NCBI GenBank assembly: GCA_964552045.1
Contig: CAZKFF010000001.1
Location: 64,120 to 128,119 of the forward strand
Length of the DNA: 64,000 nt
Source: an uncultured Candidatus Saccharibacteria bacterium
Lineage (GTDB): Bacteria > Patescibacteriota > Minisyncoccia > Phycocordibacterales > UBA918
Direction: 5' to 3'
Part shown: one piece after another, positions 1 through 64,000 of the stretch
Layout of the letters: every line of letters starts with the position of its first letter
Numbering within the stretch: position 1 is the first letter of the stretch
The notes under the pieces: model-generated
The model's input: the letters and a program-made list of their open reading frames with translations, nothing else
Databases searched by the model: none
Told to the model about the DNA's origin: nothing
Made by a program: the position numbers and the translations under genes

Positions 1-61
1 CGATGAGTCTGTATAGGTTTTACAGACTTCTGGGAACAGCGTGATCACATGAAAATGCATA

Positions 62-493
62 TTAAAATAATTCTTTATATTTATTTAAAAAGAATGGGAA
101 TTGGGAATGCTGCGGATGCGGGATCTCATCAATGGCACACCAGCGCTGTTCTGTACATTTCCCCGGCTCGGTAATAGCAACTTCACTGGGATCAATGCGC
201 GCTTTAAAATCAAACGCTATCCAGTGCGATTTCTTTCCCTGTATCTCTCGGAACACCTCCCGGAAGCCTATAAGTTCGATCGCATACGCTGAAGCGCCGC
301 ACTCTTCTTTGATCTCCCGTCTTACCGCATCTTCAAGGGATTCATGCGGTTCAACACTTCCTCCTCCAGCGGGTTCCCAGCAACCCTGTTCATCTTTGCA
401 TAAAGGCCCGCGCTGCGAGATGAGATATTTTCCTTCCCCATTGTGGCACATAGTTATGACCGATACACCAGTGTAGTCGAAGCCTTTCTGCAT
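62..493 (-). CDS. NUDIX hydrolase
   Basis: 143-aa ORF with a Nudix box GGGSVEPHESLEDAVRREIKEECG (GX5EX7REUXEEXGU). ATG at 491-493. Confidence 0.8.
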   Translation of the reverse strand: MQKGFDYTGVSVITMCHNGEGKYLISQRGPLCKDEQGCWEPAGGGSVEPHESLEDAVRREIKEECGASAYAIELIGFREVFREIQGKKSHWIAFDFKARIDPSEVAITEPGKCTEQRWCAIDEIPHPQHSQFPFFLNKYKELF

Positions 494-509
494 GAATGTA
501 TACTAACAC

Positions 510-531
510 AAAACCCGCGCAGGCGGGTTTT
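510..531 (-). terminator. hairpin terminator after the rpsP-KH operon
   Basis: Perfect 9-bp stem aaaacccgc/gcgggtttt with a 4-nt loop. U-rich tail on the minus-strand RNA. Sits about 30 nt after the KH-protein stop. Confidence 0.5.
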
Positions 532-560
532 GTACCAGATTGAAAACTGGAAATTCCAAT

Positions 561-923
561 TTATATCTTAAGGTCGTCAATTGCCTGGTCGAGTGACTTC
601 GGCTCTGCAGCCATATCACTGGCTCCGCCCATATCTGTTCCCTGATCCTGTGAAAGCGCACTGCGCGGTCCGGTGCCGCCTTCCGGCTCATTGATCTTGA
701 GGTTCACGCGTGCTTCGTTCTTCATTCCCACTACGCGGAGCAATGTGCGGATCGCTTTGGCAGTATTGCCTGAGCGTCCGATGATCTTTCCCATATCCTC
801 TGCATGGACATCAAGCGTCAACAGAACGCCCATTTCGTCTACCGTGCGGGTAATGTGTACGCTGTCCGGATGGTCTACGAGTGCCTTGACTACTGTCTCT
901 AGAAATTGCTGATCTTCTTGCAT
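561..923 (-). CDS. KH-domain RNA-binding protein (YlqC/UPF0109-like), downstream of rpsP
   Basis: 120 aa with a KH-like core (GKIIGRSGNTAKAIRTL). The rpsP-KH gene order is conserved in bacteria. Confidence 0.7.
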   Translation of the reverse strand: MQEDQQFLETVVKALVDHPDSVHITRTVDEMGVLLTLDVHAEDMGKIIGRSGNTAKAIRTLLRVVGMKNEARVNLKINEPEGGTGPRSALSQDQGTDMGGASDMAAEPKSLDQAIDDLKI

Positions 924-1072
924 AGTACGTTTGTATTGAGAACTTTATGACTGATAAGCGTCCGTCACTTCTCTTTCAGTAACGTTGCCACAAACAATAG
1001 TACAAAGAATTATATATGTACGTCAACAGCGCCCGGTGCAATGCACCGGGCGCTGTTGATAAAATAATGGCT

Positions 1073-1489
1073 TTACGCAGCAGTCTCTTCCGTTTTCTCC
1101 TCTGTTGTTGCCTCATCAGGAGTTTCCGCCGTATCGGGAGTCTCCGCTTGTGCTGCAGCCGCCTCAGCTGCTGCCTTTTCCTCCTCCGCCTTCTTCAGAG
1201 CCTCCTCGTCAACAATCGGAGACTTGCGCGGCAGAGGGTTGATCTTCTTGCCATCAATCACCTTCTTGCTTACGAGCATATTGTGGAGCGTTACCGATGG
1301 TTGCACTCCCTGTGAGAGCCAGTGCTTCGCTTTCTCCTCATTGATCTGGAACGTACCTTGCTTCGGGCTGAACGAACCAAGAAGATCCACGTGCTTATTG
1401 CTTTTTGGACCTGTTCGCTTGTCAGTGACCACAATACGATATGAAGGATCGTTTTTGCGGCCGACTCGTTGTAATCGCATCATTAACAT
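1073..1489 (-). CDS. rpsP: 30S ribosomal protein S16 with Ala/Glu-rich C-terminal extension
   Basis: MLMMRLQRVGRKNDPSYRIVVTD matches the S16 N-terminus. Start chosen at the ATG at 1487-1489; the ORF track extends to 1528. Confidence 0.85.
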   Translation of the reverse strand: MLMMRLQRVGRKNDPSYRIVVTDKRTGPKSNKHVDLLGSFSPKQGTFQINEEKAKHWLSQGVQPSVTLHNMLVSKKVIDGKKINPLPRKSPIVDEEALKKAEEEKAAAEAAAAQAETPDTAETPDEATTEEKTEETAA

Positions 1490-1781
1490 AAGTGGCTGAA
1501 ACTGTATCAAAACTGCACAAAAAGTCAAATGAGCAAAGGCCAGTATGGACTATTGCGAATTTGTGCCCCGTCTTTTTTACAAGGAGAGTAAATCGCTGGG
1601 CCAAGGAACTGAGGGCGTCTGCGACATATTCTGCGACATATGTTATGTGTGTCAGAATTTACGCTTTCCGAGAGCCAATATTGACCAAAGAAATAGCAGT
1701 GCCATTGTGGAACACACTGCCCTCTTCACGAATACGGTATACTAAATAATACTCATACGTGCTAGACTCCTTCCACTTTGT

Positions 1782-3737
1782 ATGACACAGCAACAAACAT
1801 ATCAGGGGCCGATCATGGTACGGGCAAAAGGTACCGGCTTTTTGACTGTAGAGGGACTGCCTGAGGACGTCCTCATTCCGCCCGAATCACTCTCCTTCGC
1901 TCTGGATGGAGACATTGTCGAGGTCGCATTGGTTAAAAAAGTGCCCGGCAAACGACAGGAAGGCCGTGTGGTCCGTGTGGTTGAGCCGGCACATGAAGAA
2001 CTCATTGGCACAGTAAAGAAAGAAAAGGATGCCCCTAGGTTCTATCTGTCCCCCGATAACTACCGTATCCATGTCAAACCGCAGCTGCGCGAGGCAAGCA
2101 GTAACGACGAAGGCATGAAGGTGGCGGCCAAGATAATCAAATGGACCGATCCGCTGAAGGATCCCATCGCTGAGATAACTGAGACGCTTGGAAAAGCGGG
2201 TGACCATGAAACAGAAATGCAGGCCATCATCCGCTCAGGCGGATTTTCCGAGAGCTTCAATGAGGCTATACAACAGGCTGGACAGGAGCTCTATGCAAAA
2301 AAAGAAGAGATATTCAGGGAAGCTGTTGAAGCGAGCAAGGGACCACAGCCTTTTCGCCGCGATATGCGAGACCGGACAACAATGACCATTGATCCGGTGG
2401 ACGCAAAGGACTTCGACGATGCGCTCTCCTTCCATGTGCTTCAAAACGGGAATTACGAGGTGGGCATTCACATAGCCGATGTGTCGCATTATGTCCACGA
2501 GGGGGATGTCATCGACAAAGAAGCTCAGGAGCGCGGAACGTCGATTTATCTGGTAGACCGGGTCATCCCTATGCTTCCTGAGGTGCTGTCCAATGATCTC
2601 TGCTCACTGCGGCCCGATGAAGACCGCCTCGCATTCTCTGCAGTCTTTGAAATGGATGCAGACGCCCACATTGTCAGTGAATGGTACGGACAGACCATCA
2701 TCCATTCAAATAAACGGTTCAGCTATGAGGAAGCACAAGGGGTGCTCGATGCCCAGGATGGCCCCTTCCTTGCGGAGCTCTCTACCCTGATGGCCCTTGG
2801 GCGTATTCTGCGCAAAAGGCGCTACCAGGAAGGTGCTATAGCCTTTGATCAGCCGGAAGTAAAATTCAAGCTCGATGAGCACGGTAAACCGATCGCCGTT
2901 GTTGCAAAGGTGCGCACCGAAACCATGCTCATGATCGAAGATTTCATGCTGCTGTGCAATCAGCGTGTTTCAGAACATATCTATACGCTCTGTAAAGACA
3001 AGGGCCGCGATGCGGCATTCATTTACCGCATCCACGATGTACCGAACCCCGATAAGATCGAGGAGCTCTCGCTGTTCATCCATGCGCTCGGCTACGAATT
3101 CGAAACAAAACAAGGAGAGGTGCATGCAAAAGAGATCAACCGGCTTCTGAAGGACATCGAAGGTAAGCCTGAAGAGAATCTCATCAAGACAGCCACTATC
3201 CGCTCGATGGCAAAGGCTGTCTATTCAACGAAGAACATCGGACATTTTGGACTTGCATTCAAATACTATACCCACTTCACCTCTCCTATTCGCCGCTATC
3301 CCGACCTGATGGCACACCGGATGCTGCGGCGACACCTCGATGGATCGCAGATCGGCAAGCAGGAGATGCTCCGGTATGAAAAGCTCGCGATCAAGTCTTC
3401 AAAGCGGGAAATCGAGGCAGTGAAGGCAGAGCGCGATTCGATCAAGTTCAAGCAGGTTGAATACATGCTCGACAAGGTCGGACAGGAGTTCGACGGCGTA
3501 GTTACTGGCGTCACTGACTGGGGTATTTATGTCGAGGAAAAAGAATCCAAAGCAGAAGGTATGGTTCGCCTGGGTAGCCTCCGCAGCGACTATTTCGTCA
3601 TAGACCCGGGCAAATACCGCATCAAAGGAGAGAGGACGGGACAGACCTACTCACTCGGACAGGAAGTGCGCATCAAGCTGGTACGGGCAGACTTGGAAGA
3701 ACGACAGCTCGATTTCGAACTCATCGCTCGTGCTTGA
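1782..3737 (+). CDS. rnr: ribonuclease R (RNB family 3'-5' exoribonuclease)
   Basis: 651 aa. N-terminal cold-shock/OB region. RNB catalytic motif TMTIDPVDAKDFDDALS. C-terminal S1 domain. Ends at TGA 3735-3737. Confidence 0.85.
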   Translation: MTQQQTYQGPIMVRAKGTGFLTVEGLPEDVLIPPESLSFALDGDIVEVALVKKVPGKRQEGRVVRVVEPAHEELIGTVKKEKDAPRFYLSPDNYRIHVKPQLREASSNDEGMKVAAKIIKWTDPLKDPIAEITETLGKAGDHETEMQAIIRSGGFSESFNEAIQQAGQELYAKKEEIFREAVEASKGPQPFRRDMRDRTTMTIDPVDAKDFDDALSFHVLQNGNYEVGIHIADVSHYVHEGDVIDKEAQERGTSIYLVDRVIPMLPEVLSNDLCSLRPDEDRLAFSAVFEMDADAHIVSEWYGQTIIHSNKRFSYEEAQGVLDAQDGPFLAELSTLMALGRILRKRRYQEGAIAFDQPEVKFKLDEHGKPIAVVAKVRTETMLMIEDFMLLCNQRVSEHIYTLCKDKGRDAAFIYRIHDVPNPDKIEELSLFIHALGYEFETKQGEVHAKEINRLLKDIEGKPEENLIKTATIRSMAKAVYSTKNIGHFGLAFKYYTHFTSPIRRYPDLMAHRMLRRHLDGSQIGKQEMLRYEKLAIKSSKREIEAVKAERDSIKFKQVEYMLDKVGQEFDGVVTGVTDWGIYVEEKESKAEGMVRLGSLRSDYFVIDPGKYRIKGERTGQTYSLGQEVRIKLVRADLEERQLDFELIARA

Positions 3738-4051
3738 TAGACAACTTCTTAAAGCTGTTGCGCACTACAGATATCTCAAGCTCATCTGTAAGGAACGGCC
3801 ATTTGCTGCGTCACAATAAGTATATGGGTACTACCGGGCACAACGTAACATATTCACTTCCTCTCTATCTGAAGAATATGGCAGTGCTCTGTTTAATGCG
3901 CACGAAGTGGACAACGCGTGCGCTTTGTTCTAGCCGAGATTCCGTTTCTCTCCGGTAATCCCCTCTCAGAAAATGAAACCTCGGCTGGATCAAAGTCGAG
4001 GTATTTTGTACGAAAACCAGCAGCGGCTCTTTCACAGAGGGAGTATATGTC

Positions 4052-4300
4052 ATGCTCATCGACACTGTTTGCCCGGGTGCGAGCGATGCCGAAATGGACT
4101 TCACCGTCCACTTCGTCACCCATGGGAAATTCAAACTCGGGGAGTTTCTTGAGCTGGTGAACGAACGGTATCCGCTGATCGTCACCGAAAAAAGCAGGAG
4201 CGGAGTGACCACGGTCGCTATCCGCATGCGGCATTCGCACCTGCGCCTGCTCATTGCGATACTGCCCAAGTACGTGGGCGTCTCGTATGAACCTGCGTGA
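4052..4300 (+). CDS. small hypothetical protein (82 aa)
   Basis: GAGGGAG RBS-like sequence about 9 nt before the ATG. A perfect terminator hairpin follows directly after the stop. No recognisable domain. Confidence 0.4.
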   Translation: MLIDTVCPGASDAEMDFTVHFVTHGKFKLGEFLELVNERYPLIVTEKSRSGVTTVAIRMRHSHLRLLIAILPKYVGVSYEPA

Positions 4301-4335
4301 GCCTGCAAAACATCCGTATGTTTTGCAGGCTCTTC
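4301..4335. terminator. bidirectional intrinsic terminator hairpin
   Basis: gcctgcaaaaca-tccgta-tgttttgcaggc gives a perfect 12-bp stem, followed by tcttctttattt. Lies between the converging small ORF (+) and smc (-). Confidence 0.65.
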
Positions 4336-4336
4336 T

Positions 4337-6613
4337 TTATTTGGCGACAGTGACCGCCTCCTCAAACTTTACCGACAGCAGTTTCGAGACCCCGTCGCCA
4401 CCCATAGTAACGCCGTAGAGTATGCCGGCGCGACTCATGGTCTCGCGGTTGTGCGTAATGAGGATAAGCTGCGACTTCTCCGCAAGCGCCTCGATCATGT
4501 CGCCGTAGCGCCGCGAATTTGCCTCATCAAGTGCCGCATCGGTCTCATCAAGAATGATGAACAGAGGGGGGTTGACCTGGCTCATGGCGAAAATAAGCGC
4601 GATGGAAGTAAGTGCCCGCTCCCCTCCGGAAAGCATATCCAAGCCCCGCACGCGCTTGTTGGGAAGTTTGACGTCAAGCTCGATCCCTTCCTGTACCAGC
4701 TCATCCTCTTCCCCCGCTGCTGGAGCCGTTTCTTCCTCACCTTCTTCAAGTTCATCGTTCTGTTTGCGGATCTTCGGCTTCACACGGAGGAGTTTTGCCT
4801 CACCGCCCCCGAACATCAGCGCGAAGAACCGGTTGAACTCAGCTCCGATCTTTTCAATGCCGGCGACAAACTCGCTATTGAGCGAAGCAGTGAGTTCCGC
4901 GATGAGTTCCTCGAGCTTTGTGATGGAGGCTTCCAGATCGGCTATTTCCCGAACCAGGAATTCATCACGGCCTTTCACTTCCTTGTATTCCTTCTCGACA
5001 TCCTGATCAACGCCGCCAAGCTCTTCAAGGCGTATCTTGAGCTTCTCAAGCTCATGCCGGCGATCCTTCTGCACCTGCCGATCTTCGCTGACTATCTCTT
5101 TGGTACCGACCGGCTTCCCATCCTTCTCTATCTCAAGAGTGAAATATTTTGATGCGCCGCTGCCGATCAGTGCCACCGCCTCCTGCAGTTCCCGTTTGAA
5201 TTCATTGCGGTCACGTTCAAGCGCACCCAATTCTGCATCAATGCGGGAGATGAGATTTTCGCATTCGCGCTGCTCTCCGATGATACGGAACACTTCCCGC
5301 TCGGCATCCCGGCTCTCCGATTGCTCTGCCTCAATGGACCGCCGTATCTCTTCATATGCGGAGGTCAGTTCTGACTCCTCTTTCTCAATATGGACTATGC
5401 GGCTTTCGCATTCCTGTTGTTCCACCTCCAGATCCTGAAGCTCCTTTTCCTCATCCTTGGTGCTCCCGGCAGCAGACCCGGACGCATGCTGCAGCAGTTT
5501 CCGCAACATATGCACCATATCGGCAAACGACCGACGCAGAAAATGGAGGTCTTCACTTGCTGCCGCCTTCTGTGCGGCCACCTCGATCGCATCGAGTACT
5601 TTTTTGAATTCACTGCCCGGAACGGGAGCAACCTCTTCCTGCGCATGTTTCTCTTTCATCTGGGTAATGCGGCGCTTCAGGAAGAGCACCTGTCCCTCCA
5701 CCGTCCCGCTCTTGCGCAACAGTTCCTGGCGCTTCTTGCGCACAGCCGATATCTTTTCTTCAAGGTCCATCAGCGTCTTGCTCTTCTCGTCATTCTCGCT
5801 TGCAGCGAGCACTGACTTTGCTTTGCCCAGTTCCTGGGTAAGCGCGTGGAGCTTCTGCGTCGGCTCATCCTTCTGTGCGGTAAGCCTGTCGTGATGGAAT
5901 GCTATATACGTGTCCTCACGTTTGAGATATTCCGCATACACTGCCGTCAACTCCTGCCGCAGCTGCAAGGCACGCTCTATCTTCTTCAATTGCCGCTCCA
6001 AAAACTGCAGATGTGGCGCGACCTCGCGGCGCAGCGACTGCACCCGCCCAACGTTTTCACGGGTTTTCTCCAGTTTCCTTTCTGCCTCGTTCTTCTTGTA
6101 TTGATATACCTTCAGCCCCAAAGCATCCTCGATCATTTCTCTGCGCTCCTGGTTTGAAGCTGAAAGGATGCGGTCCGCCTCACCCTGGGAAATGATATGG
6201 TGGCCTGTTGAACCAATATTTGCTGCAGCGAGCAGCTCCTGAACGTCTTTCAGGCGGACCTTCGAGCTATTGATTGCATACTCATTGGTACCGTCGCGGT
6301 TGACCGTACGTTCAATGAGGATCTCATCGAAATCCATCTGGAACACTCTTTGTGTGTTGTCGAGGACCACACTGACCTGCGCACGGTTGCCGCGTGAGAC
6401 GCTGTCCGAGCCGTTGAATATGAGGTCCTCACCTCTCTTGCCGCGCATCGATTTTATGGATTGCTCACCCAATACAAAGCGAAACGCTTCAGCGACATTT
6501 GACTTGCCAGAACCATTTGGACCCACGATCGCAGTTATGGGCGCACTGAATTCAAGCTCGCTCTTCTTAGCAAATGATTTGAAACCACTGATTGTGAGGT
6601 GTTTAAGATACAT
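4337..6613 (-). CDS. smc: chromosome segregation protein SMC (short form, 758 aa)
   Basis: N-terminal Walker A FKSF...GPNGSGKSN. Long coiled-coil middle. C-terminal signature LSGGERALTSIALIFA and Walker B LFIILDETDAALD. Confidence 0.85.
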   Translation of the reverse strand: MYLKHLTISGFKSFAKKSELEFSAPITAIVGPNGSGKSNVAEAFRFVLGEQSIKSMRGKRGEDLIFNGSDSVSRGNRAQVSVVLDNTQRVFQMDFDEILIERTVNRDGTNEYAINSSKVRLKDVQELLAAANIGSTGHHIISQGEADRILSASNQERREMIEDALGLKVYQYKKNEAERKLEKTRENVGRVQSLRREVAPHLQFLERQLKKIERALQLRQELTAVYAEYLKREDTYIAFHHDRLTAQKDEPTQKLHALTQELGKAKSVLAASENDEKSKTLMDLEEKISAVRKKRQELLRKSGTVEGQVLFLKRRITQMKEKHAQEEVAPVPGSEFKKVLDAIEVAAQKAAASEDLHFLRRSFADMVHMLRKLLQHASGSAAGSTKDEEKELQDLEVEQQECESRIVHIEKEESELTSAYEEIRRSIEAEQSESRDAEREVFRIIGEQRECENLISRIDAELGALERDRNEFKRELQEAVALIGSGASKYFTLEIEKDGKPVGTKEIVSEDRQVQKDRRHELEKLKIRLEELGGVDQDVEKEYKEVKGRDEFLVREIADLEASITKLEELIAELTASLNSEFVAGIEKIGAEFNRFFALMFGGGEAKLLRVKPKIRKQNDELEEGEEETAPAAGEEDELVQEGIELDVKLPNKRVRGLDMLSGGERALTSIALIFAMSQVNPPLFIILDETDAALDEANSRRYGDMIEALAEKSQLILITHNRETMSRAGILYGVTMGGDGVSKLLSVKFEEAVTVAK

Positions 6614-6633
6614 TGCAGCTGGTCCGCTCCACC

Positions 6634-7497
6634 TTAATTGACAAAGATGATATACGCATCGTCAAGGTCGATCTCATCATTGATCCAATTGTATGCTCCC
6701 TGCGTGTAATAGGAACTCTGGGTGTAGTAAGACGTCTGGGTGTAGTAGGATGTCTGCGCATAATAATTTCCCTGGATGTAGTACGAGGTCTGCGCATAAT
6801 ATGAAGTCTGCGTGTAGTACGAGGTCTGCATATAGTACGAAGACTGCATGTAGTATGAACTCTGTACATAGTACGAACCCTGGGCATAGTACCCGGATTG
6901 TGAGTAGTACCCGCTTTGGCTGTAGTAGCCTGATTGCGAGTAGTACCCACTTTGGCTGTAGTACCCGCTCTGACCATAGTAGCCGCTCTGCCGATAGTAT
7001 CCTGACTGTGAGTAATACCCGCTCTGGCCGTAACCCGCATACGCAACCGGCAGGAACGAATCGTCTTCAAGGTTAAGCTCTTCTTCCCCGCATACATCGG
7101 TGTAGTTCCCGTTCCCTTCAGACTCCATGTTCTGGACAATGATGACATCCCTGGTTTCGCCATTGCATTCAAAATCAGAGAAATACCAATATCCGTAGTT
7201 GCTTTTATCTCCGAGTGGGTCTTTGTTTATTTCAGGCAAGAACGGAGCAAGTTCGTCATCGATCGCCTCCCCTACGCCTATCTCTACCCCGTCGCTGAAT
7301 TCAGGGTATTCACCGTTCGCTTCTTTGTAGAGGCGAACCCCGAGCTTGAGCTGTTCAAGGTCATTCACCCGCGCTGTATCACGCGCTTCTTTCCGTGCGT
7401 TGCTGAAAACAGTGAAGGCAAGCACTGCCAGAGTAATGATGATGCCGACAACAGTCATCACTTCAACAAGTGTAAAACCTGTTCTTCTCATTAGCAC
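6634..7497 (-). CDS. type IV pilin-like protein with C-terminal Tyr-rich pentapeptide repeat
   Basis: N-terminal class III (prepilin) signal RRTGFTLVEVMTVVGIIITLAVLAF. Conserved pilin-like core shared with the neighbouring gene. About 23 tandem copies of S-G/S/T-YY-x-Q. Confidence 0.75.
   Translation of the reverse strand: MLMRRTGFTLVEVMTVVGIIITLAVLAFTVFSNARKEARDTARVNDLEQLKLGVRLYKEANGEYPEFSDGVEIGVGEAIDDELAPFLPEINKDPLGDKSNYGYWYFSDFECNGETRDVIIVQNMESEGNGNYTDVCGEEELNLEDDSFLPVAYAGYGQSGYYSQSGYYRQSGYYGQSGYYSQSGYYSQSGYYSQSGYYSQSGYYAQGSYYVQSSYYMQSSYYMQTSYYTQTSYYAQTSYYIQGNYYAQTSYYTQTSYYTQSSYYTQGAYNWINDEIDLDDAYIIFVN
6690..7045 (-). repeat. 15-nt periodic coding repeat encoding (S-x-Y-Y-x-Q)n
   Basis: Visible 15-bp periodicity gtagta...ctg..., with synonymous and near-synonymous variation between units. 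Confidence 0.8.
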
Positions 7498-7543
7498 AAT
7501 AATATCATCCGTAGAGCACTAAAAAAGAGCGACCGGGGGAATA

Positions 7544-8032
7544 TCAGTCCTTCAGTACGATAATGTACGACCCTGACCCTGCCACGGTCGCATCGGGACT
7601 TGCATCTGTACAAACAGTTGCAAAGTTCGCGTTCTTTGAAAGTTCCATGTTGCGGGCAAAAATGACATGCTGGCCGGATTCAGAACAGGTGAAATCAGAA
7701 TCGTACCAGTAGCTGTATTGGGTGCCCTCCGCTGCCCGCTTCGGATCACTGTAGATATTGCCGTTGAAAAGCCGGATATCGTCATCGAGATCACCGCCCA
7801 TCCCGATTTCAACCCCATTATCGAACGATGGGTAATCCCTGTATTTCTCCTTATAGAGCGTGAGGGCGAACTGGATATTGGTCAGATCAGAGACACGTTT
7901 TTCTTCGCGCGTTTTCTGCCGTGCCTGGGACATCGAGGCAAGCACGATGGTGAGTATGATCATGATGAGAGCGATCACAACCGCAAGTTCAACAAGTGTG
8001 AACCCGTCTTTTGTCTTCGCAATCTGTCGCAT
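7544..8032 (-). CDS. type IV pilin-like / pseudopilin protein
   Basis: 162 aa. N-terminal KDGFTLVELAVVIALIMIILTIV (G|FTLVE prepilin cleavage/methylation motif). Core paralogous to the 6634..7497 gene (YP-FxxGVEIG-G...YWY-SDF-C). Confidence 0.75.
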   Translation of the reverse strand: MRQIAKTKDGFTLVELAVVIALIMIILTIVLASMSQARQKTREEKRVSDLTNIQFALTLYKEKYRDYPSFDNGVEIGMGGDLDDDIRLFNGNIYSDPKRAAEGTQYSYWYDSDFTCSESGQHVIFARNMELSKNANFATVCTDASPDATVAGSGSYIIVLKD

Positions 8033-8098
8033 GCCTTAATCCTATCATGCACTTACTGTGCAAAACTGAGATAGCCACCAGGCCCAAGGCTGCATAAT

Positions 8099-8821
8099 TT
8101 ACCAGCCTTTCTGCTCGATCGCTTTCAGCGCTGCTTCCTGTTCAGCCTCCTGTTTCGCCCGTCCCTTCCCTTCGCCTACCTTTTCTTTCCCGAGAAAAAC
8201 GCCAACAGTGAATACGCGGTCATGGTCTGGTCCTTCCTGGCTGAGCGTAGCATAGGTCGGCGTCAGGTTTGTGTGTTCCTGCGCCAGCTCCTGAAACCTG
8301 CTTTTTGGATCTTGCCACAGGCGCTTCTCCACTATCTCATCAGTTTTGCTGAACAACTGATCAGCGATGAATTTCTGGGCGATGCCGTACCCCTGATCCA
8401 CGTACAAAGCTCCAATGAATGCTTCGAATGCATTTGCCAGAATATACTGCCGTGCTCTTCCAACATCCTTTGATTCGCCTTTGGACATCAGGAGATAATC
8501 ATTGACGCCGAGCTTCGTCGAGGCATTGGAAAGCGAGACCGTATTGACAAGCGCCGACCTGATGGCGGTAAGCTCGCCTTCCGGCTTATCTGGATACTTG
8601 CGGAACAGGAAATCCGTCACCACAAGCTCCAACACTGCATCCCCAAGGAATTCGAGCCGTTCGTTGTGGTCTTGCTTAGCATCGCGGTGCTCATTGAGAT
8701 ACGAACGGTGTGTTATGGCGGTCAACAGGTGCATTTTGTCATTGAACACAAAACCGAGCACGCGTTCAAGTGCGAGCAGGTCAGCTTCAATGTTCCGTTC
8801 ATCGCTTTCTTTTTGAGCCAT
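8099..8821 (-). CDS. rnc: ribonuclease III
   Basis: RNase III signature ERLEFLGDAVLELVVTDFLF. C-terminal dsRBD with a KAKQEAEQEAALKAIE-like tail. Confidence 0.9.
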   Translation of the reverse strand: MAQKESDERNIEADLLALERVLGFVFNDKMHLLTAITHRSYLNEHRDAKQDHNERLEFLGDAVLELVVTDFLFRKYPDKPEGELTAIRSALVNTVSLSNASTKLGVNDYLLMSKGESKDVGRARQYILANAFEAFIGALYVDQGYGIAQKFIADQLFSKTDEIVEKRLWQDPKSRFQELAQEHTNLTPTYATLSQEGPDHDRVFTVGVFLGKEKVGEGKGRAKQEAEQEAALKAIEQKGW

Positions 8822-8862
8822 AGTTCTGTGTAGCTCAACGCTACCACGTTTTAAAAAATGCG

Positions 8863-9768
8863 CTACTTCCTGCTATTGTTTGCAACAAGCATCGTCACCG
8901 CCTTGGTCACAATGGGCAGAATGTCCTCATAGAAATTGAGATCGAGTATCTCGGCAACCTTGAACCATTTCGCGTCATCAAGGCCACCTTTATTCTCCAA
9001 AGTAAGCTCAGTATATCCGCTTCGGGCGAGGAAATACGTGACCTGCTTCCGCACTTTGCCGAGTTCTGGGTGCGATGCCACGTATTCATTCTTGCCAAGT
9101 TCACCTTCGAGGATAACATCGACGCCGATCTCTTCTTTGATCTCACGCATGGCGCCGGCCTCGACTGTTTCACCCTCCTCGATCTTCCCCTTTGAGAGAG
9201 TCCAGTGTCCGAAGATATCGTGAACCAGAGCCAGATAGATGTCACCATCAGACTCCGAATACACCACAGCACCCGACAGACGTTGTATCGGCATCTTTTC
9301 AAAAGGAATATCCTTCCGCGGCCGTTTGCCCGTCTCATCCTTCCCCGGCTCGCCTATCTCCTTATACACTGCACCGAGCACGCCGTTGACGAACCGGCTG
9401 CTGTTCTCGCCGCCGAACTGTTTTGCAAGTTCTATTGCTTCGTTGATGGCGACCTTCGCAGGCACCTCTTTCCGGTCAGCAAAAAGAAGCTCGTAGAGTC
9501 CCAAGCGCAATATATTTCTATCTACCGGTGAAATACGGTCAATGGGCCACTCGGGAGCAGCCTTTTCGATCACCTGGTCGAGTTCCGGCTGCTTGCCAAG
9601 TACGCCGTCAAGAAGCTTCTCAATAAACGGTGCGTCGGTCTTGTTCGGGGCAAACTCGGATATGTTGCGTTCCAAAACGTCTGCTACGCCCTTCTTTTCA
9701 ATATCATTTAAATCCCACTCAAAAAGTGTCTGAAGAACGATAGACCTGCTTAAATGTCGATTTGCCAT
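8863..9768 (-). CDS. nusB: NusB antitermination factor fused to a C-terminal NUDIX hydrolase domain
   Basis: N-terminal about 140 aa are NusB-like (ends ...RFVNGVLGAVYKE). The C-terminal half carries the Nudix box GKIEEGETVEAGAMREIKEEIGV. Confidence 0.8.
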   Translation of the reverse strand: MANRHLSRSIVLQTLFEWDLNDIEKKGVADVLERNISEFAPNKTDAPFIEKLLDGVLGKQPELDQVIEKAAPEWPIDRISPVDRNILRLGLYELLFADRKEVPAKVAINEAIELAKQFGGENSSRFVNGVLGAVYKEIGEPGKDETGKRPRKDIPFEKMPIQRLSGAVVYSESDGDIYLALVHDIFGHWTLSKGKIEEGETVEAGAMREIKEEIGVDVILEGELGKNEYVASHPELGKVRKQVTYFLARSGYTELTLENKGGLDDAKWFKVAEILDLNFYEDILPIVTKAVTMLVANNSRK

Positions 9769-9819
9769 AAAAAATGTACTAACTTCTACTGAGACCAGTG
9801 TACAACACCCCTCTCAAAC

Positions 9820-9846
9820 AAAAAACCGGCGGGGGCCGGAATTTTG
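9820..9846 (-). terminator. GC hairpin + U-tract after rpmF
   Basis: aaaaaccggc-gggg-gccgg-attttg. Stem ccggc/gccgg. U-run on the minus-strand RNA immediately after the L32 stop. Confidence 0.4.
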
Positions 9847-9855
9847 TGGATTAGG

Positions 9856-10143
9856 TTATTTCGTTTCCTGTGCAGCCGGTTCTTGCGAGACAGTTTCCGC
9901 GTCTGAAGAGCTCTGCGCCCTGATCGCCTCGCGTTTTGCCTGCATCCGTGCATCACGCTTTTCCTTTTGCGCCTTCAGGTCCATTACCTGTCGTCCTTTG
10001 TAAAAGCCGCATTCCAGGCACATGTGATGAGGACGGTGCTGGGCACCGCAGTTTGAACACACAGCCAAAGTAGGGTTCTTCAGCGCATGGTGTGATCGGC
10101 GGTTGCTTGTATGCGCCCGCGTATGTCGCATTCGTATTACCAT
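9856..10143 (-). CDS. rpmF: 50S ribosomal protein L32 with C-terminal basic/acidic extension
   Basis: [53 protein letters not shown]. Zn-ribbon CxxC...CxxC typical of L32. ATG at 10141-10143. Confidence 0.75.
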
Positions 10144-10234
10144 AGTGGGCGCAACTATAGCAGACAAAGGCTTTTTTGGCAATAAGAAAGGGCGCCAAGC
10201 GTCGGCGCCCCCTGCTTGATGCACAATCGGGAAG

Positions 10235-10525
10235 CTATTTCCCGTGGAATTGCTGCTCGCGCAACTCCGGAAGATTGGACGTGAGCGCAAGTTTCCGGTA
10301 TACACCCAGATCTTCTTGACTGCACGACATCACGAGACAAGCCGCCGCAATGCCGTGGTTCTCACAGTATTGGGCAAGTTGTTCCCGGCTCTCCTCCTTG
10401 ATGGTGTTTGTGCCATCACTTTTTGCTTGTGACAAGACTGTACCTCTTCGATTCTGTAGAAAATTGAAACGCTCTTTTGCGTTCCTCCCACACCCCCTGA
10501 TGTGGCTTCCCATACTGTACCACAC
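10235..10525 (-). CDS. hypothetical protein (96 aa) between rnhB and rpmF
   Basis: Protein-like composition in an operon position. No recognisable motif. Might correspond to the YceD/DUF177 slot upstream of rpmF, but it is much shorter than that family. Confidence 0.3.
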
Positions 10526-10527
10526 AT

Positions 10528-11139
10528 TCAGCTCCCTATCAATTTCTGACAGTAACTTTTTCTGTGCACGTCAGAAACCCCGAGGGTAAGGATGAGCTTC
10601 CGATGATGCGCGGTGCCGTAGCCCTTATGCTGCTCGAAGCAATACGGAGCATATGCGGCACGAGCGGACAATCGGGACATGTGTCGGTCACGGGTCACTT
10701 TGGCGGCGATCGAAGCGAGGCCGATCACTTTCTCCTGTGCGTCGCCGCCGATGATGGTTTCCTGGTACAAAAACTCTTCCGGGGCTCGAAGCGAGCCATC
10801 GAGCTTCACCTGGCAAAATGCTTCCTCAAAGTGAAGCTCGCTTTTGAGTTTATGGAGCGCGATCCGCATCGCTTTGCGGACAGACGGGACGATGCCGATA
10901 GCATCAATGGAAGCCGCGCTGACCATCGCCACGGCAAACGCAAGTTTCCGTTCCTGCTGCAGTACGCACGCCTGTCTAAAAATCTCTTCTCGCTTCTGAG
11001 GCGTAAGTTTTTTTGAATCATCAACGCCCGGGATATGGCTCCAATTGAAGTCCGGAGAGACACAGACCACGCCGACAGCAACCGGGCCCGCTAATGGGCC
11101 GCGCCCAGCCTCGTCTATGCCAATGAGCCATTTTTGCAT
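10528..11139 (-). CDS. rnhB: ribonuclease HII
   Basis: IGIDEAGRGPLAGPVAVGVV catalytic N-terminal motif. ATG at 11137-11139; the ORF track extends further upstream. Confidence 0.85.
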   Translation of the reverse strand: MQKWLIGIDEAGRGPLAGPVAVGVVCVSPDFNWSHIPGVDDSKKLTPQKREEIFRQACVLQQERKLAFAVAMVSAASIDAIGIVPSVRKAMRIALHKLKSELHFEEAFCQVKLDGSLRAPEEFLYQETIIGGDAQEKVIGLASIAAKVTRDRHMSRLSARAAYAPYCFEQHKGYGTAHHRKLILTLGVSDVHRKSYCQKLIGS

Positions 11140-11170
11140 GTAGATAACTATACCAAGGATTTTTGATATA

Positions 11171-14100
11171 ATGGCCATATTCATGTCCCCCAAGCCCATC
11201 GAGTCCGAATTCGTCCATCTGCACGTGCATTCGCACTATTCCCTTCTTAATGCGATCCCGACTCCCAAAGAGCTCGCACAGGCGGCAAAGGAAGACGACC
11301 AGCAGGCACTTGCATTGACCGACGCCGGAGCGCTGTATGGCATCATCGACTTCTATAAAGCGTGTGCCAAAGAGGAGATCAGGCCTATCATTGGTCTTGA
11401 TGCGTTCCTCGCACCGCGGACACGCTTTGATAAGGAGCCGCTCGACAAACCGCGCGCTCGTCTGGTTTTGCTCGCAGAGAACGACGCAGGCTACAAGAAC
11501 CTCATCAAACTGGTCACGCTCTCGAACATTGAAGGCTTCTACTACCGCCCCCGTCTGGACCGCGAACTGCTGCAAACATATGCAAACGGGCTGTTCTGTC
11601 TGATCCCTTCATTCGCCGGAGAGACGTCTCAGCACTTGAAGAACAACGATCTCGAAAAAGCACAGGCCGATGCGGATTGGTACAAGAGTGTCTTCGGCGA
11701 TCACTGCTATCTTGAGATCACGCACCACCCCGAGATGCTCGAACATCAGGAACTGCAGGAGAAAATACGTGGGTTGAGCGAACGGTCCCGTATTCCGCTT
11801 GTTGCAGCGCACGATGTCTATTACCTCAACAAAGACGACGCCACCGCGCGTGAGGTGATGATCAAGATCCAGAACGGCGGCAGTGTTGACCCGCACGAAG
11901 AGCGCAGCGAGGATTTCTCGTTCATCACGCAGACGCAGGCAAAAGAATATTTCACAGACGTCCCCGAAGCGCTGCAGAATACCGTACGTATTGCAGAACA
12001 GTGTTTTGTCGATATCCCGATCGGTACAAAGTGGTACTTTCCCAACTACATCATTGAGAGCGGCAAAAAAGCAGACGAGGAGCTTCGTGAACGTGCATAC
12101 AAAGGAGTCGCCTGGCGCGGACATGACATCAATGACCCCGCCATCAAGGAGCGCCTCGACTACGAACTTGAGGTCATCAAGAACAAAGGCTATGCGAAGT
12201 ACTTTTTGACTGTAAGCGACCTGCTGCGTGAGGCGCGCGAACGAAAGATCCTCACCACCATTCGCGGATCAGTTGCCGGTTCGTATGCCACGTACGTGCT
12301 CGGCATCACGAACGTAGATCCACTTGAATATAAGCTCCCCTTTGAGCGTTTCTTGAACCCTGAGCGTCCTTCAGCGCCTGACGTCGATATGGACTACGCC
12401 GATAATCGGCGCGATGAGATCATCGAATACGCGAAGCAGAAGTACGGCGAAGATAAAGTGGCCCAGATCGGCACGTTCGGAACAATGATGGCTCGCGCGG
12501 CAGTGCGCGATGTTGCGCGCGCATTGGGCCATCCCTATTCGGTTGGCGACCGCATCGCAAAGCTCATTCCAATGGGAAGCCAGGGATTCCCGATGACGAT
12601 CAAACGCGCTCTGGAGATCGAACCGGAACTGAAAAAACTCTACAAGGCAGACAGCGAATCCCGCGATGTGCTTGACCTCGCACAGAAGATCGAAGGGCGC
12701 GCACGGCACGTGGGCGTGCATGCAGCTGGTGTGGTGATTGCACCCGAGCCATTGGACCAGTTTGTTCCTATACAACTCGATACCAAAACCGGCAAATACA
12801 TCACACAATATGAGATGCGCTCTGTCGGCGAAGACGGGGTCGGTCTCCTTAAGTTCGACTTCCTTGGCATCAAGAATCTCTCCATTCTGGCTGACGCCGT
12901 CAAACGCGTGAAGGCTATCCGCAATATTGATGTCGATATCGAAGACATCCCGCTTGATGATCCGAAGACGTTCAAGATGCTCGCCGCCGGGGAGACGATG
13001 GGGCTGTTCCAGCTCAACGGCTCAGGCATGACTGCATTCCTCAAGCAACTGCAGCCGTCATCGATTCATGACATCAACGCTATGGTCGCCCTGTATCGTC
13101 CGGGCCCGATGGAATCGATCCCGCAGTATATTGAGCGCAAGCACAACGCGAACCTCATCACCTATCTTGACCCGCGCCTGCAGAAGATACTCGACCGTTC
13201 GTACGGGGTGATCACCTATCAGGATGACGTCATGATGATCTCGATCGAGCTCGCCGGTTATTCATGGCTCGACGCCGACAAGCTCCGCAAAGCCATGGGG
13301 AAGAAGATTCCCGAGGTGATGGAGGCGGAAAAGGAGAAACTCATGAAAGGTTTTCTCGAATACGGGAAGCTCTCTCCTTCTGTTGCTGACAAGCTCTGGA
13401 GGCTCATCGAGCCATTTGCCGCGTATGGATTCAACAAAGCACATGCGGCCAGCTACGGACGGGTTGCATACCAGACCGCGTACATGAAAGCGAACTATCC
13501 CGAGGAGTATATGTCTGCGGTACTCACTGCCGACTCCGGAGATACGGAGAAGATCGCCGAGATCATCCACGAATGCGAACGCATGGGTATTGAGGTGCTG
13601 CCGCCGGATATCAACGAGAGCTTTGCAGCTTTCTCTGTGATACCCAACACGCAAAAGATACGCTTCGGCCTGACGACCATCAAGAATTTTGGCGCCGGAA
13701 TCGCAGAAGCGATCATTTCGGAACGCAAAGAGAATGGACCATTTGCTTCCCTCTCTGACTTCCTGACGCGCGTCCATGACAAAAATCTCAACAAGAAATC
13801 ACTTGAGGCGCTCATTATGGCGGGAGCATTCGACCGCTTTGAGGTGCGCGGCAAGATGTATGAGAACCTCGACACGCTCCTTGCGTTCAATAAGGAGCAC
13901 GTTGCCGGAAAGGAAGCAAACCAGGATTCGCTCTTCGGCGGACTTACCACCGCCATCAATATGCTTGTGCTTGCTGATGCTCCTGATGTGTCGCTTGAAC
14001 AGAAACTTTTGTGGGAAAAGGAGCTTTTGGGCGTGTATGTCTCCGGGCATCCGCTTGATCGGTTCAAAGAAGAGCTTTCCAAACGCTCGACCATACAGCA

Positions 14101-14404
14101 GATAAAGAATGACGGACGCAATGGCATTCCGGTAGTCACTGCCGGCATGATCGAGACAGTACGCGAACTGCTTACAAAGAAAGGAGACCGTATGGCCTTC
14201 ATTCAACTATCGAACCACGATGACACCATTGAGATGGTCGCATTTCCTGAGGTATTCCAGGCAAACCGCGAATTTCTTACGCCCGGCTCCTGTGTTGCAG
14301 TCAAAGGCAAGCTCAATATCCGTAATGATGAGCCAAGTATACTCGTTGATAAACTCAAGCTCCTCGGAGCCTCTCCAGTTGACGCAACACCTGAAACCGC
14401 CTAA
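11171..14404 (+). CDS. dnaE: DNA polymerase III alpha subunit
   Basis: 1077 aa. PHP domain start HLHVHSHYSLL. Conserved polymerase core (GLLKFDFLGIKNL, ITYQDDVMM). C-terminal OB region. An alternative start lies at 11183. Confidence 0.9.
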   Translation: MAIFMSPKPIESEFVHLHVHSHYSLLNAIPTPKELAQAAKEDDQQALALTDAGALYGIIDFYKACAKEEIRPIIGLDAFLAPRTRFDKEPLDKPRARLVLLAENDAGYKNLIKLVTLSNIEGFYYRPRLDRELLQTYANGLFCLIPSFAGETSQHLKNNDLEKAQADADWYKSVFGDHCYLEITHHPEMLEHQELQEKIRGLSERSRIPLVAAHDVYYLNKDDATAREVMIKIQNGGSVDPHEERSEDFSFITQTQAKEYFTDVPEALQNTVRIAEQCFVDIPIGTKWYFPNYIIESGKKADEELRERAYKGVAWRGHDINDPAIKERLDYELEVIKNKGYAKYFLTVSDLLREARERKILTTIRGSVAGSYATYVLGITNVDPLEYKLPFERFLNPERPSAPDVDMDYADNRRDEIIEYAKQKYGEDKVAQIGTFGTMMARAAVRDVARALGHPYSVGDRIAKLIPMGSQGFPMTIKRALEIEPELKKLYKADSESRDVLDLAQKIEGRARHVGVHAAGVVIAPEPLDQFVPIQLDTKTGKYITQYEMRSVGEDGVGLLKFDFLGIKNLSILADAVKRVKAIRNIDVDIEDIPLDDPKTFKMLAAGETMGLFQLNGSGMTAFLKQLQPSSIHDINAMVALYRPGPMESIPQYIERKHNANLITYLDPRLQKILDRSYGVITYQDDVMMISIELAGYSWLDADKLRKAMGKKIPEVMEAEKEKLMKGFLEYGKLSPSVADKLWRLIEPFAAYGFNKAHAASYGRVAYQTAYMKANYPEEYMSAVLTADSGDTEKIAEIIHECERMGIEVLPPDINESFAAFSVIPNTQKIRFGLTTIKNFGAGIAEAIISERKENGPFASLSDFLTRVHDKNLNKKSLEALIMAGAFDRFEVRGKMYENLDTLLAFNKEHVAGKEANQDSLFGGLTTAINMLVLADAPDVSLEQKLLWEKELLGVYVSGHPLDRFKEELSKRSTIQQIKNDGRNGIPVVTAGMIETVRELLTKKGDRMAFIQLSNHDDTIEMVAFPEVFQANREFLTPGSCVAVKGKLNIRNDEPSILVDKLKLLGASPVDATPETA

Positions 14405-14431
14405 AGTACCAGGGAAACACGGAGGCCAAGA

Positions 14432-14626
14432 ATGGTTTCGAAGGGTGTAATAAGACAGATTGAGGAACTGGTCGCCCATCAATTGCCGGAACTTGAGAAG
14501 CTTGAGGCTCTCTATGCACAGGTTTTCTGTATAGAGATCATTGCTGAAGGAAAGACACCTTCTAAGGAAGGGCTTCCTTCACTTGGAGAACAACGGAGCT
14601 CCGTGAAAAGCTCAACGAACTCTTGA
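14432..14626 (+). CDS. small hypothetical protein (64 aa)
   Basis: GGAGG RBS 7 nt upstream of the ATG. Sits between dnaE and a terminator. No known domain. Confidence 0.35.
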   Translation: MVSKGVIRQIEELVAHQLPELEKLEALYAQVFCIEIIAEGKTPSKEGLPSLGEQRSSVKSSTNS

Positions 14627-14717
14627 GTACCCCATACGTCATAGAAACGCTTTTGGTTCTGTTGCCGACACTCATTGATGTCAAAAAGCGCGGATCGGGA
14701 GGTTCTTGAAATCTCAC

Positions 14718-14745
14718 CCCGGCACCTACGGTGCCGGGTTTTTTG
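14718..14745 (+). terminator. intrinsic terminator of the dnaE transcription unit
   Basis: cccggcacc-tac-ggtgccggg perfect 9-bp stem, followed by tttttt. Confidence 0.65.
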
Positions 14746-14763
14746 AATAGTTGACCTATGGTA

Positions 14764-15522
14764 TTAAAATTTCAGAGAATTCAATATCTTTTCAGTCACC
14801 GAGACATCTCCGCTTATGTGCCACATAGTCAAGCCACTACCGTTAACAAACAGATGATATTTTAAAGTATCACCCACACATTCCTCACATTCCTTCTCAG
14901 TTATATCATTTCCCTTTGCATCAAACAGAGCCGGGCTAGTGATTTGCTTTAGCAAATTTACTCCATTTTCAAGAGTGATATAAACACTATATTTGGGAAT
15001 TTCTTTAAAAGTAATAATGCCATATTTAGAACTCTCCCCCGCTAGAGATGTTCTTTCTTTTTCAAAATCTTTTAACGAAGTTATTTCTGAATAGCCGACC
15101 CCACATGGCGTGTTTGGCGTACAGATTTTCACAGCATATTTTTTTGAATTGCTGCTATCTCGAAGAATAACATCACCTTCTTTGCTGACTTCCAATTCTT
15201 TCGGATACATGAAGCTAAAACCATACTGTTCATCAGTATATGTTTCTGTAAGAGGACCGTATGAGATAGGCTGCTTTTTGGTTGCAGACTCTACCGGTGC
15301 AGCTGCTTCTTGTGTCACCTCAAGTTCGCTGCATGGTGTTGTTGTTGCAGTCAGGTCGCAGTCAGGTTGCATTTGATTTTCTGGAACAGTTGCATCTGGA
15401 GTAGATATAAATGGCAGCATACGGACAAGATCATAGCCAAATGCAGATGAAACTGAGAAAGCAACCGCAACAATTACAACAATCGCGATGAGTAATGCGA
15501 TTATTTTTTTGTTTGATTTCAT
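14764..15522 (-). CDS. membrane-anchored secreted hypothetical protein (AT-rich islet)
   Basis: Start MKSNKKIIALLIAIVVIVAVAF (signal anchor). Cys-containing extracellular region. Local GC is much lower than the flanks. Confidence 0.55.
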   Translation of the reverse strand: MKSNKKIIALLIAIVVIVAVAFSVSSAFGYDLVRMLPFISTPDATVPENQMQPDCDLTATTTPCSELEVTQEAAAPVESATKKQPISYGPLTETYTDEQYGFSFMYPKELEVSKEGDVILRDSSNSKKYAVKICTPNTPCGVGYSEITSLKDFEKERTSLAGESSKYGIITFKEIPKYSVYITLENGVNLLKQITSPALFDAKGNDITEKECEECVGDTLKYHLFVNGSGLTMWHISGDVSVTEKILNSLKF

Positions 15523-15578
15523 ATAGGTGCATTTTATCATGCATCTATTGAATTTAATTGACAAAACTGGAGAAGCTC

Positions 15579-16814
15579 ATGCATAAAAAGATCCAAGTGT
15601 TACGATTAATGTGTATGAACCACTCTAAAATTTTTCTTCTCCTAAGTCTTTTAGTTACATTTATTTCTCAATCCGCACATGCAGAAAATGTCTACTACCA
15701 ACCCACTCCTTACGCGACGACCACAACGAACGGTGTGCACCTATATGACGGCTGGGTACCTAGCGTTTTTTATGGAAAAAAATTTATCCAAGATGAGAAG
15801 CTGAGAACCGGTGGCTGGGGCGATACATACCGTACATATCTTAACTTTGATCTTGAAGGTCTCCCAACAAATGTTTCAACAACAACCCTCTGGCTTACGC
15901 CATATTTTGATGGTGCTGGTGCAACTACCACCTCACTGGATATATATAGAGTAACAAGTAGCTGGTCCCCCACTATGACCTGGACTACACAACCTTCATT
16001 AAGCTATGTCGGGCAACTCGGAAGACCTGAATACAATATCCCTTGGGGCATAAACATATCGAGTTTGTATACTAACTGGAAGAATGGTACTTATTCGAAT
16101 TATGGGTTAATGCTAAACCCAGATTTAACCAACAATAAATTTAGTGTTTTTCGTTCTTCGAGATATACAACTGATGAAGAAGATCGGCCCATGTTGCAAT
16201 TTGATTTCACTCCACCGGTTACTATTCCCGATTTTAAGATTCCTCTACCTGGAGATCTCTCATGGTTAGTTACTAACGAGACTGGCGGCTATCGTTGCCT
16301 AAACGATGGACAAACTATATCTCACACCAACAATAATTATTTCTCCATAGACTTTGACGATCTAAACAAAGATGGGAGCGGCAACCCACAGACGACTTTC
16401 ACTATAGGAAGCACAAGTACCACTTCAGTTCCAATTCTTGCTGCTGCAGATGGGAAGGTAGTTGAACGAGGTACGAATGAGAATGTGCCCAATGGTTATT
16501 ATTTGGTGTTGGATCATGACACTGACTATGATGCCGATACTGGCTTTACAACAAGGTATTTACATCTGGCATATCCTCCAGAAGTCGCTATAAACGATAC
16601 TGTTTTACAAGGTGATTTGCTTGGTTATTTAGGTAACACTGGATCAAGTACAGGTTCACATCTACACTTTGGACTTCGATATGAAAACGATGGTACAAGT
16701 TCCTCAAATGTTCAATATGCAACTATTGAAAGCTGGCTCACTAAAGGAATTCAGACCGAATGTACTAGCGTAATACTAAATCGTTATTATCTATCCTCAA
16801 ATCAGGCTTACTAG
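15579..16814 (+). CDS. secreted peptidase M23 (LytM-type) with N-terminal DNRLRE-like domain
   Basis: Signal peptide ...MNHSKIFLLLSLLVTFISQSAHA. N-domain motifs YRTYLNFDLEGLP and VTSSWSPTMTWTTQP resemble the DNRLRE domain. C-terminal M23 active-site block LGYLGNTGSSTGSHLHFGLRY. GGAG RBS precedes the ATG at 15579. Confidence 0.75.
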   Translation: MHKKIQVLRLMCMNHSKIFLLLSLLVTFISQSAHAENVYYQPTPYATTTTNGVHLYDGWVPSVFYGKKFIQDEKLRTGGWGDTYRTYLNFDLEGLPTNVSTTTLWLTPYFDGAGATTTSLDIYRVTSSWSPTMTWTTQPSLSYVGQLGRPEYNIPWGINISSLYTNWKNGTYSNYGLMLNPDLTNNKFSVFRSSRYTTDEEDRPMLQFDFTPPVTIPDFKIPLPGDLSWLVTNETGGYRCLNDGQTISHTNNNYFSIDFDDLNKDGSGNPQTTFTIGSTSTTSVPILAAADGKVVERGTNENVPNGYYLVLDHDTDYDADTGFTTRYLHLAYPPEVAINDTVLQGDLLGYLGNTGSSTGSHLHFGLRYENDGTSSSNVQYATIESWLTKGIQTECTSVILNRYYLSSNQAY

Positions 16815-16879
16815 ACGATTCGATAGTGAAGTTGACTTAATAGCTGACCTTACGCTAGGATGTAGTGACCCAGAGATTG

Positions 16880-17050
16880 TGGTGGCTACCAACCGCCAGT
16901 GCGCATGCACGTGTTATCTGATCTGGAACAGCAAAGTGCCATGCAGTATACCTGCATGGAAGCCCGGTGGAACCGCGGTACTCACGAAAGTGAAGATCGT
17001 CCGAGCGAACACACGAACTATCGTGTAGTCGCTTGGGCGATTTATTTTTA
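16880..17050 (+). promoter_or_regulatory. candidate thrS leader with T-box-like motif
   Basis: GGTGGAACCGCGG at 16967-16979 is one mismatch from the T-box core GGUGGUACCGCGG. An upstream stem contains an ACC (Thr) triplet in gctACCAacc. A weak hairpin tcgcttgggcga plus TTTATTTTT sits at 17029-17049. Weak, unconfirmed. Confidence 0.25.
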
Positions 17051-17068
17051 TTACTTAATGCAATACAC

Positions 17069-18817
17069 ATGTCAGAACAACTTCAAAACAAACGCCATAC
17101 GCTCGCGCACCTGCTGGCTGCAGCGGTTGTAGAGCAGTATCCGCATGCAAAACTGACTCTTGGTCCGGCGATCGATACCGGCTTCTATTACGACATTGAT
17201 TTTTCGGGTGGCCCCGCCCTCACCGACGATGGTCTCAAGGAGATTGAGAAGCGTATGAAGAAGCTCCTCAACTCATGGACGGAATTCACCCATAGAGAAG
17301 TGGCAAAAGAAGAGGCCACAGCTCTTTTTGCAGGGAATCCGTATAAGATTGAACTCATCGAAGAGATCGCGCAGAAAGGCGAAACGATCACGTTGTACAC
17401 CTGCGGAGGCTTCACCGACCTGTGCCGCGGAGGGCACAGCCAGCACCCGAACAAGGATATACACGCTGATGCGTTCACACTCGACAAAGTGGCGGGAGCG
17501 TACTGGCGGGGCGACGAGAAGAATCCGATGCTCACCCGCGTGTACGGGCTCGCATTCGATACGGCAGCAGACCTCCAGGCGTACCAGACACAGTTAGAGG
17601 AAGCAAAGAAACGCGACCACCGCAAGCTCGGCAAGGAACTCGACCTGTTCACCTTCTCTGAGCTTGTCGGCTCTGGTCTGCCGCTGTGGACGCCTAAAGG
17701 CACAGTTGTGCGTCATGAGCTCGATACCTACATCTGGCAGCTGCGGAGCAAGCACGGATATCAGCGGGTCACTATCCCCCATATCACAAAAAAAGACCTC
17801 TACCAGACATCAGGACACTGGGAGAAATTCGCCGATGAACTCTTCCGCATCACCACGCGCGAGGGCAAGGAGTATGCTTTAAAGCCGATGAACTGCCCGC
17901 ACCATACGCAGATCTTCAACCGCACGCCGCACAGCTACCGTGACATGCCGCAGCGCTATGCGGAAACCACTATGGTGTACCGCGACGAACAGTCAGGCGA
18001 GCTCGGCGGCCTTACCCGCGTTCTGTCCATTACGCAGGACGATAGCCACGTCTTCTGCCGGCATACTCAGGTGCGCGAGGAATTCTTCCGTATCTGGGAT
18101 ATCATCGATACTTTCTACGGGACATTCGGATTCAAACTCCGCGTCCGCCTGTCCTTCCACGAACCGACGGAAATGGAAAAGTATCTCGGCACCAAGGAGA
18201 TATGGGACAATGCAGAAAATGCGCTCCGTGAAATCGCACAGGAGCGAAAGGCCGATTATTTCGAAGCGCAGGGAGAAGCAGCTATGTATGGACCCAAGCT
18301 CGATTTCATGGCACAAGATTCCATCGGCCGTGAACACCAGGTTGCGACCATACAGCTTGATATGAACTTGCCTGAGCGCTTCGACCTTTCCTGCATCAAT
18401 GAAGCAGGGCAGAAGGAACGCATCGTCATGATCCACTGCGCCATCATGGGATCGATCGAACGCTTCAGCGCGGTGCTGATCGAACACTTGGGCGGCAATT
18501 TCCCCTTGTGGCTTTCTCCAGTACAGATCGCAGTCATCCCTGTTGCCGACACGCATAGAGCATATGCGCAACAGGTGTACGATAGCCTGAGGGCAGTCGG
18601 CATTCGTGCGACCTTTGATGATTCCAATGAGTCCATGGGAAAGAAGATCCGCAATGCCAAGAAAGAGCGCCTTCCCTACTTCATCGTTATCGGCGACAAG
18701 GAGGTTGCAGCAAAAAACGTCACTCTGGAGTCGCGTAACGGAATCTCAGAACAGGTAGAACTCGGAGTGCTTGGCAACCGCCTCCTTGCAGAAATGAGCG
18801 AAAAGCTTCTTTCATAG
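17069..18817 (+). CDS. thrS: threonyl-tRNA synthetase (no N-terminal TGS domain)
   Basis: Editing domain start HTLAHLLAAAVVEQYPHAKLTLGPAIDTGFYYDIDF. Class II core and anticodon-binding domain. ATG at 17069. Confidence 0.9.
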   Translation: MSEQLQNKRHTLAHLLAAAVVEQYPHAKLTLGPAIDTGFYYDIDFSGGPALTDDGLKEIEKRMKKLLNSWTEFTHREVAKEEATALFAGNPYKIELIEEIAQKGETITLYTCGGFTDLCRGGHSQHPNKDIHADAFTLDKVAGAYWRGDEKNPMLTRVYGLAFDTAADLQAYQTQLEEAKKRDHRKLGKELDLFTFSELVGSGLPLWTPKGTVVRHELDTYIWQLRSKHGYQRVTIPHITKKDLYQTSGHWEKFADELFRITTREGKEYALKPMNCPHHTQIFNRTPHSYRDMPQRYAETTMVYRDEQSGELGGLTRVLSITQDDSHVFCRHTQVREEFFRIWDIIDTFYGTFGFKLRVRLSFHEPTEMEKYLGTKEIWDNAENALREIAQERKADYFEAQGEAAMYGPKLDFMAQDSIGREHQVATIQLDMNLPERFDLSCINEAGQKERIVMIHCAIMGSIERFSAVLIEHLGGNFPLWLSPVQIAVIPVADTHRAYAQQVYDSLRAVGIRATFDDSNESMGKKIRNAKKERLPYFIVIGDKEVAAKNVTLESRNGISEQVELGVLGNRLLAEMSEKLLS

Positions 18818-18942
18818 CAATATTCCAAAATGAAATCTACAGCTCGGCAATTGCAGCAATTGCCGAGTTCTTGTATTTTTAAGAAAGAACACACAGTACG
18901 CAGCAGAGTATATTTCATCACGTACCTCAGAGGGAGGAACCC

Positions 18943-19242
18943 ATGAAGCATTCCAGTATCGTACATGACGGTTCGCATGCGGCGATCAAGCTCCCGCGAA
19001 GGCTCTTGTCGAGCATCTGCCAGAACTTGGGCAGGCCCGGTCCAAGCTTCTCGCATGAGAAGAATGAGCTCGGCGGCATGCAGCTTCATGTCTACTGCAC
19101 CGACGACAGCGGCACAGTCACCACGGCGGTGCACGGGACCGTCAGGCGCGTCTCGCGCAAAAGCCTGCGCCGGTGGGCGTTCGTGGGCAGCCGCATCGAA
19201 GACCTCACATCGTTCGACGCGAAAAAACTGGTCCGCATCTGA
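18943..19242 (+). CDS. hypothetical protein (99 aa)
   Basis: GAGGGAGG RBS immediately upstream of the ATG at 18943. GC-rich. No known domain. Confidence 0.4.
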   Translation: MKHSSIVHDGSHAAIKLPRRLLSSICQNLGRPGPSFSHEKNELGGMQLHVYCTDDSGTVTTAVHGTVRRVSRKSLRRWAFVGSRIEDLTSFDAKKLVRI

Positions 19243-19313
19243 ATCGTTCCAGGACGCACGAAGAAGCCGAGCATATCTGCTCGGCTTTTCCTATGATCAC
19301 ATTGATACGCACG

Positions 19314-20039
19314 TTATCCGATGATCTTTATCGCTTTCATGATCGCCATCTTTACCGCATACTCCTCGTCAGTATACGTCCCGTCGAGCGCTGAAGTGAG
19401 CGCCCTGAGTATCTCCTGCAGCTGCTCCTCAGAAAGGCGGGAGCCTTCCTTTTTGAGCATCTCTGAAATGGCGGGGTCTTCCCCTTTCTTGAAGCGGTAG
19501 AGAGCATCAAGATCGGTGGTGGCATCCGCAAGCGCCACCATAGGACGATTACTGATCATCGTATATGAAGCGGTCGTATTTCCGGCAAGGATCGCCTCTG
19601 CGAGTGACCCCGATGTTATCGGCTCCTGGGAAAGGTCGATAGCCGTATCTGCTGTCATCTCTCCTTCTTCGGTATCCATTTCTGAAAGCAGCGTTTCCAT
19701 ACGCGCGAGATTGACGACCACCCACCCGTCTTCACTTGGGAACGATATCCGCGCTTGAGCGAGCACAGTATCGAGTGCTGAACCGCGCGCATCCTCTGAC
19801 GGTACCTTCCCGATGAAATAGCGCATCGCATCACTTGAGAGGAGTACCTTTTGCGCATGTGCCTGGTTCTCAAGCGAGGTAAGGGCGGCATCCTCGCTTG
19901 CAGGACTCATCGTATCGAAGTCGAATGCTCCTGTGGGCAGATCAACCGGACCCGCTGCAGCGTGTGTGACGGAATCAAGGTACGCTTCGGCGACCGGGGA
20001 TGCCCCCTCTACGCTTACATCAGTGTACGTGGTGTGCAC
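19314..20039 (-). CDS. acidic hypothetical protein, last gene of the sortase cluster
   Basis: 241 aa. GTG start with a GGGAG RBS 4 nt upstream. Begins 20 nt after the stop of the sorted surface protein. Asp/Glu-rich. Confidence 0.5.
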   Translation of the reverse strand: MHTTYTDVSVEGASPVAEAYLDSVTHAAAGPVDLPTGAFDFDTMSPASEDAALTSLENQAHAQKVLLSSDAMRYFIGKVPSEDARGSALDTVLAQARISFPSEDGWVVVNLARMETLLSEMDTEEGEMTADTAIDLSQEPITSGSLAEAILAGNTTASYTMISNRPMVALADATTDLDALYRFKKGEDPAISEMLKKEGSRLSEEQLQEILRALTSALDGTYTDEEYAVKMAIMKAIKIIG

Positions 20040-20059
20040 TGGCTCCCTGAATCTGAAGC

Positions 20060-21211
20060 CTAAGAAACCTTTTTTTTTATGACAACAATGTATGCTACGA
20101 AGAGTGCCCAGAGGGTGAGGAGACCGTAGAAGATGAAAGTGAGCACTGGACCGGCTTCAAATCCCGTATAGGGAACTTCCGTCAGGTAAATACTTCCGAC
20201 AACCGGCTTCTGATCGCGCGTCTCAAGAACGATGATCTCGCCCTCTACTTCTACTTCAACTTTACAGGTTCTATCCTTGCTGCCTCGCTCCGCTTCGAGC
20301 GTATAGGTAGTATCCTTTGTTGGACGCAGCTTGATCTCGCCGTCAAGGAAGTCCTTCTTATCCCTGCTTGAGAGATCATCGGTATCAACAAGCGTATTGC
20401 CGTGATTGTCCTTCAGAAGGATGTCGTACGCATTGGTAGTTTCCCACTCTAGCGTTATTTCTTTCCCCCTCTTTATTTTTTTCGCAGAGATGTCGAGATC
20501 ACACTTCGGCGTCTTTGATCCGCCTCCTCCGTATGAACCCTGTGAATAGTACGAACTCTGGCTGTAATTGTTATATGAGCCCTGCGAATAGTAACTGCTC
20601 TGGGAGTAGTAACTGCTTTGAGAATATGACGGCTCATCCACGACTACCTTAGCATTGCAGGTATCGTCATCACCGGTACCTTCGGCGGTGAGCTGGAAGG
20701 TCGTATCGTCTGTAACATGGACAACCTTTGTCCCGTTAGCATTCACTTCGCCAACGCCATTATCAATGGTGACTTTCGTTGCATTCGTGGTCTTCCAGGT
20801 GAGGGTCACATCGCCGCCGCCATTCGGAAGCGAAGATGGAGAGGCGGTAAAGAGATCACAGGATGCATTCGATACATATGACGACTGCGAATAGTACGAA
20901 CTTTGAGAGTAATAAGAACTCTGGGAGTAGTAGGAACTCTGAGAATAGTAATCACTCTGGGAGTAGTAGCTTCCCTGCGAGTAGTAGCTGCTCTGAGAAT
21001 AGTAATCGCTCTGAGAGTAATAAGAACTCTGGGAATAGTAATCGCTCTGAGAATAGTAATCGCTTTGCGAGTAACAACTGCCACAGCTGGTCTGAGCCTC
21101 TGCTGTACCCAGCAAAAGCGGAGAACCGGCGACATAGCTCAGTATCCCGAACACTGCAAAAAATACCAGTGCAGCGATAAGTGTCTTGTTGATTAATGTT
21201 GTCATATACAT
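20060..21211 (-). CDS. sortase-substrate surface protein with Tyr-rich repeats and two Cys-bounded beta-domains
   Basis: Signal peptide MTTLINKTLIAALVFFAVFGILSYVAGS. (S-D/S-YY-S-Q)n repeat blocks. C-terminal sorting signal VPYTG, then the hydrophobic stretch FEAGPVLTFIFYGLLTLWALFVAYIVVI, then KKK. The ORF track extends to 21382, but that start overlaps the upstream gene. Confidence 0.65.
   Translation of the reverse strand: MYMTTLINKTLIAALVFFAVFGILSYVAGSPLLLGTAEAQTSCGSCYSQSDYYSQSDYYSQSSYYSQSDYYSQSSYYSQGSYYSQSDYYSQSSYYSQSSYYSQSSYYSQSSYVSNASCDLFTASPSSLPNGGGDVTLTWKTTNATKVTIDNGVGEVNANGTKVVHVTDDTTFQLTAEGTGDDDTCNAKVVVDEPSYSQSSYYSQSSYYSQGSYNNYSQSSYYSQGSYGGGGSKTPKCDLDISAKKIKRGKEITLEWETTNAYDILLKDNHGNTLVDTDDLSSRDKKDFLDGEIKLRPTKDTTYTLEAERGSKDRTCKVEVEVEGEIIVLETRDQKPVVGSIYLTEVPYTGFEAGPVLTFIFYGLLTLWALFVAYIVVIKKKVS
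20512..20640 (-). repeat. coding repeat (S-S-Y-Y-S-Q)n block 2
   Basis: Second, shorter block of the same pentapeptide repeat: SYSQSSYYSQSSYYSQGSY... Confidence 0.75.
20863..21073 (-). repeat. coding repeat (S-D/S-Y-Y-S-Q)n block 1
   Basis: About 14 tandem 15-nt units. Confidence 0.8.
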
Positions 21212-21253
21212 GTAGTAAATAATATACCGCCCGAATCTCTTCGGATGCCAATA

Positions 21254-21325
21254 GTTGTGCATCGCACAACTGCTCGCATCCAAATTGATAGTGGTTCCGG
21301 ACGCAAGCATGGGTGCTTGCGTCCG
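21254..21325 (-). other. two stable hairpins in the intergenic region between the secreted-protein gene and the sorted-protein gene
   Basis: gttgtgc-atc-gcacaac has a 7-bp stem. ccggacgcaagca-tggg-tgcttgcgtccg has a 12-bp stem at 21298-21325. No clear U-tract. Confidence 0.4.
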
Positions 21326-21332
21326 AAGACCG

Positions 21333-21782
21333 TCAGACCGGCGAGTAGGACCACTCCTCTCCGCCGACCCGTTCCATGACATAGGTGCCGTCCTTCGTGA
21401 TCGCCGGAGTCGAGACCCAGCCGGTGTACTCCGGACAGGTCACATAGACCGCGATCCTGGTGCCGGATGTGACGAACTGGTCGCGGCACTGCGCGTTCTG
21501 CATCGTCGCGATGCGTTCGAACGTGCCGCGCTTGTAACGCAGGTGCACCACCCACTCGTTGGTTCCGTCAGGACGAGTGATGATCCGGTGCTCACGGTCT
21601 GTGAAGCAGACCGTGACCTTGATCGTAGGGTGCACATCGCTCTGCCCATGGTAGTGCGTTTCCGGCACAACCGGACACACGACCTTCTGGGCGCAGTTGT
21701 CAGCGAATGCCGGCGATGCGATCCCGAGCGAGCCGCCAAGCAGCAGTGAAGCAGCAAGGACGGCAGCAGCATACTTGGTCAT
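21333..21782 (-). CDS. secreted hypothetical protein (high-GC gene)
   Basis: Signal peptide MTKYAAAVLAASLLLGGSLGIASPAFA. Four Cys. About 62% GC against about 48% in the neighbours. Confidence 0.5.
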   Translation of the reverse strand: MTKYAAAVLAASLLLGGSLGIASPAFADNCAQKVVCPVVPETHYHGQSDVHPTIKVTVCFTDREHRIITRPDGTNEWVVHLRYKRGTFERIATMQNAQCRDQFVTSGTRIAVYVTCPEYTGWVSTPAITKDGTYVMERVGGEEWSYSPV

Positions 21783-22123
21783 TGAAATGCGCCTCCGTAG
21801 CGCTTCGTTGTGAAAGCAGCACCATGCCGCTTTCTGTTCAATGTGCGAAGCCTCCCGTCGTGGCAATACGGAAGCTCACCGAGCTTCCGTACATACACGT
21901 GGAGAGCTTGCTTGTAAGAAGACCAACCCATCGGTTCCAAAAAGAAAGCTCACCGCCTGTGTCTCCAGTATGCATGAGATAGATATTATTGAAGAGAAGT
22001 ACTTTCGAGATACTATACCCCAAAGAACTGAGCAATACTTCACTTTAGCCCATTTATGACAATTTGTCAAGAGCTCCGTTCAGCATTGATTATAAGGGCA
22101 CGGCAATGAGGTTTTTGTGAATT

Positions 22124-22807
22124 TTAGAGCTTTTTGGTCTCAATAAGAGACGCCTCAACGACGAAACGGTCGTCTTTTGAGCCGAAACTGTTGCAGGTTG
22201 CAAGCGTCAGCTTTGCCTTCCCCGGAGTTGCAGGCACAGCGACTTCACTCGCTTTTGCCTTGTACACATTCTGGACGCGATAAATATACTCCGCATCTGC
22301 AGAACGGACGCGGATCGTGTCTCCCCAGACCAGATTCTGGATACCGTTGAAAGCCTGAAAATTCTTGTTGAAGACAGTCGGCAGATAGCTCGAATGCCCG
22401 AGGATGAACATATTGCCCTTGGTCGTAAGATCAGCTGAATCAGGATGGCGCACAGCGCCGGAAAGAAGTGCAGCATCAAGGTCCGCAACTTCATCGGAAT
22501 CCGGGTTGAGTACGGGCACTTCTTTGCCCAGTGAATCGAATATGATGCTTGTCGGCAGCGCTGAGTGCGGTTCTTCTTCAACCACGGCAACTACGCGTTC
22601 TTCTGCTGGCTCTGTGTCCGATTCTTCAATCATCTCCGTATCTGTATCTTCTGTGGAGGCATCAGCTTTGTGCGGCTCAGGATAAAAATCAAGCGCAAAT
22701 AAAAGCCCGTACGTCATGAGCACGACGATGAAGAACACCACGAGAAATGGCGCACGGTTGACCTTTATTTGAGCATAGAGCTCTTCAAACAATTCACGTA
22801 TGTCCAT
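22124..22807 (-). CDS. sortase (transpeptidase) family protein
   Basis: N-terminal TM anchor. Catalytic His context NMFILGHS and the conserved TLxTC block KLTLATCNSF. Confidence 0.75.
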   Translation of the reverse strand: MDIRELFEELYAQIKVNRAPFLVVFFIVVLMTYGLLFALDFYPEPHKADASTEDTDTEMIEESDTEPAEERVVAVVEEEPHSALPTSIIFDSLGKEVPVLNPDSDEVADLDAALLSGAVRHPDSADLTTKGNMFILGHSSYLPTVFNKNFQAFNGIQNLVWGDTIRVRSADAEYIYRVQNVYKAKASEVAVPATPGKAKLTLATCNSFGSKDDRFVVEASLIETKKL

Positions 22808-23038
22808 AAAATAGTCACGACATAATACATTATTTTTGTCAAAAGTCAACCCTTTCCTGTTCAGGTGAAGGTTGACACTAGCTACATAATATGATATGGT
22901 TCATGTGTACTATTCCAATCGGCAATTGGATCTCGTTCTCACTACTTTTGCGTCCTTTTCCCTCAGTGTATGGGGGCTTTTGTGCAATTGCATTGAGGCG
23001 GCGGCGTACGATAACGTTAGTAATAGTTTTTAATTTTT

Positions 23039-24064
23039 ATGAATCAGGTATCAGAGGATAAGAAGACGACGCTCATGAAGGTTCTAGCCATTCTGGGCTT
23101 TCTGGCGATCATCATTCTCGCTGTGTGGCTTGCGGTGAAAATCGTAAGCGTCATACCGAGTGCATTCTCGTCTTTGGCTTCGCTCGCTGACAGCGTATAC
23201 AACTACGACCGCGAAGAGAAGCTCGAGGTAGCAACTGAGAACAGCGTGGTCAATGCTGGTGAGGCGTTCACCATCTCATGGACAAACATGCGGGAGAACG
23301 GTTCGTACACGTTCTCATACTCATGTATCGACGGAGTTTCGGTGGACATCCGCGATCAGGAGGGCACTATTGAAGCACTTGCCTGTGACACGCCGCTTGA
23401 TGTGCAGCATGAAACGTCGCTTGAGATCCGTATCTCATCGGAAAAATCACGATTCGTCGATGTTCCCTATACGATCACCTTTACCGCGAGCGATGAGGAA
23501 GGATCAGCTCTCTCAAGCAAATCCACTGTTACTATCGTCAATGCCACCATACCGACTTCAGGCCTAGTACAGGAAGAGCCTGAGGAAGAAGAGACAGTTA
23601 CACCGGAAGCAGCAAAGCCGGAAGCTGCTCCAAAAGCGCCGCGTTACACTCCAGGCACGCCTGTTGTCACCAAAAAGATAATCTACACCATCCCGGTGTC
23701 TGATCCGAATGGAACGATCGACCTCCAGGTCACCTATCTTGGTGCGGGTACGCTTTCACAGTTTGGCTTTATCAAGAAATCAAGCATTGATATTGATGAC
23801 CAGGGCGCAGTGCAGTTTGAGGTCAAGAACATCGGCACCAAAACTGCAGAAGACTGGGAATATGAAGCAGAGCTTCCCGGCGACATCACCTACTCATCAA
23901 ACGACCAGAAGGCTTTGAAGCCGAACGAACGTGCGGTTATTACCCTCGGATTTGAAGGACTCAGCAATGATGGTACAGAAAAAGTAAGCGTCGAGGTCAC
24001 CGCAAAGCATGACGTGAAGAAGTCGAACAATGACTTTACACACACTGTTAAGATCACTGACTAA
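23039..24064 (+). CDS. membrane-anchored extracellular hypothetical protein
   Basis: N-terminal TM LMKVLAILGFLAIIILAVWLAV. Acidic, Pro-rich linker. Beta-rich C-terminal region. Confidence 0.5.
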   Translation: MNQVSEDKKTTLMKVLAILGFLAIIILAVWLAVKIVSVIPSAFSSLASLADSVYNYDREEKLEVATENSVVNAGEAFTISWTNMRENGSYTFSYSCIDGVSVDIRDQEGTIEALACDTPLDVQHETSLEIRISSEKSRFVDVPYTITFTASDEEGSALSSKSTVTIVNATIPTSGLVQEEPEEEETVTPEAAKPEAAPKAPRYTPGTPVVTKKIIYTIPVSDPNGTIDLQVTYLGAGTLSQFGFIKKSSIDIDDQGAVQFEVKNIGTKTAEDWEYEAELPGDITYSSNDQKALKPNERAVITLGFEGLSNDGTEKVSVEVTAKHDVKKSNNDFTHTVKITD

Positions 24065-24072
24065 CATTAAAA

Positions 24073-24103
24073 AAAGCCGCAGGAGTGATCCGCGGCTTTT
24101 TTA
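24073..24103. terminator. bidirectional terminator hairpin
   Basis: aaaaagccgc-aggagtgatc-cgcggctttttt between convergent genes. Confidence 0.5.
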
Positions 24104-25492
24104 GCGCCCAAACCACAAAACCTTTTTGTCGGGATCCTGCTCTTCGGGGAAAAGCGCATTCCAGGTTGCCCGGTCCACTGTCCCTGGTATGACCTCGGAC
24201 TCAAGCATTTCCTTGCTGAAGACGCGCTGCTGAAAATCATATACCGCTTGTCGCGTGCCGGTGCCGTACAGTCCGTCAATTGCCACGCTTTCGTCCCCGT
24301 ACTCGTAGAGTGCCATCTGCACCTTTATGGTAAGCGCTCTTTTTTGCGGAGCCTCAGCCTCATCGAGTTCCATTGAGATGATCGTCTTGACCGTATCGAG
24401 CATAGCGCCGACCACTTCCGGCCCATGAATAAGGACGATGGTGTACTTTTCCCCGCTTGGCGACATCCGGTCTATGGCACCCCATTCGATGCCCGAAGGC
24501 ATGCGCACTCCAGCAGCACAGTCGCGGTCAAGGAACACCGGCGAACCGGAAATGCCCTCAAGGTCGTAGGCATTTTGCTTCTGGTCACCGTTGGAATCGT
24601 TCATCTTTGTGAGGAACGCATACGAAGACAAGAATGCTTCCTCGTATTCTCTGCTCGCGCGTGCTCCGAACAGCGCCTCTTTTTCATCTGTGGTTAGCAA
24701 CCCTTCTGTCACCTTGAATACGACGCCGGAGAGGATGTCGGTCCCGTCACTTGCCCTGCCTCTCCGTTCATGGATCGAGGGGATATGCACGAGATTGCCG
24801 CTGATATCCTCTGACGCTTTCCTCCTATCCCACTGCAGCTGTACCTTGTCTATCTCCTCTTTTCCTTCTTCGTTGGTGACCAACTCCGATACCGCGCACC
24901 CGCCGATATCCTCCCTTCCCCCCAGAAGTTCACAGCGGAACGAATGCTCCATGACGTGCTTATTGGCGATGAGTGCGTCATTAACAAAAAATCCGTTACT
25001 GTATCCCGCAAGATACATGTCTTCATTATTGCGCTGATGCGCAAAGCGGATATGGGGAATGCGATCCTTTCCCTCATGCCTGATCTGTACCGACGGCCAT
25101 GATCCGCCCTCGCGGAAAAAACCCTCACGGTCAACCTCTGAACCCTCCAGAACAGAGCGGTCGGTGACCGGTATTCCTTCCTCTCCTTCAAGGATGCTCC
25201 AGATCTCCTCTTCAGTTATATCGATCCGGGCGAGTTCCATCTTCAATTGCTTCAGTCGGGCTTCGTATGCACGGATCGACCCCACCAAATCCTCGGCGTT
25301 TTCTGGCGAGAACGGCGACGCCTCAGCACCGTGCACGCCTGAGACACCCAATGCGCTTGCTGCAGCCAAAGCACCAGCTCCCTTTAAGAACTGGCGTCTT
25401 TGAAGACCCTGTGCATTCAGCTCATGAGCGTTATCCGCTGTCTTTGAGGTGCGGGGCGTATCTTTTTTAAAGAAAAGGCTTTCAAATCCCAT
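24101..25492 (-). CDS. Tat-secreted trypsin-like serine-protease-like protein with C-terminal peptidoglycan-binding domain
   Basis: Twin-arginine signal RRQFLKGAGALAAASALG. GISGSPVF resembles the S1 catalytic-Ser motif GxSGxPV. C-terminal LTIKVQMALYEYGDESVAIDGLYGTGTRQAVYDFQ resembles a PG_binding_1 repeat. Confidence 0.55.
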   Translation of the reverse strand: MGFESLFFKKDTPRTSKTADNAHELNAQGLQRRQFLKGAGALAAASALGVSGVHGAEASPFSPENAEDLVGSIRAYEARLKQLKMELARIDITEEEIWSILEGEEGIPVTDRSVLEGSEVDREGFFREGGSWPSVQIRHEGKDRIPHIRFAHQRNNEDMYLAGYSNGFFVNDALIANKHVMEHSFRCELLGGREDIGGCAVSELVTNEEGKEEIDKVQLQWDRRKASEDISGNLVHIPSIHERRGRASDGTDILSGVVFKVTEGLLTTDEKEALFGARASREYEEAFLSSYAFLTKMNDSNGDQKQNAYDLEGISGSPVFLDRDCAAGVRMPSGIEWGAIDRMSPSGEKYTIVLIHGPEVVGAMLDTVKTIISMELDEAEAPQKRALTIKVQMALYEYGDESVAIDGLYGTGTRQAVYDFQQRVFSKEMLESEVIPGTVDRATWNALFPEEQDPDKKVLWFGR

Positions 25493-25495
25493 GAA

Positions 25496-27598
25496 TTAGA
25501 TATCCAGGTTTGCAGTGTGGGCGTTTGACTGGATGAACAGCTTTCGGCTTTCCACATCCGTTCCCATCAGTATATCAAATACTTTGTCAGCTTCCTGCGC
25601 ATCTTCAATGGTGACCTGCCTGAGAATGCGGTTCTCAGGATTCATCGTAGTCTCCCAGAGCTCTTCGGCATTCATTTCGCCGAGGCCTTTGTACCGTTGA
25701 ATGCGGAACTTCGTGCCGCCCTTCTTCGCGGCTTCTTCCTCAGGCTCCTCATCAGCTTCCTCCTCCGTTGATTCGTCCTGCGCAATCTCATCGAGCGCTG
25801 ACGCCTCTTCACCGACAATATCGAATTTTTCCTGGTCGGAATATGCGTATGAGGTCATCTTGCCCTGCTGAATCTTGTACAGAGGAGGTTGCGCGATATA
25901 GATATATCCTTCTTCAATGAGCGGACGGAAATAGCGGTAGAAAAGTGTCAACAGAAGCGTGCGGATATGCGCTCCGTCCACGTCCGCATCAGTTGCGATG
26001 ATGATCTTGTGGTAACGCAGTTTCGAAAGATCGAACACGTCGCCGATGGCCGTCCCCAATGCAATGACAAGGTTCTTGATCTGTTCGGACACGAGCATCT
26101 TATCAATGCGCGCGCGTTCCACATTGAGGATCTTGCCGCGCAACGGCAGGATCGCCTGCGTACGCCGGTCACGGCCCATCTTCGCAGAACCTCCCGCAGA
26201 GTCTCCCTCCACGATGAAGAGCTCGGATTCCTCTGCACTCTTGGTCTGACAGTCCGCAAGTTTTCCCGGCAGCGACATGCCCTCAAGCGCACCCTTGCGC
26301 AATACCGAATCTTTTGCCGCTTTTGCAGCCTTTCGCGCTTTCACAGCGATAATCACCTTGTTGATGATCGCTTTGGCATCATCGGGATTCTCCTCAAGAT
26401 ATTCGGTGAACGCCTCTCCGAAAATGGTCTCAACGGCGCTGCGCGCTTCGACGCTGCCAAGTTTGCCTTTGGTTTGTCCTTCAAATTGGATCTCCGGCAT
26501 TTTCACTGACACAACTGCAGTGATCCCCTCGAGCACATCGTCTCCGGTAAAGCCGGCGTCCTTATCCTTCTCTTTGAAGAAATTGTTCTTTTTTGCGTAA
26601 TTGTTGAGCGTGCGGGTGAGGGCTGTCTTAAAACCCGTTATGTGCGTTCCATGCTCAGGGTTGTAAATATTGTTCGCAAAGGCGGAGATGCGCGACTGAA
26701 TGTCATCGACGTACTGCAGCGCGACCTCAACGGACATGACCGGACCCTCCATGCTGTTCTTCTCAACGTAGAAGATATTCTTGTGGACTGGCTTTTGATA
26801 CTGGTTGTTGAACGCGACAAGTGATTTCAGCCCCCCCTCGAAGTAGAAGGACATGCTCGGAACCTCAAGATGCTCGTCGGCGAGGTAGATGACCTCAGCG
26901 ATGCTGTTGGCATCAAGTCTCGCCTGGCTTTCGCGTGCATCAAGCACGGTCATGTGCAGTCCTTTCACGAGATACGCCTGCTGGCGCAGATGTCCGACGA
27001 TACGCTTCCAGTCATACTTGATCTCAGGGAAGATCGCCGGATCGGCCTGGAACAAGACGATCGATCCATTGAACGACGTCGCGCTCAATTTCTTGACCTT
27101 CGCCTTTGCCTTGCCGATAGCGTATTCCTGCATGTAGTGGCCGCCGTCCTTGTGCACGTCAACGCGCATATGTGTTGAAAGTGCATTCACCACCGACGCG
27201 CCGACGCCATGGAGTCCGCCGGAAACTTTGTAGCCCGTCCCTTCGCCGCCGAACTTGCCGCCGGCATGGAGCGTAGTCATGATCGTCTCAAGCGCGGAGA
27301 CCTTCGTCTGCTTATGGATATCGACAGGAATGCCGCGGCCGTTGTCAACCACGCGGATATAATTGTCCGGCAGCAGCGCCACTTCGACACGATTGGCAAA
27401 ACCACCCATCGCCTCGTCGCGTGAGTTGTCGAATATTTCCCAGATCAGGTGATGAAGGCCATCGAGACCGGTGGTACCGATGTACATTCCTGGACGTTTG
27501 CGCACCGGTTCCAGCCCTTCGAGTACGGAGATTGAAGAGGCATCATATCCGCTCTTTTTTTTGGCATCCTTCTGTGCAGCTACTTTTTTTACAGGCAT
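25496..27598 (-). CDS. gyrB: type IIA topoisomerase ATPase subunit (GyrB/ParE family, most likely DNA gyrase B)
   Basis: GHKL ATPase domain (LHHLIWEIFDNSRDEAMGG, GLHGVGASVVNALS), a TOPRIM domain, and a C-terminal tail ending EELWETTMNP... Confidence 0.85.
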   Translation of the reverse strand: MPVKKVAAQKDAKKKSGYDASSISVLEGLEPVRKRPGMYIGTTGLDGLHHLIWEIFDNSRDEAMGGFANRVEVALLPDNYIRVVDNGRGIPVDIHKQTKVSALETIMTTLHAGGKFGGEGTGYKVSGGLHGVGASVVNALSTHMRVDVHKDGGHYMQEYAIGKAKAKVKKLSATSFNGSIVLFQADPAIFPEIKYDWKRIVGHLRQQAYLVKGLHMTVLDARESQARLDANSIAEVIYLADEHLEVPSMSFYFEGGLKSLVAFNNQYQKPVHKNIFYVEKNSMEGPVMSVEVALQYVDDIQSRISAFANNIYNPEHGTHITGFKTALTRTLNNYAKKNNFFKEKDKDAGFTGDDVLEGITAVVSVKMPEIQFEGQTKGKLGSVEARSAVETIFGEAFTEYLEENPDDAKAIINKVIIAVKARKAAKAAKDSVLRKGALEGMSLPGKLADCQTKSAEESELFIVEGDSAGGSAKMGRDRRTQAILPLRGKILNVERARIDKMLVSEQIKNLVIALGTAIGDVFDLSKLRYHKIIIATDADVDGAHIRTLLLTLFYRYFRPLIEEGYIYIAQPPLYKIQQGKMTSYAYSDQEKFDIVGEEASALDEIAQDESTEEEADEEPEEEAAKKGGTKFRIQRYKGLGEMNAEELWETTMNPENRILRQVTIEDAQEADKVFDILMGTDVESRKLFIQSNAHTANLDI

Positions 27599-27746
27599 GA
27601 GTTCAATTTTTTCTTAAATAGTGCCTCTTAGTATAGCAAAAAACATGCTCTCATGCTTCTTGCGGAAGTGGGAAAATGAGCCTTAATTCCATTGCAAAAT
27701 CACTGTTTTTGGGTATCCTGTAAGACCGCATCAAGGAGGTCGCGGC

Positions 27747-27950
27747 ATGGGCGCAAATATGGTGATACGGACACCCAATTACGGGGAGGCTGTCCGTGAA
27801 TACAGGACACAGACAGGTGAATGGTCGCGCGATCCAGACGACGCGTTCCACACCTCAGAGGAGGACGCAAAGGCGATCGTGCGCACGCTGAGGCAGGCGG
27901 ACAGGGCGCCAGCGCTCTATGAGTACGAGGAGAAACCTGTAGCACAGTAG
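27747..27950 (+). CDS. small hypothetical protein (67 aa)
   Basis: AGGAGG RBS 8 nt before the ATG. Terminator hairpin immediately downstream. Confidence 0.35.
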   Translation: MGANMVIRTPNYGEAVREYRTQTGEWSRDPDDAFHTSEEDAKAIVRTLRQADRAPALYEYEEKPVAQ

Positions 27951-27961
27951 ATGCAGTCCGG

Positions 27962-28002
27962 GCGTCCGTTTTGGTACTGATGTATTAAAACGGACGCTTT
28001 TT
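27962..28002 (+). terminator. intrinsic terminator hairpin
   Basis: gcgtccgtttt...aaaacggacgc has an 11-bp perfect stem, followed by ttttt. Confidence 0.6.
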
Positions 28003-28003
28003 C

Positions 28004-29941
28004 TTATCGCACTTCCCACCCTCGTTCTGCGACGACTGCATACACCTTCTCCATGACGCCGTTGACCTCAGCATCGGTAAGCGTCTTTTCATGTGACTGG
28101 AACACCAGCCGGAATGCATACGATGTCCTCCCCTCTTTGGTGAAGACGTCAACCAAGGTCGTCCGCACACGCAACGGTCCTGCTGACGCATTGATGATCT
28201 CCTCGACTGCTGCCGGGTCTGTTCCCTCAGTCACCCACAGTGCGATATCGCGTGACACAGCAGGAAAAGCCGAGAACGGCTTATAGACGATCTCCTGTGC
28301 GAACGCGATCTGCTCATACGCCGTCGGCGCAGGAAGATTCGTGAACACGTCGGTAAAATTGCACTCAGCGACTCCCTTCTGTGCAGTACATCCCATTTTG
28401 GTTCCCAACTGCGCTTCGAGGGAAGCAATAACCGATGCAAGAAGCGCATCATCAGCAGGTGTGTATCCCTGCACTCTGGAACGAACGCCTACGCACAACG
28501 ATACGTGCTCGCGTATCGTGTTGGATGCTTTATGAAAAACAGTCCCTATCTCAAACACGCGCGTATCTTGCGTGCCGAGCAGATCAACAAGATTCGCATT
28601 CTTCAGAAGCACCGCTTCAATATTCTTTCGCAGCGTCGATCGGAGGTACGACTTGTCGCTTGCAAGCGCATTGCGCAGGCGTACATCATCTTTTTTGTTG
28701 AATGATGAAGTGATGACTTCTGAGAACCCAAGGGCAGTGAGTATGCCGCGCACCTGTTCACTGTAATAATGCCGGGCATTTATCTCTGCAAGCGGCACTG
28801 CCTGAGGCACTTCGGATCGTATATGGTGGTAGCCGTAGAGCCGCCCTACTTCCTCAGTGAAGTCCTCCTCGATGTTCAGGTCATTGCGTTCCCATGGCGG
28901 CACAACAGAAAGCATCCCGTCTTCCTTTTGTTCAACTGCCGTGCCGGTACGTTGTATGAAGCCGATGATCTCATCTACTGACAATGAAAGCCCGAGGAGC
29001 GCATTTACCCGTGCAGGGTCAACGTCAACCGCATGCACAGGCTTGGATACTTCCTCTTCGTCAATGGAACCGACGCATGTGCCTCCTGCGATCTCCCGGA
29101 TGAGGGTGGCCACTTCGCGCAACGCGTGCGGGATCAATTCCTGCGAGGGATCATTCTCAAACCGTTTCGAGGCGTCAATGACGATCCCAAGCCTGCGCGC
29201 AGTTTTTCTGGTGATGATCGGGTCGAAATGCGCAGCTTCAACGATGATGCGTGTGGTATGCGCATCAACACCGGCAAACGCTCCGCCTTTGACCCCGGCA
29301 AGACCGATAGGCCGGTTTGCGCTTTTATCGACGATCAGAAGCTCTGTCCCTTCAAGTACAACGATGCGGTCGCCTTCTTTCCCTCCCTCAGCAATGAGGC
29401 TCACCTCCTCCCCCAACTGCGCAAACCGGACCTCGAACTGCCAGATGCCGTCAACCTGCGGAAATTTCTCAGCATCATACGCATGGAGCGGCTGCCCCAG
29501 TGCATACATGACGTAGTTCGTGGCGTCCACGATATTGTTGATCGGGCGCTGTCCCAGCGCGATCAGACGATCCTTAAGCCACTGCGGCGATTCTTTCACT
29601 TCAATGCCCTCGATGAGTGCAGCCCCGAAGCGGGTGCAGGCGTGCATGTCCTTGATATCAACCGTAATACGGTCGAACACCGGAAGACGCTCTGTGCTCT
29701 GGAGCGGATCATGCGCAAGCGGAACACCCGTGATGCTCGCGATCTCACGCGCGATGCCGCGGTGCGAAAGGCAGTATGAGGCGCGGTCAGGAAGCACCTT
29801 CACATCAAGGACGTCATGTGCTCCAACTTTTAGGATCTCTTCCACCTCAAACACATGGAACATCAGAAGCTCCTCAAGTTTCTGTACGTCGGGAAGGTTC
29901 GGGCCGACGTAGTCTTTAAGCCACTCATGTACAACTTTCAT
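28004..29941 (-). CDS. pheT: phenylalanyl-tRNA synthetase beta subunit (short form, 645 aa)
   Basis: MKVVHEWLKDYV start. B3/4 and B5 domain region. C-terminal anticodon-binding-like domain. Directly downstream of pheS. Confidence 0.85.
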   Translation of the reverse strand: MKVVHEWLKDYVGPNLPDVQKLEELLMFHVFEVEEILKVGAHDVLDVKVLPDRASYCLSHRGIAREIASITGVPLAHDPLQSTERLPVFDRITVDIKDMHACTRFGAALIEGIEVKESPQWLKDRLIALGQRPINNIVDATNYVMYALGQPLHAYDAEKFPQVDGIWQFEVRFAQLGEEVSLIAEGGKEGDRIVVLEGTELLIVDKSANRPIGLAGVKGGAFAGVDAHTTRIIVEAAHFDPIITRKTARRLGIVIDASKRFENDPSQELIPHALREVATLIREIAGGTCVGSIDEEEVSKPVHAVDVDPARVNALLGLSLSVDEIIGFIQRTGTAVEQKEDGMLSVVPPWERNDLNIEEDFTEEVGRLYGYHHIRSEVPQAVPLAEINARHYYSEQVRGILTALGFSEVITSSFNKKDDVRLRNALASDKSYLRSTLRKNIEAVLLKNANLVDLLGTQDTRVFEIGTVFHKASNTIREHVSLCVGVRSRVQGYTPADDALLASVIASLEAQLGTKMGCTAQKGVAECNFTDVFTNLPAPTAYEQIAFAQEIVYKPFSAFPAVSRDIALWVTEGTDPAAVEEIINASAGPLRVRTTLVDVFTKEGRTSYAFRLVFQSHEKTLTDAEVNGVMEKVYAVVAERGWEVR

Positions 29942-29943
29942 AT

Positions 29944-30669
29944 TTAAAATTGATTGATGAACCTCAGGTCTCCGGAGTAAAAATGACGTACATCATCAAC
30001 TCCATATTTCATGACTCCGAGGCGGTCGATGCCCATACCGAATGCAAATCCTGAATATTCTTTCGGATCAATGCCGCAGTTGCGCAGCACGTTGGGATGC
30101 ACCATGCCGGCACCCATGATCTCGATCCAGCGGTTGGCAAGTTTGCTGTCGCTTCCCTTAAGCATCATGTCAACCTCAACCCCCGGCTCGACGAACGGGA
30201 AAAAGCTCGGACGGAACCGCACCTCAACATCGCCCCCGAAGAACTTTGAGAAGAAGTATTCAATGGTGCCCTTCAGGTGCCCCATGTGCACCCCTCTGTC
30301 GACATAGAGACCTTCGAGCTGATGAAATTGAGCTTCGTGCGTGGCATCGGTCGCTTCATTGCGGAACACCTTGCCGGGCACGATCACACGGATCGGCGGT
30401 TTGTGTGCTTCCATGTAGCGAGCCTGTACAGGTGAGGTATGCGTACGAAGGACCATTGGTTCCTGTGTATCCTCCGGAGAAAGGAAGAATGTATCCTGCA
30501 TGTCGCGCGCCGGGTGGTCCTTGGGAAAATTGAGCTGGTCAAAATTGTAGTGCTCAGTTTCAGCCTCTGGACCTTCCGCAAACACAAAACCAATCTCAGA
30601 AAAAATACTGTTGATCTCCGAGATCATCTTTGAAAGCGGATGCTGGTGTCCGTGCTGCATTGTGGCCAT
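29944..30669 (-). CDS. pheS: phenylalanyl-tRNA synthetase alpha subunit (catalytic core only, 241 aa)
   Basis: Class II motifs FPKDHPARDMQDTFFL and GFAFGMGIDRLGVMKYGVDDVRHF. Confidence 0.85.
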   Translation of the reverse strand: MATMQHGHQHPLSKMISEINSIFSEIGFVFAEGPEAETEHYNFDQLNFPKDHPARDMQDTFFLSPEDTQEPMVLRTHTSPVQARYMEAHKPPIRVIVPGKVFRNEATDATHEAQFHQLEGLYVDRGVHMGHLKGTIEYFFSKFFGGDVEVRFRPSFFPFVEPGVEVDMMLKGSDSKLANRWIEIMGAGMVHPNVLRNCGIDPKEYSGFAFGMGIDRLGVMKYGVDDVRHFYSGDLRFINQF

Positions 30670-30681
30670 ACTAACAGATTA

Positions 30682-31833
30682 TTATTGTGAAGCAATTTCG
30701 GTAAACACCTCAATATAGTATTCCCCATCCTGCACATAGATGCGTCCTCCGTCCTGCACCACATGAATATCCGTACCCGGATACAACAGCTGGGTATTCT
30801 GCCACGAACGGTCATCGACCTCTACAACGTAGAGTCCGTCCTCAAGATGCATAAGCACCAGGTCAACGCTGTCGGGAAAGAAGTCGAACCACAGGACTTT
30901 CTTGCCGAGCCGGTCGATGCGGATATCATTGCGGCAGACCCGTTCACCGATGAGCGCGTTTAAATTTGCAATCCCTTTGAACTGCTTCTGCAACGCTTCA
31001 GTGATATGCTTGCCGTACTGTGCGGTGGTCTTCTTCTCTCCCTGGTAGACCACGCAATAATAATACGGGACATCTTCAGGGTTGCCGTTCCAGGAGACAT
31101 ACACTTCTCCATCCTGTTCATAAAGTGACACATCGCGCCATGTGCGCGTAGTGGTCGCGTTCAGCAGATCAATGTACGGTATCGAAGTCGCGTGCTCTGT
31201 ATCGAAGCGGAACGGTTCGATCTCCTCTCCATGGAGCAGCTGGTGCATTTCGGTTGACGATGCGATAAGACTTGCGACATATGCATATTCCGGATTCACC
31301 ACCAGGCTCGACGTTGCTGTAGAGGACGCCAAGCGCAGCTGTGTTGTGCTCGAGGCAAAGTCGAATGCCGTTGTTGTAGCGGCATCAAAGACCACTCCAC
31401 GGCCGTCAAGCGGGTCGCTCCACTGTGTAATGATCCTGATCTGAGGAACCTTCGGCATGTTGAAGCTCGCCACCTCGGTTACAAAGTGCGCATAGACCGG
31501 CAGATTCTTCACCCATGTCTGCACGTTGTTTCCCTGCACATGAAGCCGGTGCACCCCCGCCTCAAGATTTTGGATATACGCAGCCCGCTGGAACACGCGC
31601 ATGTCATGTACCGGTTCGTTATTGACATAGATCTCGGTTGCATCAATATCATTGCGGACATAAAGTCCACCGACACTTTTGATGCTCGTGAGCTCGCTTG
31701 AGAAATCGAAGCGGTACCCGATGGCATAAAAAACAGAGAACGGGACAGCAAACAAGAACAGCGCAAGCGAGAGCAAAAAAACGAAGCGGCGCTTCTTTTG
31801 TGACAGAGGCTTCATTTCGATTGTTGGTGTCAT
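30682..31833 (-). CDS. membrane-anchored extracytoplasmic hypothetical protein, co-transcribed with the glycosyltransferase
   Basis: N-terminal TM RRFVFLLSLALFLFAVPFSVFYAIGY. Its start overlaps the GT2 stop (ATGA). Confidence 0.5.
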   Translation of the reverse strand: MTPTIEMKPLSQKKRRFVFLLSLALFLFAVPFSVFYAIGYRFDFSSELTSIKSVGGLYVRNDIDATEIYVNNEPVHDMRVFQRAAYIQNLEAGVHRLHVQGNNVQTWVKNLPVYAHFVTEVASFNMPKVPQIRIITQWSDPLDGRGVVFDAATTTAFDFASSTTQLRLASSTATSSLVVNPEYAYVASLIASSTEMHQLLHGEEIEPFRFDTEHATSIPYIDLLNATTTRTWRDVSLYEQDGEVYVSWNGNPEDVPYYYCVVYQGEKKTTAQYGKHITEALQKQFKGIANLNALIGERVCRNDIRIDRLGKKVLWFDFFPDSVDLVLMHLEDGLYVVEVDDRSWQNTQLLYPGTDIHVVQDGGRIYVQDGEYYIEVFTEIASQ

Positions 31834-33404
31834 ACGTTGCTTTTACGCGTCTTCGGCGTTACCCAGAAGCCCATGTATTTGCCGAGCATCAGGCGCGTCT
31901 GCGCATCAAGTCCGGGAATGGCGCTGAAGACGATCATGGTCGCCGGGACAAGTACCCACTGTACCGCAAGGACAATGTAACGCAAGCGGCTTTTATCTTT
32001 CGGCCGCGGCGGCAGCATTGTGAGCGAAATAATGGATGATACCACCAGACCGAACATGGCAAGAATGAGAAGGTCGCGGACCATGATCGGCAGATTATAG
32101 GAAAGCACCGTCTGATGGAACTCCTGGGTTCCGAGAAAGATTGGCGCCCAGCCGAGAAGGAAGAGCATGATGGGGTTGGTCACTAAAGACCAATAACCCT
32201 CCGCCTGCTGCAGACCGACAGTGATTCGTTTCCTGAGGGATATGTTCTTGTTCTTCGTGAAATGATAGATGATATAGGCAAAATTCTCTACGCCGTATGT
32301 CCAGCGGCGATGCTGCCTGTAAATATTCTTGATGGTGCCCCACAAGGTCGGCGCTGCATTGGCATCCATAGAGACAGGGTACGAAAGCGGTACCACGTCA
32401 TATTCTCCGTCGTTTGCCATAAGGAGATTCCAAAAGATGCGGGAATCCTCGTTGACCATATTCACCTGCCAGTACCCCACCTCATAGAGCGCCTGGAATG
32501 AAAGCGAATGGGAGGAGAATGTCGCCATGCGTTCCGGCCGCTCCTGCTGTACCATTTCCCAGAATGTCGATGACATAGCAACCACCCGGGCGATCGCAGG
32601 AGCTTCCCAAATATTGTTATTGAAGATAGGTACCGGCTGGAATGAGGTCTTCAGCGGACGCTCTGCAGTCATGAAATGCCAAATGAGGCAATTGAAGTAA
32701 TCCCTATACAGGACGGTATCAATATCGAAGATCGACACCAGTACATGGTTGTACCGTATGCCATGCGGGTCAAGAATTTTGATGCGCGCCTCTTCCGCCG
32801 CATAGGACGCGTTCGAACCTTTTCCGGCCATTTCTCCGGGCACATCTTTCGGGTGCGTGGTCACCAAGAACGAACCGAAAGTGCTCCCCCACTTCTCTTG
32901 CATTGCGCGGGCAACCTGCTGTGCCCCCTCTCCCGCGCGCTCCTCCGCAGCGAGCACGACAATAAGGCTCTTCTTGTCATACTGCACCTGTGCGAGCGAC
33001 TCGATGGTCGCATTGACGATATCCTCCGGCTCTTCATAAAAAGGCAGGATCACCATCTGATAGAGGTGGCCGTATTCAAAGCGCTCGATCATCTGCAGCC
33101 AGTTGAGCGAAAGATGGTACCGGAGGCGCTTCCAGTTGTATCGGAGATGATATGACAGGAACGCGGTCTTCAAGACCCAGTAGATGGCGAAACCGATGAT
33201 GAAATACGCTGCGGCGAACGGCGCATAGTTAGACATGAGAATGACCCCGATGAGCGTTGTCCAGGACGCAAAACCAGGCACTATCTCAAGGAAGCGGTAA
33301 AAACGACGGTCTTCCCCTACCAGTTCAGGAGCACGCCCTACTTTGAAGTCAGAACGCCGGGCATACGGAAGCAGATGCGATGAATCCTCCATAAATAATA
33401 TCAA
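31830..33404 (-). CDS. integral-membrane family-2-like glycosyltransferase (processive synthase-like)
   Basis: 524 aa. Multiple TM segments flank a cytoplasmic catalytic-like domain (VLAAEERAGEG...SIFDIDTV...), which resembles membrane GT2 polysaccharide synthases. Domain call is by resemblance only. Confidence 0.5.
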   Translation of the reverse strand: MILFMEDSSHLLPYARRSDFKVGRAPELVGEDRRFYRFLEIVPGFASWTTLIGVILMSNYAPFAAAYFIIGFAIYWVLKTAFLSYHLRYNWKRLRYHLSLNWLQMIERFEYGHLYQMVILPFYEEPEDIVNATIESLAQVQYDKKSLIVVLAAEERAGEGAQQVARAMQEKWGSTFGSFLVTTHPKDVPGEMAGKGSNASYAAEEARIKILDPHGIRYNHVLVSIFDIDTVLYRDYFNCLIWHFMTAERPLKTSFQPVPIFNNNIWEAPAIARVVAMSSTFWEMVQQERPERMATFSSHSLSFQALYEVGYWQVNMVNEDSRIFWNLLMANDGEYDVVPLSYPVSMDANAAPTLWGTIKNIYRQHRRWTYGVENFAYIIYHFTKNKNISLRKRITVGLQQAEGYWSLVTNPIMLFLLGWAPIFLGTQEFHQTVLSYNLPIMVRDLLILAMFGLVVSSIISLTMLPPRPKDKSRLRYIVLAVQWVLVPATMIVFSAIPGLDAQTRLMLGKYMGFWVTPKTRKSNV

Positions 33405-33611
33405 GTGAGTATAACGCCCTTTTTAGCATAAAAAAAGTGGCTTTTTTACAGGAATGTGTGGTTGTGCGCGTCCTAAAACTGACTTTCCTGCGTGCGGTTT
33501 CCCCTGATTATTATGGCGGCAATACGCAAATTCCTCAGAGGCACCTGTATCACCGATACAGTTCTCGTTCACTCGGTTATTTCTGCAGGCGAGCTTGCAG
33601 TATGACACTCA

Positions 33612-33667
33612 TTCGCTCGACTGTCAGACGTCAACTGACGACCCACGGTTTACTTGGACAAGCGAGC
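33612..33667 (-). pseudogene. tRNA-derived fragment (3'-half-like copy of the tRNA-Thr gene)
   Basis: ctgtcagacGTCaactgacgacccacggtttac matches the tRNA T-arm and anticodon 3' side at 33812-33844 at 30 of 33 positions (3 mismatches). It lacks a D-arm and a 5' anticodon stem. Confidence 0.35.
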
Positions 33668-33767
33668 AGACATGGAAAAGTTTACTTTTACATGTACTGC
33701 GAGTGCCGTCCAAGAAAAGATATTTACAAAATCGTTCGGAACTGTCCCGCACTTCCTTACCGCAACC

Positions 33768-33790
33768 AACTGCGCTCAGGTGGCTTTGCA
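33768..33790 (-). pseudogene. tRNA-derived fragment (5'-half-like copy: acceptor + D-arm)
   Basis: ccaactgcgctcaggtggct resembles ccaactgagctaaggtggct, the 5' end of the tRNA-Thr. It is followed by a degenerate anticodon-loop-like ACGATTTTGTAAAT. Confidence 0.3.
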
Positions 33791-33805
33791 ACATAAAAGC
33801 CTCAG

Positions 33806-33878
33806 AGCCACCTGTCAGACTTGAACTGACGACCCACGGTTTACAAAACCGTTGCTCTACCAACTGAGCTAAGGTGGC
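33806..33878 (-). tRNA. tRNA-Thr (anticodon UGU)
   Basis: Cloverleaf readable on the minus strand: acceptor GCCACCT/AGGTGGC, D-arm GCTC-AGTTGGT-AGAGC, anticodon arm ACGGT-TTTGTAA-ACCGT, T-arm GTCAG-TTCAAGT-CTGAC, discriminator U. CCA is not encoded. An 18-bp extended inverted repeat flanks the gene. Confidence 0.8.
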
Positions 33879-33951
33879 TCTGAGGCTTTTATACTCGCTC
33901 AGAAATTGAGTCGCACCATTATTGCAACTTTTTTTAAAATTGCAACGTGCG

Positions 33952-34362
33952 CTAATGTGATAACCGCTCCTTTCTCTCCTCCTGGCTCAACGCAACTTCT
34001 TCCTTATGTTCTGCAATAGCGTCAAGGTGATTCCTCGTTTTCGACTCGCGTATATCTTTGGCCACTTTCCTGTTCTTTCGGACGAGCTCTTCGACCCTGC
34101 TTTCAAGCGCCCGCAGTGCTGTAAGCAGACGCTTGAGGATCGTGTGCGCTCCGTAATGGAGCAGAAGACGCATGAATCCATGAGTGAAGAAAGAGGTCGC
34201 TTTCTGTATGTGCTGCTGTATGAACGCAAGCGCCCTGTCAAAGGATTCACGCACACGCGGAAGGAGGATCCTTCTGCCCTGTATATCCTCTACCACATAC
34301 AGCAGGGTCAGCAGCAACAGCACTGCAATACTTGTCCCCATGTATGCGAGCGCAGTTACCAT
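33952..34362 (-). CDS. small membrane-anchored hypothetical protein downstream of tsf
   Basis: N-terminal TM MVTALAYMGTSIAVLLLLTLLYVV. Overlaps the tsf stop. Confidence 0.4.
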   Translation of the reverse strand: MVTALAYMGTSIAVLLLLTLLYVVEDIQGRRILLPRVRESFDRALAFIQQHIQKATSFFTHGFMRLLLHYGAHTILKRLLTALRALESRVEELVRKNRKVAKDIRESKTRNHLDAIAEHKEEVALSQEERKERLSH

Positions 34363-34363
34363 A

Positions 34364-34948
34364 CTATTTTACAGATAGGCGGCGCACCTCTGTGAGTTGC
34401 ACGTTCTCGCCGAACTTTTGAACTGCGCCGGTTATGAGTTCACCGATGGTCGTGTCCGGATTTTTTATGAATGGCTGCTCAAGCAGTATCTGCTCCTTGA
34501 AGTAGGCATTGAGCTTTCCTTCGAGGATCTTCTCCTGCATGTCTGCGGGCTTGTCTGCGATCTCGGAAGCGAAGACCTCTTTAGCCTTCGAGAGTGCCTG
34601 TTGGTCAACCTCTGCCCGTGAGATGAACTTCGGATTGAGTGCAGCAACGTGCATTGCGATTTCGCGTGCAAGAGCGATGAACTCCTCGTTCTTGGAGACG
34701 AAGTCCGTCTCGCATGAAAGGAGGACCATCGCGGCAACCTCATTCGTATTGTGCACATAGGAACCGATCGTACCTGCCGCAAGTTCGCGGTCAGCCTTTT
34801 TCTCAGCTGCTTCGCTGCGCTTCTTCTTGAGAATGATAAGCGCCTTTTCCATATCTCCTGCTGCCTCCTCGAGCGCTTTCTTGCACTGCATGACCGATAT
34901 GCCTGTCTGGTCGCGCAGCTCCTTTATTTGTGTTGATGTGATCTCCAT
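34364..34948 (-). CDS. tsf: elongation factor Ts (short form)
   Basis: MEITSTQIKELRDQTGISVMQCKKALEEAAGDMEKALIILKKK is the UBA-like N-terminus of EF-Ts. Lies downstream of rpsB. Confidence 0.85.
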   Translation of the reverse strand: MEITSTQIKELRDQTGISVMQCKKALEEAAGDMEKALIILKKKRSEAAEKKADRELAAGTIGSYVHNTNEVAAMVLLSCETDFVSKNEEFIALAREIAMHVAALNPKFISRAEVDQQALSKAKEVFASEIADKPADMQEKILEGKLNAYFKEQILLEQPFIKNPDTTIGELITGAVQKFGENVQLTEVRRLSVK

Positions 34949-34998
34949 AGATACAAATGTACTAAAACTGGTAAGTATTCCCCTCTGTCCGGGAAATG

Positions 34999-35766
34999 CT
35001 ATCGTCGGTCAGCAGCTGGGCGGGGTGCGCGGCGCACCTCAGGGCGCGTTGTGCGCACTGGTGCAGGCGTGTAGTTCTTGCGTCCTTCAAGATACGCTGA
35101 GGTGAGTTCATCCAAAGCAAGCGCAACGCTTGACGTAAGCGCGTCGTTGAGCACAACCGGCTTCGTTACTTTGGACGCGTCGCAGTCTGAGCTCATGATG
35201 GCTACAACAGGAATTCCCATATCTGTTGCCTCCTGCACCGCTATGAAGTCATGACGAGGATCTACAACCAAAAGAATGTGCGGAAGACGATCCATTTTCT
35301 GGATGCCGCCGAAGTTGAATTCGAGCTTATTGATCTCGCGGCCGATGACCACGCGCTCTTTTTTGATGTATTTGCGTTCGAGTTCTCCTGATTCGCGCTC
35401 AGAGACGAGTGCCTTGAACCGTTCGATCCGCTTGCGGATTTCGCTGAAGTTCGTAAGAACCCCGCCGATCCACCGGTTTACGACAACTGGCATCTCCGCC
35501 TTTGCAGCATATTCGCGCACCACCGAAGCCACCTCGTCTTTGGTACCGACGTAGAGTACAGTCTTGCCCTGCTCTCCTGCCTCTTTGAGCATCTGCTTGG
35601 CGTCTTCAATAAGCGCAGCAGTCTGCTCCAGATCAATGATATCTGTGCCGAGCTTGTTGCCGAAAATATACGGGGTGATGGTCGGGTGGCGACGGCTCTT
35701 GGTAAAACCAAAATGTGCGCCGGCATTGAAAAGTCGTTCAATGAGCGATGAATTGTTTTCTGACAT
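34999..35766 (-). CDS. rpsB: 30S ribosomal protein S2
   Basis: LFNAGAHFGFTKSRRHPTITPYIFG... is a typical S2 N-terminus. Basic C-terminal tail. Confidence 0.9.
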   Translation of the reverse strand: MSENNSSLIERLFNAGAHFGFTKSRRHPTITPYIFGNKLGTDIIDLEQTAALIEDAKQMLKEAGEQGKTVLYVGTKDEVASVVREYAAKAEMPVVVNRWIGGVLTNFSEIRKRIERFKALVSERESGELERKYIKKERVVIGREINKLEFNFGGIQKMDRLPHILLVVDPRHDFIAVQEATDMGIPVVAIMSSDCDASKVTKPVVLNDALTSSVALALDELTSAYLEGRKNYTPAPVRTTRPEVRRAPRPAADRR

Positions 35767-35952
35767 GCGTAATGATTACTGATCCAAACTGTCCTTGTTA
35801 ACTAATAAACTGGTGCATAAGGATACATCGAGGTGGCTTTTCAGTGCCGCACGAGCCTTATTGACAGTTCTCAGGTGTCTGGAGATTGTATCCGGAACAA
35901 AGAAAGTGCCCGGTACAAGCGGGGGCAATACTACCACACCATATGGCGCGTT

Positions 35953-36924
35953 TCAACCCTCAAGCGCGGCTGCATCACGCAGCGCCTCGAGCATATCGTC
36001 GAGCTCTCCTGCAAACGTACTCTCAATTGAGTGCCACGATTCCTTGATCCGGTGATCCGTGATGCGGTTTTGCGGGAAATTGTACGTGCGGATCTTTTCA
36101 GAGCGGTCGCCCGTACCGATCTGGTTCTTGCGGGTGCTCGCATGGGTTTTCGCCTCTTCTTCCTCATGCAGGGCTTCAAGTTTCGCGATCAGAATAGCCA
36201 TCGCCTTTTCCTTATTCTTGAGCTGAGACCGTTCCGACTGGCTGCGGACATCGATGCCGGTCGGCTTGTGGATGAGCCGGACAGCAGTCTCAACCTTATT
36301 GACGTTCTGTCCGCCAGCGCCGCCAGAACGGGAAAATTCCATCTCTATGTCACCGGCATTGACCTCGATGGTTGGCTTCTTGCGCAGCGGCAATATGGCA
36401 ACCGATGCGGTCGATGTATGGATGCGGCCGGCTTTTTCTGTGACCGGGACACGCTGAACGCGATGGACGCCCGTTTCGTACCGGAGCGCATCATATGCAT
36501 CGGGGTGGAGTATCTCGAATGTCGCTTCCTTATAACCGCCGCTTTGGGCGAACGATTCGGAGTTCACTGTCTTTTGCCATCCTCGTTTCTCGGCGTATTT
36601 CAGATACATCGATGCGAGCTCTGAAGCGAACAGAGCTGCCTCATCGCCTCCCGCTCCTGCGCGGACCTCAAGGATGATACCGTACGGCTTTGCCTCCTCC
36701 TCTTTTGAGGATTCGATGATCGCATCCATCTCGGCGAACATGCTCTGCAGCTGCTGCTGAATCGTTGCGATCTCTTCGTTCGCGAGTTCCGCCATCTCGG
36801 GATCAGAATCCGCGAGCGCTTGCGCGTCTGCGAGCTTCTGCGTGTACGCATCGAACTGGGACGCGAGGAATTGCGTTTTGTGATTCTCCCGGAATTCCGC
36901 TAATTTTTCCTGATCAAACTCCAT
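35953..36924 (-). CDS. prfA: peptide chain release factor 1 (short form)
   Basis: GGQ motif [18 protein letters not shown]. Codon-recognition tripeptide P-V-T (RVQRVPVTE) is RF1-type, not the SPF of RF2. Confidence 0.8.
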
Positions 36925-37008
36925 AGTGAATAAACATAAGCATACAACAAAAAGCGCCCGCGTGTCGTAAAAGTCTTTGACCGTACGATGCGCGTGCGCT
37001 TTGTATCG

Positions 37009-37275
37009 TTACGCCTTCTTCTTGCGCGAAGCAAGCGATGCGCGTGCCTTGAACCGTTCAACACGTCCTGCAGTATCCATCACTTTTTCCTGTCCGGTGT
37101 AGAACGGATGTGAGGCGCTTGAAACGTCGATATACGCAATCGGATATTCCTTGCCGTCCTCCCACTTGTCTGTGGCTTCAGTATCAATGGTGGATCCAAC
37201 AAGAAAACGGGTTCCACTTGAGTTGTCGTGGAAGATCACGAGTCGGTATTTTTCCGGGTGAATGTCTGTTTTCAT
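37009..37275 (-). CDS. rpmE: 50S ribosomal protein L31
   Basis: [10 protein letters not shown]... is an L31 N-terminus. ATG at 37273-37275; the ORF track extends upstream. Confidence 0.8.
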
Positions 37276-37328
37276 GGCCAGTACTATAACAAATAAATGT
37301 ATTTTGACAAGAACGCAGGCACAGAGCA

Positions 37329-38693
37329 CTATCCGGCGTCAAGTGTGCGGATATCTCCTTCGAGCCGTGCCTTTCGTTCCATCACCTGATCCCCGTAAAA
37401 CTGGTTCTCCGACCGTGACGCGCCTCCCCACCCTGCATAGTAGCGCAGCGCCGCAAGCCGATCGCTTGCATAGCTGCCGGTTGCGCCATTGTCCCGCAAG
37501 AGAAGCGCCGCTGCCATAAAGGCATCCTGCTTATTGAACGGATTGGAGGCGGTGGAGCCTCCTGTAAGACTGCGGATGGCATCCTGCGCTTTTGAGTACA
37601 CATATCCCCCGCTGCCATTGCTGACAATACCTCCATAGATCGCCCAAGTAGACGGAATGAACTGCAGCGGACCCATCGCGCCTCCCCAGCCGATACGCGA
37701 GCCGTCTGCACGCATAAGCGGGCAGGAAACGTTCTGTGTGGATGCTTCAAAACCGAGTACATCTGCAATTGCCAGGAAAATAGGTGCATCACGTTCAGGA
37801 TGCATGACCGATTTGCCCTGGCGGATATCTCCCACCTGGCACGAGCCAGTGTTGCTGCCGTAATTCGACTCTTGCTCGACAACCGCGAGAATGAGTGCCG
37901 GACTGACACCCGTTTGAGTCCCCGCGTATTGCGCGAGCGCTACTGCCTCAGGGAATGGGATCGCGCCGCTTCCTCCGAGCAGCTGGAAGAGCTGATTGCG
38001 CAGCTGTGCGGCAGTTTTCTGTTGTGAAGCAAGCAGTTCCTGATATGCCTTTTCTTCTCCTTTGGTCACTTGAAGAATCTGTTCTTTCTGTCCTTCTTTC
38101 GCCTCGATCTGCTTTTTTTCAAGTTCCTGCAACTGCTTCATGCGTGCTTCAGCAGTCTGCTTCTCCTCAAGCGACATCTTCTGCGTCTCCGTATCGGTTT
38201 TTATTTCGGTGAGCGCCTGGAGCGAATCGTTGAGTGAATGCTTCACCGCATGGAAGCTCTCAACATCAGTGAAAAAATCCGAAAAGCTCTGGTTGCTGAG
38301 CAGCACCTCCACCAGTGAGTAATCATCGACTGCTTCGGTCTGGCGTATAAGTTCGGCAAGAGACGTGCGCTGCTTCTCCAGGCGTTCATTGAGAATGCTG
38401 ATCAGCTCTTCCTTGTCGCCGATCTGGTCAGTGAGCGACGATATAGCAAGCGCTCGCGCCTGAATGCCGAGCTGCGCTTTCTCTATCTCGGCATCAAGGA
38501 TACCGAGGTCGCGCTCCAGTGACTGCCGCTCCTGCTTTTTGCCTTCAACAAGCTGCTGCTGCACGATCATCTGCTTCTCCACCTGCTGCAGCTGCGCTTC
38601 GATGCGTGCACGCTTTTCTGCATCCGTCTCCGCCAGAGTCACCTGCGGCAGCAAATAAGCAGCGCACAGAAAAATAGCAACGTATCTTCGCAT
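37329..38693 (-). CDS. secreted coiled-coil protein with C-terminal lytic-transglycosylase (SLT-like) domain
   Basis: Signal peptide [21 protein letters not shown]. About 250 aa of heptad-like Q/E/K/L-rich coiled coil. C-terminal block [15 protein letters not shown] resembles the SLT catalytic-Glu motif. Confidence 0.65.
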
Positions 38694-38765
38694 GATACCT
38701 GTAGTATAGCATCTGCAGACAAGAAAACACCCGCGCATGCGGGTGTTTTCTTGTGGGATGCTCAT

Positions 38766-39395
38766 TTATTCTTTTGCTTCCGTCTCCTCGGACTTTCCTT
38801 TCGCCTCGACTTCCACAGCGTCCATATCAACCGGTACTGCTTCTGGCTCCGGCTCCTCCTCCACCTCCTGAACGAGTGCGACAACCTCTTCGCCGTCATG
38901 CTCTACTTTGATGCCATTCGGCACAACGAGGTTCTTCACATGGATCTGCTTCTCAAATGTATCAAGTCCGCTGATATCAACTTCGATATGCTGCGGCAAT
39001 GCGCTTGGCTTGCAGGTGATCTCTATCTCGTGAAGTACTTTTGTGAGCGAGCCTCCGGTTTTTGTAGCCGGCGCTTCGCCGACGAACTCAAGCGGCACGT
39101 GCACAGTGATCTCCTTGCCTTTCTCAATAGCATAGAAGTCCACATGTTCGACTCCTCCCTTCGCCGGGTTGAACGACACGTCATGCACCAACACCTCAAT
39201 GTCTTCACCGAGACCCACGAGATTGATGATCGTCGATTCCCCTGCTTCTTTGAGCATCTTCTCAAACACACCCTTATCAACCGCAATCGAAAGCGGCTCC
39301 TGCTTTGGACCATACACTACCGCCGGAATATTGCCGGCATTGCGCACCGCCTCAGCCCGAGTAGTCCTTTGCGTAACCTCTAATTTTACTGTCAT
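38766..39395 (-). CDS. rplY: 50S ribosomal protein L25 / general stress protein Ctc
   Basis: MTVKLEVTQRTTRAEAVRNAGNIPAVVYG is an L25 N-terminus. Acidic C-terminal extension. Confidence 0.85.
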   Translation of the reverse strand: MTVKLEVTQRTTRAEAVRNAGNIPAVVYGPKQEPLSIAVDKGVFEKMLKEAGESTIINLVGLGEDIEVLVHDVSFNPAKGGVEHVDFYAIEKGKEITVHVPLEFVGEAPATKTGGSLTKVLHEIEITCKPSALPQHIEVDISGLDTFEKQIHVKNLVVPNGIKVEHDGEEVVALVQEVEEEPEPEAVPVDMDAVEVEAKGKSEETEAKE

Positions 39396-39465
39396 AGTGC
39401 GAATACCATATCACAATTTGGGGAAAGCTCAATGCTCGTTTAGCCCCTGCTGCTATACTGTCTGT

Positions 39466-40473
39466 ATGTCTTTAGCATATGATTTTGTAGCGATCGGAGA
39501 CCTGGTCATTGATGCATTTATTGAGCTTTCCAAGGATGAAGCCGACGTATCCATCGACCTCGATACCGGCAGGAAGACCCTCCTGATGAAATTCGGGGAG
39601 AAGATACCGTATGAGAACGTGACGGTAGTGAACGCCGTCGGAAATTCCTCGAACGCCTCGGTCTCAGCACGGCGACTCGGACTGCAATCCGCCCTTATTT
39701 CAAGCGTGGGGCATGACCGGTACGGCAATGACTGCCTGCAAACGCTCCGCGAAGAAGGCGTCCATACCGATTACGTGAAGGTCCATGAGGGCAAATCCAC
39801 CAATTATCACTACGTTCTCCGTTATGGGCCTGAACGGACGATCCTTATAAAGCACGAGAAATTTCCCTACCTGCTGCCCAATTTCGAAAAGCCGCCGCGG
39901 TACATTTATTTCTCTTCCATCGGCGAGCACGGACTGCCTCACCATTTTGAGATAGCGAAGTTTGTGCGCGAACACCCGGAATCAAAGCTCGTATTCCAAC
40001 CGGGCACGTTCCAGATCAAGCTCGGAGCTGAAAAGCTGCAGGAAGTGTACGAGCAGACCGAGATATTCTTCTGCAACAAGGAAGAGGCGCAGACCATACT
40101 GAAGACAACACAGCAGCACATTCCCACGCTGCTGCGTGACTTCAAGAAACTCGGGCCGAAGCTTCCGGTCATCACCGACGGTCCCGGTGGTGCGTATGTG
40201 GTTGATGAAAATGACCAGGCGTGGCATATGCCTATGTACCCCGATCCTGCGGATCCGGTTGACCGAACTGGCGCAGGCGACGCATTCTCCTCAACCTTCA
40301 CTGCCGCAATAGCACTCGGGTTATCGCCAAAGGAGGCGCTCGCATGGGGACCGATCAATTCCATGTCGGTGGTCCAATACATTGGCGCACGAAAAGGGCT
40401 TCTGACAAAAGACCAGCTGTTGCAGTACCTGCAAAATGCGCCTGCGACATACACAGCCAAAGAGATTGACTAG
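39466..40473 (+). CDS. PfkB-family carbohydrate/nucleoside kinase (ribokinase-like)
   Basis: C-terminal anion-hole motif DRTGAGDAFSSTF. N-terminal GG-like region. ATG at 39466; the ORF track begins at 39169 without a start. Confidence 0.75.
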   Translation: MSLAYDFVAIGDLVIDAFIELSKDEADVSIDLDTGRKTLLMKFGEKIPYENVTVVNAVGNSSNASVSARRLGLQSALISSVGHDRYGNDCLQTLREEGVHTDYVKVHEGKSTNYHYVLRYGPERTILIKHEKFPYLLPNFEKPPRYIYFSSIGEHGLPHHFEIAKFVREHPESKLVFQPGTFQIKLGAEKLQEVYEQTEIFFCNKEEAQTILKTTQQHIPTLLRDFKKLGPKLPVITDGPGGAYVVDENDQAWHMPMYPDPADPVDRTGAGDAFSSTFTAAIALGLSPKEALAWGPINSMSVVQYIGARKGLLTKDQLLQYLQNAPATYTAKEID

Positions 40474-40487
40474 ACTGCATACATAAA

Positions 40488-40522
40488 GGAAAAGGCCGAA
40501 AGCTTCGCTTTCGGCCTTTTCC
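40488..40522. terminator. bidirectional terminator hairpin
   Basis: aaaaggccgaaagc-ttc-gctttcggcctttt is a perfect palindrome between convergent genes. Confidence 0.6.
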
Positions 40523-40524
40523 TT

Positions 40525-41514
40525 TTAGCGCTCTACGGCGGCCCTAACCGCTGCAATAATGGAATCTGTATCCATGCCGTAATGAGCAATGAGTTCTTCC
40601 GGATCGCCTGATTGCCCGAACTGATCCTCAACACCGACCCTGATGATCCGCTTGGGGGCATGCGCACTGTAGTACTCCGCAATAGCCCCGCCCAATCCTC
40701 CGGCAACCTGATGCTCTTCGACAGTCACAATAAGATCATGAGCTTCCCCGAATTGGTCGAGCGCCGCCGTATCGAGCGGTTTGACCGTCGGCATGTGGAG
40801 CAGAGAGGCGCCGATTCCCTCCTCATTGAGTCGCTGCGCGGCAGACAATGCATTGTGCGCCAAAATCCCTGTGCTGATTATCCCGACTGTTTTTTCGTGA
40901 GCAGGGTTCTTATGGAAAAAAGTGTATGCTTTGCCGATCTCAAAGGGCGAGGACTCAGTTGTCACCACAGGAGATTTATCCCGGGCGATGCGAATATACA
41001 CCGGCCCGTCGTACTCCGCAGCGGCAAGCACCGCCTTCTGTGCCTCATGCACATCGCACGGGGCTATGACCACCATGTTCGGCATTACACGCATGAGTGC
41101 GATGTCCTCTATCGCCTGATGTGTTGCTCCGTCCGGTCCCACAGAGACGCCGGCATGAGCGCCGATGATCTTCACATTGCGGTTGTTGTAAGCAATGGTC
41201 GTTCGCACCTGTTCCCAGCTTCGTCCGGGAGAGAACATCGCATATGAAGCGATAAACGGTATCTTCCCGCAGGCAGCCATGCCCGAAGCTACCGAAGCCA
41301 TGTTCTGCTCGGCGACACCCACCTGCACAAACCGCTCAGGGAACGCCTCTGCAAACAGATTGGTGCGCGTCGATTCTGTGAGATCAGCGCATAAGGCGAC
41401 AACGCGCGCATCCTTTTCTGCCGCCTCTTTCAGACCTGTGCCGTATCCGTCCCGGTTCGGTATTTTTTCTACCTGATCGGTGCATATTCTTTTGTCGAGA
41501 TGATCTGCAAACAT
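40525..41514 (-). CDS. transketolase, C-terminal subunit (split transketolase)
   Basis: Pyrimidine-binding and C-terminal domains. Directly follows the N-terminal subunit gene with a 2-nt gap. Confidence 0.85.
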   Translation of the reverse strand: MFADHLDKRICTDQVEKIPNRDGYGTGLKEAAEKDARVVALCADLTESTRTNLFAEAFPERFVQVGVAEQNMASVASGMAACGKIPFIASYAMFSPGRSWEQVRTTIAYNNRNVKIIGAHAGVSVGPDGATHQAIEDIALMRVMPNMVVIAPCDVHEAQKAVLAAAEYDGPVYIRIARDKSPVVTTESSPFEIGKAYTFFHKNPAHEKTVGIISTGILAHNALSAAQRLNEEGIGASLLHMPTVKPLDTAALDQFGEAHDLIVTVEEHQVAGGLGGAIAEYYSAHAPKRIIRVGVEDQFGQSGDPEELIAHYGMDTDSIIAAVRAAVER

Positions 41515-41516
41515 AC

Positions 41517-42410
41517 TTATGAGTCTGATGGGATTATGGTCCCTCCGAGCGTGCGCAGCCGCTGGAGCGCTATTTTCGCCTGCTCACTTCGCGGCACCCG
41601 GTCTTCCGGTCCCTTGCCCGGAGGATTACCGTGCCATTTGAAGTCGCGCTCGAACACATCCACGCCTTTTGAAGGGATGGTGTTGGCGATGATAACCGAT
41701 GGCTGGGAATAGATCGCCTGTGCTTTTCCGATGGCGTCATTGACCGCACGGATATTGTGTCCGTCCACTTCCTGCACATCGAAATTGAATGATTCAAATT
41801 TTTCCCGCAGCGGCTCGAGCGGCATTACGTCCTTGGTAAAACCGTCTATCTGAATGCCGTTGCGGTCGATGATGACCACGAGATTATGAAGCCCCTCCTT
41901 CCCCGCAAGCATAGCCGCTTCCCATATCTGCCCTTCGTTGAGTTCGCCGTCCCCGCAGATGCAATAGATGAACCGGGAGGTATACGGATTGTCCATGCGC
42001 TGCGCAATGGCCATGCCCACCGCCTGCGAGAGGCCCGAGCCTAAAGGTCCGGAACTCGTTTCGAGGCCCGGAAGCGACTCCCGATGCGGATGCCCCTGCA
42101 GACGCGAACCGAATTTGCGCAGTGTCAGCAGCTCCTCAATGGGAAAATAGCCCGCGTGCGCCATGGTCGCATACAGTACCGGACAGATGTGTCCTGCTGA
42201 AAGTACGAGACGGTCGCGGTCCTCCCAGTCCGGGTTCTTTGGGTCATGCTGCATGACGCTGAAATACAAAAGCGTGAAGATATCTGCCATATCAAGCGGA
42301 CCGGCAGTATGGCCGCTGCCGGCCGCAACCAGCATTTCTATTACGCTCTGACGTATCTCGTTCGCTTTCAATTCGAGCGCTTCTATCTCGGAAGTGGAAA
42401 GATAATGCAT
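41517..42410 (-). CDS. transketolase, N-terminal (TPP-binding) subunit
   Basis: GHTAGPLDMADIFTLLYF and GDGELNEGQIWEAAMLAG are the TPP-binding motifs of the transketolase N-terminal section. Confidence 0.85.
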   Translation of the reverse strand: MHYLSTSEIEALELKANEIRQSVIEMLVAAGSGHTAGPLDMADIFTLLYFSVMQHDPKNPDWEDRDRLVLSAGHICPVLYATMAHAGYFPIEELLTLRKFGSRLQGHPHRESLPGLETSSGPLGSGLSQAVGMAIAQRMDNPYTSRFIYCICGDGELNEGQIWEAAMLAGKEGLHNLVVIIDRNGIQIDGFTKDVMPLEPLREKFESFNFDVQEVDGHNIRAVNDAIGKAQAIYSQPSVIIANTIPSKGVDVFERDFKWHGNPPGKGPEDRVPRSEQAKIALQRLRTLGGTIIPSDS

Positions 42411-42430
42411 AACTACCCTTTAGTATATCC

Positions 42431-43576
42431 TTAGGAGAGACCAATGAGGCGTGCGAGCTGTTTATAGGCGGCGGCAGGATCCTTTGCGCGTGCGATCGCT
42501 GAACCGGGAGCAAAACGATTTACTCCCGCGTCGCGCAGACGCACGATAGTGTCCGCATTGACCGCGCCGTCGACTGCGATCTCCAGAGAAGGATGCGCTG
42601 TACGGAGCGCGGACACAGTCGCAATAGTCCGTTCGTCGAACGGCTCCCCTTGGACGCCGACATGCGCAATACCCATCACCTGCACAAAGTCTATCTCCGG
42701 GATATATGGCTCAAGCTCCGCATGCGGAATGTCATTGGTGACCGCAATACCGATTGAGTACCGATGCTCGCGCGCATGCGCGATGCATGCGGTGTATTCC
42801 TCTGTGCTGCCGAAGTGTATGACCACGCGCTTGACTCCCATGGATGCGCACAGGTCTAAAAAACGTTCGGGGTGCACGCACATACAGTCGATCTCAAGAT
42901 CAAATTGTTTTGTATAGCGCTGCAGCTTACCCAATTCTGCCTCGGCATTGGTCACCAGAAATGGCCACGAAGTGTGCGGCACGAATACTCCATCGACGAT
43001 ATCTATCTGGACCGCGTCTGCCGTTCCCGCAAGGGCATCAAGCAGTGTGGTAATTTCCTCAAAGGATGAGGCAGGAAGCGACGGCGCAAGAGCCAGGGAT
43101 GTATTCGGCGCGTGCACGCTGCTCAGCGTCTCGAGTTCCTCTATGCGGCGGTCATATTTCTCTTTTGGCTCATGCGCAGAAGCGAGCCAGAGCGCCACCG
43201 CCTTCTTGGCGGTCTGCTGGTCGAGGAATCGTGCGCCGAGCGACAGCACATTTGCGTCATTGTGCTGCCGTGAAAGCTTCACGATCTCATCACTTCCGCC
43301 GTAATAGACCGCAGCGCGGACGTCATGGAACCGGTTGGCCATCATGGCCTCCCCCTGCCCTGAGCCGCCGAGAATGATCGCCTTGGTCTGAAGCGGCCGC
43401 GCACTTACTTCCCTCGCAGCTTTCGCTATAAAGTCAGTGAAGTCATCCTCCGCATCGTACGCGTATGCGCCGCAGTCAACAACCTCATACCCGAGCTCAT
43501 CTCTGACATAGTCGATGAGCTTGTCTTTGAGTTCGAATCCGGCATGGTCAGAAGCAAAATAAATTGTATCCTCCAT
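42431..43576 (-). CDS. fusion protein: ribose-5-phosphate isomerase B (N-terminal) + ribulose-phosphate 3-epimerase (C-terminal)
   Basis: N-terminus IYFASDHAGFELKDKLIDYVRDELGYEVVDCG...ILGGSGQGEAMMANR is RpiB/LacAB-like. C-terminus IDIVDGVFVPHTSWP...VMGIAHVGVQGEPF is an Rpe TIM barrel. Confidence 0.75.
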   Translation of the reverse strand: MEDTIYFASDHAGFELKDKLIDYVRDELGYEVVDCGAYAYDAEDDFTDFIAKAAREVSARPLQTKAIILGGSGQGEAMMANRFHDVRAAVYYGGSDEIVKLSRQHNDANVLSLGARFLDQQTAKKAVALWLASAHEPKEKYDRRIEELETLSSVHAPNTSLALAPSLPASSFEEITTLLDALAGTADAVQIDIVDGVFVPHTSWPFLVTNAEAELGKLQRYTKQFDLEIDCMCVHPERFLDLCASMGVKRVVIHFGSTEEYTACIAHAREHRYSIGIAVTNDIPHAELEPYIPEIDFVQVMGIAHVGVQGEPFDERTIATVSALRTAHPSLEIAVDGAVNADTIVRLRDAGVNRFAPGSAIARAKDPAAAYKQLARLIGLS

Positions 43577-43585
43577 AGAAAAAGA

Positions 43586-44626
43586 TCACATGCCCGTTTT
43601 TGCATTGAAGAATCGTGAGACTGCAGCCACGTGAGTGACAAGCGTGTGGGTATAGCTTGACTCGTTGTCGTACCACGCAAGTACCTTCACGAGGTTGCCG
43701 TCAACCACGCGGGTCATGGCCAGGTCAGCAATAGCGCCATATCGTGCGCCGATGATATCGGAAGACACGAGCGGCTCGTCCGTCACCGCAAAAAGATCCT
43801 TCCAGTTATCGGTTACAGCGGCTTTTTTGAGCGCTTCATTGACCTCTTCAACACTGGTATTGCGGGACGCGATGAAGGTGACGTCCACGATCGAACCGAC
43901 CGCCACTGGAACGCGGATGGCAATGCCATCAAACTTATTGGACAGGTCCGTGTGCGCAAGCGTTGTTGCTTTTGCAGCGCCGGTAGATGTCGGCACGATA
44001 TTCATAGCAGCTGCCCGTCCTGCCCGGAGATCCTTCTTGTTCGGACCGTCAACAAGCGACTGGGACGCGGTATAAGCATGGGTGGTGTTGAGTATTGCCT
44101 TTTCAATACCGATCGCTTCCTTGAGGATTGCGATAAGCGGGCTGGTTGCATTGGTGGTGCAGGAGGCATTGGAGCTTATGGTGCAGGTTGCGAGCATGGC
44201 GTCATTGACGCCCATGAGCACAGTAGCCCCGGTTACGCCCGCAGCAGACGGGTCGTCCTTTACCGGGCCAGAGATCACCACGCGCTTCGCGCCGGCATCG
44301 AGATGGGCCTTGGAGCCTTCATAGCTGGTGAAAAATCCGGTTGATTCGACCACCACATCAATGCCCATATCATTCCATGGCAACGCCTTCGGATCTTTTT
44401 CCTGCAGGAAGGTGATCTTCTTGCCGTCGATCAAAAGCGCTCCTTCCTTTACTTCAATATTCATCTGCGCATGGCCGTAGACGGTATCGTACTTCAAAAG
44501 ATATGCCAGGCTTTCGAGCGAGCCGAGATCATTGATGGCCACTATCTCAAAATCGGGATGACCGAACGCCATTCTGAAGAACGTGCGGCCGATGCGACCA
44601 AAACCGTTGATTGCTACTTTCGCCAT
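43586..44626 (-). CDS. gap: glyceraldehyde-3-phosphate dehydrogenase
   Basis: MAKVAINGFGRIGR Rossmann start. Active-site block ASCTTNATSPLIAIL. Confidence 0.9.
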   Translation of the reverse strand: MAKVAINGFGRIGRTFFRMAFGHPDFEIVAINDLGSLESLAYLLKYDTVYGHAQMNIEVKEGALLIDGKKITFLQEKDPKALPWNDMGIDVVVESTGFFTSYEGSKAHLDAGAKRVVISGPVKDDPSAAGVTGATVLMGVNDAMLATCTISSNASCTTNATSPLIAILKEAIGIEKAILNTTHAYTASQSLVDGPNKKDLRAGRAAAMNIVPTSTGAAKATTLAHTDLSNKFDGIAIRVPVAVGSIVDVTFIASRNTSVEEVNEALKKAAVTDNWKDLFAVTDEPLVSSDIIGARYGAIADLAMTRVVDGNLVKVLAWYDNESSYTHTLVTHVAAVSRFFNAKTGM

Positions 44627-44706
44627 GGATCATTGAAAATTATATTGCTAACTGCATATAACTATACGCCATCATCCTTCCTTCATACAGGGGTATTATC
44701 CTCACG

Positions 44707-46407
44707 CTACTTCCGCTTTGCGAGCACTGCGAGGATGAAAACCACGCAACACAGCGCGATGCACGCCAGGAAGAACGGGTGCACGAAGAACAAGGGCAGG
44801 CCGGAGATGACCGCAGCCCCGGTAGTACTGCTCTCGATGAAGACAAAAGATGCACAGAGCAAACCGGTACAGAACAGCACGATACACAGTACTTTCAGGG
44901 CAGCAACGGCTGTGTGACGAGTCATCTTTTTACGCACGATCACATACACAAGCAATAACAGAAGCCCGAGGGCAATCGCCCAAAAGAAAGGCCCTGTAGT
45001 GTAGAAAATCCGCTCCGTACTTCCCGACAAGCCTGTGGGCGATAATGGTGCGCCTGCAAGGAAACGGTACGAGCCTTCAACCTGCTGCATCTTCTGAGTC
45101 TTGTGGTCAAACACGGTAACGACAACCGGATAGACTCCGGCTGTGCGAAGCGGTGCTATATGTGCTTCATAGTCTGTCTTGTCCTTGTTGATGCGCAGGA
45201 GGAACGAGAACGTGAGATTCTGATCCACCGGATGCGTGAACGTCACGCGGACGGTCTTCAGATGTTCCGGGAGCTTTTCATATGCTATGCGCAGAAGAAA
45301 CGGTGCATTCGCATCAAGCGTGCCGCCCTGAACCTGTGCGCCATTCTGTATGACTTCGATATCGCTAAACGACAGCGGGAATGCCGGATAATGCTCGGTG
45401 TCACCGCTGGTTGCAATGGCCTGTTGCGCTGCGGCAACCACCGCGCCTGAGGAAATGTTGCCCTGCGTGTCGTACGCAAATACCGTATAGTACTGCGCGT
45501 CATATTTTGAAAGTGCCCGGCTGTCTGAAAAGACTTCGGCATCTCCCTGATACGCGATGAACCCGTCATACGGATCATCCGGATAGAACAAGTGGCTCCG
45601 CACAATGCGCACAAAGGCGAAATCGGGATCGCTTGGGTTCTCCCATGAAAGCTCCACATCATTGCCAGACAGAGCCGCGCGCAAACCGGAGACATTCGAC
45701 GGCGGCGTTATGTCGGGTGCTTCAAGTGTTTTGAATTCTCCTGATGAAAGCGCGTGCCTGCGCCCGTCGCGGTCAAAGCCGAGCAGCTGATAAGAATAGG
45801 TCGTACCGGGCTCCAGATCGGTGATTACAGTCGAGTGGGTATGCTTGAAGAGCTCGTTTGAGACGAACCCGAGTTCATATGCTGCGGTCCTGCCCCAGCG
45901 CAGTTCAAACTGTGCATAGCCTCTTGTCTGCCATTCCACCTGTACGGTTCGGATATCCGGGATGACATCAAAATGGATCAGGTACAGATCGCTTCCACCG
46001 CCTCCATCGTCAGACACAGGCGCAGGTATGTCCAACGTAGTGGTGGAAACTGCCGCTGACGATGACGAGAAGTTTTCGGATGTATCGAAAGCGGTCACAA
46101 AATAGCTGTACAAGGTGTCCGCAGTCAGGCCGGTATCCGCATAGGTGGTCAAAGATGTGGTTGCAATCTGGATTGCATCACGGAAGACCTGGTATCCGCC
46201 AAGCACGGTATCGTCAGTTGCGGCATTCCATGAAAGGTCGATCTGCGAAGAAGCAACCGGCGTTGCGCTTAGTCCTGTCGGAGTCGTGGGCGGATTGGCG
46301 TCCCCCACTATACGCATGCGTACATTGAACTCGTCCGTCTGTGCCTGCGCTGCAAAAACGCAGACGAAGAGAAATACAGCCACATGTATGCAGAGTCTGG
46401 AGATCAT
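44707..46407 (-). CDS. surface protein with fibronectin-type-III-like domains and C-terminal membrane anchor(s)
   Basis: Signal peptide MISRLCIHVAVFLFVCVFAAQA. FN3-like PPTTPTGLSATPVASSQIDLSWNAATDD...YSYFVTAFD. C-terminal FYTTG, then TM, then RKK, then further TM segments. Start overlaps the upstream gene stop. Confidence 0.6.
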   Translation of the reverse strand: MISRLCIHVAVFLFVCVFAAQAQTDEFNVRMRIVGDANPPTTPTGLSATPVASSQIDLSWNAATDDTVLGGYQVFRDAIQIATTSLTTYADTGLTADTLYSYFVTAFDTSENFSSSSAAVSTTTLDIPAPVSDDGGGGSDLYLIHFDVIPDIRTVQVEWQTRGYAQFELRWGRTAAYELGFVSNELFKHTHSTVITDLEPGTTYSYQLLGFDRDGRRHALSSGEFKTLEAPDITPPSNVSGLRAALSGNDVELSWENPSDPDFAFVRIVRSHLFYPDDPYDGFIAYQGDAEVFSDSRALSKYDAQYYTVFAYDTQGNISSGAVVAAAQQAIATSGDTEHYPAFPLSFSDIEVIQNGAQVQGGTLDANAPFLLRIAYEKLPEHLKTVRVTFTHPVDQNLTFSFLLRINKDKTDYEAHIAPLRTAGVYPVVVTVFDHKTQKMQQVEGSYRFLAGAPLSPTGLSGSTERIFYTTGPFFWAIALGLLLLLVYVIVRKKMTRHTAVAALKVLCIVLFCTGLLCASFVFIESSTTGAAVISGLPLFFVHPFFLACIALCCVVFILAVLAKRK

Positions 46408-47165
46408 AAGGGCAGTGCGGTTACTGTTGTTGTGGCAACATACGAGCCGGGCGCCTGGATGACCGACCCCCCCACCCCAACACGGAAGCGGATCGATGTC
46501 GTCGCGCCTGTGGGATGATTGGCGCTTCCGTGAGACGCAATTATTTCAGGTGCGGTAGAAAGACCGTCCCAGCATGCAAATGGCGTTTCTCCGGAGCCGG
46601 TATTGCAGGACGACCCATTGTCCTTAAAGCGCTGCACAACGTCAGCGCCTTCGGGAGTGTAGCCCAAATGCGCGTCAGCTGCGCCAGTTTCGAACGAGAA
46701 GTCCGGATCGCCCTGCGGTGCATAATCTGCGATCGCATCGGGTCCTTTCTGCATAGCCGGACTGTCTGATGCGGCAATGGAAAGCGCATAGCCGGAAGGA
46801 CTGTCGGTGATGACCGTAACAGTGGTCGATCCGTTCGCTATGCCGCCTGACACACCCGGAATCGACGGAGAGAGCGCAATATCCGATGACGCGCTGAGCG
46901 CGATGTATACCTCCTGCATCTGCTGATATCCCGCCTTCAATGCGTAGTTCGTACTCGTGGACACACCGCTTGCAAGTTCTCCCGCAGTGGATTCCAAGAC
47001 ATAATTGGTTGAAGTGGAAAGCCCGCCACTGAAGTTGATGCTGTCGCTCTGGATCTGAAAGTTACTGCTCTCCATCACCTGCGCGCCGGCACAATGAAGG
47101 CTGGCTACGACCAAAAGTGTAGCGATACTTGCTTGAGATAATGGCGAGAATAATTCTCTCCACAT
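46404..47165 (-). CDS. secreted beta-rich protein, paralog A
   Basis: Signal peptide. Shares the blocks DNGSSCNTGSGETPFACW and ATTSIRFRV with the 48278..48964 gene. Confidence 0.55.
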   Translation of the reverse strand: MWRELFSPLSQASIATLLVVASLHCAGAQVMESSNFQIQSDSINFSGGLSTSTNYVLESTAGELASGVSTSTNYALKAGYQQMQEVYIALSASSDIALSPSIPGVSGGIANGSTTVTVITDSPSGYALSIAASDSPAMQKGPDAIADYAPQGDPDFSFETGAADAHLGYTPEGADVVQRFKDNGSSCNTGSGETPFACWDGLSTAPEIIASHGSANHPTGATTSIRFRVGVGGSVIQAPGSYVATTTVTALPL

Positions 47166-47173
47166 GGCACAGG

Positions 47174-48262
47174 TTACTTAGACTTTCGTTTAAACTCGAA
47201 ATTTCGTGCAAAGAAGCGAATTATGAAGAAGACGAGGAAGAGTCCGAGGAATACCGGCAATACGATCTTCCACGGAAGCACCCAGAAGGTTATGGTCTGC
47301 GTATCGATAATGTCATCATACCCGCGGTTGATGTGTGCAGTTGCTGTGTACTTGCCGATGAGCAGCTCACGGTTCCAGGAGATCTCCCGCGAACGCAGCG
47401 ATTTCGGCAATGCAAACCACGGATCAAGCTCAACGAAGCCGACCTCCTCATTGAAGAGGTTCGTAATCCTGATCTCTCCGTACGGATTCAGGTGGAGGTC
47501 TCCTTTGTTCTCGTACAGTATCTGAAAATTGATCGGGCCTTCAGTGAAGAACTGCTGATCGGGTACCGTAGCAAAACTGTGCAACTCTCCTGCTATCTCC
47601 GTTTCTCCAGGAATGGTCAAGAAAAAAAGCGTTCCTACACGGGAAATGATAGCTGAAGACGGTGAGGCACCATTCGTTTCAGCAATGTCGGCCTTCTTCG
47701 AAACGGTTGTAACAAGCACACTGCCGTAGCGTCCGCCCGGTTCAGCATTTGGAGGGACTGCAACAGTTACTGGAATACGAGCCCGTTGATTGTGTTTAAG
47801 CGTCAGCTTCTTGGTCGGAAGCTGTATATAGTCTTTGAGCGTATAGGGACCCCTGTCATCACCGAGAAGCACGACAGGTGTCCGAGGATCATCGGAGCCG
47901 GTTGCGTCTTCAACAAACAGTTCAAACTCGCGTTCCTCGCCTGTTCTGTTTGAGACGATGATCTCAACAGTCTTAGATGAGCCGGGAGCGACCGTGAGTT
48001 CAGTCTTGCCCGGTCCGACCACAAAGTCACCAGGAACCTCGTCCGACGCAGAGGTGAGCATTTCGGTTGAGTATCCGGCCTGGGCAGGAGTTTGAACGGT
48101 TCCGGCCTCCTGGGTAGGATCCCCTTCCATAGCGTCTGTGCCAGTTGCTGTTTCCTGTGCAGAAGCCGGAAGGCCGCCGAGCAGCATGGCTGCAAACAAA
48201 ACAACAACTACCGCACACACAGAGGCGGTAGTTGCTGTCTTAAAGGAGTGACCATTCATCAT
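47174..48262 (-). CDS. cell-surface protein with N-terminal signal peptide and C-terminal TM anchor + basic tail
   Basis: Signal ...VCAVVVVLFAAMLLGGLPASA. C-terminal LPVFLGLFLVFFIIRFFARNFEFKRKSK. Architecture resembles DUF916/DUF3324-type surface proteins (inference). Confidence 0.55.
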   Translation of the reverse strand: MMNGHSFKTATTASVCAVVVVLFAAMLLGGLPASAQETATGTDAMEGDPTQEAGTVQTPAQAGYSTEMLTSASDEVPGDFVVGPGKTELTVAPGSSKTVEIIVSNRTGEEREFELFVEDATGSDDPRTPVVLLGDDRGPYTLKDYIQLPTKKLTLKHNQRARIPVTVAVPPNAEPGGRYGSVLVTTVSKKADIAETNGASPSSAIISRVGTLFFLTIPGETEIAGELHSFATVPDQQFFTEGPINFQILYENKGDLHLNPYGEIRITNLFNEEVGFVELDPWFALPKSLRSREISWNRELLIGKYTATAHINRGYDDIIDTQTITFWVLPWKIVLPVFLGLFLVFFIIRFFARNFEFKRKSK

Positions 48263-48277
48263 TAGAATGATTTTATG

Positions 48278-48964
48278 CTAGTTAGTTGTGGCGGTCAACG
48301 TAGCAGTTGCTGTGTAAAATCCGGTTGAAACTGCAGGACTTGGATTGGAAGGCACCAGAACGCGGAAGCCGATTGTGGTTGTTGCTCCTGAAAGCGGTGT
48401 TGCGGTACTTCGACTAATGATCGTTTCTGCTGCGTCATCAGGATCGAGCCAACATGTGTTTGCCGTATCCCCGGAACCAGTATTACATGCAGAGCCATTG
48501 TCTGCGAACGAAGGATCAAGATCAGAAGATGATGAGGCTGCGACCGTATAACCAAACTGTGCATACGTCTCAGCGCCGAAACCATAATCCGGTACGCCGA
48601 CAGCTGTTGGATTGTAGTTTGAGATATATCCTCCGCCGCCATCCTTTGTCATGGCAGTCGTGCTTGAAAATGCGATGGTCATATTATAGCCGGCTGTATT
48701 GTTGGTATTCACGCGGACCGTATACGAACCGTCTGATTGACCTCCAGTGAGACCAGCAATGTTTGGAGACATAACCACATCAGTTGATGTTGCGATGAAG
48801 GCGATCTCAGCAGTGATCTCCTGGGTCACTTCAAATGTATCGGTTGCCTGAGCCAGTCCTACCTGCGGCTCAAGCATGAAGAATGAAGCAAGCGCCAACA
48901 GCGACGCGAGCGTTGCGGCAACCAGTGCGCCAAAGGTTGAATGCCTGATAAGTGTAAGGGTCAT
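48278..48964 (-). CDS. secreted beta-rich protein, paralog B
   Basis: Signal peptide. Conserved blocks DNGSACNTGSGDTANTCW and ATTTIGFRV are shared with paralog A. Confidence 0.55.
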   Translation of the reverse strand: MTLTLIRHSTFGALVAATLASLLALASFFMLEPQVGLAQATDTFEVTQEITAEIAFIATSTDVVMSPNIAGLTGGQSDGSYTVRVNTNNTAGYNMTIAFSSTTAMTKDGGGGYISNYNPTAVGVPDYGFGAETYAQFGYTVAASSSSDLDPSFADNGSACNTGSGDTANTCWLDPDDAAETIISRSTATPLSGATTTIGFRVLVPSNPSPAVSTGFYTATATLTATTN

Positions 48965-49065
48965 ACGTTGTTGTGTGTTTATGATTAACTTCCTTTAATT
49001 ATAGGGTGGATTTGCTCTCTCTTCCCTCTCTTTTTGGCTCTTCTGTGGATTACTTTGCAGGCAAT

Positions 49066-49099
49066 AAATAAGGACACTTTATAAAGTGTCCTTATTTTG
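49066..49099. terminator. palindromic terminator hairpin
   Basis: aataaggacacttTATAaagtgtccttatt is a perfect palindrome. T-runs on both sides. Lies downstream of the 49120..50355 gene. Confidence 0.55.
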
Positions 49100-49119
49100 T
49101 GGCCCAATCCTACTACGGA

Positions 49120-50355
49120 TTATGTCTCCTGCGAGGTCGGCAAGACCTTGACCGTTGCCTCAGCCGATCGCGTTGTGGAGCCAAGTGTGCATTCGAGCGT
49201 GTACGTTGATTCCGAAGTGATGCCGACCACTGTTCCCTCTCCTTTAACCTCTGTTACAGACATGCCAGGGCCTTTCACGGTACAATTTTCCGCATTGCCT
49301 CCGTCCCAAGTGACCGTCACCTCACCTCCATAACGGATAAGTCCAGGCACAGCACTGATAGATATGTTGGACATCGTCAATGGATTATCTACCGCACAAG
49401 ACAAGTAGGTATATGCGCTGCTGCCGGAAAGTGTACCGTCGGTACAGGTACGGTTTATTGAGCTGCATGTTTCGCCGTCCGGAACCAGATTTTCATCGTA
49501 CAGTTTGCGGGTCGAACCATCGGCTATAGTGACGCCATTGACCGAACAATCTCTTTTGACCGTCGGGGTCGGCGACGAAGGCTGCGCTGGCGTCTGCGTT
49601 GCTGGTGTCGGGGTTGTCTTTGGAGTTGTTTTCGGCGTCGGTGCCGGGTCAATGGTACATGAGGAGTACTTGAACTTGTTCTTTCCGGAAAGATCGCCAT
49701 CGTCACATGTGCGTTTTATGAATTCGCATGTCTTTCCATAGTCAACATTCCGGTCCTTGTAGAATTTCCTCGATTTCCCGTCCTTTACCGTGACGCCATC
49801 AAGTTTGCAATCCTTCGGTTTTTCGCACACGAGCTCAGTGGTGCTCCAGGAGAAGAAGAATAATTGGTGCTTTACTGTCTTCTGTTCGCACCAGCTCTCC
49901 TTATAACAGGTTCCTTGGTAGAGGACGTATCCATTTTTACATTGCGGCGTCGGTGTGCGGGGTGTGGGATTATTCGGCGTCGGATCATCATTATTCAAAC
50001 CACAGGGGTCGTTTGGACCAGAACAGGCACTCGGTGTGCCACCATATGAGGCCTCTGAGGGACTCTGCGAGTATGAACCCTGACGGTAATATGAACTCTG
50101 CGAATACCCACTGGGAAGTGTCGCAGATATGGGCGAGGGAACGCCGAAACCTGTATCTGTTCCGGTTAAACCACCCGCATTGCATGACGGACAGCCCGAA
50201 TCAGAGAGTGCACCCGATGGATTGCCCGCCGTGCCACTATTGACCAGTGCCCGCTGATCCTCGTCGGTAAGCCGCGCGTTAGCAATTATGGGCATCGCGT
50301 ATAGCAATACGAGGGCGAAGCAAATGTAAACGTACGGACGTAAATATTTATTCAT
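49120..50355 (-). CDS. secreted Cys-rich protein with tandem Cys-bounded domains, Pro/Thr linkers and a short Tyr-rich S-Y-Y-x-Q segment
   Basis: Signal peptide MNKYLRPYVYICFALVLLYAMPIIANA. SGYSQSSYYRQGSYSQS. Two homologous modules C..DGVT..DG..RK.Y.....G.TC....RTC.DG.LSG. Linker TPKTTPKTTPTPATQTPAQP. C-terminal beta-domain ending C-T-L-G. Confidence 0.55.
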   Translation of the reverse strand: MNKYLRPYVYICFALVLLYAMPIIANARLTDEDQRALVNSGTAGNPSGALSDSGCPSCNAGGLTGTDTGFGVPSPISATLPSGYSQSSYYRQGSYSQSPSEASYGGTPSACSGPNDPCGLNNDDPTPNNPTPRTPTPQCKNGYVLYQGTCYKESWCEQKTVKHQLFFFSWSTTELVCEKPKDCKLDGVTVKDGKSRKFYKDRNVDYGKTCEFIKRTCDDGDLSGKNKFKYSSCTIDPAPTPKTTPKTTPTPATQTPAQPSSPTPTVKRDCSVNGVTIADGSTRKLYDENLVPDGETCSSINRTCTDGTLSGSSAYTYLSCAVDNPLTMSNISISAVPGLIRYGGEVTVTWDGGNAENCTVKGPGMSVTEVKGEGTVVGITSESTYTLECTLGSTTRSAEATVKVLPTSQET

Positions 50356-50366
50356 ATGATCAGGGG

Positions 50367-51440
50367 TTATTCGATCCAGTCACTTACAATGATACTCGAC
50401 TGCGGGAATGCATTGAGCGGTGTCACGGTAGTCACCACTCCGGAAAGCAAGTTCAAAAGTGTCAGTCTCCTATTTTCTGCTTCCGCTCCTGATGCTGGTG
50501 CCCAATCGACCTGTTCGAACGCAAGCCATTGGCTGTCCGGAGAAAAGACCGGCCAGAAAGCCTGTATATCATGAACCTCGCTTTCTCCCAGCGTGAACGG
50601 AGCCCATGAGGTGATGGCAGATACCGATACTGTCTGCACGAATGCATCGGTCATAGCCAGCATTTTCCCATCCGGAGATATATCGAACATGCGTTCAGTC
50701 GAAACCAGATTTTCATCCAAAACTACAGCGAGTCTGTCCTGTTTGTTTGTCACGGAGTACGCATGCACACCGTCATTCGCCAGATAAACAATCTGCGAAC
50801 CATCCGGAGAGAAGCGCGCATTATACCCGTGCGCTATAAATTGCGGTTCTTGTACATCCTGCACCAGATATATGCTCCAAGTGCTCGGCAAGTAGTACGC
50901 TTTTGTGTCTGTCGATTTCTCGGGCGGAACTTCGAAAGTGTATGACGCGCCTGTTGGTGCCTGCCGGACATTCCAGAAAGGTCTCTGTGCTGTTGTGGAC
51001 GCATACAAGACCTCATCACCGAGAGTGTCTTTAAGGGTACGGAACACAGCTACTTCGGGCGTGGCGCTCTTTACGAGAAAACCTGACCCAAGTGCGGTCT
51101 GTTTGTCGTTTGACACACTTGGCATGAAGTAATTGAAGAGTGAACGTTCGAGAGTTGACTTACCCAGGTCGAAGACAGCGAATATCGTTCCACTCGCATG
51201 TGGTTCCTGCAGGTTAAGCAGTATCTGACCCGACGGTGGCTCCATAGACTCTTCTGGAAGATCTGTATCCTCATCCATTTCAGAATACGTGTTCGTGAGT
51301 ACTGGCCCGGCAGGATTCCAGACGATCTTGATACCGATCACAATAGAAAGCAGGAGCAGAAACAACAAGAAGCATACGAGAACTATACCCAAGATGTTGC
51401 GTGTGGGCTCTTGCGGCTCTCGTGTATAGAGAAGGCTCAT
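50367..51440 (-). CDS. membrane-anchored PD40/TolB-like beta-propeller repeat protein
   Basis: TM ILGIVLVCFLLFLLLLSIVIGI. Repeated F/I-SPDG-x-x-L/I blades (FSPDGSQIVYL, ISPDGKMLAM, FSPDSQWLAF). Confidence 0.6.
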   Translation of the reverse strand: MSLLYTREPQEPTRNILGIVLVCFLLFLLLLSIVIGIKIVWNPAGPVLTNTYSEMDEDTDLPEESMEPPSGQILLNLQEPHASGTIFAVFDLGKSTLERSLFNYFMPSVSNDKQTALGSGFLVKSATPEVAVFRTLKDTLGDEVLYASTTAQRPFWNVRQAPTGASYTFEVPPEKSTDTKAYYLPSTWSIYLVQDVQEPQFIAHGYNARFSPDGSQIVYLANDGVHAYSVTNKQDRLAVVLDENLVSTERMFDISPDGKMLAMTDAFVQTVSVSAITSWAPFTLGESEVHDIQAFWPVFSPDSQWLAFEQVDWAPASGAEAENRRLTLLNLLSGVVTTVTPLNAFPQSSIIVSDWIE

Positions 51441-51599
51441 AAAGTATGTAGCGCACCTACAGACAGCACAATCAATGATAAGCATCGCTGTGGGTATTCT
51501 GCATCTGCGCTTAAACTCTCCCTATAGTATAAGCCACATCCCTAACTCATGCGCTGTAAAAGGAAGGGCGGATGTGGATTACTCCCAAAGTGAGTGGGG

Positions 51600-54500
51600 C
51601 TATATTTCGCCGCCGCCGCCGCCACCGCCGCCGCCTGCCTGGGTATACGGCTTTACCTGAATGGCATCGACCTTGACCGTATTCTGATCCGGCTGGTCAA
51701 TGACACGGACGAAGAAGTTGCCGCCTGAGAGGTCACTTGGACTCCAGCTGCGGCCCCAGGTATCGGACGCACCGCCGAGCGTATAGACTGCGTCGCTTCC
51801 CGTGAGCACGGATGTTGCCTTTGTCGCCGTCACACTTTCGTCGCCATTCCAGGAAAGTGCCACCTGAATCGTTCCCGCCCCGGTTGAACCGGACGCTTCA
51901 AGCTTCACTTCGATACCGGTCACCGTATTCCCTGCCGGCACATTGAAGCCGAAGACACTGTACGACTGACGAAGGTCCGCCGATGCAGCCGTTGCGTAGA
52001 CGTCGTCGGAGGTAAGCGCATTGCTGCCGTTTGTCCACTCATTGTAGAGTTCTCCGGTTGCGGTCGGCGCTTTGAAGCCGGGTTCGTTGCCAATCTGCTC
52101 TCCATTATCCTCTTCCCCTACTCCGCCGCCGCCGTTGTTGCCGCCGCCGCCGATGTCACCATCACCTTCTGGTGCATCGTCTCCCACTTCAGCGCTGAAG
52201 AGACTGCCGCCGCCCTTATTGCCGCCGCGGATATGCTGCACTGAGGTCACACCTCCGAGCGGGACAACAACTCCTTCAGTCGTCGCGCCCGTGCCGGTAA
52301 CACCGTTACGATTGAGGTCAATGGTCAGATACTCATTGGTATGTACGCCCGTGACATCTCCCGTAAGGACATAGTCTTTGGTCGTCGTTGCATCCCATGA
52401 TGTTGAGAATGTTATTGTCCCTGATTGTCCCGTGATGGCTAACACGCCAGTGCCGCCGATCTGGTTGTCAGAAGCGTCTGCCGTACCGTTGCTGTTATTG
52501 TCGCGGTAGAGCTTAAAGTCCCCAATATTACTGCTATCGATACGATGGATGCCGGAGAGTGTAAATACAGCTGACGTGATCGTTGCATTCTCTCCAACAG
52601 GTGCAAGATTAAAGGCAAACAATGGTTCGTCGCTCTTGTTCTGGTAGCTGAATGCATTGTCGATCTGACCAGCGGTGTGATCTGCAAGGTTTGCTGCACC
52701 ATAGATAGCCACAGTCTTATCATCATGAACGCCAGTAGCTGCCACAGGATCAAGTGTATAAGCGTTGATATCGTCACCCGTATAACCCATCACATAGAGC
52801 GTGGTACCGTCGTTGTTGAAGAGTGCCGCAGCAGGAGCAGATTCCTGTGCGGCGACCGAGAACGCGATCTCGTCGAAGGTCGCCGTTGAGATGTCGTACG
52901 GAGTGGAGAGCGTATAGGCATTGATGTCTTGTCCTGTTAAGCCCACAACATACAATACAGTACCGGTGTTGTTGAAGAATATATCAGAGGGGGCGTTTTC
53001 TTCTGAAAGGACCGAGAACGCGATCTCGTCGAAGGTCGCCGTTGAGATGTCGTACGGAGTGGAGAGCGTATAGGCATTGATCTCCCCACCAGATGCTTGC
53101 ACAACATACAGGACGGTACCGGTGTTGTTGAATTCCATATCATAGGGGAAGGATCCCTCTGCCGAAACCGAGAACGCGATCTCGTCGAAGGTCGCCGTTG
53201 AGATGTCATACGGAGTGGAGAGCGTATAGGTATTGATGTCGAGACCAGAAGTACCCATCACATAAAGAACGGTGCCGGTGTTATTGAAGAGCATTGAACG
53301 GGGGTTGATTTCCTGTGCGGCGACCGAGAGAGCGATCTCGTCGAAGGTGGCAGTTGAGATGTCATACGGAGTGGAGAGCGTATAGGCATTGATGTCATCA
53401 CCGGTAGAACCCATCACATAGAGCGTGGTACCGTTGTTGTTGAAGAGCATTGCACGAGGAGCGTCTTCTTGTGAAGAGACAGAAAGGGAGATTCCATTGA
53501 AGATGGCAGTTGAGACATCGTATGAACCTGACTCTTGATCAACAACAAACGACAGCGTCGATGTTGGCGCAGCAAGTGCGTTAAATTGTGTAAATGAAAG
53601 CCCCGAAATAGTGAGGGTATCCCCTCCTGAGAAGTCATTCGAGACGGGTACGACGAGTGTGGCACCGCTGTCCTCATACGAAACAGGATTAGAGACTTTG
53701 CCTGAGGCGGTTCCTCCAAAGACTGCAGTGGTATCGGTCGTATCCCACTTCATATTTGTCTTTGTAGTGTCAATGGTAATACGAAGGTCATTCGCTGCCG
53801 TAATCGTCGGGGTCTCGGCGTCGGTTATGGTAATGGCGGCAATAGACGTGGTCGCCTGGCCGTATCCAAAGATCTGGTTCGATGCTGAGGAAATCGTCCC
53901 CGCCCCGCCTCCACCTGCTGGCGCTGTGATGTCCCAGCAGTCGTTATTGCCGCTGTCGGTCGAGCTGGCTGCAGTGATGGTGCTTGCGCTGTCGCATGCG
54001 TTTGAGTCCATCACATCGACATACGTAACGGATATCTGGGTATCTGCATCGAGGCCCCACTGGGTTCCGTCCTGTGTTGAACGGAGTACGATCTCGTCAT
54101 TCTCTGCGCCGTCTATCTGTATAGAGGCGAAGGTTGAGGTCGCATCCGCAGGGAATTCCAGAGTAATACCGGGAGTGATCGCTACCAATTTTGCAGCCTC
54201 TACCGGATCAGTGAAGGTGGTGACCGGAACTCCGCCAGTATTGCCGGGCGAAGTCATCACGAGATCGGTACCAGATTGCGCTACCGCAACAAACGTACCG
54301 TTGCCGTAGGTCACTGACCGCCAAGAACTCGCTGCTCCTTCTTGTCGAGCAGTCCACGTGATTCCGTCAGGCGAGGTCATCACTTGATCAGTGCCACCGA
54401 GAGATACCGCAACAAACAGGCCGTTGCCGTAGGAAACGGAATGCCAGAAGGAAGCTTCTGTCGCCGAATGCGAGGTCCACGTGATGCCGTCCTCTGAGCT

Positions 54501-57500
54501 CATGACTCGGTTGGTGCCGGCTTGCGCGACGGCCACGAACGTGCCATTGCCATGCACCACGGAAATCCATGAACTTGCTTCAGCAGCACGTGCCGTCCAG
54601 GTGATGCCGTCAGGAGAGGTCATGACGCGGTTGGTGCCATCTTGAGAAACAGCGACAAATAAGCCATCGCCGTAGGTTACAGAAGTCCATGTGTTCGCCT
54701 CCGTTGCGGATCGTGCCGTCCACGTAATGCCGTCAGGAGAGGTCATGACGCGGTTGGTGCCGTCGGAAGAAACAGCGACAAACAGGTCGTCGCCGTAGGT
54801 GACTGATCGCCACTGGTTCGCTTCTGCGGCTGTGCGTACAGTCCAGGTAATGCCGTCGGGCGAGGTCATGACGCGGTTGGTGCCATCTTGAGAAACAGCA
54901 ACAAATAAGCCATCGCCGTAGGTGACTGATCGCCACTGGTTCGCTGCTGCGGCTGTGCGTGCAGTCCAGGTAATGCCGTCGGGCGAGGTCATGACGCGGT
55001 TGGTGCCCGTGAGTGCTACCGCGACGAACTGGCCGTTGCCGTAGGTGACTGAGTGCCACTGGTTCGCTTCTGCGGCTGTGCGTACTGTCCATGTTTGTCC
55101 GCCTTCGACCACTGGCGTATCCACTGAAGCGACCTCAAGCGTACCGAAGCTGGAGCTGCCGGTCAGGTTCCCACTGAAGGTTTGTGTGCCTCCATGTATG
55201 GTCGTCGTACCGTTCCCCCAGTCTATGGTCCCATTGTTCTCATAATCACCCGCAATCGAGAACTGCGACGGTGCTGTTACATACGTGTCCTCTGTAATGC
55301 TCAAGTCACTGGTCGAAGCATTGTTGGCAAACACCACTTCGCCGAGGAGCTCCCCGTCTGCAGAAGTCATGACGCAGTTTGTGGTACAGGTCGCTCCTGC
55401 GCTTGTCTGCTGTGCAATCGCGACAAATTTATTTTCTCCGTAAACAATATCCCACCATTTATTGACATTTATCGATGCGCGAGGTGTCCAATTTGCTCCA
55501 TTGTCACTAGAGGTCATGATCTGGTTTGTGCCGTCAGGTGAGACCGCAACAAAGAGGCCGCCGCCGTACGTGACTGACTGCCAGCTGTTCGCTTCATATC
55601 CGCTCGATACAATACTCCATGTGATGCCATCCTCTGAGGTCATGACATTATCATAGGCAACCGCGACAAACGTGCCACCGCCGTATCCCAAGCCGTACCA
55701 TGTACTACCCGGCACATTGCGCGATGTCCACGTGATGCCGTCGGGCGAGGTCATGACCAGATCGGTCCCCGTCGATGCGATCGCCACGTAGAGGCCTTCT
55801 CCGTAGACCACTCTCTCCCATTTGTTTGCCGCCGCAGCAGTACGTGCAGTCCACGTGATGCCGTCGGGCGAGGTCATGACGCAGCTGGTGCTGCAGGTGG
55901 CCGTACCATCGATATTGTTGTGGGCAATCGCAACAAACTGCCCTCCTCCATACGTTACCGAGTACCATTCGTTCTGCGCAGCTGCTGACCTGTTGGTCCA
56001 CGTGACTCCGTCAGGTGAGGTCATCACCTGATTGGTGCCGTTGCCAGCAACCGCAACAAACAGGCCTTCGCCATAGGTCAGGCTATTCCACGAGTTCGCC
56101 TGCGATGCTGAACGAGAGGTCCACGTGATGCCGTCAGGCGAGGTCATGACGCGGTTGGTGCCCGTGTATGCAAGCGCAACAAATGTGCCGTTGCCGTAGG
56201 TTATCGCAGACCAGGTACTGTTCTCCGATTGATTTTGTGCTGTCCAGTTCGCCCCGTCCGGTACGAACAGCTGCGGGGCATCAATGGTAATATCGTTGAA
56301 TGCCGAGCTTCCCGTCATGTTGCCCGAGAGAGTTGTCGTACCCGTGTAGGTTGTGGTTTCTGAGTAATCAAGACTGTACGGGAAAATATCCGAGGCAGAC
56401 TCTCCGTGGACATACATCTTCGAACCGTCGGGTTTGAACTCAAAACCATCAGGGAAGTCCTCCTGACTCGTAACCGAGATTGAAGTTCCGTCATATACTG
56501 CCGTGGTGACATCCCACGGGGTTGAAAGCGTGTATGGGGAGATATAGTCGTTGAGATAACCGCTGACGAACATCTTCGTTCCATCGTCGTTGAAGGCCAC
56601 ATCCTGGATATTCGTCTGCTGTGTATTGACCGAGAAGGACTTGCTGTCGTAGCTCGCACTTGAGATATCCCACGGGGTTGAAAGCGTATACGAATAGACC
56701 CGATTGTTTGCATCACCGCCGATGTACATGCGCGTGCCATCCTGCTTGAAGGTCATACCGAATGGTGTTGCATCCTGCGTCGTTACTGAAAAACTGACAC
56801 TGTCGTAGCTTGCTGTGGTGACATCCCATGCAGAAGACAGTGTGTACTGGAAGACGCGGTCATTGCCGGAACCGAGCGCAAACATCTTCGTACCGTCGCT
56901 TGAGAACGAGACTTTTTCGACAAAGCTATCCTGGGATGCAGTTGAGAATTCATTGACGTAACTCGCTGTGGTGACATCCCATGCAGAAGACAGCGAGTAT
57001 TCGGCAACGGCATCGCTGTTGTAGCCGTTGATGAAGAATTTCGTGCCGTCAGGCTTGAATGCGAGGCTTGTCACCTGCGACTCCTGCGAGGTCACCGAGT
57101 ACGCCACACCATCATAGGTTGCGGTGGTGATGTCCCAACTGGCAATCGCTGTTGTTGACGCTGTGGTGGTCCCGACAATATAGGTGAGGCCGCTTCCGCT
57201 GTCGAAGGTGCCGTTATTGGTGTAGTCGCCGGTTATGGTGAGCACCTCCGGCGCTTCCACAGTCGCGCCCGAAGCGATCGTAAAGTCGCTCGTCGAGGCA
57301 TTATCAGAGAACGTCTTAGTGCCATTTCCGGAGAAAGAGACTGCATTGAATGCGCTCGATCCGGTCATGCCGCCCGAAAACGCTTGTATGCCTGAACCGT
57401 CGAAATTGACGATACCGTTATGATGCGCGAAGACGCCGGTGTTCGCATAGTCGCCAGAGATCGTCAATTCAGCCGGAGCGATAAGCGTCGTCTGTCCGCC

Positions 57501-60500
57501 GATGGTGAGATCAGTTGTGGATGCTGTGGAACTAAGACTGATCGTATTGCCGTATGTACCGTCGCTGGAGTAGAGAACCTGATTGGTCCCATCCGTACTT
57601 GCCGACACAAACTTCCCCTCACCATAGGTCATCGAAATGAAGAAGTTCGTATTGGGAGTCGTGACCTCAGTCCACGTGATGCCGTCAGGCGAGATCATAA
57701 GGTATGTACTGCCCGTGAGCGGGTCTCCCAGTGCGGCAAAATATCCACCGCCGTACGCAAGTCCATACCAATCGGAATTGCCCGGAGTTATTCTCGTAGT
57801 CCACGTGATGCCGTCCTCTGAGGACATAGCGGTATCGGTCTCACTGACCGCAACGAATCTCCCTTCTCCATACACAACCCGCTGCCATCCGCTCGCGCTA
57901 GCCGCACTGCGGCTGGTCCAGGTAATGCCATCGGGTGAGGTCATCACGCGGTCAGAACCGGTACTCGCGACCGCCACGAAGAGGCCGTTGCCATAGGTCA
58001 CGTTTTTCCATTGATTTGCCTCAGGCGCGACCACCCCCGTCCAAATGATGCCATCTTCAGAGACCATCACGCGATATCCGCCGCCAGTAGTGTTACAGCT
58101 TGATGCATTCACGCCGCAGGCCACTGCTACGAAGAGGCCATTGCCGTAGGTGACGCTACTCCAGTTGTTCATCGCAGCTGCGGTACGGCTGGTCCAGGTA
58201 ATGCCGTCAGGCGAGGTCATGACGCGATTCGATCCAGTACTGGCGACTGCCACAAACAATCCGTCTCCATAGGTAACCCACTGCCATGAGTCTCCAACCG
58301 GCTGGGTTCGCGTAGTCCAGGTGACCCCGTCTGGAGATGACATGACATCTCCGTCCCATGAGACCGCTACGAAGGTTCCCCCACCGTACGTGATTGCGCT
58401 CCATTGTGATGATTTTGATGCGCTTCCCTCTTGCCATACGGCTGCACTATTAAAGAATTCACCCGATGAGGTGGCGGTCACATTGCCGAGTGTAGATGAG
58501 CCAGTGAGTGTTCCTGACACCGTACTGCTGCCCGTGATCACCAGTAGGCCATCATTTGAAAAGGTTCCGTTATTGATGAGGTTGCCGTTGACGGTGAGCG
58601 TTCCCGACGGGGCATTCAGTGCAGCCGTACCGCCGATGGTGAGATCGGAGGTCTCCGCGTCGTCCGCGAAGGTGATGTCGCTGTCCTCTGCACTGATTGT
58701 GAACACATTGAAGGCGTTCTCCCCCGTCATATTCCCTGCAAAGACCTTATCAGTGTCCGGCGTTCCGGTGCCTTCTGTTCCTGTCGTGTACTGGTACACC
58801 GCATCATCATCAATATCGAGTATGAACATCTTTACGCCGTCATCGCTGAACTTCACCTGCAATCCTCCACTGACCTGTGCTATTGGCGAGAAGCTGTTCG
58901 TGTAGCTTGCAGTACTGATATCAAAAGGCGTAGAAAGTGTATATCCGTACACATCCTGCCACCCGAAGAAAAAGAGTTTGGTTCCGTCAGTACTGAAATG
59001 TATACCTGAAACACTCGTATCCTGTGCCGAGAAAGAGAAACTCTCTTCATATACGGCAGTTGATACATCCCATGCCGGAGAAAGGGTGTATGCATGGATA
59101 CTGTCGCTGTTATCGCCAGCGATATACAAGCGTGTTCCGTCTGCGTTGAATGCAAGACCAAAAGGTTTTGTTTCTTCTGTGAAGAAGAACGCGTCTACAT
59201 AGGTTGCAGTAGTGATGTCGTACGGGGTGGAGAGCGACAGTTCTGCGACCGCATCACTTGAGTCCCCAGTGAAATACACTTTTGTACCGTCGTCCTTTAC
59301 GTATACCGCATTCGGAAAATCATCAAGTCCACCCACATTGAATGCGCCCTGGTATGAAGCGGTGCTGATATCCCACGGGGTACCCAGCGTGTACCAGCGG
59401 ATATTGTCAGCATCATAGCCAAGCACATAAAGATGTTCCCCATCACGGCTAAAATCCATTCCGTAGGCATTGGTTTCAGTAACGCCGAGCGAGACCGCGT
59501 CATACGAAGCGCTTGAGAGATCGTAGCCAACTGTATTGTTCTCCACCGCGACAGTCACTGTTCCATCGCCAGCGGTAAATACGCCGTCATTGGTGTAGTC
59601 TCCGTTGATCGTCAATACGGACGGAGCTACGACAGTCGAGGTTGCGGTGATAGAAAGATCGTTCACTTCCGCATCTGTTGAAAATGTCTGTGTCGTCAGG
59701 GCGTACGAACCGCTCTCTGAGGTCATGACTCGATCAGTACCATCAAGCGAGACCGCGACGAACTTCCCTTCCGCAAAGGTGACCGAACTCAGTGAATTTG
59801 CAACAGGCGTAGTTGCAAGCGACCACGTGATGCCGTCGGGTGAGGTCATGATACGGTCGTTTGTCGTATGGAAGCTTGAGACCGCTACATAGACCCCACC
59901 TCCGTATGCCACATCAACAACATTGCTGATGTCCGGCTTCGTGCGCGAGGTCCAGGTGGTGCCGTCTTGCGAGGTCATGATGTCTCCCCCCCATGAAGTG
60001 GCCACGAAGAGGCCGTTGCCGTAGCCGAGTCCGACCCATTGTTGGGCCGACGCAGCGGTGCGATTCGTCCAGGTGGTGCCGTCAGGTGAGGTCATAACGC
60101 GGTTCGTACCATCCTGAGCGACGGCGACGAAGATGTTGTTCCCATATGCCACACTATTCCATGTGTTCGCCTGGGAAGCGCTCTTCATGCTCCAGGTGAT
60201 GCCGTCGGGCGAGGTCATGACACGATCGGTCCCCGAGCCCGCGACTGCGACGAAGGTGCCGTTGCCATAGGCGACGGATTTCCACGCGCTCAGGCTGACG
60301 CTCGTCGTATCCCATGTAATGCCGTCGCTCGAATATGCCGCCCGATCGGTTCCGTCGCTCGAGACGGCGACAAACGTATCATTTCCGAATGTGACGGATT
60401 CCCACGTGTTGTCAGGGAGTGAATCGTCGTGCTCTACCCAATTCTCGCCATCAGTTGAAGTCATAACGCCCGTGCCGCTTCCGACTGTCACAAACAGTCC

Positions 60501-62690
60501 ATTACCGTAGGCGATGGATCTCCATGTCCAGGTGGGGACGTTGTGCGTTGCCCATGTCTCTCCGTCATGTTCAAAACTTGAGACCAACAAACGCCGCGCT
60601 CCGTCTGCAGTCATCACGCGGTTGGTTCCGGAGTCTGCAACCGCAACCAGCAATCCGTCTCCGTAGACCACGGATACCCACGAGCTTGCGTTCGCATCAT
60701 CAACGGCCGTCCACGTGATGCCGTCGGGCGAGGTCATGACCTGATCACTAACATCTGCCACTGCAACAGCCACGAAGTAATCTCCTGTATGCGTCACTGC
60801 TGTCCACGATCCGGTTTCGGGAACAGTACGGACTGTCCACGTGATGCCATCAGGAGAACTCATGACGCTATGGGTACCCTCGTTGAGAGAGCCTACCGCT
60901 ACATACATGCCGTCGCCGTAGGCTACGCTATTCCACCAGTTGTGTTCGGCTGCGGTTTGATTCGTCCATGTGATGCCGTCGGGCGAGGTCTCGACACGAT
61001 TGTCACCCACAGCCACAAACTGTCCATTGCCGTACGTCACAGAGTAGATACCATTCCCCGAGGAAGCCGTTCCTGAAACCCACGAAAGGCCGTCATCTGA
61101 ATACATTGCCGTACCCGTGAATGAGAGCGCCACAAATCTGCCCTCGCCATAACTGATCGAGGACCAGGCTTGCGCTGAAGCGGCACTGCGTGACGTCCAC
61201 GTGATGCCGTCGGGTGAGGTCATGACGCGGTTGGTGCCGTCTTCAGACACTGCCACAAATAAACCTTCCCCGTAGGTCACTTGTGTCCAGGTATTTGCTG
61301 CAGCAGCAGTGCGGTTCGTCCACGTGATGCCGTCGGGCGAGGTCATGACGCGGTTGGTGCCGCTTTCAGCCAAAGCAACAAACAGGCCTTCACCATAGGT
61401 GACTGATTTCCACAGATTGGCCTGTGATGCGCTGCGTGCAGTCCAATGCGTACCATCGTGTATCACCAGTTCCGTTGAGGAGCCAGTTATCAGGTTCCCC
61501 ATTTCGACAGCATCGCCGCTTATGGTGGAGTCTGTCGGCATCTGCGTTTCACCGGAAGACAGGTCAAGTGTACCGTTGTTTCCCAGGTCTCCCCCGAACA
61601 CTGTGGTGGTGGCACCAGTGAACGAGTCTCCATCACCCACATAGAATTTCTGTCCCTCTTCGATAAAGAGCATGCCTTCAACTTCATTGGCTATGAATGG
61701 AACATCACTATCTTGTAGCCCATCGTAAATAGCCATGTCGTCGATGGTCACCGCATCGGTGTCCTCATTGCGGACTATGACATGATCCTTATAGAGATCC
61801 AATCCCGATACAGCATTGGAGGCATCTGCGAGCGTAGTTATCACGGCAGCTCTGGTAGCCGGATCGCCATCGACCCATGTGACCACCGGCGTGCCCGCGG
61901 TAATGCCGGATGAGTTTGGTGTTATGGTCCAGTCTCCACTGCTGTCTGTTGTCGCAGACGCAACAGTCACTGGAGTGGTTGTACCTATGGCGATCTTAAT
62001 GGTCTTTCCAGATGTAATAGCCGTACTGCCTTCATCGGAATACAGAGTTCCCGATAAGCTCAGCGGAGGAAGCGTATAGTCGACCTCAATAGTGACATAG
62101 TCCACGTCGACATCAGCATTTGCAGCGGTAGCGAGTACGCCGAGCGCAATCCCGAAATCTGGATCTTTTATCCAGCTTGCTGTCAGCGTATTTCCCCACA
62201 GATTGGACGAACCTCCTTTCGTGATAACGGTGGAATTCGTGGTCGTCAGTGCCGTTGGGGTCGAGCACAGATTTGTGCCGACTTTTGCCCCGGAAGCATT
62301 GAGCAGCTGGCAGAGATCGAGCGAGCCGGACCCGTTTCCTGACCTGTAGAATGCATTGACACGTACGGTTATTCCATTGATGGTCGAGCCATCCGGAATG
62401 GAGCTGAAGTCAAAACCGGTCGCTTTAAGTACAGTGGTCTGGTCTCCGCTATCGTACTGCGATGCTGTCACATTGGCGGTGGCTCCATCATCTGCATAGA
62501 TGTTCGTTGGGGTGACCCAGTCATTGTCTGACCACGGTGATTCAGAAACGCCTGTACCCGAGGTCGGAAATACTGCACCAGTGGTTGCCGCTTCTGCTGT
62601 ATGCGTTCCAAAAAAGAACAGCGCGCTGAGCAGGAGCACATATATATGCATCTTTGCCTGCGTATTCTGTTGTAATAAATGAGTTTTCAT
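51600..62690 (-). CDS. giant secreted surface protein (3696 aa) built from Asp-box/BNR and beta-propeller-like repeats
   Basis: Signal peptide; a more likely start is the ATG at 62649-62651, giving MHIYVLLLSALFFFGTHTAEA. Dozens of S-x-D-G-x-T-W Asp-box units in repeats of about 40 aa (NRVMTSPDGITWT.R.AA.AN.W.SVTYGNGLFVAV). Blocks of about 50-aa repeats (YTLSTPWDISTASYD..SFSV..Q........F..DGTK.Y). Related N- and C-terminal domains. Gly-run at the C-terminus. Confidence 0.8.
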   Translation of the reverse strand: MKTHLLQQNTQAKMHIYVLLLSALFFFGTHTAEAATTGAVFPTSGTGVSESPWSDNDWVTPTNIYADDGATANVTASQYDSGDQTTVLKATGFDFSSIPDGSTINGITVRVNAFYRSGNGSGSLDLCQLLNASGAKVGTNLCSTPTALTTTNSTVITKGGSSNLWGNTLTASWIKDPDFGIALGVLATAANADVDVDYVTIEVDYTLPPLSLSGTLYSDEGSTAITSGKTIKIAIGTTTPVTVASATTDSSGDWTITPNSSGITAGTPVVTWVDGDPATRAAVITTLADASNAVSGLDLYKDHVIVRNEDTDAVTIDDMAIYDGLQDSDVPFIANEVEGMLFIEEGQKFYVGDGDSFTGATTTVFGGDLGNNGTLDLSSGETQMPTDSTISGDAVEMGNLITGSSTELVIHDGTHWTARSASQANLWKSVTYGEGLFVALAESGTNRVMTSPDGITWTNRTAAAANTWTQVTYGEGLFVAVSEDGTNRVMTSPDGITWTSRSAASAQAWSSISYGEGRFVALSFTGTAMYSDDGLSWVSGTASSGNGIYSVTYGNGQFVAVGDNRVETSPDGITWTNQTAAEHNWWNSVAYGDGMYVAVGSLNEGTHSVMSSPDGITWTVRTVPETGSWTAVTHTGDYFVAVAVADVSDQVMTSPDGITWTAVDDANASSWVSVVYGDGLLVAVADSGTNRVMTADGARRLLVSSFEHDGETWATHNVPTWTWRSIAYGNGLFVTVGSGTGVMTSTDGENWVEHDDSLPDNTWESVTFGNDTFVAVSSDGTDRAAYSSDGITWDTTSVSLSAWKSVAYGNGTFVAVAGSGTDRVMTSPDGITWSMKSASQANTWNSVAYGNNIFVAVAQDGTNRVMTSPDGTTWTNRTAASAQQWVGLGYGNGLFVATSWGGDIMTSQDGTTWTSRTKPDISNVVDVAYGGGVYVAVSSFHTTNDRIMTSPDGITWSLATTPVANSLSSVTFAEGKFVAVSLDGTDRVMTSESGSYALTTQTFSTDAEVNDLSITATSTVVAPSVLTINGDYTNDGVFTAGDGTVTVAVENNTVGYDLSSASYDAVSLGVTETNAYGMDFSRDGEHLYVLGYDADNIRWYTLGTPWDISTASYQGAFNVGGLDDFPNAVYVKDDGTKVYFTGDSSDAVAELSLSTPYDITTATYVDAFFFTEETKPFGLAFNADGTRLYIAGDNSDSIHAYTLSPAWDVSTAVYEESFSFSAQDTSVSGIHFSTDGTKLFFFGWQDVYGYTLSTPFDISTASYTNSFSPIAQVSGGLQVKFSDDGVKMFILDIDDDAVYQYTTGTEGTGTPDTDKVFAGNMTGENAFNVFTISAEDSDITFADDAETSDLTIGGTAALNAPSGTLTVNGNLINNGTFSNDGLLVITGSSTVSGTLTGSSTLGNVTATSSGEFFNSAAVWQEGSASKSSQWSAITYGGGTFVAVSWDGDVMSSPDGVTWTTRTQPVGDSWQWVTYGDGLFVAVASTGSNRVMTSPDGITWTSRTAAAMNNWSSVTYGNGLFVAVACGVNASSCNTTGGGYRVMVSEDGIIWTGVVAPEANQWKNVTYGNGLFVAVASTGSDRVMTSPDGITWTSRSAASASGWQRVVYGEGRFVAVSETDTAMSSEDGITWTTRITPGNSDWYGLAYGGGYFAALGDPLTGSTYLMISPDGITWTEVTTPNTNFFISMTYGEGKFVSASTDGTNQVLYSSDGTYGNTISLSSTASTTDLTIGGQTTLIAPAELTISGDYANTGVFAHHNGIVNFDGSGIQAFSGGMTGSSAFNAVSFSGNGTKTFSDNASTSDFTIASGATVEAPEVLTITGDYTNNGTFDSGSGLTYIVGTTTASTTAIASWDITTATYDGVAYSVTSQESQVTSLAFKPDGTKFFINGYNSDAVAEYSLSSAWDVTTASYVNEFSTASQDSFVEKVSFSSDGTKMFALGSGNDRVFQYTLSSAWDVTTASYDSVSFSVTTQDATPFGMTFKQDGTRMYIGGDANNRVYSYTLSTPWDISSASYDSKSFSVNTQQTNIQDVAFNDDGTKMFVSGYLNDYISPYTLSTPWDVTTAVYDGTSISVTSQEDFPDGFEFKPDGSKMYVHGESASDIFPYSLDYSETTTYTGTTTLSGNMTGSSAFNDITIDAPQLFVPDGANWTAQNQSENSTWSAITYGNGTFVALAYTGTNRVMTSPDGITWTSRSASQANSWNSLTYGEGLFVAVAGNGTNQVMTSPDGVTWTNRSAAAQNEWYSVTYGGGQFVAIAHNNIDGTATCSTSCVMTSPDGITWTARTAAAANKWERVVYGEGLYVAIASTGTDLVMTSPDGITWTSRNVPGSTWYGLGYGGGTFVAVAYDNVMTSEDGITWSIVSSGYEANSWQSVTYGGGLFVAVSPDGTNQIMTSSDNGANWTPRASINVNKWWDIVYGENKFVAIAQQTSAGATCTTNCVMTSADGELLGEVVFANNASTSDLSITEDTYVTAPSQFSIAGDYENNGTIDWGNGTTTIHGGTQTFSGNLTGSSSFGTLEVASVDTPVVEGGQTWTVRTAAEANQWHSVTYGNGQFVAVALTGTNRVMTSPDGITWTARTAAAANQWRSVTYGDGLFVAVSQDGTNRVMTSPDGITWTVRTAAEANQWRSVTYGDDLFVAVSSDGTNRVMTSPDGITWTARSATEANTWTSVTYGDGLFVAVSQDGTNRVMTSPDGITWTARAAEASSWISVVHGNGTFVAVAQAGTNRVMSSEDGITWTSHSATEASFWHSVSYGNGLFVAVSLGGTDQVMTSPDGITWTARQEGAASSWRSVTYGNGTFVAVAQSGTDLVMTSPGNTGGVPVTTFTDPVEAAKLVAITPGITLEFPADATSTFASIQIDGAENDEIVLRSTQDGTQWGLDADTQISVTYVDVMDSNACDSASTITAASSTDSGNNDCWDITAPAGGGGAGTISSASNQIFGYGQATTSIAAITITDAETPTITAANDLRITIDTTKTNMKWDTTDTTAVFGGTASGKVSNPVSYEDSGATLVVPVSNDFSGGDTLTISGLSFTQFNALAAPTSTLSFVVDQESGSYDVSTAIFNGISLSVSSQEDAPRAMLFNNNGTTLYVMGSTGDDINAYTLSTPYDISTATFDEIALSVAAQEINPRSMLFNNTGTVLYVMGTSGLDINTYTLSTPYDISTATFDEIAFSVSAEGSFPYDMEFNNTGTVLYVVQASGGEINAYTLSTPYDISTATFDEIAFSVLSEENAPSDIFFNNTGTVLYVVGLTGQDINAYTLSTPYDISTATFDEIAFSVAAQESAPAAALFNNDGTTLYVMGYTGDDINAYTLDPVAATGVHDDKTVAIYGAANLADHTAGQIDNAFSYQNKSDEPLFAFNLAPVGENATITSAVFTLSGIHRIDSSNIGDFKLYRDNNSNGTADASDNQIGGTGVLAITGQSGTITFSTSWDATTTKDYVLTGDVTGVHTNEYLTIDLNRNGVTGTGATTEGVVVPLGGVTSVQHIRGGNKGGGSLFSAEVGDDAPEGDGDIGGGGNNGGGGVGEEDNGEQIGNEPGFKAPTATGELYNEWTNGSNALTSDDVYATAASADLRQSYSVFGFNVPAGNTVTGIEVKLEASGSTGAGTIQVALSWNGDESVTATKATSVLTGSDAVYTLGGASDTWGRSWSPSDLSGGNFFVRVIDQPDQNTVKVDAIQVKPYTQAGGGGGGGGGEI
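54300..55100 (-). repeat. near-identical ~120-nt tandem coding repeats inside the giant gene
   Basis: ccaggtaatgccgtcgggcgaggtcatgacgcggttggtgcc... recurs about every 120 nt. It encodes TVRTAAEANQWRSVTYGDGLFVAVSQDGTNRVMTSPDGITWT units. Looser copies appear elsewhere at 55700-61400. Confidence 0.8.
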
Positions 62691-62700
62691 ACGTTATGCG

Positions 62701-63984
62701 TTATGCAGTGGGGGTCTGTTGCGGTTCTTCCTGCGGGCTTTCTTCGGCCGGTGCTTCTGCTGTCGCTTCTTCCTGTGGTTCTTCCGGCTGTACCTGTTCT
62801 TCTTCTGTGATTTCTTCAGATGCTTCCTGCGGCGGTTCAATCTCTTCTGTAGGTGTTTCTTGTTCCTGCGGTTGCTCCTGTTGCGGTTCTTCAGTTTCTG
62901 GTTCTTCCTGCGGCGGTGTTTCTGGCTGTTCCTGTTCCCCTGTACTGCTTTCTATCTGCGTATCTTCTTCCTCCTGCGCCGCTGCTTCGCCGCTTCCCTC
63001 TGGGGACGCGGGCGCTTCCTGCGGCGGCGGTGCTACCGGTTCTCCTGAACCCGAACCGCCTTCTGGACGATTAACCTCCTGCAGAAGCGCGCGCAAATCA
63101 TCGGCAGTGAGACACACGCCGTCAACGCAGAGCTGATTCTCGACGTACACATTCTCTGCACGCAAGCCCGTGATCGAGAGGACGCCATCGACGAATCCCT
63201 GCGCAAGCGTCTTAATGCGGCTCCAGAGTGTCTCTTCACCGTCGCCGTCAAGCACGAGATTAGTCGATGTGGAAGTCAGCTCCGCAAGGATCGTTTCGGT
63301 GTTTGCAGGCTGCCAGCCCAAGTTCACAAACATAAGCGCCTGTCCCACACGCACCTCTTCTCCGTCTGCAGTCTCCATCTCTGCAGCATCTTCGCGAGCA
63401 AGTTTACGAAGCGCCTGCTGCATGTTTTCGTGCTCATCAGAGATCGCCGACTCAACGGATTGGAAGCGTTCAACATCGCGCGGCGTGCATTCCTCTTCTT
63501 TCTCACCAAGTGCGCCGCCGCCGCCGAAGTAGCAGCCGTCATTGATGCGCTCGTCTTGCTCAACAGAGTCAGGCGTGGTGTCAGGTTCAGCGATGTCATC
63601 GCCGAACTGATCGATGAATCCCTCCGAGTAGGCATAGTCGCCGTTGAAGTCCTCAAGCGCAACGCCGACCACAGTGCCGCTCTCTGTTGCTTTCATGCCG
63701 ATTCCCGGAATAGACGAGAGCATGATCTTGTCTCCGGCGTTGATCGGTCCGTTCTCTGTTGAGAGCTTGACCGGAACACGTCCCTTAAGTGCAACTGGAT
63801 ATCCTTCCTGGCCGGAGATAAGCGACGAGTCATCGAATCCGAGCGTGAGGCCCGGTTTGGTCGAGACCACTCCGATGATATTGCCTGCATTGGTGCTGTC
63901 TGCCTTTTCAATACTGAGGATTCCTGCGGTTGCGATGATCTCGCCCGGCTGCAGGTCTTGTGACGAGAAGTACATTTCGGCCAA
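62701..63984 (-). CDS. hypothetical protein with Glu/Pro/Gln-rich C-terminal tail, immediately upstream of the giant gene (N-terminus may lie beyond the window)
   Basis: Long ORF ending 10 nt before the giant-gene start. Structured N-terminal part. C-terminal 110 aa of low-complexity EEPQQEQ repeats. Confidence 0.5.
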   Translation of the reverse strand: MAEMYFSSQDLQPGEIIATAGILSIEKADSTNAGNIIGVVSTKPGLTLGFDDSSLISGQEGYPVALKGRVPVKLSTENGPINAGDKIMLSSIPGIGMKATESGTVVGVALEDFNGDYAYSEGFIDQFGDDIAEPDTTPDSVEQDERINDGCYFGGGGALGEKEEECTPRDVERFQSVESAISDEHENMQQALRKLAREDAAEMETADGEEVRVGQALMFVNLGWQPANTETILAELTSTSTNLVLDGDGEETLWSRIKTLAQGFVDGVLSITGLRAENVYVENQLCVDGVCLTADDLRALLQEVNRPEGGSGSGEPVAPPPQEAPASPEGSGEAAAQEEEDTQIESSTGEQEQPETPPQEEPETEEPQQEQPQEQETPTEEIEPPQEASEEITEEEQVQPEEPQEEATAEAPAEESPQEEPQQTPTA

Positions 63985-64000
63985 GTCTGAGTTGCCGACT

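Follow-up and report, generated by a model that had tools for sequence, protein, structure and literature searches.

A sortase and its probable PYTG surface-protein partner in Paceibacteria, with a conserved A9 tract that may recode the substrate gene into two isoforms

Introduction

Sortase signals require proline, threonine and glycine at set positions of a pentapeptide, and dedicated sortase-substrate pairs are exemplified by SrtB-IsdC as well as the class GN 'marine' sortase (TIGR03784) with its single adjacent target. The canonical LPXTG cell-wall sorting signal has been defined (PMC4617865). Homopolymeric runs provide a second set of precedents: slippage on nine A or nine T residues has been described for Thermus dnaX, Shigella mxiE and IS elements, and at the T9 run of mxiE a non-templated nucleotide restores the long product (PMC1088944). 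In Citrobacter rodentium tssM, slippage on a poly-A run is reported to fuse two ORFs and to give a membrane protein in two length variants (PMC4256274). Here, we describe a locus in a 64-kb window (the whole stretch of DNA analysed) from a reduced-genome Paceibacteria (Parcubacteria) bacterium, which carries a genuine sortase beside a VPYTG surface protein that appears to be dedicated to it.

Organisation of the locus

The four co-oriented minus-strand ORFs of the original prediction (TLATC sortase, small secreted protein, surface protein and acidic ORF) are all present in the sequence, but they are not four independent genes, as the acidic ORF encodes the cytoplasmic domain of the substrate. 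The sortase gene (22124..22807, minus strand; 227 aa) lies in an ORF extending over 22124-22849 and containing KLTLATC; its true start is the ATG at 22807, from which the 227-aa product matches database protein P0006 exactly. Upstream of it, a promoter-like site (TTGACT-16 nt-TATTAT; 22822..22849, minus strand; 10/12 matches in a consensus scan) was recognised by pattern match only.

The small secreted protein (21333..21785, minus strand; 150 aa) has a signal peptide (MTKYAAAVLAASLLLGGSLGIASPAFA) and several Cys residues, and its gene is as GC-rich as had been proposed (GC 61.6%, GC3 77.5%; neighbours 47-55% GC). It matches nothing in Pfam or NCBIfam and is clade-specific: by tblastn, same-position homologues occur only in the related loci L005 (78%), L001 (69%) and L088/L089 (42%), with a weak match in L037 (27%, E = 2.7e-6). 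Directly 3' of this gene lies a perfect 11-bp hairpin read from the sequence, GGACGCAAGCA-CCCA-TGCTTGCGTCC (21299..21324, minus strand), which may mark a transcript end or a processing site, a tentative assignment because no T-tract follows it. A promoter-like site precedes the same gene; with this on its 5' side and the hairpin on its 3' side, a single four-gene operon is therefore not evident.

The surface protein, i.e., the zero-frame ORF of the sortase substrate (20060..21205, minus strand; 381 aa), begins with MYMTTLINK and ends in LTEVPYTGFEAGPVLTFIFYGLLTLWALFVAYIVVIKKKVS before its stop codon; an ATG at 21382 was rejected as the start, as homologues begin at MYMTTLINK. The acidic ORF (19314..20039, minus strand) starts with a GTG exactly 20 nt past the surface protein TAG (20060-20062), the spacing given originally, and AGGGAG precedes this GTG. 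The resulting AGGGAG-N3-GTG makes an independent start plausible in the window, which counts against recoding. Read as a -1-frame continuation of the surface protein, the segment (19314..20078, minus strand) comprises a linker, (KKK)GFLGFRFREP..., followed by the cytoplasmic domain. A terminator-like hairpin read from the sequence, AAGCCGAGCA-GATA-TGCTCGGCTT (19264..19287, minus strand), follows this ORF, its function being only presumptive owing to a weak T-tract.

Sortase and surface protein

On sequence comparison, the enzyme is a genuine sortase outside the known classes. The original TLATC-based assignment is borne out by a PF04203 match of 67.2 bits (E = 1.5e-18; Pfam cut-off 26.6), and the catalytic triad is present: H138, C205 (of TLATC) and R214 are invariant among 23 homologues (alignment A1), align with the His, Cys and Arg of B. 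anthracis SrtA, and lie in a catalytic domain that follows an N-terminal TM anchor and an acidic linker. Classification, as had been suggested, yielded no assignment, since none of the NCBIfam class models reaches its cut-off (best class E, 37.8 bits vs 160).

The zero-frame product consists, in order, of a signal peptide, YY-S-Q repeats, Ig-like domain 1 (20639-20863, minus strand), YY repeats, Ig-like domain 2 (20243-20500, minus strand) and a conserved stalk, after which come VPYTG, a TM helix and a terminal KKKVS. Its ectodomain agrees with the original description. The (S-D/S-YY-S-Q)n blocks were recovered by TRF with periods 18/36/54 at 20885-21078, and the YY-S/A/T-Q repeat is shared with a prepilin-like ORF (6634-7497, minus strand; about 25 copies), and occurs once in the ORF 49120-50355. 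Both Cys-bounded segments are predicted beta-sandwiches (AF2 of a 274-aa segment; pLDDT about 90 for residues 8-82 and about 87 for 129-214), and Foldseek matched them to tandem Ig domains with E of about 1e-6.

A cytoplasmic domain displaced into the -1 frame

By homology, the 'acidic 241-aa protein' is none other than the cytoplasmic C-terminal domain of this surface-protein family, which here lies in the -1 frame. Over its whole length it is homologous to the C-terminal part of fused family members (E 5e-69). Out of 487 representative clusters, the best 150 include about 108 proteins of 350-1900 aa that have the domain at their very C-terminus; the substrate family normally continues past the TM into a helical cytoplasmic domain of about 250 aa. 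The helical domain of the long form resembles a clamp-loader lid in its predicted fold. Membership in the AAA+ lid/clamp-loader collar families was rejected on grounds of 12-16% identity, lack of a P-loop ATPase core and lack of a sequence-level match to any solved structure or Pfam family. A role in protein-protein interaction or oligomerisation is probable.

The two frames meet at an A9 tract (T9 on the plus strand; 20070..20078, minus strand) in ATA AAA AAA AAG, which places the A_AAA_AAG heptamer in phase, lies exactly at the KKK stop-transfer of the surface protein and is the sole A/T run of at least nine in the window. In all 18 split loci examined (about 12 distinct genomes), the overlap of the two frames contains an exact A9 and the second part follows in the -1 frame, at three linker sites (+95, +150-174 and +296 nt from the PYTG motif); the first base of the tract falls at codon position 3 in the window, 1 in L122, L123, L085 and L012, and 2 in L086. 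Among 23 A/T runs of at least nine in 1.42 Mb, 20 fall in the substrate linker, and all 20 are exactly nine. The -1-frame read-through signature stands at the start of 11 distinct 90% clusters and in frame after the TM in none.

An alternative account would make the cytoplasmic protein an independent product started at the GTG with AGGGAG as its Shine-Dalgarno sequence, the surface protein a complete classical substrate and the split a fixed fission devoid of recoding. AGGGAG indeed stands 3 nt before the window GTG, gene callers annotate standalone 180-285-aa proteins in many contigs, and the folded part begins about 45 residues after the GTG, so that an internally initiated product could still fold. 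However, the start is not conserved: the window GTG is GTC in L005, the closest relative, L001 and L006 reach their first -1-frame start codon only at codon 78 or 87, within the conserved domain (LENQAH...SSDAMR), and a Shine-Dalgarno sequence is absent at the -1-frame starts of all three. Furthermore, the -1 frame conserves the peptide between A9 and the GTG, a homologue of the 'ILGFSLAG' linker that fused proteins carry in frame. This stretch differs from that of L005 at seven nucleotides, six of them third codon positions of the -1 frame, so that, ahead of the annotated GTG, this frame is substituted as coding sequence would be, with synonymous changes. Since an independent start also leaves unexplained the exact A9 at every junction in three different positions, we consider it unlikely.

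The PYTG module and its association with the sortase

The VPYTG motif (20162..20176, minus strand) is embedded in a near-invariant module, GI(S/A)L(T/S)QVPYTGFEAGP, and is followed by the transmembrane helix (20079..20149, minus strand; AF2 helix residues 246-273). In 70 distinct family sequences, the residue before PYTG is V/I/T in 93/3/3%, in place of L, and F (96%), E (83%), A (97%), G (97%) and P (93%) follow the motif. As the P, Y, T and G positions were set by the search pattern, their invariance is no independent result, and the unselected support is the conservation of these flanks. The 'textbook' sorting signal claimed originally holds for the VPYTG-TM-KKK architecture, but it is terminal in the zero-frame product alone, as the module is internal in most relatives, with 140-330 cytoplasmic residues after the TM.

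Alternatively, the module might be a conserved juxtamembrane/TM element of a membrane protein with a signalling or structural function, its gene only happening to lie beside that of the sortase, whose own substrates would be unlinked. Such an explanation would suit the unusually conserved TM helix (T, FY, W and AY positions 96-99% in the conservation table), the large cytoplasmic domain of most family members, which is unlike any described sorting signal, and the lack of a match to Gram_pos_anchor or LPXTG models. It is nevertheless doubtful, because P, T and G occupy the required pentapeptide positions, a 5-residue spacer, TM and RR/KK follow, and a PYTG protein with the near-invariant module GISLTQ-VPYTG-FEAGP-TM-RR lies downstream on the same strand at 62/66 informative Paceibacteria sortase loci. 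Counted over all 80 sortase loci, 62 carry the motif; of the other 18, 14 are followed by less than 2.6 kb of sequence, in most cases because the contig stops there. A scan of about 1.45 Mb of related DNA recovered 15 ORFs (150 aa or longer) with a C-terminal TM and basic tail; PYTG stands in 11 of these, a recurrence beyond chance, and is the only recurrent motif before such an end, and no alternative LPXTG-like tails were found. Short proteins ending exactly in PYTG-TM-RRKK, as had been anticipated, exist in L004 (two) and L036 (one). The 64-kb window holds no second sorting-type C-terminus with TM and basic tail. The sortase and the PYTG surface protein are thus best read, from their sequences and neighbourhood, as a dedicated pair of Paceibacteria (Parcubacteria). 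The strongly conserved helix may point to a role of the module other than, or besides, sorting.

Constancy of the A9 tract

In small-genome bacteria that depend on a host, homopolymer tracts within genes for surface proteins are classical phase-variation switches, known as contingency loci, and A9/A10 switching during replication might turn the cytoplasmic domain on and off in subpopulations. The family has in-frame A9 (L009, L032) as well as out-of-frame A9. Selection on runs cannot tell replication slippage from transcription slippage (Baranov et al.; PMC1088944). Against such switching, neither an A8 nor an A10 allele turned up at any of the junctions among the 20 tracts in the gene, as judged from consensus assemblies, which would mask minority alleles of this kind. 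The A9 is identical in three independent run-level assemblies of the same organism and constant across replicate samples of three other populations from different metagenomes (L001-L003, L086/L087, L088/L089), and the linker is in frame after the TM in 0 of the 120 closest database proteins; DNA-level switching is therefore distinctly improbable. Some sequencing chemistries are prone to errors at homopolymers, and reduced genomes gather poly-A frameshifts, but an artefact of sequencing or assembly, or the recent inactivation of a decaying gene by a frameshift, is hardly credible given the identical state in many independent assemblies and assemblers, its conservation across genomes with sortases only 50-80% identical, and the 45-57% full-length identity of both gene halves to intact homologues.

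Proposed model

We assign a probability of about 0.6 to the reading that the substrate gene of this sortase-substrate pair yields short and long isoforms by recoding, through either transcriptional slippage or -1 frameshifting. The cytoplasmic domain is reachable only by a -1 shift at A9, and hence one gene probably makes both forms. The membrane-anchored sortase would recognise extracellular [V/I/T]PYTG, which in this variable surface protein with Ig repeats lies five residues before the conserved TM helix (putative target peptide GISLTQVPYTGFEAGP), and would cut after Thr, joining the ectodomain to the wall. Because the cytoplasmic domain lies in the -1 frame behind A9 at KKK, standard decoding would give a short protein with the classical sorting-signal tail VPYTG-TM-KKKVS. 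RNA-polymerase slippage on A9, adding one A to the mRNA, would restore the ancestral long form (...VIKKKGFLGFRFREPVHTTY...), and the same product would result if ribosomes shifted by -1 on A_AAA_AAG, with the predicted junction peptide ...IVVIKKKGFLGFR... across A9. The tract would thereby set the ratio of the two isoforms, as in dnaX tau/gamma or mxiE.

Downstream of A9, alifold gave no conserved RNA structure that could act as a stimulator (-2.7 kcal/mol), and Rfam had no match at the locus, so classical stimulated -1 PRF is not supported. In the fused genes L009 and L032, adding or removing one A in the in-frame A9 brings a stop 1-7 codons past the lysine run, and slippage would therefore yield the short classical tail. 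As a lysine run is expected after a TM and A-runs are mutational hot spots, recurrent fission could partly reflect mutational bias. The literature searched yielded no natural sortase substrate that has a large cytoplasmic domain, and we know of none; cleavage of the long form is therefore an extrapolation. A role of the sortase module in adhesion or episymbiosis, as originally suggested, is plausible.

Comparison with known systems

Like the LPXTG system and its housekeeping sortases (classes A, D and E), the locus combines a membrane-anchored cysteine transpeptidase having a His/Cys/Arg triad and TLxTC with a substrate bearing an N-terminal signal peptide, xPxTG, a short spacer, a hydrophobic helix and basic residues. 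In contrast to that system, the motif reads VPYTG and forms part of a far longer invariant module that is mostly internal, and the sortase falls below every class cut-off. The SrtB-IsdC and class GN pairs likewise link one sortase tightly to one substrate with a non-canonical motif, lineage-wide, whereas the present pair belongs to Patescibacteria, uses a different motif and has a substrate with a cytoplasmic domain and a recoding tract. That domain differs from AAA+ lid and clamp-loader collar domains (DNA pol III tau, delta and delta'; RFC; the Pol epsilon B N-terminal domain) in its low identity and missing P-loop. With dnaX of Thermus thermophilus (A9) and E. coli (A_AAA_AAG), the gene shares a run within the coding region and a short and a long product predicted from one gene (PMC1088944 for dnaX); L009 and L032 resemble dnaX further in that their run is in frame and slippage would shorten the product. 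No relationship exists between this gene and dnaX, however; standard decoding in the window gives the short product such that slippage is needed for the long one, and neither an upstream Shine-Dalgarno nor a downstream hairpin stimulator was found. In layout, mxiE and tssM offer parallels, with two overlapping ORFs that homopolymer slippage joins, as it would here; the protein family in the present case is a different one, and the arrangement is maintained in many species, with three separate sites for the run.

A sortase family outside the known classes

The sortase gene of the cluster (22124-22807, minus strand) was predicted from its TLATC motif, and profile searches agree: its product matches PF04203 (Pfam, peptidase family C60) over residues 105-235, scoring 67.2 bits where the gathering threshold is 26.6 (E=1.5e-18). 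The catalytic triad, on whose presence the original prediction had been made to depend, is in place, with H138, C205 (TLATC) and R214 invariant in an alignment of 23 homologues and matching the GHN, TLITC and KR-Y Arg of B. anthracis SrtA (2kw8). The proposed classification, on the other hand, led to no class, as the protein scores below every NCBIfam cut-off (models for classes A-F and GN). The best score, to class E, is 37.8 against a cut-off of 160, followed by SrtD (33.1 against 140), class D (29.5 against 165), class C (25.1 against 160), class GN (22.9 against 158) and class F (15.2 against 166). By sequence comparison, the family is a separate, highly conserved clade outside the known classes; it comprises 1732 matches at E<=1e-5, the best 120 of which are 51-100% identical, a range also given as 57-79%. 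The ORF opens at a TTG (22849) that forms part of a promoter-like TTGACT-16-TATTAT. Its true start codon is the ATG at 22807, giving 227 aa in exact agreement with a database entry (P0006). Related genome records are titled Paceibacteria, Kaiserbacteria and Nomurabacteria MAGs, labels which were taken as given for the taxonomy. Enrichment of sortases in CPR bacteria is already known (PMC6744442).

The surface protein and its PYTG sorting module

All four minus-strand ORFs originally described are present in the sequence. The surface protein (20060-21205, minus strand) carries an N-terminal signal peptide, two S-x-Y-Y-S-Q repeat blocks and two Cys-bounded segments, and terminates in GSIYLTEVPYTGFEAGPVLTFIFYGLLTLWALFVAYIVVIKKKVS. 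The beta-sandwich-like nature suspected for the latter segments was supported by structure prediction: AlphaFold2 models each as a beta-sandwich (pLDDT about 90 and about 87), with the YY repeats and the stalk round VPYTG disordered and the tail as a transmembrane (TM) helix, and Foldseek matched the model to tandem Ig domains. The YY repeat is likewise common to the pilin, as had been claimed; the prepilin-like ORF (6634-7497, minus strand) combines a GFTLVEVM N-terminus with about 25 tandem (S/G/T)YY(S/A/T)Q pentapeptides at its C-terminus. One short copy of the repeat (GYSQSSYYRQGSYSQS) also occurs, along with Cys-rich and Ig-like segments, in the ORF at 49120-50355. The giant 3696-aa ORF (51600-62690, minus strand) has no PYTG-type tail.

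A word-indexed search with the C-terminal 151 aa gave only five close relatives, and the wider family was assembled via sortase-centred loci from related genomes, 80 of which were retrieved and scanned for PYTG. A PYTG-encoding gene lies downstream on the same strand in 62 of them; since 14 of the 18 exceptions have less than 2.6 kb of downstream flank (below the median sortase-to-motif distance), the count for informative loci is 62 of 66. The motif is embedded in a near-invariant module, D-Q-x-P-L-V-A-G-I-S-L-T-Q-V-P-Y-T-G-F-E-A-G-P-x-L-T-x-x-F-Y-x-L-L-x-x-W-A-L-x-x-A-Y-x-L-V-I-R/K-R/K. As family members were gathered by the PYTG pattern, the invariance of P, Y, T and G is partly circular, while conservation of the flanks is independent of the pattern. 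The preceding residue is V, T, I or A in 70 family sequences, and the pentapeptide of the window, VPYTG, lies on the extracellular side.

Across about 1.45 Mb of related DNA, 15 ORFs of 150 aa or longer close with a TM segment and basic tail; 11 of them are PYTG proteins, and no LPXTG-like alternative recurs among the set. The original prediction further hinged on other proteins of the genome sharing the tail; short proteins truly ending in PYTG-TM-RRKK were found in two contigs from related genomes, L004 (two adjacent genes) and L036. The first gene of L004 (9-1082, plus strand) encodes an extremely Asp/Tyr-rich protein of 357 aa with a run of more than 20 Asp, ending in APYTG-TM-RRKKTI, and is directly followed by a second, Ig-like PYTG-tailed protein. 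In some genomes, then, several PYTG substrates are encoded away from the sortase locus. Locus linkage, the invariant module, the tail survey and the short PYTG-tailed proteins together identify [V/I/T]PYTG, at the level of sequence, as the signal cognate to the enzyme, whose cleavage of it we infer.

The view of this region as a textbook sorting signal stands for the zero-frame product of the window (TM followed by KKKVS and the stop), where, as in L004 and L036, a hydrophobic segment and short basic tail end the protein. It does not extend to most family members, in which 140-330 residues follow the TM and basic residues and the sorting module is internal. The surface protein has no match to Gram_pos_anchor, LPXTG_anchor or any other Pfam/NCBIfam profile at E<=0.1, and no paper describing the VPYTG motif in this context was found in the literature searched.

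The acidic ORF as a cytoplasmic domain of the substrate

Homologues of the substrate generally carry 275-330 residues after the TM segment, and 139-200 in a shorter subfamily. Whether the latter are split genes too was considered; since neither an A-run nor an ORF that carries on is present behind them, this idea was dropped and the subfamily is genuinely shorter. The acidic ORF (19314-20039, minus strand) is homologous end to end to the C-terminal region of the fused (single-ORF) homologues (blastp E down to 5e-69, 45-57% identity), its residues 2-240 aligning to positions 44-285 of one 286-residue tail. Because of this homology, surface protein and acidic ORF are, judged by sequence, one ancestral gene. 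Of the four co-oriented genes originally claimed, the ORFs and their strand are thus retained, but the fourth is the C-terminal domain of the substrate. A profile search with the domain returned 487 representative clusters at E<=1e-3; among the best 150 of these, it occupies the extreme C-terminus of a 350-1900-aa protein in about 108, and about 40 are short standalone calls.

The AlphaFold2 model of this cytoplasmic domain (54 sequences; pLDDT 87.9, pTM 0.77) consists of two mainly helical modules, with pLDDT of about 62 at residues 1-45 and above 90 afterwards. The model lacks a P-loop ATPase core, no AAA Pfam match was obtained, and comparison with solved structures and Pfam gave no sequence-level link, the best match (E=0.57, to OSCP) being taken as noise. 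We therefore infer a role in protein-protein interaction or oligomerisation only. The best structural match of the model (mb88dd683d08a) is DNA polymerase III tau, at 15% identity, and this likeness is confined to the fold level since a sequence-level link to a solved structure is lacking. Tau is itself the product of an A-run recoded gene, dnaX; the match is probably a coincidence and is noted as a curiosity, not as evidence.

The A9 junction and its conservation

The DNA at the stop of the surface ORF reads GTT GTC ATA AAA AAA AAG GTT TCT TAG, and includes a run of nine A (A9; 20070-20078, minus strand) with an in-phase A_AAA_AAG. The tract lies within the overlap of the zero frame (surface protein) and the -1 frame (acidic ORF), and the GTG start of the acidic ORF follows 20 nt after the surface-protein stop. 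From the tract, the -1 frame continues as KKK GFLGFRFREP VHTTYTDV..., without a break into the acidic ORF. A shift alone could yield the trans-frame peptide GFLGFR / FREPVHTTYTDVSVEGASPVAEAYLDSVTHAAAGPVDLPTGAFDFDTMSPASEDAALTSLENQAHAQK, and 'GFLGF.F' corresponds to the in-frame 'ILGFSLAG' after the TM segment in fused homologues.

Each of the 18 split loci (about 12 distinct genomes), in which the substrate gene is broken in two frames, has exactly A9 with the downstream part in the -1 frame. The tract occupies one of three sites in the disordered linker: directly after the TM segment (site 1; L001-L003, L005, L006, L088/L089, L054, L075, L103, L122 and L123), 50-58 residues past the PYTG motif, or about 20 past the TM segment (site 2; L012, L021, L028 and L085), and about 99 residues past the motif (site 3; L086/L087). 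It starts at codon position 3, 1 or 2 according to locus, so that the conserved element is the run itself and not a phased heptamer. Within 1.42 Mb, 20 of the 23 A/T runs of at least nine fall in this linker. Two of the 20 are in frame in fused genes (L009 and L032), where translation would end within 1-7 codons past the lysine run if one A were gained or lost, leaving a short classical tail.

The window has exactly one A/T run of at least nine in 64 kb, and A9 recurs in three independent run-level assemblies of this organism, with the proviso that consensus assemblies hide minority DNA alleles. The read-through signature (..KK[KS][GS]FLGF..) opens 11 distinct database clusters, in none of which it stands in frame after a TM segment; hence no A10-type allele was seen. 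Scanning metagenome contigs with A>=8+GGTTTCYTAGG for A8 or A10 alleles gave 32 loci, of which only L103 (A9) belongs to the family, and was uninformative for phase variation. At site 2, the zero-frame peptides after A9 are alike between the genomes of L012, L028 and L085 (KKKLQMLAAKHSHQPWNPQF, MLAAKHSHQPWNPQM and LQMLSQKYSGQNHRW, each followed by the stop). Overlap with the conserved -1 frame may be all that this likeness reflects, though selection might also act on the tail of the short isoform.

Proposed recoding of the substrate gene

The best-supported reading of these sequences is recoding at the A9 tract. Coding selection acts on the downstream -1 frame from the shift site on, single-ORF orthologues exist, and the ORF junction coincides exactly with a slippery site like those of dnaX/mxiE-type genes (an A/T run of at least nine or an X_XXY_YYZ heptamer). 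Furthermore, the site and frame relation are kept among orthologues while the flanks diverge. No paper describing recoding of this gene was found in the literature searched.

Read without a shift, the gene would give a short precursor that ends in a classical sorting signal, and the long ancestral form would result either from RNA polymerase adding one nucleotide on A9 or, likewise, from a -1 ribosomal shift on the same tract. Of the two we tentatively favour transcriptional slippage, since the tract occurs in any phase, is always nine long and has no stimulatory structure beside it. RNAalifold on five site-1 junctions (-2.7 kcal/mol) found no conserved downstream structure and no convincing covariation, Rfam had no match across 19000-23200 at E<=1, and inspection of the window upstream of the tract showed nothing like a Shine-Dalgarno sequence. 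Nine is the threshold run length for slippage in many bacteria (PMC1088944).

Independent initiation of the acidic ORF at its GTG is unlikely, because that codon is not conserved (GTC in the closest relative, L005), the stretch from A9 to GTG differs from that of L005 by seven nucleotides, six of them at third positions of the -1 frame (five synonymous, one conservative), and the read-through signature is present in database clusters; in L001 and L006, moreover, no start is possible in the -1 frame before codon 78 or 87, by which point the best-conserved part of the domain has already begun. As all A9 sites precede the folded part of the modelled cytoplasmic domain, a switch by recoding would take in or leave out the whole domain.

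Gene neighbourhood

The small ORF between sortase and substrate (21333-21785, minus strand) encodes a Cys-containing secreted protein with a signal peptide, and has a GC of 61.6% and a GC3 of 77.5%, against 53-65% GC3 in its neighbours. A counterpart in this position is confined to the closest relatives (L005, L001 and L088/L089), apart from a weak match in L037; in other lineages the place is taken by other small genes (130-185 aa). Its 'PEYTG' was rejected as a second sortase motif, given the P-x-x-T-G spacing and no TM segment following. The cluster may represent three transcription units rather than one operon, since a 338-nt gap (21786-22123) with a promoter-like TTGACA-17-TAAAGT (22070-22042) separates the sortase stop from the small gene, which is followed by a perfect 11-bp hairpin without T-tract (21299-21324, minus strand).

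On the other side of the sortase lie genes for a divergently transcribed 341-aa membrane-anchored protein with Ig/DUF11-like segments (23039-24064, plus strand) and a 463-aa protein with a TAT signal and PG_binding_1 domain (24101-25492, minus strand). The pair also flanks the sortase in L001, and a 350-aa gene does so in L085-L089, which suggests a wider cell-envelope gene neighbourhood adjoining thrS, dnaE and gyrB. The dnaE of the window (11171-14404) is of normal length (1077 aa); that by the cluster in L085 (9020-12597, minus strand), a 1.08-Mb relative, has an intein (Pfam Intein_splicing and LAGLIDADG_3).

Proposed system and comparison with known systems

In the proposed system, the sortase would cleave VPYT|G of an internal sorting signal (candidate motif peptide GISLTQVPYTGFEAGP, cut after Thr) and send the hypervariable Ig-repeat ectodomain to the wall, while the TM segment and a cytoplasmic domain with a clamp-loader-lid-like fold would stay behind. 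In that role of a sheddase the enzyme would link display at the surface to a process in the cytoplasm, and in several lineages the selected A9 would add programmed slippage that tunes how much precursor is made with the domain and how much without it. Cleavage, wall attachment, slippage and the isoform ratio are each put forward from sequence, and to the Paceibacteria internal-signal sheddase with A9 slippage, taken jointly, we give roughly one chance in three.

Substrates and motifs of CPR sortases are not known to have been described before, and a near-universal, cognate substrate of the Paceibacteria sortase and its recognition module are now identified. The usual presence of a cytoplasmic domain on the substrate lies outside the textbook sorting-signal model, and the hypervariable ectodomain is a leading candidate for mediating contact between these presumed symbionts and a host or partner. 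With the conserved A9, programmed slippage can be put to a direct test in a lineage that is uncultivated and has reduced genomes; if true, neither CPR bacteria nor sortase substrates would have had a recoding event described before. Annotation is corrected as well, as hundreds of database entries split one gene into a 'surface protein' and a 'hypothetical protein'.

Compared with known systems, the arrangement would work like sortase/LPXTG systems with a dedicated substrate, but here the sortase is of no known class and VPYTG lies in a long invariant module that is internal in most members. The decoding would be akin to that of dnaX/mxiE, except that the slippery tract is conserved and lies in a sortase-substrate gene. 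The cytoplasmic domain resembles the helical modules of AAA+ clamp-loader subunits in fold only, the P-loop core of the latter being missing.

What the first reader, a model, noticed from the sequence alone, without database searches (positions are those of the whole stretch)
20512..21073. Shared S-x-YY-x-Q repeat module on three unrelated surface scaffolds
The same Tyr-doublet pentapeptide repeat occurs on a pilin (6690-7045), on a sortase substrate (20512-20640 and 20863-21073), and in short form on a Cys-rich secreted protein (SGYSQSSYYRQGSYSQS, about nt 50060-50115). A modular low-complexity element moved between pilus, covalently anchored and free secreted proteins suggests a common extracellular function, such as adhesion, cross-linking through Tyr, or an amyloid matrix.
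Basis: seen in the sequence. Interest (0 to 1): 0.8.

Follow-up and report, generated by a model that had tools for sequence, protein, structure and literature searches.

The report
Tyrosine-doublet repeat linker on surface proteins
Three secreted proteins of this ultra-small (CPR/Patescibacteria-type) bacterium carry the same uncharged six-residue repeat (small-small-Tyr-Tyr-small-Gln), an undescribed, probably sticky, disordered linker that this lineage puts on many different cell-surface proteins.

Summary
On the minus strand, a type IV pilin (6634-7497) has 18 tandem units of x-x-Y-Y-x-Q. A membrane- or sortase-anchored protein with two Ig-like domains (20060-21205) has 10+3 units. A Cys-rich secreted protein (49120-50355) has one unit plus two degenerate ones. 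The unit is a hexapeptide, not a pentapeptide. The motif occurs nowhere else in the 64 kb. A two-unit DNA pattern gives 27 matches against 0 in 100 shuffles.

The arrays sit in linker positions and AlphaFold2 scores them as disordered (pLDDT about 25-35). They are about 36% Tyr, with almost no charge, Pro or aliphatic residues. Their synonymous sites are scrambled, so selection acts on the peptide. I found no sign of recent DNA transfer between the loci.

Across 185,579 species genomes, 58 ORFs carry this kind of array. Fifty-three are in CPR-labelled or unlabelled MAGs, often several per genome. Nearly all have an N-terminal signal or anchor, and their other domains are extracellular types. 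No Pfam or NCBIfam model, PDB entry or paper covers the motif.

The most likely role, by inference, is a Tyr "sticker" tether for adhesion or cohesion. The window holds no tyrosinase or peroxidase. Elsewhere, about half of array genes adjoin tandem genes of an uncharacterised Cys/His-rich family with cupredoxin-like domains. That keeps Tyr oxidation open.

The parts
6634..7497 (-). Type IV pilin-like gene carrying the long array
   Evidence: N-terminal G|FTLVE motif (Pfam N_methyl E=0.012; NCBIfam GspG-like 1.1e-7). It is 38% identical to the neighbouring pilin. The AF2 model has a long N-terminal helix plus a beta-sheet.
6688..7044 (-). Pilin array: 18 canonical x-x-Y-Y-x-Q units (6700-7023) with degenerate edges. 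It is inserted between the last conserved Cys and the final beta-strand.
   Evidence: Homologues P0105-P0108 and the paralogue at 7544-8032 lack the insert. pLDDT is about 25-35 over aa 139-275.
7544..8032 (-). Paralogous pilin without the repeat (comparison gene)
   Evidence: Pfam N_methyl 5.7e-6; BLASTP 2e-33 to the array-bearing pilin.
20060..21205 (-). Anchored surface protein. Order: signal peptide, array 1, Ig-like domain, array 2, Ig-like domain, VPYTG motif, TM helix, KKKVS.
   Evidence: AF2 gives two beta-sandwiches with pLDDT above 90 and a C-terminal helix. Foldseek top hits are tandem Ig domains.
20876..21073 (-). Array 1: 10 canonical units (20885-21064) right after the signal peptide
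   Evidence: pLDDT is about 30 over aa 27-108.
20531..20629 (-). Array 2: an inter-domain linker with 3 canonical units and single-Tyr variants, followed by GGGGS
   Evidence: pLDDT is below 50 over aa 194-227. The peptide differs by one residue (N/D) in the relative's ortholog in L031.
22124..22849 (-). Sortase gene two genes upstream of the anchored protein
   Evidence: Pfam Sortase 1.5e-18, weakly class E/D-like. The synteny is kept in L031, L092 and L093.
49120..50355 (-). Cys-rich secreted protein with a C-terminal Ig-like domain
   Evidence: It is homologous to P0103 (1e-32) and P0140 (1e-14), both of which carry full arrays.
50062..50112 (-). Short or decayed form of the module: SGYSQSSYYRQGSYSQS, with one canonical unit
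   Evidence: It aligns with the start of the array in P0140.

Best explanation
The feature is a lineage-specific extracellular low-complexity module. It consists of tandem hexapeptides [S/G/A]-[S/T/A/G/Y/D/N]-Y-Y-[S/A/G/T]-Q.

What is shown:
- It occupies linker positions: just after a signal peptide, between Ig-like domains, in a surface loop of a pilin, or at a C-terminal tail.
- AlphaFold2 gives these stretches very low confidence (pLDDT about 25-35), which I read as disorder.
- Its peptide pattern is kept by purifying selection.
- CPR/Patescibacteria use it on many different secreted scaffolds.

What is inferred:
- The arrays act as multivalent 'sticker-and-spacer' tethers. The Tyr doublets are the stickers, through pi-pi stacking, hydrogen bonds and CH-pi contacts with sugars. 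The Ser/Gly/Gln residues are the spacers.
- Pili and anchored proteins that display them would therefore stick to each other, to a surface layer, or to a host cell wall.
- The arrays would also give the folded domains reach from the cell surface.

For the pilin, this model predicts a long Tyr-rich loop on each subunit that carries the repeat.
For: - Real and non-random.
- Linker positions and disorder. Homologues without arrays have Gly/Ser/Pro/Thr linkers at the same places.
- Selection on the peptide: pilin units are no more alike in DNA than synonymous-shuffled versions (0.618 against 0.609, z=0.9), while Y, Y and Q are present in every one of the 18 units.
- Conservation: the arrays are kept, with only a few units gained or lost, in a relative with 86% protein identity for the anchored protein. 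A syntenic pilin only 41% identical also has an array.
- Composition over 824 units: Y 36%, S 20%, Q 16%, G 10%; K+R 0.3%, D+E 1.9%, P 0.2%, almost no aliphatic residues. This is the make-up of self-associating prion-like domains, not of ordinary Pro- or charge-rich spacers (established knowledge of FUS-type [G/S]Y[G/S] domains).
- Extracellular only and on many scaffolds.
- Lineage-wide and several per genome.
- Analogues from the literature: SYSYSYS, NYNYNYN and GYGYGYG peptides self-assemble into amyloid-like fibrils (PMC11093263). Periodic aromatic residues drive condensation and adhesion of tick cement protein (PMC11794139). Type IV pili mediate host binding in Patescibacteria (PMC11623550).
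Against: - No experiment or structure bears on the function. 'Disordered' rests on low AF2 confidence with shallow alignments of 22 and 9 sequences.
- A pilin carrying a roughly 120-residue sticky loop may be hard to assemble, so it could be a minor pilin. No pilus machinery genes were seen in the window.
- The strict retention of Gln and of a Tyr doublet, rather than scattered Tyr, hints at something more specific than generic stickiness, such as recognition by an enzyme.
- Many array genes elsewhere sit beside a putative metal-binding family. A purely passive sticker model does not explain that.
Confidence: 0.45

Rival explanations
1. The arrays are substrates or partners for oxidative tyrosine chemistry. 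A secreted metal-dependent (possibly copper) enzyme family would convert the Tyr doublets into dityrosine or DOPA-type cross-links, producing a covalently hardened or strongly adhesive surface coat.
For: - In 28 of 57 array loci from species genomes there are 1-7 tandem genes of an uncharacterised secreted Cys/His-rich family.
- 18 of 58 array ORFs have such a gene starting within 300 nt downstream on the same strand, and this holds across several unrelated array scaffolds.
- Long members carry a cupredoxin-like domain (PF13473, 2e-6) with four invariant His. The main domain has an invariant C-x-H-G-x-G-H-G motif plus three more invariant His.
- Reverse test: I started from 5 family members on new contigs. 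Three of the 4 informative loci have a YY-type array just downstream.
- The close relative's genome has this cluster next to an array protein of about 875 aa.
Against: - The family is absent from this 64-kb window, and none of the three window genes is next to it.
- No tyrosinase, laccase or peroxidase domain was found in the window.
- The family has no known function, no PDB relative and no curated model.
- The cupredoxin-like domain lacks the Cys/Met ligands of blue copper sites, read directly from the sequence.
- Co-location could equally mean a structural partnership.
Confidence: 0.2
2. The arrays are passive spacers or stalks, possibly O-glycosylated on Ser/Thr (or Tyr). Their only job would be to project the folded domains away from the cell or to shield them.
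For: - They sit exactly where array-less homologues have Gly/Ser/Pro/Thr linkers.
- AF2 scores them as disordered.
- Unit number drifts between relatives: the syntenic pilins have 5 units (L007), 16 (L048) and 18 (window).
- Ser-rich repeat stalks and glycosylated pilins are well known (established knowledge; pilin glycosylation is discussed in PMC11623550).
- A PMT_2-type glycosyltransferase lies near an array cluster in the relative.
Against: - A passive spacer does not need an invariant Tyr doublet and Gln in every unit, nor a near-total exclusion of Pro and charged residues.
- With 36% Tyr the arrays would be poorly soluble as plain linkers.
- No glycosylation genes flank the three window genes.
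Confidence: 0.15
3. The arrays are functional amyloid or cross-beta segments. They would zip together between molecules into fibres or a matrix.
For: - The even six-residue period puts one Tyr on each face of an extended strand (read from the sequence).
- The composition is uncharged, Pro-free and rich in Q, S and Y.
- Short (X-Tyr)n peptides form amyloid-like fibrils (PMC11093263).
Against: - There is no similarity to known bacterial amyloid repeats or their accessory genes.
- AF2 gives no beta structure, although it cannot model intermolecular amyloid.
- Many arrays are short inter-domain linkers of only 3-5 units.
Confidence: 0.1
4. The repeats are compositional noise or recent replication-slippage products with no function.
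For: The anchored-protein array keeps some DNA-level similarity between units (0.749 against a null of 0.634, z=5.8) and a 54-nt super-period. This points to some recent intragenic duplication.
Against: - The motif is absent from the rest of the window, and shuffles give 0 matches.
- Synonymous sites of the pilin array are saturated while the peptide pattern is intact.
- The arrays are conserved in orthologues.
- They are restricted to secreted proteins of one lineage.
Confidence: 0.02

Closest known systems
Prion-like low-complexity domains of the FUS type ([G/S]Y[G/S] motifs, S/Y/G/Q-rich)
   Same: Both are made almost only of Ser, Tyr, Gly and Gln, with hardly any charged, Pro or aliphatic residues. 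Both are predicted disordered, with Tyr at regular intervals as the likely interaction residue (FUS features from established knowledge).
   Different: The module here is bacterial and extracellular, has a strict six-residue period with Tyr doublets, and is about 36% Tyr, well above FUS (from memory, not computed here). There is no sequence homology, and self-association has not been tested.
Serine-rich repeat adhesins of Gram-positive bacteria (e.g. GspB, Fap1, SraP)
   Same: Both have short Ser-rich tandem repeats forming long non-globular stretches in wall-anchored adhesins. A sortase-type C-terminal signal and an adjacent sortase are present here.
   Different: Those repeats are Ser-X dipeptide-like, lack Tyr, and depend on dedicated glycosyltransferases and an accessory Sec system (established knowledge). 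None of these genes was seen in the window. The anchor motif here is VPYTG, not LPXTG.
Tyr-rich extracellular structural and adhesive proteins that are oxidatively cross-linked (plant extensins, resilin, Bacillus spore-coat proteins, mussel foot proteins)
   Same: Both have a very high Tyr density in secreted repeat proteins. There may also be a link to a metal-binding protein family encoded next door in many genomes.
   Different: Those systems need a peroxidase, laccase or tyrosinase, and no such domain was found here. There is no Pro/Hyp or Lys context. Cross-linking has not been shown.
Wheat high-molecular-weight glutenin repeats (PGQGQQ / GYYPTSPQQ)
   Same: Both are short tandem repeats that combine a Tyr doublet with Gln, in a protein acting outside the cytoplasm (established knowledge).
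   Different: Glutenin repeats are Pro-rich beta-turn spirals in a plant storage protein. The module here has essentially no Pro (0.2%).
Bacterial functional amyloid repeats (curli CsgA, TasA, Fap, chaplins)
   Same: Both are secreted, Gln/Ser/Gly-rich and repetitive, with a possible matrix role.
   Different: Those have longer units (about 19-23 aa in CsgA) with their own consensus and dedicated nucleator and secretion genes. No family match was found here.

Membership tests
Type IV pilin / pseudopilin (gene 6634-7497) | N-terminal class III signal with G|F-x-x-x-E and a hydrophobic alpha-1 helix | tested here: met
   The sequence has RTG|FTLVEVMTVVGIII. Pfam N_methyl is weak (E=0.012, below cut-off) and NCBIfam GspG-like gives 1.1e-7. 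The orthologue P0098 carries PF07963. The AF2 helix spans aa 10-61.
Type IV pilin / pseudopilin (gene 6634-7497) | Globular beta-sheet head with a conserved Cys pair | tested here: met
   C111 and C136 are invariant in 8 homologues. The model shows beta-strands 102-122 and 281-285 (modest confidence).
Type IV pilin / pseudopilin (gene 6634-7497) | Genomic association with pilus assembly genes (PilB/C/D/M/N/O) | tested here: not met
   None were found among about 45 window ORFs scanned. The gene pair sits between SMC and RNase III, as in L048 and L007. The machinery may be encoded elsewhere.
Sortase substrate (gene 20060-21205) | C-terminal tripartite signal: LPXTG-type motif, hydrophobic stretch, basic tail | tested here: inconclusive
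   VPYTG, a 27-residue hydrophobic stretch and KKKVS are present, and this is the only such tail in the window. The motif is not canonical LPXTG, and no NCBIfam or Pfam anchor model matches.
Sortase substrate (gene 20060-21205) | A cognate sortase encoded nearby | tested here: met
   A sortase (PF04203, 1.5e-18) lies at 22124-22849. The synteny is kept in L031, L092 and L093.
Sortase substrate (gene 20060-21205) | The protein ends shortly after the basic tail | tested here: inconclusive
   This is true here and in the closest homologues. Many family members, however, continue into a cytoplasmic domain that matches the window's next ORF, 19314-20039.
Serine-rich repeat protein (SRRP) adhesins | Ser-X dipeptide-type repeats with accessory Sec and glycosyltransferase genes | tested here: not met
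   The repeat is a Tyr-doublet hexapeptide. No SecA2/Y2 or Gtf genes were found in the window.
Prion-like / FUS-type low-complexity domain (a compositional class, not a homologous family) | Q/N/S/G/Y-rich, depleted in charged and aliphatic residues, disordered | tested here: met
   Composition; pLDDT about 25-35.
Prion-like / FUS-type low-complexity domain | Self-association (condensate, gel or cross-beta) | not testable with these tools
   This needs purified protein. Only analogue peptides are known to assemble (PMC11093263).
Bacterial transferase hexapeptide repeat (left-handed beta-helix) | [LIV]-[GAED]-x-x-[STAV]-x hexads with an aliphatic core residue | tested here: not met
   The arrays have almost no aliphatic residues, give no Pfam hit, and AF2 predicts no helix or solenoid.
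Curli / TasA / Fap / chaplin functional amyloids | Family-specific repeat consensus and accessory genes | tested here: not met
   No Pfam or NCBIfam match and no PDB sequence relative.
Tyrosinase-, peroxidase- or laccase-dependent cross-linked Tyr proteins | A recognisable Tyr-oxidising enzyme in the genome neighbourhood | tested here: not met
   None in the window. Other genomes show only an uncharacterised family with cupredoxin-like domains.

The most novel reading that the evidence does not exclude
The Tyr-doublet arrays and the neighbouring Cys/His-rich proteins with cupredoxin-like domains form a previously unknown extracellular system in CPR bacteria. Metal-dependent enzymes, or metal-coordinating partners, would oxidise or cross-link the Tyr doublets on pili and anchored proteins. 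The product would be a covalently or coordinatively hardened 'glue' or coat that holds these episymbionts to their hosts, a bacterial counterpart of mussel- or extensin-type Tyr chemistry. The three window proteins would be trans-acting clients of a cluster encoded elsewhere in the genome.
Probability: 0.15. Interest if true: 0.85.

Novelty: new variant of a known kind. Interest (0 to 1): 0.6.

Why it matters
CPR/Patescibacteria are a large part of bacterial diversity. All cultivated members live attached to other microbes, yet how they attach is largely unknown. Type IV pili are the best lead so far (PMC11623550).

A conserved, unusual and easily recognised peptide module sits on pili, wall- or membrane-anchored Ig-like proteins, peptidases and Hint-domain proteins of this lineage. 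That gives a concrete, testable handle on their surface biology: does it glue cells together, bind host walls, or get chemically cross-linked?

The motif also works as a simple search key for surface proteins in poorly annotated CPR genomes. It points as well to an uncharacterised gene family that travels with it. As a material, an uncharged hexapeptide with 36% Tyr is of interest for adhesive or conductive peptide design.

Tried and rejected
- **Family and structure libraries.** Pfam and NCBIfam scans of the three proteins give nothing for the repeat region. phmmer against PDB sequences finds only a chance match to a Plasmodium MSP1 repeat (E 0.7) and TPR or antibody noise.
- **Literature.** Searches for SYYSQ, YYSQS, SYYAQ, GYYSQ, YYGQS, SYYTQ and GYYYAQ, and for CPR + pilin + tyrosine-rich, found no relevant paper.
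- **Recent transfer between loci.** Rejected on codon-level comparison.
- **Slippage or contingency locus.** The pilin units are too diverged. The longest internal repeated word is 17 nt against a null of 15, and the arrays are stable in orthologues.
- **Folded repeat (beta-helix or solenoid).** AF2 gives pLDDT 25-35 and no secondary structure.
- **Tyr-oxidising enzymes in the window.** None found. An hmmsearch with a profile of the cupredoxin-domain family found nothing in the window either.
- **Exhaustive phmmer with the pilin array against 1.84 billion representatives.** Only 107 hits at E ≤ 0.001. About two dozen are true tandem arrays. The rest are other low-complexity proteins at roughly 20% identity. 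HMMER's composition correction probably hides shorter arrays.
- **Non-CPR hits of the DNA pattern.** Most are other flavours (QPYYQQ, QGYYGQ, PVYYPQ, RYYQQQ) or tiny ORFs, and I set them aside.
- **Rejected job.** I repeated it without that row.
- **Identity of the cupredoxin-domain family.** A profile search against PDB found nothing and NCBIfam gave only a weak plastocyanin match.
Full report
**1. What is in the sequence**

- ORF 6634-7497 (287 aa) starts with a prepilin-type N-terminus (RTG|FTLVEVMTVVGIII). It contains 18 consecutive hexapeptides of the form x-x-Y-Y-x-Q: eight SGYY[S/R/G/A]Q units, then ten [G/S/T][S/N]YY[V/M/T/A/I]Q units.
- ORF 20060-21205 (381 aa counted from MTTLINK; the open frame runs up to 21382) has a signal peptide, then 10 consecutive S[D/S]YYSQ-type units. 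An Ig-like domain follows, then a second stretch (YSQSSYYSQSSYYSQGSYNNYSQSSYYSQGSYGGGGS), a second Ig-like domain, and the C-terminal sequence LTEVPYTGFEAGPVLTFIFYGLLTLWALFVAYIVVIKKKVS.
- ORF 49120-50355 (411 aa, signal peptide, Cys-rich) has only SGYSQSSYYRQGSYSQS.

The unit has six residues, so 'pentapeptide' is a slip. Tandem Repeats Finder reports 18-, 36- and 54-nt periods at both long arrays. A six-frame search finds S.YY.Q nowhere else in the window. A two-unit degenerate DNA pattern matches 27 times against 0 in 100 dinucleotide-preserving shuffles. Background Tyr in the window's genes is 3.3%.

**2. The three scaffolds**

*Pilin.*
- It is 38% identical to the adjacent pilin 7544-8032, which lacks the repeat.
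- Four other homologues of about 160 aa also lack it.
- The alignment shows the array as an insertion of about 125 residues between the second invariant Cys and the last beta-strand.
- AlphaFold2 gives the usual long N-terminal helix and a small sheet, with pLDDT 25-35 across residues 139-275.

*Anchored protein.*
- It has two beta-sandwich domains (pLDDT above 90) that Foldseek matches to tandem Ig domains, and a C-terminal helix. Both arrays have pLDDT near 30.
- A sortase gene (PF04203, 1.5e-18) lies two genes upstream.
- The block gyrB ... sortase ... small ORF ... anchored protein ... ThrRS ... DnaE is kept around distant homologues.
- The 'sortase substrate' label is therefore reasonable. 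However, the motif is VPYTG rather than LPXTG, and no curated anchor model matches.
- Many family members continue past the membrane segment into a domain that corresponds to the window's next ORF, 19314-20039.

*Cys-rich protein.*
- Its C-terminal Ig-like domain is homologous to that of P0103 (1e-32) and P0140 (1e-14).
- Both of these, like P0162, P0201 and P0149, carry full arrays in the N-terminal region after the signal peptide.
- The short form in the window is therefore most simply a minimal or decayed array.
- That Ig-like domain is also weakly similar to both domains of the anchored protein, so the scaffolds are not entirely unrelated.

**3. Is the module selected, and did it move?**

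- Within the pilin array, units are no more alike in DNA than versions with the same peptide and randomly drawn synonymous codons (0.618 against 0.609, z=0.9). Ser is encoded by both AGY and TCN codons. Yet Y, Y and Q are present in all 18 units. The array is therefore old and the peptide pattern is under purifying selection.
- The anchored-protein array keeps some DNA similarity (0.749 against 0.634, z=5.8), which points to some more recent internal duplication.
- Between the two loci there is no excess similarity. The longest shared word is 11 nt against a null mean of 13.8.
- Ser codon classes per position are mixed across genomes.
- Recent transfer between loci is not supported. Ancient spread and independent origin cannot be separated.
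- A close relative (MAG CBFGXL01; 86% protein identity for the anchored protein, and 89-94% for the flanking SMC and RNase III) has both genes in the same arrangement. Its arrays are conserved and differ by only a few units.
- A syntenic pilin only 41% identical (L007) also carries a five-unit array.
- Array-less homologues of the anchored protein have Gly/Ser/Pro/Thr linkers at the same places, and P0010 shows an intermediate form.

**4. Distribution**

*Protein search.* An exhaustive phmmer search with the pilin array against 1.84 billion cluster representatives found 107 hits at E ≤ 0.001. About two dozen are true tandem arrays. Their scaffolds include:
- a subtilisin-like peptidase with a PG-binding domain,
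- a large enzyme-like protein with FN3,
- small domains of the HPGRT...CHYCRTNC type,
- a lamin-tail domain,
- Hint domains,
- pilins,
- the Ig-like family of the window's third protein.

*Genome search.* A four-unit degenerate DNA pattern scanned over one genome per species (185,579 species) gave 89 loci.
- After translation, 58 ORFs carry the 'small-residue' flavour seen here. Of these, 43 are in CPR/Patescibacteria-labelled MAGs, 10 in unlabelled MAGs and 5 in MAGs labelled otherwise, three of the five on contigs shorter than 20 kb.
- Several genomes have 2-4 such loci.
- Most non-CPR hits are other flavours (QPYYQQ, QGYYGQ, PVYYPQ) or tiny ORFs.
- Of 49 ORFs with an intact 5' end, 45 have a strongly hydrophobic segment in the first 90 residues.
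- Co-occurring Pfam domains are all extracellular types: Bact_surface_Ig-like, PT-HINT/Hint, PG_binding_1, CARDB, PKD, Big_2, SpaA, T4SS pilin and N_methyl.

*Composition.* Over 824 units, position 1 is S/G/A, position 2 is S/Y/T/A/G, position 5 is S/A/G/T, and position 6 is Q (93%) or E. Overall the units are Y 36%, S 20%, Q 16% and G 10%, with K+R 0.3%, D+E 1.9% and P 0.2%.

*Prior description.* No Pfam or NCBIfam model, PDB sequence or searchable paper describes the motif.

**5. How it most likely works**

*Shown.* The module is extracellular, sits in linker positions, is scored as disordered by AF2, is under peptide-level selection, and is a lineage-wide feature on many scaffolds.

*Inferred.*
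- Its composition is that of self-associating prion-like domains of the FUS [G/S]Y[G/S] type (established knowledge). It is not that of the Pro- or charge-rich spacers usual in bacterial surface proteins.
- Short (Ser-Tyr)n, (Asn-Tyr)n and (Gly-Tyr)n peptides assemble into amyloid-like fibrils under mild conditions (PMC11093263).
- Periodic aromatic residues drive condensation and adhesion of a secreted tick cement protein (PMC11794139).
- Patescibacteria attach to hosts through type IV pili and cell-wall glycans (PMC11623550).
- My best reading (confidence about 0.45) is a multivalent Tyr 'sticker' tether. It would make pili and anchored proteins stick to one another, to a surface layer or to a host wall, while also spacing out the folded domains.

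*Rivals.*
- Oxidative Tyr cross-linking: 0.2.
- A passive or glycosylated stalk: 0.15.
- Cross-beta or amyloid: 0.1.
- Noise: 0.02.

These are not mutually exclusive.

**6. The cross-linking question and an unexpected neighbour**

About 45 window ORFs were scanned against Pfam. None is a tyrosinase, peroxidase or laccase.

I then clustered all ORFs in the 57 array loci from other genomes. One family stood out: secreted proteins of 320-560 aa, rich in Cys and His, present in 28 loci and usually as 2-7 tandem paralogues.
- In 18 of 58 cases one of these genes starts within 300 nt downstream of the array gene on the same strand.
- The upstream array proteins belong to several different scaffolds.
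- Long members begin with a cupredoxin-like domain (PF13473, 2e-6; sources call it 'plastocyanin').
- Invariant residues are H81, H84, H115 and H117 in that domain, and H184, H188, H219 and C257-x-H-G-x-G-H-G in the main domain, plus about ten Cys.
- The family has no PDB relative and no curated name.

In the reverse test I started from five members on new long contigs:
- two loci have YYxQ hexad arrays just downstream (L096, L099),
- one has an eight-residue STYYxYSQ variant (L098),
- one has a GYTGG repeat instead (L100),
- one is cut off by the contig end (L097).

The family is absent from this window. It is present next to an array protein on another contig of the close relative.

This is a real and, as far as I can find, undescribed association. 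It is compatible with metal-dependent Tyr chemistry or with a structural partnership. It proves neither, and it does not involve the three window genes directly.

**7. Verdict**

'Modular and surface-specific' holds, 'recently moved' does not, and function remains open.
- The module is an undescribed variant of a known kind of feature, namely low-complexity repeat linkers on bacterial surface proteins. Its chemistry is unusual, and it comes with a suggestive gene-neighbourhood lead.
- Interest: 0.6.

Noticed in passing
L004, L026, L028, L064, L081, L083, L091, L094, L096, L098, L099, L100 and others (not in the window): An uncharacterised secreted Cys/His-rich family of 320-560 aa. It has an invariant C-x-H-G-x-G-H-G motif, and its long forms have an N-terminal cupredoxin-like domain with four invariant His. 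Members sit in tandem next to Tyr-repeat genes in about half of the array loci. Three of 4 informative loci chosen from the family side carry a YY-type array.
   Followed up: partly
window 19314-20039 (-) and 20060-20200 (-); P0010, P0043, P0052 and others; L092, L093: The motif VPYTGFEAGP plus the TM helix is nearly invariant across about 100 homologues. In many of them the protein continues past the membrane segment into a domain equal to the window's next ORF (ending ...TSALDGTYTDE..AVKMAIMKA). The window therefore has a split form of a protein that is fused elsewhere. The block gyrB, sortase, anchored protein, ThrRS, DnaE is conserved.
   Followed up: partly
P0087; L082:3823-6819 (-); 4 of 58 array ORFs: Hint or pretoxin-HINT autoprocessing domains start directly after a C-terminal Tyr array (...YYAQGGY|CFAPDT...). 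This suggests the array end could be released or transferred by Hint chemistry.
   Followed up: no
L004:3916-4644, L008, L009, L026, L045, L064, L068, L081: A conserved small scaffold: signal peptide, Tyr array, then a domain of about 140 aa (...GSGSFVIDHPLDPKNKLLYHSFVESPDVKN...RVSWQVTGIRHDPY...) with no Pfam or NCBIfam match. In these loci it is typically followed on the same strand by genes of the Cys/His-rich family.
   Followed up: partly
window 51600-62690 (-): A giant 3,696-aa ORF with 123-nt and 156-nt tandem DNA repeats (52756-53480, 54475-55091, 61183-61445). Pfam gives beta-propeller-type hits (EPTP, Lactonase, DUF6242). On the minus strand it is followed by a PD40 protein (50367-51485) and then the Cys-rich array protein.
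   Followed up: no
window 4337-8821 (-); L048; L007: The pair of pilin genes (one with and one without the array) sits between SMC and RNase III, with no pilus machinery nearby. The SMC, array-pilin, RNase III order recurs in two relatives. In L048 the array-less paralogue is also present, 72% identical.
   Followed up: partly
L003, L015, L017, L018, L022, L034, L040, L055, L077 and others: Other flavours of YYxQ hexad repeats occur sporadically in proteobacterial, cyanobacterial and other non-CPR MAGs (QPYYQQ, QGYYGQ, PVYYPQ, QNYYPQ), and RYYQQQ in a short 66-aa thaumarchaeal ORF (L077). They are probably unrelated Gln/Pro-rich low-complexity proteins.
   Followed up: no
P0073, P0078 (homologues of the anchored protein): More distant homologues have a different Tyr-rich N-terminal region (YDYGGSDYGYYSS..., TYDYNAYDYSYTPY...) in place of the hexad array. 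A Tyr-rich distal end therefore recurs in at least two distant homologues even though the exact repeat differs.
   Followed up: no
window 21070-21100 (-) and homologues P0001, P0003-P0007: A conserved Cys/Gly cluster (CGSC, CCGGGG, CGGCG) lies between the signal peptide and the first linker of the anchored-protein family. Each Ig-like domain is also bracketed by Cys.
   Followed up: no
L092:1-64 (gene running off the locus): The gyrB gene next to the syntenic block in one relative is 1,136 aa and has an Intein_splicing hit. The window's gyrB (25496-27598) is 700 aa with no intein.
   Followed up: no

Follow-up and report, generated by a model that had tools for sequence, protein, structure and literature searches.

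The tRNA-Thr unit and the interrupted copy beside it

The locus lies on a Paceibacteria-like CPR chromosome, flanked by a small gene linked to tsf on one side and a gene for a glycosyltransferase on the other. It is a self-contained transcription unit for tRNA-Thr(UGU). The clean tRNA-Thr that the first-pass annotation had placed at 33806-33878(-), hereafter copy A, was borne out by two programs. ARAGORN called tRNA-Thr(tgt) at 33805-33878(-), and Rfam RF00005 matched 33806-33878(-) with 71.2 bits (gathering score, 29). Copy A was the only tRNA within the window, which is the whole 64-kb stretch of DNA that was analysed, and a syntenic tRNA-Thr(TGT) was present in approximately 120 related loci. 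Upstream of the tRNA in relatives, the motif TTGCAW-N17-TAATAAT..TGCGACT was kept, and the promoter motif travelled with the tRNA wherever the cassette was inverted. The features of the unit are listed below from the promoter side.

33918-33945 (-): promoter-like site of the tRNA-Thr unit, TTGCAA, 16 nt, AATAAT (consensus scan, 9/12 with TG)
33879-33895 (-): leader (5') arm of a helix around copy A, 14 perfect pairs (33879-33892) plus three with G-U (inverted repeat, fold, covariation)
33806-33878 (-): copy A, functional tRNA-Thr(UGU), CCA not encoded (ARAGORN, Rfam RF00005, synteny)
33790-33805 (-): trailer (3') arm of the helix (inverted repeat, fold); the discriminator U73 (33806) also pairs, with A-1
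33528-33784 (-): copy B, a degenerate repeat derived from tRNA-Thr, interrupted and of the downstream ("D") type (matching copy A in four colinear stretches)
33760-33784 (-): piece 1 of copy B, acceptor-5'-like strand and D-arm-like GCCACCTGAGCGCAGTTGGTTGCGG (match 33765-33788, 21/24 identical to copy A)
33734-33760 (-): HP1, inserted hairpin GTAAGGAAGT-GCGGGAC-AGTTCCGAAC where the D and anticodon arms meet (degenerate, with a single G.G mismatch)
33723-33736 (-): piece 2 of copy B, 5' strand of the anticodon stem and loop, AACGATTTTGTAAA (13/14 identical to copy A)
33654-33722 (-): insert I2, 69 nt, hairpin-forming, inside the anticodon loop and flanked by a GTAAA duplication (by reading the sequence)
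33621-33653 (-): piece 3 of copy B, anticodon 3' strand with the variable loop and T arm (identity to copy A, 31/33)
33549-33620 (-): insert I3, 72 nt, at the boundary of the T stem and acceptor 3' strand and flanked by an ACAG duplication (by reading the sequence)
33528-33548 (-): piece 4 of copy B, acceptor 3' strand AGGTGCC and trailer copy CTCTGAGGAATTT (18/21 identical to the 3' end and trailer of copy A)

The fragments described in the first-pass annotation were real, and their limits were revised. The 5'-half copy given as 33768-33790 corresponded to 33765-33788, the 3'-half copy given as 33612-33667 with 30/33 identity was narrowed to piece 3, and the 16-nt repeat of the tRNA 3' end at 33533-33548 was extended to piece 4, which includes the trailer. 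A fourth fragment, piece 2, was absent from that annotation. The four pieces share the strand of the tRNA and follow its 5'-to-3' order, forming one full-length copy with three inserts, and the chance level for the two long pieces was approximately 0 in 100 shuffles. The suggestion of decayed tandem tRNA genes came near the truth in this respect, except that the fragments are a single degenerate copy B of a wider repeat family.

In piece 1, the 12-23 pair was compensated (T-A to G-C) and 10-25 was G.G, while piece 4 gave C2.C71. On joining the pieces, mismatches were found at C2.C71, G10.G25, and A30.C40 in the acceptor, D, and anticodon stems, respectively. Moreover, the T loop read TTGACGT, with the invariant C56 and A58 gone, and the fold of copy B was not tRNA-like (z = -2.0). 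As the outcome that would make the fragments functional, the annotation had named a second intact or intron-containing tRNA covering them, to be sought with tRNAscan-SE or ARAGORN. No credible second tRNA was obtained with ARAGORN in intron and relaxed modes over 33300-34100, and Rfam gave no match at copy B even at E <= 10. Copy B cannot work as a tRNA. The two copies are presumably co-transcribed.

In the case of the inserts, I2 was homologous to an insert in copy B of the related locus L021 (44/61 identical; 0/500 shuffles as good), where it lies on the opposite side of the ACCGT strand, and had no second copy within the window. For I3, no homologue was obtained either within the window or among the related loci that were retrieved. 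Repeated mobile elements were considered for I2 and I3 and rejected, as each was unique in the window.

The leader-trailer helix around copy A

An 18-bp perfect inverted repeat had been described around the tRNA. The repeat was indeed perfect, and its actual length was 21 bp (33793-33813 / 33872-33892), consisting of the 7-bp acceptor stem and 14 bp between the leader and the discriminator and trailer. When G-U pairs were allowed, the extra pairs increased to 17 and the helix to 24 bp in all. In the MFE fold of the region, the leader arm was paired with the trailer (z = -5.8).

The proposal that, in the precursor, the acceptor stem is lengthened by the repeat was supported by covariation in relatives. 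The extension length was bimodal across 121 loci, with 0-1 bp in 98 and 8-17 bp in 21, and the helix extension was found in approximately one-sixth of the related loci. It was linked to downstream-type copies, which occurred in 12/21 loci with the extension versus 6/100. In approximately 21-22 loci, picked for having the extension, double changes were observed at 14 of the 17 pairs. Since the strong covariation was accompanied by an excess of G-U over A-C (21:3), the helix appears to be selected in the transcript; judged from these substitution patterns, it is under selection at the RNA level.

A leader-trailer processing helix was taken as approximately 20 bp or more formed from the flanks and showing covariation, and the copy A helix is of this kind. 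In the copy A precursor, the leader would pair with the discriminator and trailer, lengthening the acceptor stem to 21-24 bp. The predicted role of this helix is that of a clamp, which would most likely hold copy A in the right fold despite the look-alike sequence downstream. It would also give RNase III a double-stranded entry, ahead of RNase P, 3' trimming, and CCA addition. An RNase III gene is encoded in the window at 8099-8821(-), and cleavage of the helix by this enzyme is predicted.

A tRNA-derived repeat and its turnover in relatives

A covariance model, R1, was defined here from the D-arm-like segment, HP1 in place of nucleotides 25-29, and the 5' part of the anticodon loop. It matched approximately 65 copies (43 upstream and 22 downstream) in approximately 50 of approximately 120 related loci. 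All copies were co-oriented with the tRNA; the upstream ones ended approximately 48 nt before it, and the downstream ones started approximately 21 nt after it. The 5' 68 nt of copy B (33717-33784(-)) covered the full model with 38.2 bits (E = 7e-10), and copy B starts 21 nt after the tRNA like the other downstream-type copies. It is a member of the family with a degenerate HP1 and is among the weakest real matches, as good members score 60-89 bits. The window HP1 aligned to the HP1 columns of R1 and matched the upstream-type HP1 of three relatives (L104, L013, and L007) at 79-81% over 62-68 nt. In relatives, the repeat often forms tandem arrays with a period of approximately 110-118 nt.

HP1 showed changes on both sides at all 12 pairs, and 87% of cells were paired compared with 29-52% when the partner was slid. 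Among 49 nearest-neighbour pairs, compensated double changes outnumbered uncompensated ones (58 vs 10), and the G-U:A-C ratio was 17:9. In close pairs, the repeat core was conserved and the spacers were unalignable. HP1 appears to be structurally constrained, and the hairpin looks selected. A type-ii hairpin keeps tandem G.A/A.G mismatches. The family ranges over a clade of 60-85% GT2 identity and was not found in the outgroup. Rfam scans with gathering and E-value thresholds, covering the window and a total of 11 related loci, returned tRNA only and no family for the repeat.

Several identities were considered for HP1 and rejected. A dispersed MITE did not fit, as HP1 was confined to the neighbourhood of tRNA-Thr at all loci and did not recur elsewhere within the window. 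A true GGG anticodon arm was rejected since 32-38 and 33-37 covary as pairs, giving a triloop hairpin, and the D stem is not kept. A ribosome-site hairpin of the HNH gene described below was likewise rejected, because the HNH genes are preceded by promoters of their own and by sequence unrelated to HP1. In L111-113 and L137, ARAGORN names the intact repeat a 96-97-nt "tRNA-Pro(GGG)". When scored with the tRNA model of Rfam, the L111 copies were not accepted as tRNAs. The retention of the hairpin is left unexplained by the main model given below, and the compensatory changes and fixed position of HP1 argue for more than debris.

The element was missing from many related loci, and many copies were truncated, lacked the acceptor 5' strand, or carried other inserts. 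Near-identical contigs differed in array size, with one copy in L112 versus three in L111 and L113, and gaps in the assemblies of L005, L010, and L029 may reflect heterogeneity in array size and cassette orientation. The tRNA-derived patches mostly showed 100% identity to the tRNA of the same locus, even though the tRNA stems vary between loci. In the GT2 tree, the cassette orientation, tRNA allele, and repeat type were all scattered. The inverted segment ran from the promoter through the downstream element, and no inverted repeats were evident at the inversion breakpoints when L023 was compared with L094. A partial copy was inverted in L029. In several relatives with a downstream copy (L021, L025, L029, and L030), a terminator hairpin was seen by eye after copy B and not after copy A.

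A small HNH endonuclease gene (134 aa) adjoins tRNA-Thr in at least 12 related loci, at a distance of 56-380 nt. These genes matched PF01844 above its cut-off and were distributed patchily in either orientation; in L127, compared with L018, the HNH gene occupies the slot of the B array. The phage homologues lay directly beside tRNA-Thr in all five phages checked. The window itself yielded neither an HNH gene nor a remnant of one, and the link to an endonuclease is drawn from the relatives. With phylogeny ignored, the ACGGT stem allele was present in 0/12 loci with HNH versus 41/110 without (p = 0.008).

Origin of the copies and comparison with known systems

With moderate confidence, we favour an origin of the locus in a tRNA cassette prone to recombination, through duplication in place, gene conversion, and the repair of breaks, with copy A clamped, copy B a degenerate repeat, and no integrase involved. 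Copy B would be a degenerate member of a lineage-wide repeat in which a D-arm-like segment is followed by HP1, the region of the anticodon loop, and the 3' part of the tRNA. Copies of this kind may arise and persist by tandem duplication, by fold-back or template-switch rearrangement, and by short-patch gene conversion from copy A. The setting would be a cassette that is often inverted, amplified, and swapped between lineages, with no part played by integrase-mediated insertion. The DNA breaks could tentatively be ascribed to a free-standing HNH homing endonuclease associated with tRNA-Thr, the occupant of the B slot in relatives and of the same neighbourhood in phages, which is absent from the window.

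The repeat family may instead be a functional, selected RNA element of the tRNA-Thr unit, from which the window copy has diverged while still being relevant. Its roles could include a regulator of processing or folding, a decoy for a nuclease directed at tRNA-Thr, or a cleavage-resistant repair template. The covariation and compensated changes of HP1, the conserved core between unconserved flanks, and the invariable tRNA strand and fixed spacing within the promoter-to-terminator unit are consistent with such an element. So are the G.A/A.G mismatches, which a DNA palindrome would not keep, the persistence across the clade with none in the outgroup, and the lack of an Rfam family matching the repeat. 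However, the window copy scores weakly, its HP1 is mismatched, and two of its inserts are private or semi-private. Moreover, the defective copies, the many loci that lack the element, and the difference in copy number between near-identical strains speak against it, and on balance it is unlikely.

A broader version, in which Paceibacteria carry an undescribed, selected tRNA-Thr-derived element that is co-transcribed with tRNA-Thr(UGU) and engaged in an arms race with the phage-shared HNH enzyme, is a possibility held with some doubt. The element would comprise a D-arm-like hairpin, the covarying GGG-tipped hairpin, and an anticodon-derived hairpin. One possible role would be that of an uncleavable neighbouring template or decoy to repair or protect the single essential tRNA-Thr gene. 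If the arms race is real, the covarying clamp around the real tRNA would be the matching adaptation at the RNA level.

Neutral decay of an old tandem tRNA-Thr duplication, generated by slippage or unequal crossing-over, would require no endonuclease and would leave copy A as the only functional copy. The colinear pieces, mismatched stems, and lost invariant bases agree with decay, as do the tandem arrays and copy-number variation of relatives and the lack of any HNH trace in the window. However, a covarying hairpin held at the same position across a deep clade is unexpected for a pseudogene, and neither the patches identical to the local tRNA nor the many independent inversions and allele swaps, which require an active source of recombination, fit this account. 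It was regarded as improbable.

Partial tRNA copies beside tRNA genes are routinely taken as integrase footprints, and the first-pass annotation had likewise suggested that the fragments are scars of tRNA-targeted integrase events. An element or prophage would have used tRNA-Thr as attB and left copy B as an attR-like remnant after deletion of the element. This receives some encouragement from the relatives, where many downstream-type copies contain a tRNA-identical block from approximately position 30 to the 3' end, typical of an anticodon-loop att block, and where L037, L038, L058, and L059 hold simple 3' partial copies. In addition, two viral contigs, with an ORF integrase-like in size alone beside a tRNA, carry an HP1-identical hairpin. 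At an att site, duplication would be limited to the 3' part on the crossover side, and foreign DNA would separate the copies. At this locus, the duplicated parts include the 5' acceptor, D-arm, and anticodon 5' pieces, the copy begins 21 nt after the tRNA, and everything is colinear within 350 nt. The copies also include duplicated leaders, and the arrays of relatives repeat entire units including the spacer. The annotation had stated that the window contains no integrase, and a Pfam scan of 40 window ORFs gave neither an integrase nor a recombinase. Four relatives have additional DNA next to the tRNA, and none was identified there, with Pfam applied to L024 and L028 and ORF size to L003 and L036. 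The comparison of related genomes that the annotation had proposed revealed no full-length element at the site in approximately 150 loci. Three pattern scans of IMG/VR were performed for the repeat motifs; one gave 11 mostly coding or chance matches, including the related contig pair L084/L090, and the other two gave none. A viral origin of the hairpin was rejected on this basis. Att-site scars are very unlikely.

A multi-intron or split tRNA gene is brought to mind by the inserts at 25/26, near 37/38 in the anticodon loop, and at 65/66, reminiscent of archaeal multi-intron tRNAs, and by the "tRNA-Pro(GGG)" calls in relatives, but it is effectively refuted for the window by the stem mismatches and altered T loop of the joined pieces, ARAGORN's intron mode (no tRNA-Thr, the sole extra call being a low-scoring "tRNA-Arg(ccg)" at the 80% threshold), Rfam (no second tRNA and no Intron_gpI), the absence by eye of a bulge-helix-bulge motif, the covarying triloop pairs in the supposed GGG anticodon loop, and the rejection of the L111 copies.

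The partial copies at this locus belong to a repeat that is derived from a tRNA, conserved, and structurally constrained in its hairpin, and they are not integrase footprints. The cassette of this repeat undergoes inversion, amplification, and allele exchange in uncultured CPR bacteria, and in relatives it also contains a homing endonuclease that is otherwise found next to tRNA-Thr in phages. If the favoured reading is true, an essential chromosomal tRNA locus in reduced-genome bacteria would be shaped by a phage-type selfish nuclease, an rRNA-style leader-trailer processing helix would be possible on bacterial pre-tRNAs, and a candidate RNA motif not represented in Rfam would be gained. For annotation, the tendency of ARAGORN to label such repeats "tRNA-Pro(GGG)" calls for caution.

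Among known systems, archaeal multi-intron and split tRNA genes resemble copy B in having several interruptions, including at 25/26 and in the anticodon loop. Unlike them, copy B lies in a bacterial host, shows no bulge-helix-bulge by eye, has exons that rebuild no valid tRNA, and has an intact tRNA-Thr next door. The att-site tRNA fragments of Islander-type islands and prophages (PMC4383910, PMC9897764) likewise place a partial copy near an intact tRNA, often with an identity block from the anticodon region to the 3' end. They differ from this locus, which has no integrase and no island, duplicated 5' parts and leaders, a compact span of 350 nt, a conserved hairpin inside the copy, and whole units in tandem. 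The repeats of L111-113 and L137 are comparable to tRNA-like RNAs (tmRNA, YrlA, and plant-mitochondrial t-elements) in keeping an acceptor stem and T arm with the anticodon arm replaced. In contrast to those RNAs, the repeat has no Rfam match, most copies lack the acceptor stem, and its sequence comes from the neighbouring tRNA-Thr and is kept identical to it.

Free-standing homing endonucleases occur in phage tRNA clusters, namely, T4 SegB and T5 F-TflI/II/IV, and the cutting of tRNA genes by SegB causes tRNA loci to be amplified in tandem (PMC2330249, PMC13096335). The loci of relatives share with these systems an endonuclease gene near the tRNA, tandem partial tRNA units, allele swapping, and inversions. 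Unlike the phage systems, the window holds no endonuclease gene and its host is a bacterial chromosome; the relatives' enzyme is HNH, whereas SegB belongs to the GIY-YIG family. Cleavage by the HNH enzyme is a prediction, and its expected target is the anticodon loop on the 3' side (positions 36-39), on which the fold-back palindromes are centred.

HARP-type tRNA processing (PMC12217051) has no bearing on a paired leader and trailer. The closest parallel for the helix is offered by the rRNA operon leader-trailer helices processed by RNase III (PMC10250234). Unlike those, the copy A helix encloses one tRNA by lengthening its acceptor stem, and helices of this type occur in only approximately one-sixth of related loci, with cleavage as a prediction. 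As in the rRNA operons, a stable RNA has its two flanks paired over at least 20 bp, structure rather than sequence is conserved, and RNase III is encoded in the genome.

Copy A and an interrupted second copy

The host is a CPR/Patescibacteria chromosome, Paceibacteria/Kaiserbacteria-like, and all best tsf relatives were Patescibacteria MAGs. Along the minus strand, prfA, rpsB and tsf are followed by an unknown gene of 136 aa and, after 547 nt of intergenic DNA, by a family-2 glycosyltransferase gene (GT2), another unknown gene, pheS, pheT and gyrB. The intergenic region (33405-33951) carries the sole tRNA of the 64 kb, namely, tRNA-Thr(UGU) (copy A, 33806-33878(-), 71 bits). Relatives, sampled as 80 loci via tsf and 80 via GT2 (L-numbers), keep the arrangement tsf / small gene / tRNA-Thr(TGT) / GT2. 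RNase III (8099-8821(-)), an RNase R/II-type exonuclease (1782-3737(+)), ThrRS (17033-18817(+)) and a NusB-NUDIX fusion protein (8863-9768(-)) are also encoded in the window. PheS and PheT, at 241 and 645 aa, are much shorter than usual, and 51600-62690(-) is one 3696-aa ORF with fn3, PD40 and WxL-interacting-type surface proteins among its neighbours.

Four pieces match copy A on the same strand, downstream and in tRNA order, the chance expectation for such matches being about 0. Therefore, they form one full-length second copy, B (33528-33784(-)), interrupted by a hairpin (HP1) and two inserts (I2, I3):

33784-33760 (-), acceptor 5' strand and D arm, 21/24 matching copy A
33760-33734 (-), HP1, 27-nt hairpin
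33736-33723 (-), anticodon 5' strand and loop, 13/14 matching copy A
I2 (-), 69 nt, flanked by a GTAAA duplication within the anticodon loop
33653-33621 (-), anticodon 3' strand, variable loop and T arm, 31/33 matching copy A
I3 (-), 72 nt, ACAG flanks
33548-33528 (-), acceptor 3' strand and trailer, 18/21 matching copy A

The first-pass annotation of a tRNA-Thr next to tRNA fragments was thus confirmed and extended; the similarity is real, but the supposedly separate 5' and 3' fragments belong to a single interrupted copy. Copy B was ruled out as a tRNA by its stem mismatches (C2.C71, G10.G25, A30.C40), a T loop (TTGACGT) without C56 and A58, and an un-tRNA-like fold (z = -2.0). Neither ARAGORN, intron mode included, nor Rfam called it, and the second intact or intron-containing tRNA considered earlier was not found over the fragments.

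A repeat family beside tRNA-Thr

Two arrangements recur beside tRNA-Thr in relatives. The upstream type starts with the leader, tRNA nucleotides 1-24, HP1 and tRNA 26/30-36, followed by the reverse complement of tRNA 18/24-36, a ~48-nt spacer and the intact tRNA; this unit is often present 2-3 times in succession. In the downstream type, the intact tRNA comes first, and ~21 nt later a D-arm-like segment, then HP1, tRNA 30-76 and the trailer; one to three such copies stand in tandem, repeating every 111-118 nt. A covariance model, R1, trained on 18 copies (alignment A1), detected ~65 copies across ~50 loci, every one on the tRNA strand. Copy B was among them (38 bits, E = 7e-10) and is a degenerate member of the family, its 5' part being closest to upstream-type copies of L104, L013 and L007.

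The downstream copy is complete in L111-113 and L137. ARAGORN labels intact repeats as 96-97-nt tRNA-Pro(GGG), 1-3 in tandem (L111:1870-2201, L113:167-498, L112:2106-2201, L137:130-226), probably an error that recurs in the annotation of Patescibacteria MAGs; the Rfam tRNA model rejects the complete copy. In repeat copies, Watson-Crick covariation links loop position 32 with 38 and 33 with 37; therefore, the apparent anticodon loop is a GGG triloop hairpin and was rejected as a real one. N runs in L005, L010 and L029 fall exactly within the arrays, and these assembly gaps hint that populations may be mixed in copy number or orientation.

In HP1, both-sided changes occurred at all 12 pairs, and 87% of cells were paired, compared with 29-52% in slid controls. 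Among 49 nearest-neighbour pairs, 58 double changes were compensated and 10 uncompensated, with 14 wobble and 44 single changes. Close pairs kept the core with compensatory changes while adjacent spacers were unalignable, and one subtype retained tandem G.A/A.G mismatches. With G-U:A-C at only 17:9, selection at the RNA level is suggested rather than proven.

Two IMG/VR contigs, in which an ORF of integrase size (judged by size alone) adjoins a tRNA, carry a hairpin, ttaaaACAGTCTGGGAGACTGTtttat (L084:10270-10430, L090:9820-9980), identical to HP1 of L002 and L022. It lies within a ~140-nt segment bounded by ACCTGCCATCT direct repeats and could reflect chance or a mobile hairpin.

The leader-trailer clamp

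The perfect inverted repeat embedding copy A, previously given as 18 bp, measures 21 bp (33793-33813 / 33872-33892), or 24 bp when G-U pairs are counted. It consists of the acceptor stem plus 14 pairs that the leader makes with the discriminator and trailer (the clamp). Such extension was bimodal, with 0-1 extra pair in 98/121 loci and 8-17 in 21/121, and it accompanied downstream copies (12/21 loci vs 6/100). Across 22 loci, its sequence varies while pairing stays, with double changes at 14/17 pairs; the tRNA's own stems behaved as expected in the same test. This covariation backs the earlier proposal that the repeat extends the acceptor stem in the precursor, and the G-U:A-C asymmetry of 21:3 indicates that what is selected is the tRNA-sense transcript rather than a palindrome in the DNA. 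The clamp may shield the folding of copy A from the look-alike sequence downstream and could serve as an entry site for RNase III, encoded in the window. In L021, L025, L029 and L030, all with downstream copies, the terminator hairpin, as read from sequence, is placed after B rather than A, which suggests co-transcription of A and B.

Cassette turnover and a candidate endonuclease

On the GT2 tree, repeat type, anticodon-stem allele (ACGGT, ACTCA, ACGCA, GCGGC, others) and cassette orientation were all interspersed, and the outgroup lacked repeats. At least 10 scattered lineages have the cassette flipped in place: promoter, repeats, tRNA, terminator and one more element beyond it have turned as a block, and the genes on both sides have not. 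Past the tRNA-Thr terminator lies a second element, E2, which is also conserved. Its first bases, CCTGGAGCCA, are complementary to the tRNA 3' end with CCA added, and GGGTCGCRAGTACTTAGTAGAAT...TTAGTAACTYGTGAC follows; E2 had no Rfam match, is at times duplicated and flips along with the cassette. Repeated hairpin units (gaccgagtgaggccaNctgtatgc...gcatacagNtggc) occur downstream of the cassette in several relatives.

E2: L094:745-905 (reverse strand); L023:4020-4150, 4185-4330; L099:1560-1880; also L093, L095, L097, L102
gaccgagtgaggccaNctgtatgc...gcatacagNtggc units: L003:5560-7000; L104:2330-2560; L131:1250-1330; L138:420-470

The best mechanistic account, rated at moderate confidence, is that local duplication, gene conversion and break repair would shape a cassette visited by an endonuclease. 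In most cases, the tRNA-derived patches of copies match the tRNA of their own locus exactly, even though tRNA stems vary between loci, and I2 is homologous to an insert of L021, yet on the opposite side of the ACCGT strand. Both observations are consistent with recurrent gene conversion by short patches of copy A. The main rival, that the repeat itself is functional, appears less likely. Against a simple version of it, the acceptor 5' strand is missing from most downstream copies, inserts or truncations differ among copies, an inverted HP1 occurs in L029, near-identical contigs differ in copy number and many loci lack the element. The earlier alternative of decayed tandem tRNAs was right in outline but falls short of what is seen: a repeat family that is conserved and constrained in structure, and a pre-tRNA clamp under selection. 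Integrase att scars, also proposed, were unsupported, with no recombinase among the 40 window ORFs scanned or in the enlarged intergenic regions of the four relatives inspected.

In 12 or more relatives, a gene for a 134-aa HNH endonuclease is found at a distance of 56-380 nt from the tRNA, on one strand or the other, with Pfam HNH above cut-off in 3/4 copies scanned. Free-standing genes beside tRNA-Thr in Paceibacteria chromosomes were as follows:

L040:5189-5593 (+)
L131:1418-1819 (-)
L120:444-848 (+)
9 other loci

L130 has two inverted copies, and L105 and L122 have remnants. L127 and L018 are colinear (83-86% identity) save for the slot between tRNA trailer and GT2 promoter, occupied by the HNH gene in one and a repeat array in the other. 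The commonest anticodon-stem allele was found in 0/12 HNH+ loci vs 41/110 HNH- loci (p = 0.008, phylogeny ignored). Fold-back palindromes of upstream copies centre at tRNA positions 36-39, a placement compatible with breakage in the anticodon loop. Since no HNH trace was found in the window, endonuclease breaks are a presumed step at its own locus.

Phage homologues of the HNH protein (40-46% identity) lie directly beside tRNA-Thr in 5/5 phages examined, unrelated and ranging from T5-like to jumbo (Klebsiella vB_Kpn_B01, Streptomyces Jada, Xanthomonas XbC2, Synechococcus DSL-LC03, Enterococcus iF6). HNH ORFs of T5 are located in its tRNA cluster, as cited in PMC2330249. As a precedent, T4 SegB cleaves within tRNA genes and causes the tRNA region to spread (PMC2330249), and tandem amplification of a tRNA locus is driven by SegB (PMC13096335).
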